64,000 bases of DNA from Daphnia carinata. Lineage: Eukaryota. Position numbers and translations under genes: made by a program. Positions 1 to 64,000 of this stretch are shown piece after piece. The notes under the pieces were generated by a model. The model was not told the origin of the DNA and did not search any database. It saw only the letters and a list, made by a program, of their open reading frames with translations. The DNA is taken from NCBI RefSeq assembly GCF_022539665.2, contig NC_081332.1:806001-870000 (forward strand). The letters are read 5' to 3'. Numbering within the stretch: position 1 is the first letter of the stretch; every line of letters begins with the position of its first letter.

Positions 1-1729
1 TTGTTTATGACCTTCTTTCACCGTCAGCATCTTTTGCAGTTAAAGTTTCAGGAGCTGTGTCTTAAAAACAGAATCATATACATCATATCATTCTGACTGC
101 CAAAATATAAATTTTATACCTATCAACGAACAATTGAGTAGCACGATGAATGCAAAATAATAAATTGCAGAAGTTTGTGGCTATGGCAGCTGACAACCTG
201 ACTAATTTTTGCACAGAAATAATCCATTTAATATGATTCACTTCAAAAGTACACAGAAGAATGAAAACTCAAAAATACGAATCATACCATTAGATTTTAT
301 TATACTTTTCTTCGGAATGTAACACATAAAACAAACAAACCAGACACCGGTTTCCCAGTTCACTGTTGATTCACTTGTCATAAAAAAACATACGTCCATT
401 AGCGCCATCTTTTATCTTAATATACAACCAAAAATGAAAGTCGCACATAAAATATGGATAATTTTTTTAAGAGAACTCGTCAATTCTAATTTTAGAGCGT
501 TTAGTGCTAAGCGGCATGGAATCGTGAGGCAGAAAAGCACACAGGGTAAAGGGATAGACGACACTGGAGAACAAACTGGTGGCCATATTATATAGCAAAA
601 AAAGAAGTATTATCAACTATATTGTCAGATTAAACGTCTCAGCGTAGAAACAACTGTGTACCTTGGCATTTTCTAAGTGTTGTAGACTGGATTATAAATA
701 CATTCATTGCAACGCAATAGCTAAAAGTTTGCAACCAGGCTGTTAGAATCATTGAGTCTGAATAAAGGAAAATACAATCAAATATAAACATTAACAATTT
801 AGTTGTAAATGTCAACTACTTGAATCCTTAAACTAGCCCAATTTCTCCGTTGGACGCCCTTTGGTATAACAAGGCCTTTTAAGGTTCACGTAGTAATGAA
901 GTCAGACAAAATTCTTCTGATTTTGGCACTACCATTTGCAGTTATCTTGAAAAACTGCAAGTTCACTAAGCAAAACCTGGCAAAAAATTACAAAATACAA
1001 GTTGAGTTTTCCTTACCTAATGGTTGTTTAACATAAGACAGCAACATAATTTCCATTTCCGAATCATTTCCTTGCAAACCGTGAAAAAAGGTTTATACCG
1101 TGATTTAAAATCCTTATTTTGTTTTTCTGTCACAATGTCATATGACTTAATTCACTACAAGCTGTGGTACCGACCACTACATGGCGTTCCATTTACCTCA
1201 CTTTTCCCCGCTAGATGTCACTATTTGGCGCCCCCGTTTAAACTGGTTACGATTTGCACAGAATTTGATCTCGGCATAGCAATTTCTATAGCCGCTGTTC
1301 AATAAGAAACCGCCACACGCCCTGGTATTTGATAGCGCCAACATATTTAGTAGATGCCAATTTATTAGAGCAATCTGGCGGTCCAAAAATGTCAGATACC
1401 GGAACATACTGGCGATTTAGTAAGGAATGCCATCTCGGAAACTTAAAGCGAGTAGCTCAAGTTGATTTGCATACGCTACTGTTCCTTATGCACTTCATGC
1501 CAGTACCGTACGTCGGAGTATACCAATCTTACAATCTTATCTTTGTCATAGCTCAAGGTAAACCGAGCCGTTTCCTGTCACTGCGTACTTGAGCAATCAT
1601 CTTTCATTCGATCTAAGCAATATATCGTTCTGCTCTTGCTAGCAGCGCTTTTGGTATTACTTGAGTTTCCTGATCATCTTCTTCTGGTGTTGTTCAAAAT
1701 CAGGTGTGCTTAATGCCCAAATGATTTAG

Positions 1730-2690
1730 ATCAGCTTCGTCCAAAATTAAAAACCTGACTCCCGAGAAGACAAATACTCCACAGTCGACAAAATCCTTAA
1801 ATCGCACCGCGGTCGCGACAACAATATTACACCCAGCTTGAAGATTTGATCGCTGATAGCTCGTGACAGTTCATCCATATATAATCACAGACTTTAAAAG
1901 CGAACTGTAGGAGAATTTACACGCCTCGCGGTGAATTAGGATGGCCAATTCACGAGTGGGTGCGACAATTACAACTTCTGGCTTTTGCTCCATGGCATGA
2001 GACGCAGCAGCAACACCTTGTTCTAAAAATGTTCAAAACCGTTCCAAGCACCCCACCTGCATGAAAAAATATTAAATTTTAGATGACTTAATCAACGAAT
2101 ATCACGAAGGGTTTGTTGAGTATCTTAGATGCAATTGGACCGTTCAGTAGTCGTAATTACCGGCGTGCCCACGCAAATTACTTTTACTTCAACTTCGAAA
2201 GGAGTCGGTACGAAGCATCAAGGTTTCAAAATTACACAGCGTTAATTAATTGGATTACCGTTTTGACAGAGCCTGTGACAGCACAAGCAATTAAATCTCT
2301 TTTGGCAAGAATACCTGCAACTGAAGCTTTCTGAACATGTGTTGGTTTTATGTAGCCAGAATTTTTAATGTTTTGAAGTAGTAGCTGGCGCAGGACGGCT
2401 TCTTCGAATGGTGTTATGCATTGAGGTACTTCTTTTCCTGTAACCTAAAGCAAACCCAATATATATTTTTAAATCATAAAATACAGTTTCGAGAAATGGT
2501 TTACCTGAAGGATGAATTTTTCCAAATTGTTAAAGCGTTCCCCATAGACGATGCCCTTAAACAGTTCCTTTTCATCGTATGTCACAGCTTCCGGAATGTA
2601 TTGCTCATGTTGTTTCCAACTTTCTGTCAATTCACTGAATAGATTCGGGCAGCCTTTCGAGGTGTGGCCAGCTTCATGACACTAGTGGTA
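1730..2690 (-). pseudogene. vas: Truncated vasa/DDX4-like DEAD-box RNA helicase pseudogene
   Basis: Manual minus-strand translation of intron-separated exons. Degenerate CCHC knuckle YH*CHEAGHTSKGCPN (~2690-2643); YIPEAVTYDEKELFKGIVYGERFNNLEK; Q-motif GYIKPTHVQ; altered motif I AVTGSVKT (~2282-2259); motif Ia VVIVAPTRELA; GG doublet hit by a TGA stop (1871-1873); altered motif Ib ATAVRFKD; motif II LILDEAD (DEAD at 1730-1741). Apparent frameshift near 2030. No motifs III-VI follow. Confidence 0.8.
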
Positions 2691-5600
2691 AAACCATATT
2701 AAAGTAATCACACTATGAATACAAGAAAACACTTACCTTGTGACCCTAGACAGAAAAACAGTAGATCAATTAAGCCAATCTAAAAATATGCCTTTTCTTT
2801 TATTAGTGATGAAGATGGAATTTTCTGTCCTATTTGTTTCTGTCATGGACTGTGGGGTCCACCAGTACAAAACTCTACATCAGCAACAATCTTTTCTCAG
2901 TGCTCACAAGCTGCAATTCTCGTGAATGAAAAAATTTTAATTAAAAATAATTTGAAAAACAGTTGTAACGCCAAGCATTATTAAACAACTTGCCTACCTA
3001 AGGAAACCGCTGGAACCACAATCCTGAAATGATTGAAATTACAAGCTCTGTTTATTTCATTAATTCTAATTTTTTAAAAAGTACAAAGCCTGACTGCATG
3101 GTTGAGCAGTTTGGCTTGATGCCTTTTTTAAAAAGCAAGAAGGTTGCCATTATCACAATGTGCCTGTCGTGCTTACTTTTAAGGACACAAGTTACCGTCA
3201 ATGATATCAAGCAGATAAGCTTTTCTTGCGTTCATGGTATGAGATGAAACTAACGGCAAAGAATAATGCAATAGTGGAAGAATGATATTACCATACATTT
3301 ACAATCCTTCTTAATGGCCATCTGGCATGGAGAAGAGAGAACGAGGACCAAGGCACCACGATGTTTTGTTCACAACTTGTGATATTCTCTAAAATCTAGA
3401 AAAAAAACAATGACCCAGCGTGAAAAGAATTACTTCTTATAGTTTCTTCTTCATAACATACCATTCATTTTGTAATTTAAAAAGGAGTTTCAAATATTAG
3501 GTATTCTCAGACTAAAGCTTCTGGTGCTGGTGAATTTCATCAATGTTTTCTTGGCGAAACATTCATTCAAGTATTACTTTACCATTGCTGCCTCATGTGT
3601 CCAATATTTCGCCTGTCAGATGCACGACACCAATATCATACACGACAAAGAACTAGCAAATGGCGACTGATGCCGGTTCAGAAAACTCAAGCAGGGTTGC
3701 CACACATTTCAAAATGGACGGCGAATTCAACTTAAGAATAGGGCTCGGCCCCGATCGTCTTTGATCGGGGCAAACCGCGGTTTTTCATTAAAAAATGGTC
3801 AAACCGTCGGAATAATTATCTGACTGCAATCCAAATGAATAGGCCAAAAATGTCCTCTGTAGAACGGGTACACCAATGCATCAATCGTGAGACGTTAAAA
3901 AGCGAAAAGAGTAAAAGACCAAAGAAACTCCCAAACTGGAATAGTGTTGTTAGTCCTTGTTTGCGGGCCTATTTCATTAATATCCAAATAGACTTGGCCG
4001 TCAGACTGCGCGGGGGTTATGGGTTACCTATATTAGTTCAATATTTGTTGTACTATGGTAGAAGACGCAAAATATTCACATTCGTACAGTCTTACCTCCA
4101 CAAATGTACCACAACTATAACACCGTCGTCGATCGATTCGCCTATCAGGTAAGTTGAATTTATACTAACTAGCTTCATTGCCTTCTTTAATTGTAGAAAC
4201 TAAGAGGATATCAACTTCGATTAAATTAGTTCTAAATCTATGTTAGCCAACTAAATCTTAATTAAATAGAACAGTTACCAATAGTATTCCATTTCTTTAG
4301 CAAACAACCATTTTCCAGTCCATGGGTGAGTAGGTGCTGAAGTGTTTACCCTGGCTGCCTTTCAAACTGCATCAAATGAGGAATTGAAAATTGTTAAGTA
4401 CCACTGATTATTTAAAACATTTATAGTACTATACTGTATCTTCACTGTGTCTGCTAGGTTTTATTCTTGCTGGTATTCATCCGAACATCATGTACATTAT
4501 TTCACGTTACTAACATGCTACTCCTGAATGTAAATAGAAATTATTAAGCATTGACAATCTTATCAATACAGTTGAAATATGTATATGTGATTATTGTTTT
4601 TGCAAAACATTATTAAAAAGTAGTCTCTGCACAAATAAATCTGCTTGATATTTCATCGTCTTCTGACTTTGAATAATTTTCTGATTGTATGGTAAATCTA
4701 AATAATCTGATCACTAAAATACCTTGGCTTACATGGCTTCGACAATGTGTTTATAAATCTGGTCAGTCTGTATTAAAACAATACTGCTACCATAATAAAA
4801 CTCCTCAATCAATTACCTAGATAAACTATAAACAAAACATACAAATACCCAGAAATAATTTATGAATAATGTCTTTGTCCACAAACGGTCAGATGTCCTG
4901 TAATGACAATTCCAATATTTCCTGTTCCAGCTACATTCAGCAGCTAAAAAGACCTTTTGTATGACATACTTCATTTTTCTCTGACAAGAGATGGAAATAA
5001 ACAGCATTTCTCAGACAGCCCAATGAACGGAAATTACTTGTAGGAATCTACCGGTTAAGTTACACGTTAATCCTAACCTATGTTATGGTACCAGATATTG
5101 TTTTTCTCACCTCTTGACTACAAATTTTGCGCCAGAATGAAGAAAGCCTTTTTCTTTCTTGTCAGTTATGCGCCAGAAAATACCTCATGCTTTGTTGTCA
5201 TGCTTTTCCCAATAAGCCGTAAAGCAAAACGAAAGCAGTAGCCAGCACTAAAGACCAGATTGGCTGTGATCCGGGGCTCACCACTCTCCCCCATGCCTGT
5301 AACAGGCCATTCACGGGATGACTGACATTTCCTACTGGTCTCTTAGTGAAGAGTAGAGCTTAGATTTGATCAGTGCTAATCTCAGTGGACTGGATGGGAA
5401 AATGCAAAAGGTTTGTCCCTAGATAACCCCACCAACCAGTACTATCACATCACTGCCAATACAGAGAAGGAAATTAAAAAGTTATTTAAAATTGAATAGA
5501 TATTTTACCATTAGAATGACACTGCAACACATAGCTCTAGGAGATTCCACAAAAAATTTATCCTATTGTAGAGTAGATCTTGACTTAAACGTAACACGAA

Positions 5601-5783
5601 TGCCATCACCTAAAATTACAAAACTTAGATTACATGCCAGCATAACAAAAATGCTGCAAGCTTACATTTGGTAAACCTTGAATTTATACCGCAGAGGACC
5701 CACCAAACAGTGTAGCCATCTATTGGTAAGGAATCAAGTTTGACTTCACTCAAAAGCTCTCGGTATTCAAGAAGTTAGGCTTA

Positions 5784-5867
5784 AAAATAAGCCCGATAAA
5801 ATAAGCCCGACAAAATAAGCTCAACAAAATAAGCCCGACAAAATAAGCTCAACAAAATAATCCCGAC
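5784..5867 (+). repeat. Minisatellite, 14-bp unit AAAATAAGCCCGAC/AAAATAAGCTCAAC, ~6 copies
   Basis: Tandem copies read directly from the sequence. Confidence 0.85.
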
Positions 5868-6131
5868 TTTTCTCAACCTAATGTTGACGCGTATTGCTTC
5901 TTCTTATGCAGCACGATGAACAATGAATTTATACTGACAGACGACCTATCAAACAGTATAGCCATCTACTGGTAAGGTATCCAGTTCTATTTCATTCAAC
6001 GGCTCCCGATGTTCAAGAAATTAGGGCTTGAAAATAAGCCCGACAAAATATATAAGCCCGCCACCATGGGGAATGTATTGCTTCTTCTTATGTAAAACAC
6101 TGCAACAAGTGTGGCTAATGAAAATAACATA

Positions 6132-6239
6132 TGGAAATACATAGGATTGAATAACTTTGATGTGTCACGCTAGCGCTGAACATGAACCGTTTTGGAAATA
6201 CATAGGATTGAATAACTCTGATGTGTCACGCTAGCGCTG
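6132..6239 (+). repeat. Tandem duplication of a ~48-bp block at 60-bp period
   Basis: TGGAAATACATAGGATTGAATAACT(T/C)TGATGTGTCACGCTAGCGCTG at 6132 and 6192. Confidence 0.9.
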
Positions 6240-9200
6240 TAGTGTACTGGCGCGCCAGTAGTTTTTAAATTCGGTGTATTTCCAAAACAGTTGATGTTAT
6301 GAAAAAAATAGCAATTTTTTCGGAATCAGCATCAAATTTTGAGTATATTCTGACATTTTCAAGCAATTCCAACGATGGTTAATTTTTTACGGTTTTCGAG
6401 GCAATTTTCCCACGGTCATTTTCTTCGTTTTTCTCCATTTTGTTAAGTTAAATGTCAAAACAAAGCCGATATTCGTGAGCAGCGTTCAATTTCGAATCAG
6501 AATAATGTATTTTAAACTGAATTAAGCAAGGATTACGAAAAATAATATCTTTTACACGTGAACCTTATTGCATTTGAAGTATTAAAAGTGGAAGTTGCTA
6601 TAGACCTTACCCTAGCACCGGACGATCGCTGAAACCCAATGTAGAAAACTGCACATCGTACCAATAGGTGGCTATAGTGTTTGGGAGACCGTCTGTAGTA
6701 GAAATTCCTGAAACGAAGTTGTTACTCACATTTTATTCGACGCTTAATACTGTTAAATACTATTATTTGGTGCTAACATACAATTTAACGTAAAAATGTT
6801 GGGGATATATTTTAGGGCATTTTTCCGCTATTACAGTCATTCGTATCATTTTCGCAGCCGACTATGTCTGGCTTATTTTGCTATTACCCAAACAAATAGT
6901 GAACTATAGAATGAGTTGTTTATCTTTAAAAGCAAGTGAAATGAAGTTTCGGAAGAGATTGGAGAAGAGCAAAGGTTACTTACTGATCTGATGTTGATGT
7001 TTTGATAGCTTTTCACCCACTTTCCTAGAAATGTTGGTAAGCACAAGTTGAACGGAATGTGAATGCTGTACTAATAGGTGGCGATACTGTTTGGCGGACA
7101 CTTTCTGATAAAAATTCTATAAGTTAAATTGTTAATTTCTCGCGAAATTAAAATATAGCAATATCATTCCGATAGTTTATTTATCTTTTGACTATCATGT
7201 TGTCCATTTAAAGATGATTTAATTTCAATCCTAAGTAAAATGGTAGTCAGTTTATTGGCATGCATGCATTAAGGTGTTAATACCAAACGAAAATCTACCG
7301 GATTGCTTTGGCAATAATAGCAAATGCTGCGTGGATTGAAGGTGGAAAAGACAGGATAATAAGCAAATTTAGCTATATATATTTAGGTGTTAAATAAATT
7401 AACTAACGCCTTTTCATGCAAATTAATGAAAAACATCCAACCTCAATATGTTTAACTTACCAACATTTGTTAATTTTCAACACAACCTGCATATATGCTG
7501 CTATTATAATTAATTATACTTTTACCTGCACATATTGTACGGTTTTTTCGATTAAATTTCACGATACTTACACACATTTACCTATTGCATGAAACAAACA
7601 TGTAGTAGATGGGTCAGGATAAATGATGTTAACGTTCATTATCCTTAAATCTTCCCCAACTCACCTTTAGCCTACAAAAGTCAGGAACTTTACTAAGTTG
7701 ACCCAACTTCCTATTCAAACCTTACCCCCATGCAAGTTAGGAGTGATTAGCACAACCTACCCCAATCTACCGAACCAATTAATTTCATATTTACATCATA
7801 CTACCCTCCACCACCCCCTCAACCCTCATCTCTGTGTAATTTTTTCTAGAACTTAAAAGCTAATAACTCCACACATTTACCAACAAAAGCAAATATTAAA
7901 ACAGATAAGTAACATAAAGCAAAATCGCTGAGAAACGTGCTCAACCATCCTGTTGCGACAACACAATCCGGAATTTGAAGCGTAGATGCATATTGCAACA
8001 TTCGGAAGTTGCGCGGCTGTACTCTTTCGTCGCCTTATTCACGTCCACTCTTTCCACTCATTACATCCATTTCGCAATTCCCTAAATCACGATCGATCAC
8101 CAACAGCTAGAAAAATTCGTTTTACAAAAAAAAAAAAAGTTATTTAATTTACTAAACATCGCTCCATTTATACATATTCAGATTACATACCCCTTCAGTT
8201 CTTTTTTTTTTTTCATCGCCGAACTGCGAATAGATTAAATACATTGACCTGCAAATGTATTATCCAACGTCACTGTTTCAGGAATCAGGTCCTAGAAATG
8301 GTGCTTAGTTCAACTTATTTGATCGTCATTGACATTTATCAAAATGTTTATCTGTTAACCCTTCCATATTTTTAAAAAATGCCATGTCGACTTTTATTGC
8401 CTATTTAGAACAAGTCAAGCAGAACATTATTGGAATGTTTGTTTCGATGAACTTCAAATTGTTACCCTTTGGTTAAGTGGTTCAAATTATCTACGTAAAC
8501 TAGTTGTTAGAGATTTCATGTGATACAGGTTAGGTGACCTGGACTTGCTACACTGTTCATCTCCGTACTGAGGAAACTGTAGCATTCTGCATTTCTTTTC
8601 CTATGATAATTTCGTAAAGTAAGTAAAAATTTTCTCAACAATTGAAAGATTTCTGAAGCTGACAAAATAAAGTTCTTATACAATTTGACAGTTGTATGAG
8701 ACCAAATACTCAAGATGAGTGGTTAGCAGCCAGTCGTACAGCTCACCAGTTTCTGTAGATTTGCAGTAACAATCATCACACTTTCCTTACAAAAAAATAC
8801 TATATTAATCGTCAACCAAGTAATTTAAATTAAATCATTTTACCTGTTAACATTAGATCACTTCTCATGTGTTTCCAACAGAACGATAACAGCATAAAAA
8901 AATTAGAGGGAAAAAAATTTGTCATGGAAGATTTCTTTCTTCGACTGGCAACGGGTCAAGTACCTGTGGTATTCGTGATTTTAGTTTTATGTGCCATATA
9001 TTATAGTGCTGGCCACTTGTACTGGTACACAAGTTCTGCATAAGCAAATGGACCGCTTTGGAGGAACAAGAAATTTCTCAATACATCCTTGTTTATGAAG
9101 AAAACATCTAGTTAAACTAAATGAAAACAAAAGGTTGTTAGTAATTAATAGCGAAGCAATTGGGGAAAAACACCCATAAAGAGGAAACGAATAACCCCTA

Positions 9201-12200
9201 AATAAGACGGAAAGCATCAGAAATTTAAGAGTAATGTAAAAACAATTAAATATGGATTACTTTCAGTTTAAGTGCAAATCCTTTGATGTTTGGTCCAACT
9301 CTTTCTCTGGCAGACTGCATCACAATAGTAAACGGCATAGATTTGTCATTCTACTCACGTCTTCCCTCATTCTTCAGTAACAGTTTATTACACGTGTCCG
9401 AAACAGGGCGAATAGCAAGTAGATAGAAAGGTGTTGTCCGTCTGGTTATCCCTTTAATAGATTTTTTTTGAAATAGAATTACAAACAAGATATATTTCTT
9501 GAACACTGGTACTTGACAACTTCTTGGCGGTCATTTCATTTCTTTTCTGATGATGCTTCACACGTGAAGTTCCTCTCGTCGAAATAACAAATGCTCGTCT
9601 GAATGCATATCGAGAAAATGAAATTTAAAAAAAATTAATAACGAACAGTTACAAATTTAACTTACCACTAAAAACAAAAATCAATGACAACAATCTCATG
9701 CAGTCATTAAAATTAATAGAACCTGAAAATAAAAAATTAACCATCAAGAGTTTATCATGGATGGTGGCTTTTACGCTGCAACTGCCATTCTGTGAAGAGG
9801 TCAATTTCAACACTTCCTTGTGAAACACTGCGAACATAACAATAGCAATAAAAAAAACACGTGTGCACACCTTCGAAGTTGGTGCTCTACTAAGCTGGCA
9901 AGATGAAAATACACATAGGATTTTCTACTTCTCCAAATTGCCAAGGTTATTCTATGGAAGACGTCATTGCTAGAACTCCAGGCAAATTGAGGGGGATAGG
10001 ATAGGAATCCATTGTTCAACACCAATAATGGCCTTTATATTTTTCACTCCCACACTCTAAAGCTCTATTCCGAGAAGACGTGGCATGTAAAACAGTAGCC
10101 AGAAGTGCTAAAATTCAACGTACGAAATGAAAAAAAAAAACACAAAGAAAACGAAAAATTATCTTACCCTTCCCTTTCAAACTGACTTATGAATTTGAAA
10201 CAGACCTGTGCTTCCGAAGTAATGTTATGCTAAGCCAAATTAATCTGAGCACTGAAAAACAATGATAGCTGATAACTGCTGCGACAATGTGTTTGTAATT
10301 CTGGTCAGCCCGTAATAAAACATAATACTAGTATAATAATACCACTAAATATAGAAATGAATATATAGAATATCAACAAAGCTAGGCATAGCATGCCAAA
10401 TGTCCTGACACTACAATTCCAATATTTCATGTCCCAGCTACATTCAGCGGCTAAAAAGACTATTTATAATAAAAATGGAACGGGATTGTATAAAAGAATG
10501 ACTCTCCTGCCCTACAACCACCATTCTTTACACATCCCTACAACTATCTAAAAACAAAAACAAAATAAAAACATAACATGGGATAAAAATAAATAAAAAC
10601 ATTAACATAACAAAATAGTTACCTATATAGTTCCTTCACCGTCATCGCTCACTCCAAAAATTGTCTCCACTTCTACATTCGATCAAATCCTATCGTAAGA
10701 CAGGACATCCATATTGACATGTAGAAAACTATAGATTTACTAAACATGTTGATGTTCATTGCTTCTAGTTAAGAATTTGAAACAAACCTGTGCTTTAATT
10801 TTTTTTTCTTCACAATTTTTCTTCTCTTGGCTTTTGTTTTCAGGATTCTTATTCAACGGTAGACAATTGCTTTCGAATGCTGCAATGAAATTATTACAAT
10901 TAAGATTTTCTTGGGCTCCCAAGTATTTCCGTGGTTTGAAACACCATGTTCATTGCTACTCTTAGGTTTCATCACTGCTGGTATTCATCATGTAGCCATG
11001 TACTTCAAGTCACATTAATAACCTGCTACTTCTGAATGTAAATAGAAACTATTAAGCATCGAAAATCTTATCAATACAGTTGTAATATGTATGTGTAATT
11101 CTTGTACCTGCAAAACACTATTAACAAGTATTCCCTGCACATGTGAATCTACTTGAAATTTCAACTGTTCTGACTTTGAATAACTATTAAATGTTATGCT
11201 AAGCCACATTGTCCTGATCACTGAAAGACAAGCAAAGTAAGAGACCTATGGATTACAAAGCTTCGACAAGGGTAGCTAAACATTAGTACAATTATTTTCA
11301 ATTTAGTAGGATAACATTATTCATAATTGATATATTAAGTACTTTACCATAAACAGGTTAGAAATTTGTTTTACACACCTGTTATAAATAGAATAACAAA
11401 TAATGAAGTATAACAATAAAAAAAATATAACAATTACCACAACTCCTTTTGTTTGAAATTGAAAGACTGTTCATCTGCTAGTAATTGAAGTGTAAGTTTG
11501 TCTATAGGGACCTATAGCTAACAAAGCTTCGACAAAGGTAGATAAAAATTAGTACAATTGTTTTCAATTTGTTGGGATAACATGAATTCATAGCTATATA
11601 TAACATACTTTACTACAAACAGCCTAGAAAATGGTTTTTAACCTGTTAAAAAATAGTAATTTTTATTGTAAAAATTATCACCTTTTCCCAACAATAATTC
11701 CAAAGTAATTACTCATCATTAGAATATTATTACAATTTCGTATTATTACTATTATTATTTCACTTACCAATTCTTGAAATTGATGATAGTTTTCAATCAA
11801 TGTGTTTGTGATTCTGGTCAGCCTGTAGTAAAACACGATACTCCTTCCACAGTAGAACCCCTTCTCAGTGAGATATTCTGCATATGACCAGCATTAGCTA
11901 CTCCAATACCAGCCATATAGTGTCATGTCACTTGAGTAATCTAGATAAGTGATAGTTTATACAGAAATGTATACAAAACATACAATTACCACGACTACTT
12001 CTTGTTTGGAATTGAAAGGCTGTTCAACTGCTGGTTTTAAAGTCACAGTGTCGGTGACAAAGTTATTATCCCAGAAATAATCTACAGATGAAAACTAGAC
12101 ACAATGTTTGTGTCCACACAGAGGGATGTTTAATCATCCAACCAGCCAGATGTCCTGATGCTAAAATTCCAACATGTTCTGTTCCAGCTACATTCAGCGG

Positions 12201-13039
12201 CTAAAATGACAAAAATTGAAGCAATAAAAATGGAATGGTATAGTATAAATGAATGGCTCTCATGATCTGCAACCACCATTCTTTACACATCAGTACAGCT
12301 ACCTAAAACCAAATAAAAATCTCACTTGAAAATGACATAGGAAAGTTTCAACGAAACACTAAACAAAGGGTTACCGACATAGTTTCTATACAATGATGAG
12401 GCATAAAAGAGATGAAGTGATACGTGTGTTTCAACTATACGCCTCGGCTTCAACAGGAGTAACACTAAACAGGGCGTCCTTTGGCTCGCCAATCTTTCAG
12501 TTGCAATGCCAGAAATTCCTGGACAAAATCTCACCCACCCTCCTGTGATACGAGTACATGTTAACTGTGTTAAAAATGAGTTCGAAATGTATGTTAGGAA
12601 AAACTAATTCTAATGTAATAAATCTGTTACCCATTGCATACTATTTGTTAGGTTTGCCAATCTTTTTTTTTTGTGAGTAACTGACGAAACATTTACTCCA
12701 AGTGGCTCCCAAACTACAACAGAAAAACTGGAATAAATTATATTCCACTAAATAAAAAGCTAAATTAAATTATAACTAAATTTATAAAACATACAATAGT
12801 ACCATACCAAATGTTAGCTGTGTGAAAAGTAATCACCATTGAGAATGTTTTTCACATTACTCTGGTACTTACTGGTATAGTATGACATTGCATCTGTTTG
12901 CTGTATTTGTTTAGTCTTGTTGCATTTTTGTGAGGATGTTGCACGAAACTAACTGAACTTCAACGAAGAATTATTTGATTATTTGCACATGCCTCAGGAA
13001 ATTTTAATTATGGAACACTCACTGTTTCTTCACCCAGCT

Positions 13040-24800: not shown

Positions 24801-25339
24801 TCGAGCCCGTTGCCGCAGAACAAGAAAAGGTTGCCGAACCCGTAGTGGCCGAGGAGGAGAAAGCTGCCGAACCCGTTGCTGCAGAACAAGAGCAAGAAAA
24901 GGTTGCCGAACCTGTCGTCGCTGAGCAGGAACAAGAAAAGGTTGCCGAGCCCGTCGTCTTTGAGCAAGAACAAGAAAAGGTTGCCGAACCCGTCATTGTT
25001 GAGCAAGAACAAGAAAAGGTTGCCGAACCCGTCGTCGTCGAACAAGAACAAGAAAAGGTTGCCGAAGCCGTTGTAGCTGACCCAGCCGCTGACGAGACGA
25101 AGAAGAGCACCGACTGCAAAGTCGAGTACATCCTCGTCAACGACGCCGGTACCCCGGCCCATGCCAAGGACGTGGCCGAAGAAAAGCCCCAAACGCAGGA
25201 TGACTCTGCTGCCATCGTCGTTACCTCGGCCGATGCTGAAACCAAGCCGGCTTCCGCTCGCTTCGAGTCGCGAGTCAACAGCCGCACAAAGTCCAAGTTC
25301 GGTTTGAGATCCCTCGGTCGCCGCATCATCAAATTTTAA
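21853..25339 (+). CDS. Large acidic Glu/Val/Ala/Pro-rich low-complexity repeat protein (VAEQEKVAEPV and VQVDPLPVVEVEQKP repeats), broken by ~10 frameshifts in this sequence
   Basis: ATG at 21853. Overlapping ORFs 21860-22441, 22482-23648, 23639-23890, 23967-24317 and 24296-25339 share the same GNN-rich codon pattern but switch frame. Ends in a basic tail KSKFGLRSLGRRIIKF*. Confidence 0.7.
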
Positions 25340-27212
25340 ACACGATCCATCGCAAACGCCCTTTCCCATCGAAATAAAACCCCCCTTTTTCAAAAAAAAC
25401 AAAGTGCCTTGCAATTCAAAAAATGATGACGTTTTGAAATGCAAATGAAAGCCCCACGTATTTTTTAGCAAAACGTTTGGAGACCGCAACAAAGCCATCC
25501 AGCCACGCCCTTTTCAATTTATTTTTTGTGTGTCATCAAGATGATTATTTTTAATTTCGATTGTTTTTCATTTTGAACAAAAACTCGTCTCCACAACAAC
25601 CACCTTGAATTCCCAATTTCCCATTCACATTTTGAACCACCCCGTTCTCCATTTTTTACGCTCATTTTTCTTCCAAAAAACAGCAACTTTTTCTTGTTTT
25701 TGGGTCGGGATTTTTAAATAAAAAATTTAAAAAACAAAACATAAAAAAAAAAAAAATCCCCAGTCGAATCGCGTGCCGTTCCCCCAAACGCGAAAAAAAA
25801 AAATTGTTTGGTGATTGGTTATTTAAAAATTTCCATGTTTTTCTTTTTTGCCTCTCGTCTACTTGTGGCTTTAATTATTTAAAATATCCCCCCCCCCGTC
25901 CGAGTTCAAAAATCTTTTCCCTTTCAAAATTCCCTCGTGTTAACATGCCGTTCGATTCACTAATGATTGATTACAATACACACCATGTGTTTCTCCGGAT
26001 TCAAACGAGCAATTCCTTTTCAAAAGCTCAGAGTCTTTTAGACGCCGTCATCGCCCATTGTAAACGAGTCTGGTCAAATGAAGGCCACATGTGTCGTGAC
26101 ACATCGTTTACAACGGTTTGACCTCCATTCCTTTTCGCTAAAGGATAGAACAAATAACATTCCCACACCGCCCTTCCGTGCCAACATGTGCCTTCCATCA
26201 CGCTACAAGCCGGTTCCAGAATCCCCCATTTTTTGGGGGGTTGGGATTATAACCGGCTCTTCCTTTTAAAGTCATTGGCACAACTTGCATTCAGTGTGGC
26301 TACTTGGCTTTTTTTTAAATTTTTTATTTACCTATTTGTTGAACTACTAGTTGGCACGAACCGTTGACTGCACCTGTTCCAGGGTTGAACCTCAACCGGT
26401 AAAAGAACGAAAAACGGTTTCACGGTTCGCGTTGAATTATTCATTGATTTAACGTGTTTACCTGCTTCTTAATTAAACAGTGCATTCAACATGTGCATGT
26501 CTGACGAAATGTCTCGACATACAAAGGTTTATGGCACTCCCTTCTTTTCTTTTAAAAAAAAAAAGACCATAACCGGGCACTGCCTGAGGCGTTCCAGCAA
26601 AGGTTTTTCGACGTTGCATTTCAAGTGTTTGTCAAACTTTGTCACGAACTCTTAAGGCTGCGCAATTTTCGCATGTACGTGTCTATAAAAAAAACAATAG
26701 AAGAAACGGCCAAGAAAAATAAATAAAAGAGCAATGACCTTAAAGAAAATAGAAAAACGTAAATGTATACCTTTCTTATGAATTTCATTTTGTTGGCCCG
26801 GAAGGGTGAGCGCACCTGTAACTGAGGAAATTTTGAATGACCACAACTCCGTTTTGTTTTAACGGACGATGTGCAGATGTATGCAAATGATCAATAAGTA
26901 TATAATATATGTACACACGTGAATTCAAAGGAGAGGGATGATACAGAGGATATGCAATGAACGAATCTTTCATTCACTGCAAATTTTTTTTTCAGAATAT
27001 GAAATATCGAAACGAATGAGCAGAAGGAGAAGTAAAAAATAATAATATTTTAGAAACGGCCGTTGGTTCCTTCAGGGGGGATTCTGATGATGAATCGCAC
27101 GGCCGTCCGACGAGACTTAATTTTTTTTTTTTTTTAATTCTTATTTTTTTTTTGTAAAGAAAGAAATGCCGTGAAACAAAGATAAAATCCAATCCGATTC
27201 GTTGTTTTCTTT

Positions 27213-29207
27213 TTAGACACCCCACCCTTGGATCGTCCCTGGAACAAAAACAAAGAGAAACGACTGTTATGGTTAGTTTGTGTCTTTCAGAGGATGGCAC
27301 TAAAACTAAGAGAAGAAGCTTAAAAAGCGGCAGGTGTTTTGCAAAAGCGAATACGTTTGAAATAGGTTGGCACCAAATGCAAAAATGAGAGATGGTGGTA
27401 TTTACGCGGACGGTGGCGGACGTGGATGTGGATGTTGCCCGGCCGGCTGTACGGTATCAAATTACGGACGGCCATTATCCCTGCTGTGAATAGAGAAAGC
27501 CACAACCAGCACACCCGAGAAAAGAGGACAAGAAATTGGTAGAATAAGCAAAAGGTCACAACAAGCCAATAAAAGCACAACAACAATAACCTGGCCATCT
27601 CCGGCTGCGTCCGCTGGAGAAAGCAACCCACCACGTTATTATCGCTACTAATATCATCATGATTAAGACTACCACTGCCCAGCAGAGACAGCTCATCACC
27701 TTGCGTTGAAGAGGTGACCATAGACGAAGAAGGAGCGCATGGCGGGCTGGAGACGGGACGTGGCGATTCGCATTCCTCACACTTGCTCAACGCCGGGTGG
27801 TTCTGGAAGGTGCAACGGCTGCAGTTCCAGCCGTCCGATTCATCATCCTCCTCCTCCGTCAAACTGGCTATTGGCAGCGGCATTCCGTTAAAGAACGCTG
27901 GGCTGCCAGTCGATGCTGTAGACAGAGTCGTTGATGGATTAGGGTTTTCGCTGTTACGCGTGACCAGCTCTTGATACATCCGCTGGCAATCCACCTCCAA
28001 GTTGCGCATTTCATCTTTCAAGTTTTCCAAGTCAATCACCTGGCGAGAGAAAGGAAATATTCAAATGATTTAATGACGTATAAAAAATATGAGCGATTAC
28101 GGCTTGTTGGCGCTGGAGTTGATGCGGATAATGTGGCAGAATCCGGGCAATAGGTGGCGCTGGTGGTAATCGTTGGGGTACGTTATTTCTCTCGCTCGTG
28201 TCGAGGAGTTGTTTTTCTTTCGTCAATTCTTCTTGAAGGTTTTCGACTTTGCGACGCAACAGGATCAACTGTTGGCGGTCCTCCTCCAAGGAGCGACGCA
28301 AAGATTCACGTCGTTTGCATTGCTCTTTGATGTGCTCTGCCTGATCAGGTAAGCTCAACGAAGAGGTCGACTGTTGCTGGCTGAGGCCGTTCACCGGGTT
28401 AGGTACAGGCATCGCACCGTAATGCCACGGAGAATGTAAATTAGATCGCTGAACGGCCGATACTGTTCCTCCTATCATTTATGAATTTAAAATTTTAATA
28501 ATTAAACAACGATTTTCTTTCAGGGAATTCGATACCTTGAGGACTGATTGTAATTTGTAGCTGCGAGTGTAATCCTCTGTGATGGTCAGTGGAGGCTGAC
28601 GAGTAGGTGACGTAGGGAAGAGTGTCGGCCGCCGGTTGGAGGATGACGTTGACTGACGTCGACGATCTGGGCTGCTCGCAAAAGACTTGCACTTGAGACG
28701 ACGCTTTTGTCTCCCGACCACTGGAGATGTCTGGAGGAGGCAGTGACAAATCAATGTCGGGCCGATAAAGTGGCGAGCTGTAGATCGGTGGACTAGGACC
28801 GGAAGATGCAGCTGCTGCTGCAGCCACTGGTGGTGTGACTGGCAGTGCTGGAGGAACTTTGGTAGGTGTCACGCAGTCAGTGAGAGATTTGGGTCCACCG
28901 TCGAGGGGTGAATTTCCTGCCGAAAGACTTTTGGGATTTCCCTGAGTTGTTTTCTTGACGAGGGGAAACCTGCCATATTTAGGAGCCTCTCTCTGCAGTA
29001 GGGCTTCTGCAGCTTGCCTGTTGTAACAAGCCTGTATGGGATGGCAAATAACAACAGTGGGTGAATTTCTGCACAGCAATTTTCCAACCAAGATCTTACC
29101 TTTCTGATGCAATCATTGACAACAGAATCAGGCACCTCAGGAAAGCCTTGCTTTACCTGATAAAATAGTTGTTTCAGCCCAAATTGTGTGAGTTCAATGG
29201 GGTCCAT
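27213..29207 (-). CDS. TAB2: TAK1-binding protein 2/3 homologue (CUE - coiled coil - NZF zinc finger)
   Basis: Predicted exons 29207-29100, 29031-28536, 28471-28101, 28039-27700, 27480-27406, 27238-27213, all GT-AG and phase-compatible. CUE motif [20 protein letters not shown]; coiled coil; [27 protein letters not shown]; predicted end ...[19 protein letters not shown]. The last two exons are less certain. Confidence 0.88.
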
Positions 29208-29899
29208 TACAGGTAACAATCCATTCAACCTGAACAAACAACTAATAATAAAATTTGTTTCATAGTACAGCACATTAGGAGGGAGGAGAAAAAAAAATAA
29301 AGAACCACCGTACTTGCAAAAGCACTACCGTCTGGCATCATTAACGTTCGAGGCGTAGGTGGGAATAAACAATAGTAGAAGGACGTGAAATATCCAAGCG
29401 TACATCGACTTAGCAAACCATAACCAATTGCAAACCAATTAGTTTGCCTATTGCAAACGTTTGGCTGGAAATTAAAACGAGAAATAGCTTTCGATTCCCA
29501 AAGGGAGACGGTTCACAATTGGAGAATGGGTCTTCTCAAATTCCCATAAAACTCACGTCAGTGTTTATTTCAGGATCGCTCGCAGACCGCCCCACAGTTT
29601 TCCCACCTTTACCATACGGCCATGTTTTGGTCTTAAGGCAACGTTGCGTAATAGTATATGCTAATAAAGTTATTCATATATTTAATGAAAATTATCAGGT
29701 TTTCAAAACTTCTTGAATTTAAGTATGTAAAACACGATTACATATTTTCTGATTTTTTGAAAATTTTACTTGTTATTGTTGTGCAACGCTGGTTACCAAG
29801 CTCGTTGTTTTTTATCAAAACGTCGTCCGTTCGAAGTTGCGTGCAAATTTCGGCCGGAAAATTCTCGAATTTAACACGTGAAACTCATTTCATAGCATA
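29208..29899. promoter_or_regulatory. Probable bidirectional promoter/5' UTR region of the head-to-head TAB2 and NudC genes
   Basis: Divergent start codons ~690 bp apart; inferred from arrangement only. Confidence 0.5.
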
Positions 29900-32800
29900 A
29901 TGGCTGATAAAACGGAAGCTTTTGATGGAATTTTGTTGTCCATAGCCACCCAACATGAAGGGGGTGTTCAAGACGTAATACTATTTCTTTGTCGCTTGGT
30001 TTTTGTTTCTGTTCCATGCTTGATTTTTGTATGTACTAAAATGTTTATTTTCAGTTGCTCGACACGATCTTCAGTTTCCTGTGTCGAAAAACAGACTTTT
30101 ATACTGGTGCAGGAATTCAAGCAGCTGAAAAGGTAATAATGAATGACTGACGTTGCCCCACTAGGCCGAACATGTATTTTCAGGGTAACAACTCAAAAGA
30201 GAAACCGAGAGACAGAATTCATGAAAACATGTCGTACAAGTATGTCTGAAGGCAGCAAAACACAGGCAATAAATATTAATAGCATTTATTCTGACATAGC
30301 ATGATTTGGTCTCTTGCTGAATTTTAAATGTTTTCTATTCTTTTTGTCGAGAACTGATGATCACTTTCTTGTTGCTCCAGCTGCTGATGGAGAAGTTTAA
30401 CAAATATAGGGTAAAGGCAGACCAGGAAACAGCCAAAAAACGAGCCGAAGTCGAGGAACGGGAAAGAAAAATCAAGGAACGTAGAGAAAAAGAGCAGAAA
30501 CAATTGGAAGAGCAGGAAAAACGTGAAGCTCTCGAGCCGAAAATCAGAGAATTGACGGATGAAGAAGCCGCTGAGATGATGCAACAACAAAAGCAAAAGG
30601 AATCGTCGACGGTGGTGGCTAAAGCAGCCACAAAGGACGTTGACACCACAAAAAAGGATGAAGAAGAGGAGGATCCACAGGACGCTGGCAAACTCAAACC
30701 CAATGCCGGCAATGGTTGCGATATGCCCAACTACCGATGGACTCAGACCCTCTCCGACATTGAGGTAAAGCATTTAGACTCGGCGTTCGTTCATGTAGAC
30801 TATAAAATTATATAAGTAGTTAATTGTAATAAATTTTGGATGGGACAAAAGTTTACCTTCCATGTAGACGATCATGCCGACCAAGGCCAAAAGGGCCAGA
30901 GTACAAAACGTGAGGGACAGTTGACAAGTGGTGGGTGTAGTTCGGTTTTTCCGAGTAATAGCTCCCGACTCTCCCAATAAGGTGAATCTCGTCGGCGTGC
31001 CGCAGCGATCGTAAATGTAGCTGCTTGAGACGGACATTGTCAGCTCATTGCTAGACGATGACGACGGTGGTGTAGGCGGCAAATTGATGCTATCCAAGCT
31101 ATGTTGTTCCCCAGGCATTTGTACGATAGTGAGAACAGGACGAGGAATGTGAAGAGTTCCCTGGAAAAATTTTCGTTAAGCAAATTCGAAATAGTTAATA
31201 GAAGGCATTTGTGAAGGTTAAGCGCCGCATCCCCACGATGATAGAGCACGACAGAGTTCAAGGTTTTGATCGTCAAGTCCGGGTACAGTAAAATTTACCG
31301 TATGAATAAAAACAAAAAACTGAAAGTGCTAAGAGAACCTTCTCCACTGATCTATTAAAATTTTTTATTTGTGTTTTGGCCCCTCAGGGCGAGTCTACGT
31401 ACTCTACCTCTATTATTTCTCCTATAGTTTCTTTGTATGGTGAGGCTGTTTATAATAGGTAGGCGCCGGTGGTGCGTTTCCTCACCAACTGGTTTTTCCC
31501 CGGGTATTGTATATTGTAAATAATAGCAAGTTTAATAATAATTGTGGAAATTCCGAGTTGAATCATATTGTCTGTATCTTTTCGCCAGCTTAGATTAGAA
31601 TTCCATTGTGGTTTGACTATTGAACTTGATGGCCATTTGTCCCTTTTTGGGAGGACACTTGTAGAAGGTCACCTAGCAAAAAAAAATGCGAATACTCTTA
31701 AGCTGAAAGGGGGCACTTGCCCTTCTATCTATACGTGATCTCTGCGATGCTTCGGCCCATTCGTCCCCAACAACCTCCTACCTTTCCTGGAAACTACCTA
31801 AGAACACTGTTTGCTTCTCCAAAACTAGAAAATAACGGGTCCGTTGAATTATGAGAAGATTTTTTTTAGGGGAAAAAAAAAGAAGGGTTTTCCCGGATAA
31901 CTATGGCCCATCTTGAAAAACGTACTACGGTAACCACACTCGTTTTTTTTTCCTTTTGAAACTGGTTTCCTTTATCACGGGCAGTCAAGGTCAAGGGTGA
32001 GGTCATTTACCTCTTCATTTATCTACCTTTGTATAATGGCACCACGAGCACGGGACTATGACATGTGTTGACAACGGAGAATAGAAGCAGTGGTCTTAAC
32101 CAGTACGTTAACCCCAGGAATCTGTTGCCATTCGGCCTTGACATTCCGCCGTCCTCACATGTCACGTTCGCTTAACGCGTTCCCAGAAGCCATCGACGTC
32201 TTCGAAACAGTAGAATAAGTTTATTCATTCTGACCTGCTCCTGTTGATGATGCAGATATTGGCGATGGACTTGAGCGACGGGCGGGATGAAATTAGCGTT
32301 GGATGAAATCCAGTGGCCGTTGAATGACATTTTCTCGCGTCACTTTGAATATTTCCTGGTTGTTTGTTATTTCCTACTTTGTTGTGTGGGCAAAAAAAAT
32401 AGGCAACCGTAAAGGTGGACTCACTCTGTGTAACTGATCCACGACCTCTCCTTCCAAACGGACCAAACCCACCTCTTCTCTCTGCTCCTCCTCCTCCTCC
32501 TCTGTTACACTCTTGCTTTTCTTTCTCCCCATGACCAGTCCCTCCCAACAGGTAGAACACCACACGATAATCTCTTAAAACTGTCTGTAGTGCCTTAGGG
32601 TGGGTTATTCCATGATTCAGTTCATAATTACAATTTTTTTTTTGGGCTGTACAGGTGCGGATCCCGTTGCCGAGGGCCGGACTCCGTTCGCGCGATCTGA
32701 CGGTCGAGATCCAGAAAAATCACGTCAAGGCCGCCGTCAAGAATCAGCTGCCGGCCATGCTCGACGACCGCCTCTTGCATGACGTCAAGATGGAAGAATC

Positions 32801-33170
32801 AACGTGGCTGCTTGAAGATAAACAGACGGTGCTCATCACGCTCGAGAAGGTGAACAAGATGGAGTGGTGGAGTCGCCTAGTCGTGTCGGATCCGGAGATC
32901 AACACCAAAAAGATCAATCCGGAGCCGTCGAAGCTGTCTGATCTGGACGGGGAGACGCGCGGGCTCGTCGAGAAGATGATGTACGACCAGCGCCAGAAGG
33001 AAATGGGACTGCCGACGTCCGAGGAGCAAAAGAAGCAAGACATGCTCAAAAAGTAAATATTTCATTGAATAAGCAATCAGCTTACATCACGATAAGTGAA
33101 CTTTTCTATTTTTAACAGGTTCATGGAACAACATCCTGAAATGGATTTCAGCAAGTGCAAATTTTCTTGA
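29900..33170 (+). CDS. nudC: Nuclear migration protein NudC (N-terminal NudC motif, coiled coil, CS/p23 domain)
   Basis: Exons 29900-29974, 30055-30132, 30381-30764, 32655-33052, 33119-33170. Hallmarks: [89 protein letters not shown]. Confidence 0.97.
30857..31118 (-). CDS. Nested antisense putative coding exon in NudC intron 3: 87 codons, Ser/Pro-rich N-terminus followed by a type II signal-anchor
   Basis: [18 protein letters not shown]...[32 protein letters not shown] followed by donor GAAG|GTAAAC (phase 1) at 30856. Confidence 0.55.
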
Positions 33171-33305
33171 ATGATTATTTTTTAAATAGAATGTTTTCAT
33201 CCCACATTTCCACTATTAAGAAACGCTTAATTTCCCCCTTTTTTTCTACATTCTTTTCAAAATACATCATTCGGAAATTGGTGTTCATACCACGTGCAAG
33301 TGTTT

Positions 33306-34191
33306 TCATTTGAGGATTGCCCGACAGGCGTTGTTACATATAAATAACCAGAATACAATGCTGAGTGCGCCTTCGACCCCGGTGGGGTAACTAAGCACGA
33401 GATTCAGTGGCCAGAACCAGTCAGGAACTCCAGTAAGAACTGGTTCGTACCGTTGAGTGACAGCCAGGTAGACAAGAACGGTACCCTGTCAGACAAGCAA
33501 ACGAGGGTTAACTAAATCAGAGTTCAATGACGTTAGAAATATATTCACATGCTACACCTTACATTGATAACCTGTATGGTTTTAGTAAATTTCCATCTGA
33601 TAGATTCCCGATCGTCCATTCTCGACTGACCAAGAGCTTGGATTTGTTCCTCCAGCTTGTTTATTTTTCGCTGAGTGCGGGCGTAACGTGCAAATTCATC
33701 TACAGCAGATATGCCAGCCAACTCTTTCCTGAGTTCTTTGAATTCTTCTCTATGTATTTGTTCTTTGTCAGTTATCTTGAATATGAAGTGTGTGCCCTAC
33801 AAACATGAATCGTTGGAAAGTGTTTGCTTTAGTCTAGACAACGATTTGAACACTATCTTGATGAGCAATAGGATTATGACTAATGTCATGTAGATGGTGT
33901 GCCAACAGAATGATGAAATTGATGATAGTAATAAAAGAAATATAATCAGTCATAAAAAAAAGTCTTATTTTTTATAAACTGATCTTATCTCAACCTGCCT
34001 GATAGAGATATGCATTTACATGTTTCGAAAGATGTTCAAAGTACTCTGTCCAGAACTTTCTACCTTGCCAACCTAGTCCATAAAATTTAGAAAAATATAA
34101 TGAAACTAAATCAAGAACTTACCCATTTCACAATACTCGGTAATAGAGATCCAATGAGCATAAACAAAGCAACCATCCAGAACGTTATCAT
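33306..34191 (-). CDS. WRB: Tail-anchored protein insertion receptor WRB/GET1 (~160 aa); absent from the ORF track
   Basis: Exons 34191-34123 (MITFWMVALFMLIGSLLPSIVKW), 33796-33563 (…LRKELAGISAVDEFARYARTQRKINKL…) and 33485-33306 (…YEPVLTGVPDWFWPLNLVLSYPTGVEGALSIVFWLFICN…*), all phase 0 GT-AG. DEFARYAR..RKINK and W..PL...L..PT are WRB/GET1 signatures. Confidence 0.93.
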
Positions 34192-34277
34192 CTTCAAAAA
34201 CGTTGGAATACACTTAGTATTCGACAGAATCGTCTGCTTTGAATTGAATCGGTTCTCGATGGAGCGATACTTCAGCC

Positions 34278-35446
34278 ATGATCAAAACAAGCAGCATAGT
34301 GTCACACATTTGGAAGGTGAATTACCCTATTGAATTAGAAATTACAATTACGTTTTTCGGTATCGTGTCACAGGCTTAAAATATGCAGTATGAACTAGGC
34401 AATCTGAAGGCTCCGGTTAGTATGAATTAAAGATGTCCAATCCATGACGAAATGCAATGTTGCCTGAACCTTATCAGTCGTGATAAATTACATCATCATA
34501 GCAATACGATTATGGAAAAAAATTTCAGCATATTACGTGCATGGGGCTTATTTTCCATGTTTTGGTTAGTAAATGACAAATTGATAATTGACATCAAAAG
34601 GATTCAGAATGCTTCATTTCCTCACCCATCCTTATGCACCATCTTCTCGAATCTTATTGGCTAATGACGGCCATGTTTTTTCCCGCCTTTCGCAAAGGGC
34701 TGAGAGAGCTTATTTTTGCCTAAGGTTGTCCTGAAATTTCTTCGTCTCATTCTTTTCTTATCTGCGTAGATAAGGATGCACCTCCCGAGAATATGGAGCT
34801 GTGTATCTCTCGACAACAGCTACATAATTAAGTTTTCATATAATCTTATCGGTTTTCTGATGATTGTTAAGATCTTGATATAGTCATCTTATCTGTACGT
34901 TGGGATAGTGATATACGTGAGTTATATACAAAGCTGTGAAGACATCATGGCGGCGTGAGAAGGTGTGGGACGGCGTGGACGATTGTGAAAACTTGCACAT
35001 CGAACTTTCCCAGCTGCGTGTATAATGGTAACGAAAAATATTAATTGGGCATCAATTGTTGGCACTGAAACGAAATTTATGATGTGTATTGTATCCATAC
35101 TATCACTCGTTATTAGATTGTTGAAATTCATAGGTGTCATCACTTGGCTAACGATCTCACGTGTGCATGTGCTCCTCATGGTAACTTTTAGTTTTTGGTG
35201 AAGTGATTTCCTTTACCGACACGACAGGCCGTTTTGAAAAAAAATTACTCAACTAACATAGGTTACGCAACATGTTGAGCACGTGTTGCGACATTACAGA
35301 TACGGTCGTTGAAATCGAAATTACCTGGCTCGAACTTTCACCTTTCCATCCTGAATACCTGCAGCAGCCTATTGGGTGAGAAATGTTGCTCAATCTCCTT
35401 ATAAATTAAAATAATTGTTACACTATTTAGATGTGTGAATTTCTAG
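34278..35446 (+). repeat. ~1.17-kb direct repeat, copy 1 (copy 2 at 54652-55843)
   Basis: Colinear similarity from ATGATCAAAA.. to ..ATGTGTGAAT.TCTAG, with long near-identical blocks (e.g. ~34530-34770 vs ~54945-55190). Confidence 0.92.
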
Positions 35447-37443
35447 TACACATTTCACTTGGGACACTCAACTCCGCAGTCAACGTGGCCGAGGAAGCAC
35501 TTTGCAACAAGTTGGAGGTAAAAAGATTTATATTTTACTTTCGCCAATGTCCTACAGAAATTTTCTTTTTGAAAACATTTTAGTAGTAGTAGTAGTAGTA
35601 GTAATGGATGTTTCGCAAATCGTTTGGTAAGATCTGAATTTACATAGTGTACATGTAAATTTGCTATTTGTGATGGCTTATCATCTGTGTACCCTGTACG
35701 TTTTGTCCCATTTGGCACAGATTGACGGGACAATTAGATTCGTTTCCCTCAACGTGGGTGAATCATGATCACGATCTCCAATGCCCAGCCTGGTGGGTAT
35801 GAAATCCAAAGAATTTAACCTTTTGGCAGAGTTAGGTGAAAGGATATAGGGCAGGTACGGCAGTCAACATTATTTTTCAATCTCATTAGGATAAAATGTC
35901 TAAACTTTTGTAATTGAAATCTCTAATGTTCTTCCTTCTATTCCAAGATGAATTGTTGGGAAGACGTAGTCAGGACTTGCATCGAGGACGTTATCGACAC
36001 AGTCTCGTGTACTATCCGGAGGCCTCTCGGAAATCCCGATGGCCGTTTCCATTGTTCTTCTTCATCGAGCAACATTTCCATATTGGGCATATACTGACGT
36101 GCCGTGATTCATCGCCGCCATAATGGAATGGGTTTATTGAAGGTATTCTATCGAATTAATCTTTTTCCATGCTATCACTGAGGCTTTCTGTTGTCGTCTA
36201 ATGCGCTATGTTGTCATAACCGACTCGCTTGTGTCGTGCATTTTGATTTTCATAGCTAGACAGGCGTAGGTTGATGACCGATACTCACGAGTTGAACAGT
36301 CACTATTTGTCTTTGCATATGTCTTGTGTATTTATTCCATACGAACCAAATTGATGAGTTTGCAAGGACTACGCAACACACTTAGCGTTTTTATATTATT
36401 CTATATCTCGTAAATAGGTTCCCTGCTTTTGTTAGGGCGAACTCGCGGTCTACAGGTTTCATGCGACGAATGCTTTACCCGAATCCGACATAAAAATGTT
36501 CGTAGATCCGTAATCTCATCAAAGGCTTAAATTGGAATAATGATAGTAGCAATAGTGTAATCTTCACGAACTATGAACACGTGCTGGCGTTTCAATGCGT
36601 TCACTGTCCCCAAACAAGGTTGTTCCGTACCCGAAGACCTCTTCGCTACAGTTACCGTCATCTGTCACGTTTCGCTATGGGATTATACGCACACGCGTTC
36701 GTTCACGAGACACATTCTGGTTCTTAATCCGCCTTTTGTGTTGTCTCAGGAAATCTTTCGTTCTTCAGTATTTTCCGCCAGTTCCCAACTAAAGTACCCA
36801 ACGACATGTTGCTTTTTGTTAAAATAAGATTTTTAACTAATTCAATGTTGCCTTTGTCGCTTCTCCGTAGTTTGCCCCATGCCAAGTGCATCATTTTCTT
36901 AAAGGATAGGGGAAAAGGTGTGGTGAAAACGAAAAGGGTACCTTTCTTCATTGCAATATGCTAATCAGCACCCGAGGCAAACTTAAGACGAATGATATCA
37001 AATGTTTGAAGATAAGCATTTCGCATGTATTACAAATGTCGATTTTTCGATTTCTGTCTACAGCGTATTGAAGGTACGATACTAGTAAATAGGGTAATGT
37101 AAATAAAAACTAGAACGTTACCTTTTGACACTTGGCAAAGTTGGCATTAATTTTAAAATTATAAGTCATTTCTTTTAAAGCTTAGAGTTCCCAGAAATTA
37201 ATTGCAGCAAGTCGGTTTAATCGATTTTTGTTAACTGATTTAAAATGAAGAATTCCTTTGACAAAGCGCACCCACCAATGTCTTGATTTTTTGTTTGTCT
37301 TCGGAGCGATGTCTTTTGTTAGGATAAAGAAAGGGTTAGAACTGTAACTTAAATTTGATATACACGCAAAACATAAGCTTAAACCTTCCACGATTCGCTT
37401 TTTTTCTCTGTTGTGGTAATCAGTTGTCACTTTCCGATGTTTT

Positions 37444-40400
37444 TCAAAGTCCAAAGAAGCCCAATTTACCCTTCGGTTTACTCTCTTCGTGATCACCGGA
37501 GACTGGCTCGTATTGCGTAGGTGGCGGTATATTGTATTCTTGACCATAATTTGACGCGGCAGCCGGATAAGATGAGCTATTTGTTGATTGGGATGTTGGC
37601 TGTCGATTGTCCCTTGCACGTGTGCTATGTACCGGTTGCGACGTACCATTGGCCAACATCTGCTGTATATCATCTAATGTCTCTAGACGTGTCATGTAGC
37701 CAGGTGCCTGTTCCTCCATAACACGACTCCTCATCAAACTCAGGTAATCGGATGGGCTGACTACGTTCGAACGTAAAGCTGTGGATTCAAGTGACTTGAC
37801 GTTCTTAGCCACCTGTTCGAGCAGAGTCAAGACTTTGACTCTAGCTATTTGCAACTCATCCGAGCACACGTCCAGCATTTTTTCAGCGTCCATCTTGCCT
37901 TCGTAATTCGATTGGTATTGGGCTTTCATGTCCAACAAAGTCGTTGTTACCTTCTCTGGAACCATGCGATATTCCATATCTTGCACACTATGGTCATATG
38001 GCGGACATCGACAGGCGGCAATTTCACAACGCCTTTTTGTTTGGTGGAGTGAACTCGTTTTTTTAACTAGCTTTTCGCAGGTGTCGTTGCATCTTTGACA
38101 GTTATAAGCTAAGTATCCCTTGGGACAGCTGAACTTCCTACGGCGCATTACTGTCTGTTCAAAGGTGAAATTCTTGGTGGCTTCCATATTATAGCCACAC
38201 GTTTTCATTTTCCGCTGGAAAATTTCTATGTTTTCGATTTTGATTAGACACACTTCCATTTCTTCTTCAATGTCTTTCAGCGATTGTTCCAGTTGGTGTC
38301 TGCTGTGAATGACTTCCCTAGTGGACGTGAGATTCCTACCGTTCATTCCCTCCAACATATCAAAAAATTTCTTAAAATTGTCGTGACCCATGTCCCAGAA
38401 CAACTGGTCGAAACTGAATTCGTCATCTCCCTGTTTCACATTGGAACAATAGAGAACGGAACTATTGAATTTGCTGTAGGCGATGCCGTCCGATGTCGCA
38501 GGGAAATTGGCAGAAAGACAAGCACCGACGACGGGAGGATCAGCATTATCAGCAAATGTCACCAACAAGCGAAGGTTCGACTTCATGTCTTTTCCAAAGA
38601 TAGAAAGAACCGAGTCGATGATGTAGCGCTGAGTGGCCGTCAATCGACTGTCACCCGAGGCGGCGACAAAACAGGCGGCGTGAATTTCACCGATTGGAAT
38701 TTCTTGTTGAGTCAGAAAGCTGTGGATGGCGGCCGTGATTTCCTTGTCCCGTGCTACTCCTCTTGTGTCTCCATATCCGGGCGTGTCGATGATGGTAATG
38801 GAATATGGAACGGCCATTCCTTCCTGGTGGTGAATTGTGTAGGCCGTCACCGAACTGGTCTGACTGTGCGCCTGATTCCGTGACTCGGATTCGTCTTCGC
38901 GGACGCATTTGAAACGGAACGGATCGTTCCACTGGACACCGAGGATGTAGTTGACCATGCCGTTGATCAGAGTGCTCTTTCCGGATCCAGTGGCGCCCAT
39001 CAAAATGATGATTTTATGATTCTTCGGATTAGGCAACCGAATAGGGTCGCCGGTCCGGCAAATGTCGAACCAATTGACTTTGTCGCTGTTGGATTTTTCC
39101 GTCGCATTTAGTAAGTATACGTTCGGCGATCCCTTTTTGATTAATGTGCTGTACGATCTGCGCTCGTCAGCGTAAATTTCAGCGATTCTTCGATTTTCGT
39201 GAGGCTCTGCATTTCGGTGAGTCGTATAATTTTGACCTGCGCCACAATAGAATTTCTTCACCTCATCGACCCTGTCAGGCACTTGAACTCTCCTTGAATC
39301 ATTGACTGTCATGTTAAGTTCTTTTCTTCTACCGTAGTTAAAATTTTTCTGATGTGGAGCAGCAGCGAATGTTGATGAATTTGTACCGTTCAAGTTAATC
39401 CGCTGAACGTCCGGCGCAGATCTTAGCTTATCCATTGAAACTTTTCGTGGTGGTTGGTAAGAATAGTCTACAGTCGCTATGGCTCCATCGTCCAACGTCG
39501 AAGGGTCAAGTACTATGTGGTGGCTAGAGCTAGGGCTATGTTCAGAAACCAATCTGGCCTCATCTGAGAATTTGCGTAAAGCAGCATAAACGGATTCATA
39601 TCGCTCTTTCTCACAAGAGAAAATCGTCAAAACAGGCAGTATAGCATTCGAAGCTTGTCGACCCGATGCTTTCTCTAAATCATTTAATATAGAGTCTTGT
39701 TTGCCCTCAACTTTTAAGATGAACAGTTTGGCCATGTTGTTTTTCTTTTTCATCATTCGAGCTTCGATTTCTGCAGAGTACAATAGTTCAAAATCGGTGC
39801 CACTCAAAAGCCTGCCAATTTGTTGAACCTCCTTCTGCAGATAGGCAAACCATTCGATTATTTTATTCAGGCAATTTGAAATCAATAGCATCCTGCTCAA
39901 AGCTTCTTCGGGTAGACATGTTTCACAATTCTTATATTCTTCTTCTACCATCTTCCAAAAATGGGTCATCAGATCTTGGAAATAGCAAACATGCTTTTCG
40001 AGTAGCGGGAAACGTTTAAGCGAAGGATCATTAGAAACGTCACAAATGTACTTTAACATCCATTTCTTAGTGACCTGATGCCGTTCTTTTTCGAAAGCGA
40101 CCTTAGCTTTCCTCTCTGACAACAGTCGAGCTTCGATTCTGATGGCCGGTATGTTTCGAAGACGGAATTCAATGGGTTTCCATTTCTGCTGATTCTCCTC
40201 GGTATCAGGCTTTAGCAAGTCTTGCAGGTAGCGATTCAAGAAGTTAAATGAGCCCTCGTACTTTTTACCAGGTTCTAGGCTACTCAGAACTGTAATAGAG
40301 ACTTTCTCTAATTCGGGTGGCAATTCTGCGCTTGGCGCTTCCATAATTTGCTCGTCAAAGTACGTTCTGGCCGCCAAGTATATACTGACTTCGGCCGCCT

Positions 40401-40953
40401 CTTTCGTTTCTTGCTTCAAATGCAAAGCTCTGTGCATAGAGCAAATCACCTCCGCACCGTACACGACCTTGTCAATTACATGCGATGCGCCCACCTCACC
40501 ACTTCTTAGCTGATAGTCGCTGATTTTGGATCGTAGAAAAGTTAAATCCAGGGTTTCCGTTCGTCGTACTAGTCGAAACAATAGAGTGACTTGGGCTTGT
40601 TCTTCATCGCCATCCATCGAGTTTGTATTAAGGTAATCGGCGAACCAAAGTTGTTGATTGGACGCAGACCCTTGGTTGATATTCTGAAGCAAGTGGGAGT
40701 TGATACCCAGCAAATGACTTTTAAAGTTTTCAGGTTGCTGATAGAAAAACTCGAACGTCGGGTTTTCCTCAGTTTTCGAAATCCATTTGTGTTCGTTCGG
40801 CACATCAACTGCAAAACAAAATGGCAATAAACCACATTACTGTAATGTTTAAAGTTTGCGATTACCTGGTATAATGCCGTCGGTAAAGTGGTTGTAGAGA
40901 TCTCCAACCCTCCCATTACGACCCAGAGCTGATATTCGAATAGGGTCAGCCAT
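37444..40953 (-). CDS. Cluster gene A (~1150 aa): diverged stonustoxin-like MACPF-type N-terminal module + septin/AIG1-like GTPase + Cys-rich/coiled-coil tail; no FN3
   Basis: Exon 1 40953-40866 (MADPIRISALGRNGRVGDLYNHFTDGIIP), 57-nt phase-1 intron, exon 2 40808-37444. Motifs GASHVIDKVVYGAEVIC, G1 GATGSGKS, HSQT, G3 DTPG, LLVTFAD, KFNSS, NCQRCNDTC. Confidence 0.88.
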
Positions 40954-41938
40954 TGGTGAAAACAGACTGAGACGTGACAATAGTTAAAGAGGGATTGTAA
41001 TAAATGTTCTATTAACTGCTTACCTGTTAGTTTTCCGAACAGGTTTTGGATTTGTTCCACAGGCAAAGAAAAATCTTCCAACAGTTGAATTTTCTTAATA
41101 TGCAAGGCAGCACCGAATCTGTGTAGAACGCAATTGAGTCAACAGGGAAATGGTTTGCAAAGAATCGAGACAGCCACTACAGTGCCGGCCCATTTATAGA
41201 ACCGCCTAGCTATCGAACTGATTTTTCTTTGCTATGTGTCAGCGCCGCCATTGGCTGTATTTTGAACTAAATCCATGTTTCTTGGTGGGAACGACCGAGT
41301 TACTTACTTTAAAACGTACAAACACATGTTACTCGAATTGGTTTTAGCAATTTTAGACAATAGTACAAATTGGTTTAGTGAACCTACGTAAAATAATTGC
41401 CGTCCAAACGAAATCAGACGGGAAATAATAGAACAAAATGAGTCATTGTGCTACTTTTCTCTTGTAGAACTCTCTTGTTGTTAAAAAAACTGCAGGAATT
41501 GTTAAGATATTAAAGTCTAATATGATAACCCCCGCTTTTCTGGGTAGTTGCATAGAGATCAGCATTATCCCTGTGCTATGCGCTTTTACATTATCATACA
41601 GTTAAAATTTGAGTGCTGAATGAATTGATGATAGATGGCTCTCAGATCGGCTGCTCGGTTATAGAACCATTCAGTTATAGAACCGCGCACAGGCCGGTTC
41701 TATACAGCTACACCGCAGTGAGCTCATTGGGGTGTAGTTTTTCCCCTGTCATTCCCAGCTGACGTTATCAGGTCAAGTGTTTTGTTTAATTCGGTTCCAA
41801 AGGAATAGTTGGTGCCACTTGATTGTATCACTTTGATTTTCTCCACCTAATAACAGCCTGTTCGATTTTGTTATAGGTTGCCGGACCAGCTGTGAACGAA
41901 CGTAAGTGAATCAATAAACTTTAAACAAATCTTTTAGA
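40954..41938. promoter_or_regulatory. Shared divergent promoter/5' UTR region of cluster genes A and B, with repeated TATAGAACC motif
   Basis: TATAGAACC at 41195, 41660 and 41676, inverted at 41696. Small UTR exon candidates (e.g. 41877-41901 flanked by AG and GTAAGT). Confidence 0.45.
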
Positions 41939-44900
41939 ATGCCTACATATCTGGACGGGATCGAAATACTGGCATTAGGCCGCCAGTTCAACATAGGAAC
42001 ACTTTACAATTATGTCGATGATAGCATCATACCTAGTAAGAATGGAATTCATAACGTCTGAAAAATGTTAATGTTCATATGTGTTGGATATGTTCAGGTC
42101 CTCAATTATGGTGTAAACATGATGTGTCCAATTCAGCCGTTGAGGAACCAAAAAAAAATGCTGAAGTTTTTTTAAAGACGATTGTGCAAACCGATGAGGA
42201 AGGCGAGAATCCTGATGAAGGAGAAGACCAAATACCCTTCCTGTCCAATATAGGAATGGACGATCACACGGCCATGAGTTTAATGGCCGGGCTGTTGGGT
42301 CCACCTCTAAAAGGAGCTTGGCAATATGCGGCTGATTGGGTCGAATCGACGAACGAATCATTTAGTCAAGGAGCTCATGTGGCAGTCCATTGCTGCCGTT
42401 CCGAAAAAAACATCTCTATCGATCCTGAGAGTCAATTGGACATTGTCTGCCTGCCAAAAAAGCTAATGGAAACTCCGGCAACTCATGTCGTCATTGGAAT
42501 CACGTACGGCCTAGAGGCCTTTTGCATCTTCTCGAAGGACAATCAAGCCAACACTTACGCACGTATCTTTAAAGAACGGCTAGTGAACGAAGACGAAAAT
42601 TTGGAACACGATCAGGACGAAGAAGGTGACGAAGAGGATGGTGGACATTGCTCTATCCCAAAAGATTTGCAATGCACTCTCTACAGCGATTTAGTGGATT
42701 TTAAAGGTAGTAAAAGTTGGACACTGAAGCCTGTCGCAGAGCAGTACGAAGCCTGCCGGAAGATACTGGAACATGGAACTCAAAAGACCATCCCGATGAA
42801 GGTATGGTTGTATCCACTCAACAAGCTGATGGCTGCCAAGGAACTAGTTGCTCAAATGCCCCAAAATATTAAAGATGTCTCGCGTGAACTGCTATTTCGT
42901 TTCCAAGTCATATTGAGCCATTTGCATGGAATCTGTTTCGAGGCTCAACTGTTGGCTAAAGAATTGGATGGGCTAGAAAGTCAGCAATCCATTCCATCGA
43001 CAGCCAACGAAAGAATCAAGCACTTTAAAGATTTGGTCATGCAATTTTTGCCAACTTTCATCAAACCACTGACATTGTGGACTGTAAAAATTCGTCAGGG
43101 AGAGGTTGGAGAAAAGAAAATAGCCGAAATCATCAATGCGGTAGAGACACAGTCGCCATTCGTTGCTAATAAGGTGAAACACTGGATCAATCTACAGAGG
43201 CAGGAATTGAAAACTCTAAAGAGTCTGGATAAATTGCCTGGTGTGCTTGTAGTATCAAGCAAGGAACGCCTCCAAAACGAAATCAAAAATGGAGGCAATG
43301 GATCGTATGCTGTTGTTCTTCATCTGCCCAGTCCCAGAGAAGAATTAAACTCTTTAGTTAATGAGATACGTCGTTATATCGACGACTTTAACGGAGCTGC
43401 ATCATCTGGCTTGATGAACTTGTCAACGAAAAATAGCGATCAAACAACAAAGTCAACGTCCTCCGTATACCGTCAAATTTACGCGTCAGGCCAAGAATTT
43501 TCCAATTGGATTAAGAATCACAATTCGGATACCAAGAACGTCCGCTACATCATCTTTTACGACGAATGCACAGGACAAACCTCGCCCTTCACAAGACTAT
43601 ATCAGTGGGGTAAGGCAGAGGCTCTTTATACAATCCCAAAGGCTCCTGGGCAAGTGACGGTCACAAAGAATCATCGTGGTGTGATTGGATTGAGTTGGAC
43701 GACTAATGATACGACCGGATTGCGCCATTTTCTGGTTCAATATCGCACAGTGGATGGACAAGAAGATCATTGGCCTTCCGATTGTAAGTCTTCGAACAAT
43801 CGAATCGAAATAGATTCCCTTCAATCAGGTGAGACTTACCTGTTCAGAGTGGCAGTGGACACACTCGGAGGGCGGAGCCCGTTCAGCCCTGTCAGCTGCG
43901 AAGTAACAATAGACCCAGTTTGTCCGCCGCCAACTCAATTGCAAGTTCACGAAGTGACCGATACGAGTATATCTATTTCGTGGAGCCATCAACCTTACTT
44001 GAAAACCGGAGCTGAAGAGGAACTGAGGATTACCTCGTTCACTATTGAATGCCAGATGGGTGAGAGCCATGACGAATCGACGTTCATCCAACGATCTACG
44101 GTGAAGAAGAGCATCGTACTAGAACCGCTTGATCCAGGTGTGACTTACCGCATCAAAGTCAAGGTTGAGTGCAAAAATGCTAGTGGCTCTACTTTCTACA
44201 GCCCGGCGTTAAAGATTTTGCCAATTTGTACATTGCAAGAGGCAGAGCGAACAGCGATCATCGTCCGCCGTACTAGTAAGAAATGTTCGGCTGGCCCTGG
44301 AATTGACGTTTACCAATTGCCGTTGAAAAAACGTCACAATGACAAAATTCAGGGAGTCGGTCATTACGTTTTTGGTGAACCGAGTTGTCTGGCATTGGCA
44401 GGTAAACATAGAAAAAGAACCATCTTGGTCCTTGGTGCCACCGGTGCAGGTAAAAGCACGCTCATCAACGCCATGGCGAACTACGTACTGGGAGTCCAAT
44501 GGGAAGATGATTTCCGCTTCAAGTTGATCAACGAACCAGCCGACAAATCGCAGGTGCATAGTCAGACGGCCTCAGTGACCACCTATGATTTTTACGAGAT
44601 GATAGGCTCTCGTTTGGGTTACTCGTTGACCATCGTCGATACTCCGGGATTCGGAGATACGCGCGGACTTGAAAAAGACAAGAAAATTATGCAGCAATTG
44701 AAAGATTATTTCCAAAGTCGTCACGGGATTCAGCAATTAGAGGCCGTTTGTTTTGTTATCCAATCTTCACTCGCCAGACTGACGCCTACCCAGCAATACA
44801 TCTTTGACCAGATTTTATCCATCTTCGGTGAAAACGTAAAAAATAGCATCCGCATCATGGTGACATTTGCTGATAATGCTTTGCCGCCCGTCCTCGACGC

Positions 44901-45828
44901 TATCAAGGGTGCCGGTATTCCCTCACCCACCGACCCAACTACCGGACGGCCACTTCATCATAAATTTAACAACTCCATTTTCTTTGAGTCTAAGAAAAAC
45001 AATCGTGAAGAAAATGAATTCAACCGGAATTATTTCGAGATGGCCGTTAGAGGTTTTGACAAATTCTTTGACGATTTGAGGAACATGGATGCGATATCGT
45101 TGACGCTAACCCGCGAAGTGCTCGAAGAACGAAAGCGCCTAGAAGCTCTTTTCGAAGGCCTTCAACTTCGTACTCAAATCAAATTGGCAAAAATCGACGA
45201 GTTCGAGCAAATCAAGAAAGTGCTGACAGAGAATCGGCAACAAATGGACATAAACAAGAATTTTGAATTCGAAGTCGAGTTCCTCGTCCCCAAAACGACG
45301 GACATTAGCGGGACGGGCCAGTTTACGACCAACTGTCAAAAATGTCAAGCAACGTGTCATTTTCCTTGCTCGAAAGCCAGTGACAGCGATAAACATCGTT
45401 GTTCCGTCATGGACTCAAATGGATTCTGCATAATCTGCAAGTGCCCGTGGAATGTTCATTTCAATCAAAAGTACAGGCACGAAATGGTGAAGGAGAAAGT
45501 GCAGCGTTCATCGGATGCCATCCGGAAGCAATATCAAGGGGCCCGGACGGCAGCGCTGACTAATCAACAACTCTTTGCCCAACTTCAAGCAGAGATTGAC
45601 CAAAATGAAAAGCTGCTGATTGGATTAGTGCGTGAAACCTCTCCTCGCATACAGAGATTGAACGAGATCGCTCTGAAGCCTCATCCGCTCTCCACATCGG
45701 CTTATATTGACCTGATGATTGAAACCGAGAAACGAGAGCATCGCGATGGATACCAGCAGAGGATCACGACGTTGCAAAGACTTCGCCAAGTAGACGAGAT
45801 GATGACCAAACAGGTAAACGACCATTAA
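41939..45828 (+). CDS. Cluster gene B (~1275 aa): stonustoxin/verrucotoxin-like MACPF-type module + 2 FN3 + septin/AIG1-like GTPase + Cys-rich/coiled-coil tail
   Basis: Exon 1 41939-42035 (MPTYLDGIEILALGRQFNIGTLYNYVDDSIIP), 62-nt phase-1 intron, exon 2 42098-45828. Motifs SLMAGLL..KGAWQY, ATHVVIGITYG, IPMKVWLYPL, IRQG..QSPF..W; two FN3 repeats (PKAPGQ…, CPPPTQL…); G1 GATGAGKS at 44434, DTPG, VTFAD, KFNNS; NCQKCQATCHFPC. Confidence 0.92.
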
Positions 45829-46149
45829 AATCCTAAAACTCAGCCTTCGACATCGCAGTCCATGCAAAATGACCGTCGGGCCTTTCTTGCGTTTCTTCAA
45901 AAGTTTTAGGCGTTAATAATATGACTAAAAGTTACGAAGAACCAGTACGATGCTATCTGATTTTGGTACTGTCTGATTCAATGCTTGTTTAAGTTCAACA
46001 CTAAAAAAATGATTTTTCATTTCCCAAATACATAACCTTGTACGTTTCACTTCCCTCTTCCAATGATATCGAGCTCTCCTTGTTGTATTGTTTATTCAAA
46101 TTTATGCCAGGTTTGGTTATCAACGACGTTCGCAATCCTTTCATTGTCC

Positions 46150-46640
46150 CTTATTTTTACATGTCATTTGACCACCAGTGGCTAGAAGCGAACGATTGAG
46201 AATACATCCTGCTCCAATAAATAATGCCATATATAGAAATCTACGCAATATTTTCACACGTACACATCAGCGAAAAAAGTCTGTGAATCATTGGGTTGCC
46301 TGATTCGCAAGCCCATTTCCAAGTTCTCTCCAGCAGTTCTCTTTCACCATCTTAAGAAGCGCGCTGGAGATGTCACCTTCGACTACCGGCTTCATACCAC
46401 TAACCTATCACGGATGAAAAACCATAATTTTAACTTATGTTCACGGTTTCCCTTCACAGCTAATTTGACTGACCGGGTATCCGGATGCAAGCATAGCAGC
46501 CAGAACGGCGTGTGAATAAGATTCCAGCATCTCTTCTGATGTACAGTCATGTCGATAAATTATGTAGATAGTTTTACTGACAGAATCAGGAATCAATGCA
46601 TAATTTCGGTCAGAATAAACAGCTAACTGATTCTCCAAAG
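46150..46640 (-). pseudogene. Possible C-terminal remnant of a RUS1-family (RUSF1/C16orf58-like) gene
   Basis: YSDRNYALIPDSVSKTIYIIYRHDCTSEEMLESYSHAVLAAML, then exon-like pieces …ANQATQ*FTDFFADV and CILNRSLLATGG. Resemblance is by eye only; in-frame stop; no N-terminal part seen. Confidence 0.3.
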
Positions 46641-47460
46641 TAAGGATACCCAAAAAAAAAAATTCCTACAAAATTACGTTAACGGATGTCGCATTGCCTT
46701 CTCCTTTTAGGTCACCAAATTTAAATACCTCTGTCATAATAAAACCTTTTCCAAAATCTGATGAATTCGACCACCTGCCTGTGGCGCTTTGGTTCCTCTC
46801 TGTAACAAGCAGGTGAAAATTTCGTTTGAGAATTGCTTATATTTATTAGTATAATTATTATTTCTTTATATCATATCAGCTAGCTTAGCTTCCAAGCCTG
46901 GCTGCGTGAGCGCCATCTAGCGTAGCAAACGGAGAGCACACAGAGAAAGCCAATAGGTGGCTGAATTAGTGTACCAGTTTTTTTTTGCCATTTCCCTCTC
47001 GAAAACAGTTCGTCTGCTATCGTAGGCCATCTGGACCAATGGCAGAGCCAAAACGTCACGTGGAGACTGCGTGACACTTCGTTTCTCGGAAGCACCAATT
47101 TCGCACTGATCCTGGTCGAAAATCCCTCCCAAAACATCTCCTAATAAGGTAGGGATAAGGCCTTACGCCAGAACTAACGTTCTTGCTTCAGGATAAATTT
47201 CATCTACTGTTCATAGATATCACAAATAATTGCAAAATAATCGCGATTAAAATTTATAAAATTTTAAAATTTCAATCGCCGAATTCGATTATTTGAAAAT
47301 GATTTGATCGCCTATTAAAATTGTAATCGAAATGGCAATGACGGCAGATGTGGAAAGAACGCAGTTGAAGCCAATACGTTGACAGATACAAACCACTCCT
47401 TCAAACGACCTTTGAAAACAGTTAATTCACTAATATCCCAATACCATTACACAGAGAAAG

Positions 47461-50400
47461 ATGGCGAGCAAGAAAGCGTTCGAGCTTCAGGTCACTAAGA
47501 TGGTCGTAATGGGAGGCCATTACGAAGTAGGAGACTTTTACGACTACCGAAACGACTGCGTGATAACAGGTATTGTGCTAAATTCATTTCGATTGTTACT
47601 TTCCGGAAAGCTTTAAGAATTGAATGATCCGCAAAATAGGAAGGAAATGCTGGGATTCGGATGCAATTGCGGAAGCTACGTCTAGCGATAATCGATTTAC
47701 TTTGAAATTAAAAAGCCCTGGATCCGGCTCTACTAGCAACAAGTGGAAAAACATGGGACTTGAAGAGCATTCACAGGCCAGCATCATGGCCGGTCTGGTT
47801 GAAAATCAACGTGGTGCTACAAAGTACTTGATTGATCAAGATGGTTTTTCAGAAGCTAGTCAAGTCTTAATATGCCGAGCCAAGTCAGGGAAAGTGCAGC
47901 TGGACTATGAATCTCTTATCAGCCAAGACGTTCTGTATCTACAGGATTTCGGACAAGATAAAAATAGGAAAATTAATCCAACCCACATTGTGGTGGGCGT
48001 CACTTACGGAGCTGAAGTCTATTGCGTCCTAACATTGGAGTCGGAGGAAAACGCTCGGAAAGATACGGAAGAGTATCTATCCAAAATAGCAAGTAAAATG
48101 GAGGAGGCGTTGGACGACCATTTCAATCTCAGCGACTTTAAGGACCAGTTTGATAAGAAAGATAAGACTCAGTTGGCTCGTGTAAAATGTCGTCTGTATG
48201 CCGATCTGCCAACTTCTGCTTTCCGCGAATGCGGCGTCTTTGAAGCTTACAAACAATGCTACGAGCTCATCCAGCAACTGCAGAATAGGGACGTCAGAAA
48301 CAGCGAATCGATTCCGATCGCCATCTTTCTTTACCCTCTTAAAACTATCATGGGAAAAGTCGATGGTAAACCCTTCGAATATCACGACGTCGATCCAAAA
48401 CTAGTGGCACGTTGCGGCCTGATTTGGATTGAACTGGACCGAATCTGCGCAAAATCAGCTGCTATTCGCGTTTTGAACAAAAGAGCCGATAAATCTTCAT
48501 TGCTTCAATTCGAAGAGGCGGTAGCTCAATACAAAGATGTCGTGCAAAAGTCTTTGAAACACGGCATCAAGACAGCGCGAGAAACTGGTCAGCAAAACGA
48601 AATTGAAAGGATCATCAACATTGCTGAAAACCACTCGATTTTCAGTCCACGTCGTTTGGAAGAATGGCTCGAATACCAGCAAGCCGAACACGAGATGTAC
48701 GACAAGATCAGCAATATGACCAACATCGTTTGTGTGTCAAGCAACAAACTGGAAATGGAACTGAAAAATTTGATTGACACTAACTATGCGCTGGTACTCA
48801 GCGTTCCATTATTGAACAAGCGGATGAACAGTACACTAGCGGCCATGAAGAACTACGTCGATTCTGAATTTGAGCCCATAAAAGATTCAAATGCCGACGC
48901 AGACTGCGAGGGCAGTGTAGGCAACAACATCCAACGGAAGCAGAAGCACGTATTCGCCAAAGTATGCGAGTTTACCGAACACGTCGAAAAGAATAAACAC
49001 CTAGGGAACACAGTGGAATTTTTTATCGTATTCGGTCAATCAGCCGTAGAATTCCGCTGTCGTTATTCCGTCTACGAAAAGGAACGTTTACTTAGTGGCA
49101 ATTTGAACCAGTTGCCCGGCCCTCCTACTGGCCTGCAGATTCACGTCCCGAAAAGCCGTAATGTCAGGAAAACAAGTGATACGTACCCCATCGATCTTGA
49201 GTGGGTCTATGAAGACCTTGGTTTTCCCTGTTACTTCTTGGTACAATATCGGATGGTTTGGAACAAGGATGAAGATTGGACGCAACGGAGGACGGCCAAA
49301 CCCGGTGAAACCCAGCTGGCAATCGCCTACAAAATTGGATCGGCGATGGAGATCCGCGTGGCGGCTGACACTTGCATCGGTCGAAGTGAATTCAGTCAAG
49401 TAGTCGACACAATAACCATACGGGAACTTCATGAAGACGAAGAGGCGACACCTGAAAACGGACGTTTGCATTCGGAAGCAGATATTAACGCCAGCTCCAA
49501 CGATGATGCGGAGATGTATCGCGTCAGGAAGGCTGAATCTGCAACATTTCAATTAACGAATCAACAGCCAATAGAAAATCAAAATACTGAAGCTATTTTA
49601 CAGTCTACGTCGCGGGAAGGTCGGGAGGCGCTTGACTCTACGAGCATGACAAAGAATAAAGAAACTTTGCGACGTATGGATCACGATAGTAACGAAAAAG
49701 ATCTGAAAAAAGAAGATGGAGACGACGGCGGGAAATCACAAGAGGAAGACAAAACATGTAAGAAGGCGATCGAATACGTCACTGAGATGGTGGTGCTGGA
49801 AGGCGGATTTCAAGTAGGCGACTTGTACGACTATCGCAGCGATCGCATTTTGACAGGTAAGAGCCCTTAATTGTGTAAATTACGATTGACGAGCTGCATT
49901 TTCTATCAATTAAAATCCATTGAAAACAGATGGTCGGAAGTATGTGGAGTCAAGCAAAATAGGATCGGCTGTTGAGGTGGAATACAGTCTGGAATTCGCA
50001 TGCTGCGAATCGAGTTCCATGAGCGATAAAATGGGAAATATGGGCCTTAATGAGCACTTCCAGGCCAGCTTCATGGGCGGCCTCATAGAAAAGTCTCGCG
50101 GTGGCAGTAAATACCTGAATAACTGCTGCCCTTCATCACAAGCAGCGCAAGTCCTGATTTGCCGTGCCAAATCAAAAGGGGTGAGAATGGATTTGCATAA
50201 TCTTGCGATTCTAGACGTTGAGCATCTCTATGAAATCGGGACAAAAAAAAACCCGTCGAAATCCAACTCAAATCCAACACATATTGTGGTAGGCGTCACT
50301 TACGGGGCCGAAGCCTATTGCGTCCTTATGCGCGATCTTGAAGACGCCGAGACAGACGACGATTCTCGTGAAGAGGCTGAACAGTGCTTGTCCAAAATCG

Positions 50401-53400
50401 CAAATCAAATGAGGGAAGCATTGGATGAAAAACAAAATTTAGCCGATTTCAAGCAACAGTTCAATGTGAAAGAGAGAAAACAGTTGGGTAGCATCAAGTG
50501 TAACCTGTATACCGATTTTCAAACTACAATTGTACAGGATTGCAGCGTCTCTGACGCTTATAAGCATTGCCTCAAGTTCATCGAACTAGTCGAGAAGAGT
50601 GGCATTGGAAACAACAAATCCGTTCCGATAGCTGTGTCTCTTTGCCCTCTTCAAGCAATCATGGGGCAAGATGAGGAAGACCAGTTTAAATCTAACGATG
50701 TCGATCAAGACCTCATCAGTCGTTGTGCCTTTATTTGGAACGAATTGGAAAAAATCTGTGCGAAATCCGTTGCCATTCGCACTGTCAACAAAAAAATTGG
50801 TAGCACTGCATTGTGTCAGTTTGAAAAGGCCGTGGGTAAGTACAAATCGTTCATGCAAACGAGTTTGAAAAATGGCATCACGAAAGTGCGAGAAACTGGA
50901 CAGCAAAAGGAAATTGAAAGAGTGGCCCACATCGTCGAAAACCACGCGATTTTCAAGCCTTCGCAATTAGAACGTTGGCTTCTTTTCAAACAGGAAGAGT
51001 GCAATTTGTACGGAAAAATTAGCAAAATGGCAAAGAACGTTCGTATAGCAAGCAAAAACAAGGTGGAGAATGAACTGGAAGAATTCTTTGAAACAAAATA
51101 CACCATGACTCTTAGTCTTCCTGCTATGGACGGAAGGACAAACAAGATCCTTAAAAAAATGAAAAACTACACTGATTCATGCGTGAAACTGTGTCAGACT
51201 GAAGACGATAGTGAAACGAACGACAACGAGGAAGAAGAGAGCAACATGCCATGGACCCATCAAAAACAAAATTATGTTCTCTCCAAAGTTTGTGAGTTTG
51301 ACAAACACGTGGAAAAGAATAAACATCTAGGAAACAAAGTCCGATTCTTCGTGACTTTCTGCGAGACGGACGAAGCCGTTGGATGTCGCTACTCTGTTTA
51401 TGACACTAATAGTCTACTAAAGGATAACATTAGCCAATTGCCCGAACCCCCAACAGGTCTGCGGATTCAAGTAGCGAAAACGAGTAACCCGCAAAAAAGA
51501 AACATCGTTCTACTGTGGGACTATGCAGATCTTGGCTTACCCTGTCGTTTTCTTGTGCAATATCGACCAAGTGATGGTAACAATGAACCTTGGATGGAGA
51601 AGGAAACAACAAAACCCGGCGAAATGCAAATTACTATCCGCCACAAAACGGGATCGGCGATAGAATTCCGCGTTGCGGCCGACACTTGCATCGGCCGAAC
51701 TGAGTTCAGTGGAGTATTCAACCAAGAGTCCGCGTCGGATGCTGACGATGATGAGGAAAACAATTCAGACAGCGTCTCGACGTACTCGGAAGAGGTAAGA
51801 CAACGCTCCGAAATGAGAGAACCCGCCGCTTCGTTGCAAAGCAGTCGGTCATCGACGAGAAATGTTACAACTACGTTAAAACCTCCGACTAATGTGGAGG
51901 TTGAAACGGTCACGCAGAGCACAGCCGAACTGGGGTGGATTGATACTGTAAACAAGAGCGTCTCTTATCGGGTTCGCTATTGGCAATACGGACAGGATGA
52001 AACGCAGGCTGAGGAACTGGAAATCGCCGTCGGTGAAACCAGCTGTCGGCTGGAACGTCTCCAGCCTGAAACAACATACAGCGTCAAGATCGTGGCCGTT
52101 TCAAAGGGCGGACGGGAGATGAGTGAGCCTAGTGAGACAATCAACCTAAAGACCGTCCATAAACACGTCCGTTTCGCTTTAACTATGTGCAAGCGTGGCA
52201 TAAAGGTTGCTGAAAGAAACGGGTTGGATCTCCTCGCTGTTCCACTCAAAAAATCATCTCGATCCAATCGCACCGTGGAACGTTTCGTCTTTGGTAAGGA
52301 AGGTAGCGGTGCTGGAAGTGTACTGCAGAGGACGATTTTGGTGATGGGCGCCACTGGTGCGGGCAAGACGACGCTGATCAACGGAATGATCAACTACATC
52401 TTCGACGTCCAATGGGACGACCCGTTCCGTTTTGAGCTCATTCGCGAGCAACTCGCCGGCAATTCGCAGAGCCACAGTCAGACCAGCGGTATCACGGTCT
52501 ACGACATCAATCACACTGAAGGATTTCGCGTGCCGTACTCGCTGACGATCGTTGACACGCCAGGCTACGGTGATACTAAAGGTCTCGACCGCGACAAGGA
52601 AATCACGGAAATGATTCGCAAGTTTTTCGAAGACAAAGACGGCATCCAAAATGTGGACATTATTGGATTTGTCGCACAAGCTTCGTTGCCTCGCTTGACG
52701 CCCACCCAAACGTACATCTTCGACTCTGTGTTTTCCATTTTTGGTAAAGATGTCGAGGAAAACATAGACTTTTTGTTGACGTTTGCCGACGGCCAGCACC
52801 CACCTATTCTGACCGCTATCGCAGCGGCCGAGCTACCCTACCCAAAGGAACCTGATACCGGCATGCCACGCCATCACAAGTTCAACAATTCCGGTTTCTT
52901 CTGTACAAACCGCGAATCCAGCGGCACGAGCAAAACGGTCGACAAGTTCAACCGCTTCTTCTGGCGTATGGGCATGGAGAATTTCGAGCTTTTCTTCTCC
53001 ACGTTAGCTTCGATGAAATCGAAATCGCTTTCGTTAACTAAACAAGTTCTGGAGGAGAGGAGGCAACTGGAAGCGACGGTGCAGGGGCTTCAACCCCTAA
53101 TCAAACACGGTTTGACTAAAATGGAGGAGATGAGAAAAGTGACGCAAATGATCACAGACTGCCAGGCGCAGATTGACGCCAATCAAAATGTCACGATCGA
53201 GGTGGAGGTCAACGAAGCCGTGCAAGTCCAGTACACCGATGGTTGCCTAACAAACTGCAACAAATGCCACTACACATGTCACATCCCGTGTTATTTGGAC
53301 AATACTGATAACAAGCTCAAATGCTCAGCTATGGATCACTCAATGCCGGAAGCAACTCGATCGTGTACCGTTTGTCCGCAAAAGTGTATCTGGAATTTGC

Positions 53401-53822
53401 ACGAAAATCAACCGTACAAGTGGGAATATGTCAAGCAGAAGAAGACCACTTCATCCGACGCTGTCAAAGCAAAGTACGAAAAGGAAATGAAAAAGAAGTT
53501 GACGGCCACGCAACTAGTGCAAATTCTGGAAAAGGATGTCGAGAAAAACGATGAGATGGTTCTGCAACATGTTGTCACTGTTACGCGATGCATCAAGCGA
53601 CTTGAGGAGATCGCTTTGCGTCCAAATCCGTTCTCGACGCCCCAGTATATCGATTTGATTATCGACTCAGAGCAGAACGAAAAACGTCAAGGCTACAAAG
53701 AGAGGATCGAGAGTTTGAAGAAACTCCGTCAGATGGCCGTCATTACGACCAAGATCAAAAATAAGGAAAATGTAATGAGCAGAGATCGAAAAGACGATTA
53801 TGAAGAGGAGGACGACAATTAA
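47461..53822 (+). CDS. Cluster gene C (~2070 aa): [stonustoxin-like module + FN3] x2 + FN3 + septin/AIG1-like GTPase + Cys-rich/coiled-coil tail
   Basis: Exons 47461-47569, 47640-49856 and 49930-53822 joined by 70- and 73-nt phase-1 GT-AG introns. Both modules carry QAS(I/F)M(A/G)GL.E..RG..KYL, NPTHIVVGVTYGAE.YC and (I/V)PIA..L.PL. G1 GATGAGKT at 52347, DTPG, LTFAD, KFNNS; NCNKCHYTCHIPC. Confidence 0.88.
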
Positions 53823-53919
53823 ACGGCCTACGCGTACGACGATGATGATGACACCCTGTCGTTGCAGAGCGAACACATTTAACTAAAATAAAATCTTACT
53901 ATTTTTTGTTATTGAAGTA

Positions 53920-54095
53920 CCCGCTGAAGTCCATCATCTATTCCCCGCTTAAGTTTATCATCTATTCCCCGCGTAAGTCCATCATCTATTCCCCGCGTAA
54001 GTCCATCATCTATTCCCCGCGTAAGTCCATCATCTATTCCCCGCGTAAGTCCATCATCTATTCCCCGCGTAAGTCCATCATCTATTCCCCGCTTA
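53920..54095 (+). repeat. Minisatellite, 24-bp unit CCGCGTAAGTCCATCATCTATTCC, ~7 copies, ~100 bp downstream of the gene C stop
   Basis: Read directly. Confidence 0.95.
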
Positions 54096-54651
54096 TCAAT
54101 TTGTTGTTTAGTATTTGACCCGAGTGAAAGTGAAGCACGTCAAAGTAGTACACAGCAATATCATCATTTGTTTTTCTGGGCGATAAGGATCAGTACGGTT
54201 GAATTTTTCAATGCAAAAAGCAGATCACGGAGAGAGAAAGAATTTTTCCCAGTGAAAATTGGAATGACGTTGGCTGAATAGAGATTGCAAACATACAGTC
54301 ATGTTATAAACAAGCTAATACAACTTGAGACTCGTATCGCCGTTCCCATTTCTAGTTTAGCTTTAACTCACGCTAATGACAACATAGCCCCCAACATAAC
54401 AAAACTTACTAACACAAGTGCGCGACTATTGGGCATGGAAAAATGTGAATGCCCCCCTACTTTCTATTGGGCCTATTCCATTTGTCCTCCTGCGGCCTAC
54501 CCTCACGCAATTCCACTTCTGATCCACTAACTACGTCATGTCAAGAAGCAGATAACCAAAAGTGCTAAAACGTGTTCAATCCGGCTAGCCACCAAACGAT
54601 TACGAATTGAAATAATTAAATGCACTTACTTTGCTCTAATTGAAGATTTAT

Positions 54652-55843
54652 ATGATCAAAAACAAGCAGCCTATTGCCACACATTTGGGAAGGTATATTA
54701 CCCTATTGAGTTAGAAAGCACAATTACTTTTTCGGTATCGTGTCACAGGCTTAAAACATGCAGTATGAACTAAGCAATCTGATGACTCCGGTTGGTAACT
54801 TGGTATGAGCTTGGATTTCCAAGTCACGCGGAAATGCAGTGTTGCCTGAATCTTATCAGTCATGATAAATTACATTTATATAAATATTATGATAAGGTAT
54901 ACTGTATATGATAAGGTTCAGATTAAATATTAAAATACGAAAAATAAAATTTCAGCACATTACGTGCATGGGGCTTATTTTCCATGTTTTGGTTAGTAAA
55001 TGACAAATTCATAATTGAAATTAAAAGGATTCAGAATGCTTCATTTCCTCACCCATCCTTATTCACCATCTTCTCGAATCTTATTGGCTAATGACGGCCA
55101 TGTTTTTTCCCGCCTTTCGCAAAGGGTTGAGAGAGCTTCTTTTTGCCTAAGGTTGTCCTGAAATTTCCTCGTCTCATTCTTTTATCTGCGTAGTTAAGAG
55201 TGGATCTCCTGAGAAAATGGAGCCGTGTATTTCTCGACAACAGCTACACAATTAAGTTTTCATATAATTTTAGCTTGGTTTTCTTATGGTCGAGAAGATC
55301 TTGATATGGTCATTCTATCTGTACGTTTGGGATGGTGATTTACGTGTGTGATGTGCTAAGCTGTGAAGACATCATGGCGGCGGGGATGGACGTAGACGAT
55401 TTTGAAAATTTACACATGGAACTTTCGAAGCTGCATGTATAATGGTAACGAAAAATCTTGACTGTGCATCAATTGGCACTGAAACGAAATTTACCCTGTG
55501 TTTTTTATCGATACCATCACTCGTTATTAGATTGTTGAAATTTATAGGTGTCAGCTCTTGGCTAACGATCTGACGTGTGCAGGTGCTCCTCATGGTAACT
55601 TTTAATTTTTGGTCAAGTGATTTCCAAATTTCCTTAAAATATATTTATTGCCTAACATAGCTTACGCAACATGTTGAACACGTGTTGCGACATTACAGAT
55701 ACGGTTGTTGAAATCGAAATTACCTAGTTCGAACTTACACCTTTCCATCCTGAATACCTAGCAGCCTATTGGGTGAGAAATGTTGCTCAATCACCTTATA
55801 AATTAAAATAATTGTTACACTATTTAAATGTGTGAATCTCTAG
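54652..55843 (+). repeat. ~1.19-kb direct repeat, copy 2 (copy 1 at 34278-35446)
   Basis: See copy 1; carries an extra AT-rich stretch around 54875-54945. Confidence 0.92.
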
Positions 55844-57246
55844 AGGTATAGAGGTCGTCGATATAAATTAGAGCGAATGAAAAATTGACCGGCACATCAT
55901 TTTTTGATTAACTCCTTGATATTCGTAGTCTCCATTGTGGTACAATAGTTGATCTCATGCATCCAGATGTAACACGTTTTATCTCGTGACTTGCTGGTGG
56001 AGCGACACATGTGTTGGCCGTACAACTATGGACGTTGAATACGTTAAGCAATAGACTTTTTAAACTGACAAGTGTTGCCGGTCACCCACATGAAAAATTT
56101 ATGCTTGTAACGGAAGACAAGTTGAACGTTTTTTTAAATTGTTTAATTTAATTATTTATGTAAAAATTTCTAGTTATGCATTCTTCAATTCGTTTCACAC
56201 CGATCTTTTGCCGCCAAAATTCTTGCTTGGTGAATCTAACCAAGTGCAGCCATTTTAATTAGTTGTCACGAGATTGAAAGACCAGGTTTGTTTCAACCTT
56301 TCAAGTTTTTTATGATCATTTGTTATTTTTCATAAGGAATGCATTTTTAAGGTCTATATTAACGTGAAAGAAAATGTATTTGGGCCGATTGTGCAGATCT
56401 TTATCGTTTGTGCTCTAATTATCTTTGAATGTGTTATGCTTGCATAATGGGAAGGTAAAATTTACTAAAAATCTACTTGATTATGTGAATGTGAATGCAG
56501 TAAAAAAATATCCAAGTGTTTTCATTGCACAAGTTTTGTAATTACCTAAAGTTATCGCTTTACCTTTTTTGTGCTTTGCAGACATTCTGGCATACTTCAA
56601 CGATAGGACACTAAATAGGCACAGTATGGCTGCGTGGGCACAGTCTGGAAAATTTATATCAAGACAAGAATATATGGATATATTTGTTACTTGATCTTCA
56701 AGACTGAGGTGCTATTGTCATGGCTACCTGAAAAACTCAACTGCCGCAGAGAGATAATCCACAAAATCAGTGTGTAGCATGATAGGTAAATAATTCAAAT
56801 GTTACAATGTAGGAGCATCTGAAGACATTTTCTAACTTTATCAATTGAATATAGATGAAACGAAGCGGCACACCGTTAGGGCGGAAAAAGCTAATATCGT
56901 CCATTTGCATGAAAATCTGCAAAGAACATGTCATAGGTGATCAGATCTGCTTAAATAGGTCGAGGTTTTTTGTTACAGATCACTCAATCCCGAGAACCAA
57001 CAGCCTGATGGTAAAGCTGAAATATGTCTATCGGCCAATTCATGAAGAATTGATGGATGCGATTATGAACGACGAAATGCAGAAAGAAAAACAGCGTGTG
57101 GTAGCATATAGATCTCTATATTTTTACAGCTGAATATACAGAGGTATATATTGAACAAGTGTATTTATTTGAAATAATGTCTATTTAACAAAACTATTGA
57201 AGGCTGTCCCCTTATGGTGGTTGATGCATAAATAAGAAGCTGGAAG

Positions 57247-58808
57247 CTAAAATGCGTTTCGACACTGACCAGTGCAGCGTTAAACACTTGACGTCCCTGG
57301 CAGTTTGTTGAACTGCCCGGCTTAACAACTTGCTGCACTTCCCTTCGGTTCCGGTCGGGTCTGCATGAAAACCATCAGAAATTAATATCGTACCGTGGAC
57401 AATCGTAAAGGTATTAACAATTTTCTTTTACACTATCGGGTTGGTGCCTTTGCCCTGTCCAGTTCCAGTCCGACTAGGATTGAGCAAAGGAATATTGCTG
57501 CTGGGAAATTGAATGGCTCCTAAACTTCCCTGTTGTCGACGTTCGTATCCATTGCCTTTGATTATCTTCTTACTCTTCTTTTTCTTACCGTACTTGACCG
57601 CGTCTTCAAAGTGAAGACTCTGATAAGCCAACCAGATGCGGAAGACGTCGTATTCGGGATGAAACTGATCGTAAACGCTATCGAGTAAATTGTTTTCTTC
57701 GCACGAAGAGAAATAGGGCGAAGTAGGATTGGTGATATCGACGCATTCCAGTTGACGTTTCAAAACGTCATATCCCAACAGCTTATCTTGAGAATCATAA
57801 CTCGAACACGGGCCGCTCGTTCCCAGCTCGTAACAGACTCCGTTCTTGGTGGGTACCCATTGCACCTGTCGCGCATGGCCGTAGATGGCACCGTCTCCGT
57901 AGATTGTCGCGGGCAATTCTGGACATTGAGATGGCGTGCAACTCAAACCCCCCTCCGAATCGATAGTTAAAACATGTCGGTAGGGACACGGGCCTGAAGA
58001 AATCGAGGAATTGCAGTAACGTGATGGCGGAACTAAGTATAGTTGGCTAACCTTGAGTGAAAAGTGGGACACAATCGTCCTGAGGGTACGGGAAAGGATA
58101 ATGTCCAACGGGACAATCGCAAATGGGGTCTCCGTAAGGCGAATAATAGAGACGACGACCGCCTTGGCATTCGATCGGGTCGTAGATATCGTGACAAAGT
58201 CCATCGCGAACGACGAAAACTCTTTCCCTTCCGCAGAGCCGCGGAGTGCATCGTCCCTGATAAGATTTGCATTTTTATGTTTCCTTTTCTTTTGACACAA
58301 ACATTTCCCGTCATACCTTGAACGTGTAGGGGTCCACTGTGACCCACTGCTTGGGGTCATTGCAAGGGCCTCGACCGAGCACGGGGTAGCATTTTCCATC
58401 CTTTGCGAACCGAACGGAATTTGAATCGCAACCATCGTCTGGAATCGTTCCGTTGGCGGGCATCGTTTGCTGGAAGAAAGGCGTAGCGTCGTCCGTTGGC
58501 AGTACGACAATATTCGGATTGAATTCTTCTTTCTTTTCCTTTTTCTTTAACCATTTCTTCATTTTCTTGGTTAACGTCGATAAACTACGCCCATCGTCTT
58601 TCGAACTTCTTCTGGAACTCTTCCTTGTTATTCCTCGTGAAAATAATTTTTCCGTCCATGTTCGTCTGTCATTCGCGTACGGGATGGAAGATCGGATTAA
58701 TCTCGTGCGATTCTCCGGGGCGAGGCTCTGCTGCTGGGCGCTAGATCCGAGAAGAATAGCCAGCAACGATACGAGTAAAACGGCTATGCTTACAATGATG
58801 CCATCCAT
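57247..58808 (-). CDS. Secreted cysteine-rich protein, DUF4789-like
   Basis: Signal peptide MDGIIVSIAVLLVSLLAILLGSSA. Exons 58808-58317, 58256-58052, 57993-~57432 and ~57360-57247. Repeated C(Y/V)...GPC motifs (CYPVLGRGPC, CVPLFTQGPC, CYELGTSGPC) and CDCPVG. The 3' end is uncertain. Confidence 0.72.
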
Positions 58809-61051
58809 CGTGGATATTGAGTTTCGTTTATTGTTTCCCCCACCGGCGAGCGAATGGTTTTTGAGCACTTGACTGGTCACAGAGTTGAGGTGAAGTGAGA
58901 TGAGCTCGTTCGCAATGAAGGTGTATAGGAGAAAACTGATCCCCGTGTTCGCTGAGCTTTCACCTTCTGTATCCACCAAAAAAAAAAAAAAAAAAAAAAA
59001 AAGGATTTTGCTGTCGGAGAAAATGAGTGGCATTCTCATCTTCCAGTTTTTTTGAATTGGGACGGTATTGCATTAAAACTTGGTCAGACCTAACGGTAGA
59101 TTTTTTCCTTTTTTGATGCGAGTTGCATCTGTAGCAACTCTGTGTGTATGAATTATCAGCTGTTATTGGGTCACTCATCACCGTCAGCTTTCACACGCAC
59201 GCGTTTCTATTTTTCCCGACCGGTTTTTCTGCAACGATAAATATGTACGCATTGAAATTGAGCAAATGTTTCAGTTTGGGTTTCTGTCATTGCGAGAGAG
59301 CGCTTTGATTAAAAGCGAACTGGTCCGCCTGACAGGGGAGTTCCCTTTCTACTCCCCATCAAGACAAGGACGAGGGAGCATCCCGAAAACGTTATCGTGT
59401 AAACATATTTTATTCGGAATTATTTCTCTCTGTTTAACCGACTTGAAAGATTACTACTCGTATCTCGATAATGTCCAAACAGACGTAATCGCATATAGGA
59501 ATAGAAAGTGCAATTAGAATAATTGGTTACAGCGTTTATATTCTAGCAGGCTTCACTTATTTTTTGTGTGATTATTTTAATGCTTGAATTTTGTTTTTGT
59601 TTTTTCTCTTCTAGGTTCTACGCGTTTACATAGAATTTCGAAAGTGTTCTGACTGGAGTGGGCGATTCCAGTTTGTATCACAAGCCAAATGACACTGAGG
59701 TTAGTGGAACAAGTCGCAACTCAAATGGAACGTTTTGTTATCGGTCACCAAGTTATTGAAAAAAAATGAACAAAGCATATCGACACCTGTATCGGTGCCG
59801 CCCACGTCGTGATTCACGCTTCCGGCTAAAGAAAAATGCTGAATCACTCGGCATGCTGGTGGAACGCAACTGCAAGCCCATTATAAAGACTATCCAGTTA
59901 TGTAAACACGTACACCTATGGCGCAGGTCAGTGTTATAGGCTGAAAAAAGAACGAAATGAACCGTAGACAGGTAACTCTGAAAATCGTTTTTGACTCGTA
60001 TTAGTGACCTTAAACTTACTAATAATGTTATTAACACACAATTAAGGAAAGCTTTTGTTACAGGTTAGAGGAGAAATCTGTGTGATATAGTTGAGCTATC
60101 ATCAAAGACAGCAATCACGTCATTTGAAAACCAGAAATTCCTGACACCAATGGCCGAGAAAAACCTTGGACATTTCTAATCAATGGGTTTTTTCCAAATT
60201 TGGCGAAGAGAAGATGACCCTTTAATATTCCTGTTGCTGGAAAAACAAAAGAAACCCGGATCAAGTAAGTCGTTTTCCTCAAGAAAATATTTTCAAAGTC
60301 TTAATTAGCATTTATTAGAGTATAGATCTTAGATTATTGTAGACTTTTAAGGAAGTAAAGTTTCCATAATTCTACTTCTCTTGGATGTAGATTCAAGGCA
60401 TATATTTCGCCTACGTAAACGGAGAATTTGAAAGTTCAGTATTCAAGTGAAATGGAATGTCGTTGTAATTTTTGAAAGTAATAAAGCCACCCAAGATCAA
60501 AGGCGGATAACTCAATACGTTGTTACACGCTCTTCTGGAATGCTATAGGTACTTTCATAGTAAATAGTTGAGGAAAGCAATCATTTTATGGCAAATGATG
60601 AACCATTAAGTATAAGCCAAACTGTTCATTATATTATTTATTTCATCACCCATGACCTTCAAACTATTATATATTTACAGTTGATTAAAAGCAGCTGTAA
60701 CCAACCACGCAAATGTAAGGAAAAGCCAACACTACTTGATCTCCGACTATGCGAGGAATTAAAATGGGAACAAACGGAACTTGGTGTTTTGGGAAGATCG
60801 ACTCTTATAGCATTGCACTTGGGCTGCAAACATCAAGCGCCATTGAGGAATGTTAAAATAAAAAGGGCAGACACTATAGCAAAGGAGCAACCAATGGAAG
60901 AAAGGAAGAAAAATTAAGTTGACCAACAATAGAGAGAGAGGAAGGCACATTCAAGTTCAACAACACAATGAGAGAAACCGAAAGTAAAGATTCCTCGTAC
61001 AAAACGAAAAGCTTATTCATCATAATGTGATACGGCACTATCACTGGCACT

Positions 61052-62994
61052 TTAAATTCCATTATGAAGAACATGGAAAGCGGCGCCCAAAGCCCAACTG
61101 GTCTCGTAGCCGTCAATCTTCTTCCTCAACTGTTTTTTTACAAAAGAAACGATTAATGTAATGGAAGGATGAAACGCTTGCCATATTGAACACACCTGCA
61201 ACTTGGTATTGGTAGCTAAACCGAACCCATGATGAAGCAAGGCAGAAATATAGGTCATATCCAAGCAGGCAAAAGCTTGGTCCGGATTCGGGACGGCACA
61301 AACTATCGACATAAAAATTTAGTGAAAATTCAAGGTAATTTTAATTTAAATCAAATTACTTTGTTCTGCCATTTTAAATAATTCTTTTATGGTCAATGTT
61401 CCACCCTCAGATGAGTCTGAATAAATGAAAGTTTATTAGGGTGGCTGTGGATTTAAAGGAATTTAAGAAAATATACCTATCAAACCATGGTCGCTGGCTC
61501 TGTCGTAATAATACGAAATGGCCAACACTTCGCGGTCATTGAGCTCGGCAGGTTTATGAACAGAAGTTTCTAGAAGACTACGACTGAGTCTGAGGCACTC
61601 GTTAAAATCAGCTTTAGGTACACCGCCTTTCTTTTGCCACTCGGACAGAGGAATTTTCTCGACGTCAACATCGTGAGTTCCTTTCACAATGTAATTCACG
61701 CCACTATAAGTCCAACCTTTCTTTACCATAGGGTTAATGCAAGGTGAACGCAATTCAAGTTCTCCTTCCTCTTGGCCAGCCGACAGAATTTGTTTTCGCG
61801 CTGCCATCAATCCTAACCCAAGGTAACTATTTTAAAACAAAAGATAATGTTACAGTGTGCAATGAAATAGTACCGAAACGTTATATACCTAAATGAGTAA
61901 ACATCAATCTTTTGCTGAAGGGTGGCTACTTGGTGGATAAATCCTTGAGGGGCTCCCTCCATTGTACTTTTTTCTAAGTTTTTTAGAAAATTACGTAATT
62001 GTTCTAATCTAAACAGTAAATTTTTGGATTCCTACCTTTGGGAACGAAAGTAATTTGCGTTGAACCTCCACCCAAGTCTAATGCTGCCACGGTTTGTTCA
62101 GGATGGTGCAGACGATCTGTAAAACAACAAATCATGTTTTTATTCAAGTAAGCTACGAATTCAAAGTTACCAACCGAGGAGGAAATTGATGGTAAACCAA
62201 GAAAAGAGACCCTCGTCAATGCCGTCCATGATGCTCACCGACCGCGGTGTCACCATGAATCCAGATTCTTCAAATACTCGACGTACCTGAAATTGTACAC
62301 AACCCTAGTAAGTGGGCAAACGGTGTAATGAAAAAGGCATTTACCTCTTCAAGAATAAGATTTGCTTTTTCAGTAGGTAAAAGTCTCAAGCCGGCTGTTG
62401 CCTTCAGGACTAGGGGCGTTTGGTGCCAAAGGTGAGGGGGTACAACTTTTTTGGCCTTGTCTAAAAGCTGTTTGATGGAATCTGCTCCTTTTTTGGGGTC
62501 GTCGGCAAAGGAAGACAGGCCGGGTTTGATATGTGAATAGAACTCTTGGTCGAGTTTAACACTTCGGTCTATGAAAAGTAATTGTTTAAGAGAAGGCACG
62601 ATTTAATGGACTTTGTATTTACCTGATAATGACCGATGAAAGGTAAAAGCCAACACTCTTGAGCCTGTACTACCAGCATCAATAACAACCGTGTAAACAT
62701 GCTCCTGAAGGCCAAGGCTTAAAGAAAGCTTGTCCAAAAGGTTCGTGCTGTGATGGGGAGAAATCCAGCCTGTTGTGTTGTTGACCATAACTTGAACGTA
62801 AAAAGTCTATTAAGGCATATCCAATTCATTTTGTTTCTACACTATTTCTTACCTGTTGCAATAAGAACAGTCAGTGCAATCACAGTTGTGAAGAAGAGTA
62901 TCCGTATGACTAGGAAGGCTCTTGAAATGCTAGTCGTCTTCTCTTTAATAGACATTGTCGTATTCTTCTCTGGGGTAAACTGGATGACAGCCAT
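61052..62994 (-). CDS. ENTPD5: Ectonucleoside triphosphate diphosphohydrolase 5/6-like apyrase (GDA1/CD39 family), multi-exon
   Basis: All five apyrase conserved regions: VVIDAGSTGSRV, KATAGLRLL, MDGIDEG, LDLGGGSTQ, ETSWALGAA. N-terminal signal-anchor FLVIRILFFTTVIALTVLIA. Start codon uncertain; ENTPD5 vs ENTPD6 not resolvable. Confidence 0.92.
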
Positions 62995-64000
62995 GGTATT
63001 TTCTCAAATAACTATTATTGATTTAACAAAACAGTAAAAAACATGTCTGCTACCTTGTTACGATTTCTCACAGACATGTTCATCCTATGGGATGCAGCCT
63101 AGCAAATCTCGTCTATTGTCAAGAAAAGAAAAGGACTGCATTTTGATTTCTGTTAGCAGTATCAATTAAACAAATAGTGCAAACAGCTGTTATGTTCAAC
63201 AACAATGTAAGTAGTATTGTAGCTCTTGGTTATGTTGGGTTACCTGGAATTATAAACACACAAGAAATGCAAAGGAAAAACAACTTGATGCACGACAATG
63301 GGACTTTGGTAAAAGCTCGCAAAATTACGACAGACACGGGCAATCCCAAAACCGACAAAGATAATAGTGCACTTGAGGCATGTGCAATGGGGCAGACAAA
63401 TTTTTGAAGACTATTCTCTGAAAGACCAGATTTTTCAAAGCTGAAGAAGAATACGAAGGAAAAGTGAATCACGCTGTTCCGGAGATATGCATCACTGTTG
63501 GCTCGCTACTAGTAGTTCCCCTTCAGTTATAATTATTTTTTCTAGGCAGTGACAGAAGCCAGATTAACAACTGATCAAATTAGACTCGTCCGGAATGTGA
63601 TGACGGGAATGTTTGCAGACGACAGAGATGGCGCTCTTTTTCTTTCACTTGATGGAAATAAAAGATAACAGTCAGCAAGCACTGAGGCGGCAACGAGCAT
63701 GTGGTGATTGTGTGACTCGTCCCAATTTCTCTACGTTAATGTACGAGTGAAACTCGAACGTTTATCAGGTATGACTTGCACAAAGCCTTGCTTGTTGCTA
63801 GGTGATTTTATCTATCAGAGAATGGCTCTTTGTTTTTATTTAAATTAAAAACTAAACATGGCATACATTCCTCGTGCAGGGATTCTGCCCTAAAAATTAA
63901 CGTCTGATGAACCAGTAGAAATATGGCTTACAATGCAATGTAGTGTTACTAATTGGAGTTTTCTGGCACATAAAATTCTTGTGTTGAATGACGTGTTATT

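What the first reader, a model, noticed from the sequence alone, without database searches (positions are those of the whole stretch)
37444..53822. Cluster of three cytosolic stonustoxin-like MACPF module / FN3 / septin-like GTPase fusion genes: candidate GTPase-coupled pore-forming defence system
Seen: three long paralogous ORFs share a C-terminal P-loop GTPase (GATGxGK[S/T], HSQT, DTPG[Y/F]GDT, TFAD, KFN[N/S]S) and a Cys/His tail. Each has a small first exon that the ORF track missed (ALGRQFNIGTLYNY…IIP; ALGRNGRVGDLYNH…IIP; VMGGHYEVGDFYDY…VIT), followed by a phase-1 intron at the same position. None has a signal peptide. Known: stonefish stonustoxin/neoverrucotoxin subunits begin with ALGRPFxLGMLYD…LIPG, contain ASFLGGLVEVGGSAKYL, ATHVVxGILYGA, VPMxVWLxP and IRSG…SPF…W, lack signal peptides, and belong to the MACPF/CDC pore-forming superfamily. 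These motifs occur here in the same order. Septin/AIG1(GIMAP)-class GTPases oligomerise on membranes and several act in immunity. Inference: the toxin's C-terminal B30.2/PRYSPRY domain is replaced by FN3 repeats plus a GTPase. This suggests an intracellular effector in which FN3 repeats recognise a target and GTP-driven oligomerisation positions or licenses a membrane-attacking module. Similar architectures may exist as uncharacterised predicted proteins in other animals, but I know of no functional description.
Basis: partly seen in the sequence, partly recalled or inferred. Interest (0 to 1): 0.92.

Follow-up and report, generated by a model that had tools for sequence, protein, structure and literature searches.

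The report
Stonefish-toxin-like GTPase fusions in water flea
Three neighbouring water-flea genes join a stonefish-toxin-like module to an immunity-type GTPase, a design shared with unstudied proteins of sharks, fish, frogs and turtles, but the water-flea copies lack the sequence pattern of pore-lining hairpins, so they likely work as GTP-driven defence scaffolds rather than as pores.

Summary
The cluster is real. The three genes match Daphnia carinata RefSeq models letter for letter, with phase-1 introns as described. The N-terminal module has the stonustoxin MACPF/FAT/THX fold. The GTPase is GIMAP/Toc34/septin-class, with intact G motifs and a conserved arginine aligned to the GIMAP7/Toc34 finger.

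Corrections: gene C has two tandem stonustoxin modules, and gene A has no FN3 and a very degenerate module. The architecture is not local: it occurs in sharks, teleosts, frogs, turtles and a flatworm, and ten paper searches found no functional description.

Main result against the pore idea: the second membrane hairpin (TMH2) keeps a two-strand alternating hydrophobic pattern in 58 of 70 vertebrate modules but 1 of 61 Daphnia-type modules; none of the four window modules beats its own shuffles. Best reading: cytosolic, likely immune, dimerising GTPases whose perforin-like module became a non-pore oligomer or partner module. The GTP-coupled pore idea fits the vertebrate relatives better. No expression or binding evidence was obtained.

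The parts
40866..40953 (-). Gene A exon 1 (ATG at 40953; ALGRNGRVGDLYNH motif), followed by a 57-nt phase-1 intron 40865-40809
   Evidence: RefSeq model P0330
37444..40808 (-). Gene A exon 2: degenerate stonustoxin module (to about 39440), low-complexity linker without FN3, GTPase (about 39015-38350), helical stalk with partly degenerate Cys/His insert
40954..41938 (.). 985-bp spacer between the head-to-head start codons of genes A and B; possible shared promoter (not tested)
   Evidence: sequence
41939..42035 (+). Gene B exon 1 (ALGRQFNIGTLYNY motif), followed by a 62-nt phase-1 intron 42036-42097
   Evidence: RefSeq model P0001
42098..43635 (+). Gene B stonustoxin module: MACPF (TMH1 core about 42238-42336, acidic TMH2 about 42535-42666), FAT helical domain, thioredoxin-like domain
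43636..44232 (+). Gene B two FN3 domains
44290..45828 (+). Gene B GIMAP/Toc34/septin-class GTPase (about 44407-45084) and helical stalk with beta-hairpin and 8-Cys/2-His insert
47461..47569 (+). Gene C exon 1 (VMGGHYEVGDFYDY motif), followed by a 70-nt phase-1 intron 47570-47639
   Evidence: RefSeq model P0122
47640..49856 (+). Gene C exon 2: first stonustoxin module, one FN3 (about 49187-49423), acidic linker, and the start of the second module (second copy of the first-exon motif); then a 73-nt phase-1 intron 49857-49929
49930..53822 (+). Gene C exon 3: second stonustoxin module, two FN3 (about 51492-51716 and 51879-52154), GTPase (about 52329-53009), stalk with Cys/His insert

Best explanation
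These are three Daphnia members of a widespread, unstudied animal family that fuses a stonustoxin-fold module to a GIMAP/Toc34/septin-class GTPase, and they likely act as cytosolic, GTP-driven defence scaffolds whose perforin-like module is predicted to oligomerise or bind partners without making a beta-barrel pore.

Shown: gene structure, folds, intact G1-G4-type motifs, the conserved arginine, the conserved Cys/His insert, and loss of the alternating pattern in the membrane hairpins.

Inferred, step by step: (1) no signal peptide, so the proteins stay in the cytosol; (2) GTP binding dimerises the G domains and the arginine acts in trans, as in GIMAP7, Toc34 and the algal septin; (3) the long helical stalk and probable zinc-binding insert couple this to a membrane or a partner; (4) the MACPF core, still conserved, stacks edge to edge into arcs or pairs (A with B, C1 with C2 inside one chain), as stonustoxin alpha and beta do, but stops at a prepore-like state; (5) the purpose is defence against intracellular parasites, with paralogues varying as sensors or decoys.
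For: Fold: AlphaFold model of gene B residues 1-547 (pLDDT 81.6) matches 4WVM best (Foldseek E 1e-18; Z 16.1, rmsd 5.0, 405 aligned, next Z 11.1).

GTPase: best structural matches GIMAP7/GIMAP2 and Toc33, GIMAP7 (Z 14.0, rmsd 3.9, 200 aligned; Z 13.3, rmsd 3.0, 184 aligned). RL[TSN] follows G3 in 262 of 269 family proteins with G3 and aligns with the GIMAP7 and Toc34 arginine (weak E 0.2-0.5; same chains pass E<1e-4 with the longer profile). Such fingers drive dimer-dependent hydrolysis (PMC11238149, PMC8201404, passages).

Hairpins: both strands score >=0.6 in TMH1 for 69 of 69 vertebrate vs 24 of 60 Daphnia-type modules, and in TMH2 for 58 of 70 vs 1 of 61; the eight window segments are reached by 14-89% of their own shuffles, four vertebrate control segments by 0-2%. 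Pores need amphipathic hairpins from both TMHs (PMC7593815, passages).

Module retained, not decaying: in 15 distant B-type proteins identity to gene B is 0.77 and 0.70 in core strands 3 and 4, 0.62 in the TMH1 core, 0.37 in TMH2; the module is duplicated to two or three copies per chain in 10 of 13 long hits.

Immune flavour: many tandem paralogues in several Daphnia species; the same GTPase-stalk is fused to CARD, kinase, Ig and SAM domains elsewhere.
Against: No expression, localisation, GTPase, oligomer or membrane data. The hairpin score is my own heuristic with a threshold set between the groups, the sequences are related so the counts are not independent, and 12 of 70 vertebrate TMH2 also fail it. 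Gene B's TMH1 still scores 0.67. The immune role rests on family analogy and copy number only. A/B pairing rests on one head-to-head pair here and on neighbouring locus-tag numbers in other assemblies, without coordinates or orientation. C1 and C2 are each other's closest relatives, so the tandem is an internal duplication, not a fusion of A-like and B-like partners. Stonustoxin itself lacks a signal peptide yet is released (recalled), so cytosolic action is not proven.
Confidence: 0.45

Rival explanations
1. One reading: the Daphnia proteins are GTP-licensed pore formers in which the GTPase positions the MACPF module and it inserts as a normal beta-barrel.
For: MACPF fold and topology intact. 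Relatives with the same architecture keep stonustoxin-like hairpins: most vertebrate modules and 19 of 35 full modules among distant representatives. Gene B TMH1 scores 0.67.
Against: TMH2 passes in 1 of 61 Daphnia-type modules; gene B TMH2 is an acidic, low-confidence loop (residues 204-216 pLDDT<50); C1, C2 and A fail TMH1.
Confidence: 0.17
2. Non-canonical membrane attack: the acidic hairpins and the lineage-specific His motif in TMH1 (INSH, DDH, EEH) make a low-pH or metal switch, or the module damages membranes by helical insertion or arcs.
For: The TMH1 core is conserved in Daphnia-type proteins (0.62) with a His in all three subtypes. Acid-dependent MACPF pores exist (MPEG1; PMC7593815, passages).
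Against: A cytosolic protein rarely meets low pH; protonation would not create the missing alternation of non-polar residues; TMH2 is poorly conserved (0.37).
Confidence: 0.13
3. A non-immune role: the proteins are trafficking or structural GTPases, and the MACPF module is a repurposed scaffold as in astrotactin or BRINP.
For: Non-pore MACPF proteins with developmental roles are known (PMC5483515, passages); septin/Toc/GIMAP GTPases organise membranes; the GTPase-stalk is the most conserved part.
Against: Lineage-specific tandem expansion, truncated paralogues and shuffling with CARD, kinase, Ig, SAM and variable FN3 arrays look more like conflict genes than housekeeping genes.
Confidence: 0.17
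4. The stonustoxin module is a decaying passenger and only the GTPase-stalk matters.
For: Gene A's module has no Pfam stonustoxin hit and sits on a very long branch; many relatives have the GTPase-stalk without the module (99 of 142 representatives had no MACPF hit, many being fragments).
Against: Frames are open over 450-550 codons in all four modules, core strands are conserved, and the module was duplicated and kept in D. carinata, D. magna and D. sinensis.
Confidence: 0.08

Closest known systems
Stonustoxin alpha/beta (PDB 4WVM), SNTX branch of MACPF/CDC
   Same: MACPF, FAT and thioredoxin-like domains in the same order and fold (family profile vs 4WVM_A residues 4-512, E 1.7e-140); no signal peptide.
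   Different: No PRYSPRY; FN3 domains (B, C) and a GTPase-stalk follow instead; TMH1/TMH2 lack the alternating pattern visible in the stonustoxin alignment; gene C has two modules in one chain.
Uncharacterised SNTX-FN3-GTPase proteins of vertebrates and other animals (e.g. Acipenser LOC131724722, Pangshura, Scyliorhinus, Macrostomum)
   Same: Whole architecture, about 1250-1300 aa, 31-35% identity over 88-95% of gene B; same G motifs and Cys/His insert.
   Different: They mostly keep pore-type hairpins; the Daphnia-type modules form their own branch (SH-aLRT 98, quick tree). None has a described function in the papers searched.
GIMAP/AIG1, Toc34 and septin GTPases (paraseptin/septin group)
   Same: G-domain fold, G1, switch-I Thr, DTPG, and an arginine at the finger position.
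   Different: Only 13-21% identity; G4 reads TFAD; Pfam AIG1 and Septin match only part of their models; a long stalk with beta-hairpin and Cys/His insert (DUF8206-like in 13-24% of members of two atlas clusters) follows.
Astrotactin / BRINP (non-pore MACPF proteins)
   Same: MACPF fold kept without known pore formation (PMC5483515, passages); astrotactin also carries FN3 (recalled).
   Different: Those are secreted or membrane proteins of the perforin branch without a GTPase; structural match is weak (Z 6.8).
Guanylate-binding proteins plus gasdermins (functional analogy, recalled)
   Same: A membrane-coating immunity GTPase acting upstream of a cytosolic pore former.
   Different: Separate proteins of different families; no homology tested or claimed; no protease-release site identified here.

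Membership tests
SNTX branch of MACPF/CDC | MACPF core sheet with two TMH clusters | tested here: met
   Gene B model: strands 47-60, 126-139, 162-178, 224-229 with helical inserts; top match 4WVM. A and C by profile only.
SNTX branch of MACPF/CDC | FAT helical and thioredoxin-like domains after the MACPF | tested here: met
   Pfam Stonustoxin_helical in B and C; structural alignment spans model 7-547 to 4WVM 4-508; HHalign of A reaches into THX.
Stonustoxin/neoverrucotoxin proper | C-terminal PRYSPRY (B30.2) domain | tested here: not met
   No such Pfam hit; FN3 and GTPase occupy the C-terminus.
Pore-forming MACPF/CDC | Both TMH regions can form amphipathic beta-hairpins | tested here: not met
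   Heuristic score: window modules B 0.67/0.10, C1 0.28/0.33, C2 0.52/0.31, A 0.31/0.60 (just under threshold), none above shuffles; vertebrate medians 0.84/0.90. Sequence test only.
Pore-forming MACPF/CDC | Oligomerises and lyses membranes | not testable with these tools
   Needs liposome, cell and cryo-EM work.
Stonustoxin/neoverrucotoxin proper | Alpha/beta heterodimer | not tested
GIMAP/Toc34/septin-class GTPases | G1, switch-I Thr, DTPG G3, and matching G-domain fold | tested here: met
GIMAP/Toc34/septin-class GTPases | Arginine finger in the conserved box | tested here: met
   262 of 269 proteins; aligned to the GIMAP7 and Toc34 arginine in weak local alignments; catalytic role untested.
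GIMAP (AIG1) proper | Full AIG1 domain | tested here: inconclusive
   PF04548 passes its cut-off in A and B but covers only positions 1-129 of 212; no hit listed for C.
Septins proper | Full septin G domain with septin unique element | tested here: not met
   PF00735 and solved septins match only the first 75-107 positions.
GIMAP/Toc34/septin-class GTPases | GTP hydrolysis and nucleotide-dependent dimer | not testable with these tools
   Biochemistry needed.

The most novel reading that the evidence does not exclude
An ancient, undescribed animal immune system puts an arginine-finger GTPase and a perforin-like pore module in one cytosolic chain; it is the likely ancestor of stonefish toxin, still pore-competent in sharks, fish, frogs and turtles, and in Daphnia it has been rebuilt into non-lytic paired and tandem sensor or decoy modules (head-to-head A/B, two or three modules per chain).
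Probability: 0.3. Interest if true: 0.85.

Novelty: new variant of a known kind. Interest (0 to 1): 0.6.

Why it matters
The physiological role of stonustoxin-like genes in non-venomous animals is open; a teleost study only notes growing evidence for a role in defence (PMC12107551, section read). The GTPase-fused form gives a testable mechanism: a nucleotide switch in the same chain as a perforin-like module. Daphnia is a leading host-parasite model with knock-out tools, and it offers a natural contrast between likely pore-competent relatives and hairpin-degenerate copies. The genes themselves are already predicted by RefSeq, so the novelty lies in the architecture, its spread and the hairpin loss, not in gene discovery.

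Tried and rejected
No whole genome is held for the window, so copy number and synteny could not be read directly.

RNA evidence: no RNA holder was listed for 41800-51700; this is no evidence either way.

A/B complex prediction: the service was not available, nothing was folded.

Metagenome scan with the A-type alignment: 4 pattern matches, 0 confirmed. With the B-type alignment: 79 loci, only one close (L001, 1272 bp), too short to test A/B orientation.

Literature: ten searches (terms combining stonustoxin, SNTX, verrucotoxin, MACPF, GTPase, GIMAP, AIG1, septin, FN3, Daphnia) listed no paper describing the fusion. Most listed papers were seen as listings only. The stonustoxin structure paper (Ellisdon 2015) is not held and may mention these architectures; the supplement of PMC12107551 could not be read. 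PMC12373286 and PMC10083217 (passages) say nothing on it.

Earlier scan notes: none.

A first motif-based hairpin script parsed only 84 modules and crashed; replaced by the alignment-based, same trend. A profile of the region after G3 alone found no GTPase, nor did the single sequence. The careful GTPase tree did not finish; the quick tree is used, and gene A's position in it is a long-branch, midpoint-rooted drawing, not a result. The stalk and Cys/His insert were not folded alone, so no statement on their fold is made.

Rejected: bacterial or contaminant origin (spliceosomal introns, Daphnia orthologues); true septin; pseudogenes (all frames open).
Full report
What is in the window. Four long frames lie in 37444-53822: 37444-40836 (-), 42055-45828 (+), 47624-49870 (+) and 49914-53822 (+). 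A six-frame scan finds the first-exon motif four times, not three. GT-AG introns of 57, 62, 70 and 73 nt, all phase 1 and at the same place in the module, give three genes of 1150 (A), 1275 (B) and 2072 aa (C). These match RefSeq models of Daphnia carinata at 100% identity (LOC130699582, LOC130699581, LOC130699592), all named 'uncharacterized protein'. RefSeq models are predictions; no RNA run was listed for this stretch, so splicing is not shown by reads here. A and B are head to head, 985 bp apart at the start codons.

Domain anatomy. Gene B: stonustoxin module, two FN3, GTPase, stalk. Gene C: module, FN3, linker, second module, two FN3, GTPase, stalk. Gene A: degenerate module, low-complexity linker, GTPase, stalk, with no FN3 hit. 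Gene B matches stonustoxin alpha by sequence (E 3.2e-12), and a 91-sequence family profile covers 4WVM_A residues 4-512 at E 1.7e-140. The model of B 1-547 (pLDDT 81.6, pTM 0.80) has 4WVM as top hit (E 1e-18, TM 0.55; Z 16.1, rmsd 5.0, 405 residues, next Z 11.1). Gene A has no Pfam stonustoxin hit, but its 19-sequence profile aligns with the vertebrate profile over 402 columns (97%, E 8.5e-11). A and C were not folded.

The GTPase. The model of B's last 512 residues (pLDDT 83.9) shows a G domain, a long helix, a long beta-hairpin carrying a Cys/His knot, and three further helices. Best matches are GIMAP7/GIMAP2 and Toc33, GIMAP7, EngB-like and an algal septin (Z 14.0 to 12.2), at 13-21% identity. 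Eight Cys and two His are kept in 101-103 of 104 rows, which suggests zinc binding (inferred); gene A has lost some. An arginine after G3 is present in 262 of 269 proteins with G3 and aligns with the finger arginine of GIMAP7 and Toc34 (residue roles from PMC11238149 passages, and the R130A title). GIMAP activity is regulated by dimerisation (PMC8201404, passages). G4 reads TFAD in 180 and TFSD in 23 of 260 proteins with G1 (41 unparsed). So dimer-dependent GTP hydrolysis is a sound inference, not a measurement.

Distribution. The gene B search gave 231 hits among 7994 scored candidates; the 120 listed include Daphnia paralogues and full-length proteins of sturgeon, sharks, rays, many teleosts, frogs and turtles. 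A lizard and the flatworm Macrostomum also have it, as do single-frame genes in three unnamed metagenome contigs (L002, L004, L005). The GTPase-stalk alone hits 4840 clusters at 50% identity. Of 142 new representatives 43 have a MACPF hit. I scanned 35 of the 142 against Pfam, chosen mostly for unexplained N-termini; one each carried CARD (an annelid), Ig and SAM, and two a kinase (one a sea anemone). Atlas clusters with the same domain set are commonest in Chordata, with weaker leads in Mollusca and Rotifera. The architecture is therefore a broad animal family, not a peculiarity of this window.

Are these copies pores? MACPF pores need both TMH regions to refold into amphipathic beta-hairpins (PMC7593815, passages). 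In the alignment the vertebrate TMH1 and TMH2 alternate polar and non-polar residues, as stonustoxin alpha does by inspection. I scored the weaker of two alternating five-residue faces in 135 modules from 123 of 134 proteins. TMH1 reached 0.6 in 69 of 69 scored vertebrate modules (72 found, two from unnamed records) and 24 of 60 Daphnia-type modules; TMH2 in 58 of 70 and 1 of 61. The Daphnia-type group includes unnamed records placed there by similarity; the subsets put on trees group with the Daphnia sequences. The eight window segments were reached by 14-89% of 300 shuffles, four vertebrate control segments by 0-2%. Gene B's TMH2 is an acidic loop that the model leaves disordered. Among distant representatives 19 of 35 full modules pass both hairpins, so loss also occurs elsewhere. 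The score is a heuristic, the threshold is mine, and kin are not independent; still the contrast is large and is confined to the parts that would insert.

The module is kept, not dying. Among 15 distant B-type proteins the core strands and TMH1 core stay 62-77% identical to gene B, close to the G domain (73%), while TMH2, FAT and THX fall to 33-38%. A His motif in TMH1 is shared by A, B and C. Two modules per chain occur in 9 and three in 1 of the 13 long hits, in D. carinata, D. magna, D. sinensis and an unnamed record. C1 and C2 are sister groups, and the unnamed record's two modules pair with each other (quick tree), so these are internal duplications. Locus-tag numbers place A-type and B-type genes interleaved in D. 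magna (OUZ56_023145-023162), D. sinensis (GHT06_013810-013819, 004663-004670) and a second D. carinata pair (LOC130685824/25). That hints at an A/B unit, but coordinates and orientation were not seen and the complex was not predicted.

Mechanism. Most likely (0.45) these are cytosolic defence GTPases: GTP dimerises the G domains, the stalk and knot engage a membrane or partner, and the MACPF cores stack into pairs or arcs that do not insert. Rivals are a canonical GTP-licensed pore (0.17), a pH- or metal-switched non-canonical attack (0.13), a non-immune scaffold role like astrotactin (0.17; PMC5483515, passages) and a passenger module (0.08).

Prior knowledge. Ten full-text searches listed no paper that describes the fusion. 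PMC12107551 (passages and one section) reports three horizontally transferred 'stonustoxin' gene groups in teleosts; one has a 3804-bp alignment, about the length of this fusion, but its supplement could not be read. The stonustoxin structure paper was not available and may note such architectures. Automated databases already list the domains together (precomputed Pfam; atlas names). Verdict: a real, widespread and apparently unstudied variant of the stonustoxin branch, with a Daphnia-specific loss of pore hairpins; interest 0.6.

Noticed in passing
window 19150-21772: A 2.5-kb (TTAGG)n arthropod telomere-type array (about 504 copies) preceded by 32-33 bp repeats (18344-19151) ends at a run of 100 N (21673-21772), after which gene-rich sequence resumes. 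This looks like a chromosome end scaffolded onto another contig, so the left third of the window may not be adjacent to the cluster.
   Followed up: partly
window 21851-25339 (+): A long Glu/Val/Ala/Pro-rich gene with 33-39 bp coding repeats (VAEQEKVAEP-like); no Pfam hit in two of its frames.
   Followed up: partly
window 27320-29324 (-): A gene with a RanBP-type zinc finger and a coiled coil; it resembles the immune adaptor TAB2/3 (recalled, not tested), about 8 kb from the cluster.
   Followed up: partly
window 30321-33056 (+): Exons with a CS domain, NudC-like by recall.
   Followed up: partly
window 53920-54092: Seven copies of a 24-bp repeat about 100 bp after gene C's stop codon.
   Followed up: no
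window 57428-62602 (-): A DUF4789 gene and a GDA1/CD39 nucleoside phosphatase gene follow the cluster.
   Followed up: no
window 13579-14447: About five copies of a 180-bp AT-rich tandem repeat.
   Followed up: no
P0121 (D. magna OUZ56_030764): A predicted 2889-aa protein with three tandem stonustoxin modules before one GTPase.
   Followed up: partly
P0332, P0333, P0337, P0340: A-type paralogues in D. magna and D. sinensis annotated without a GTPase; either truncated models or module-only decoys.
   Followed up: no
L002, L004, L005: Unnamed metagenome contigs carry the whole MACPF-FAT-THX-FN3-GTPase-stalk architecture in one uninterrupted frame of 1253-1296 codons, so the first intron is not universal.
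   Followed up: partly
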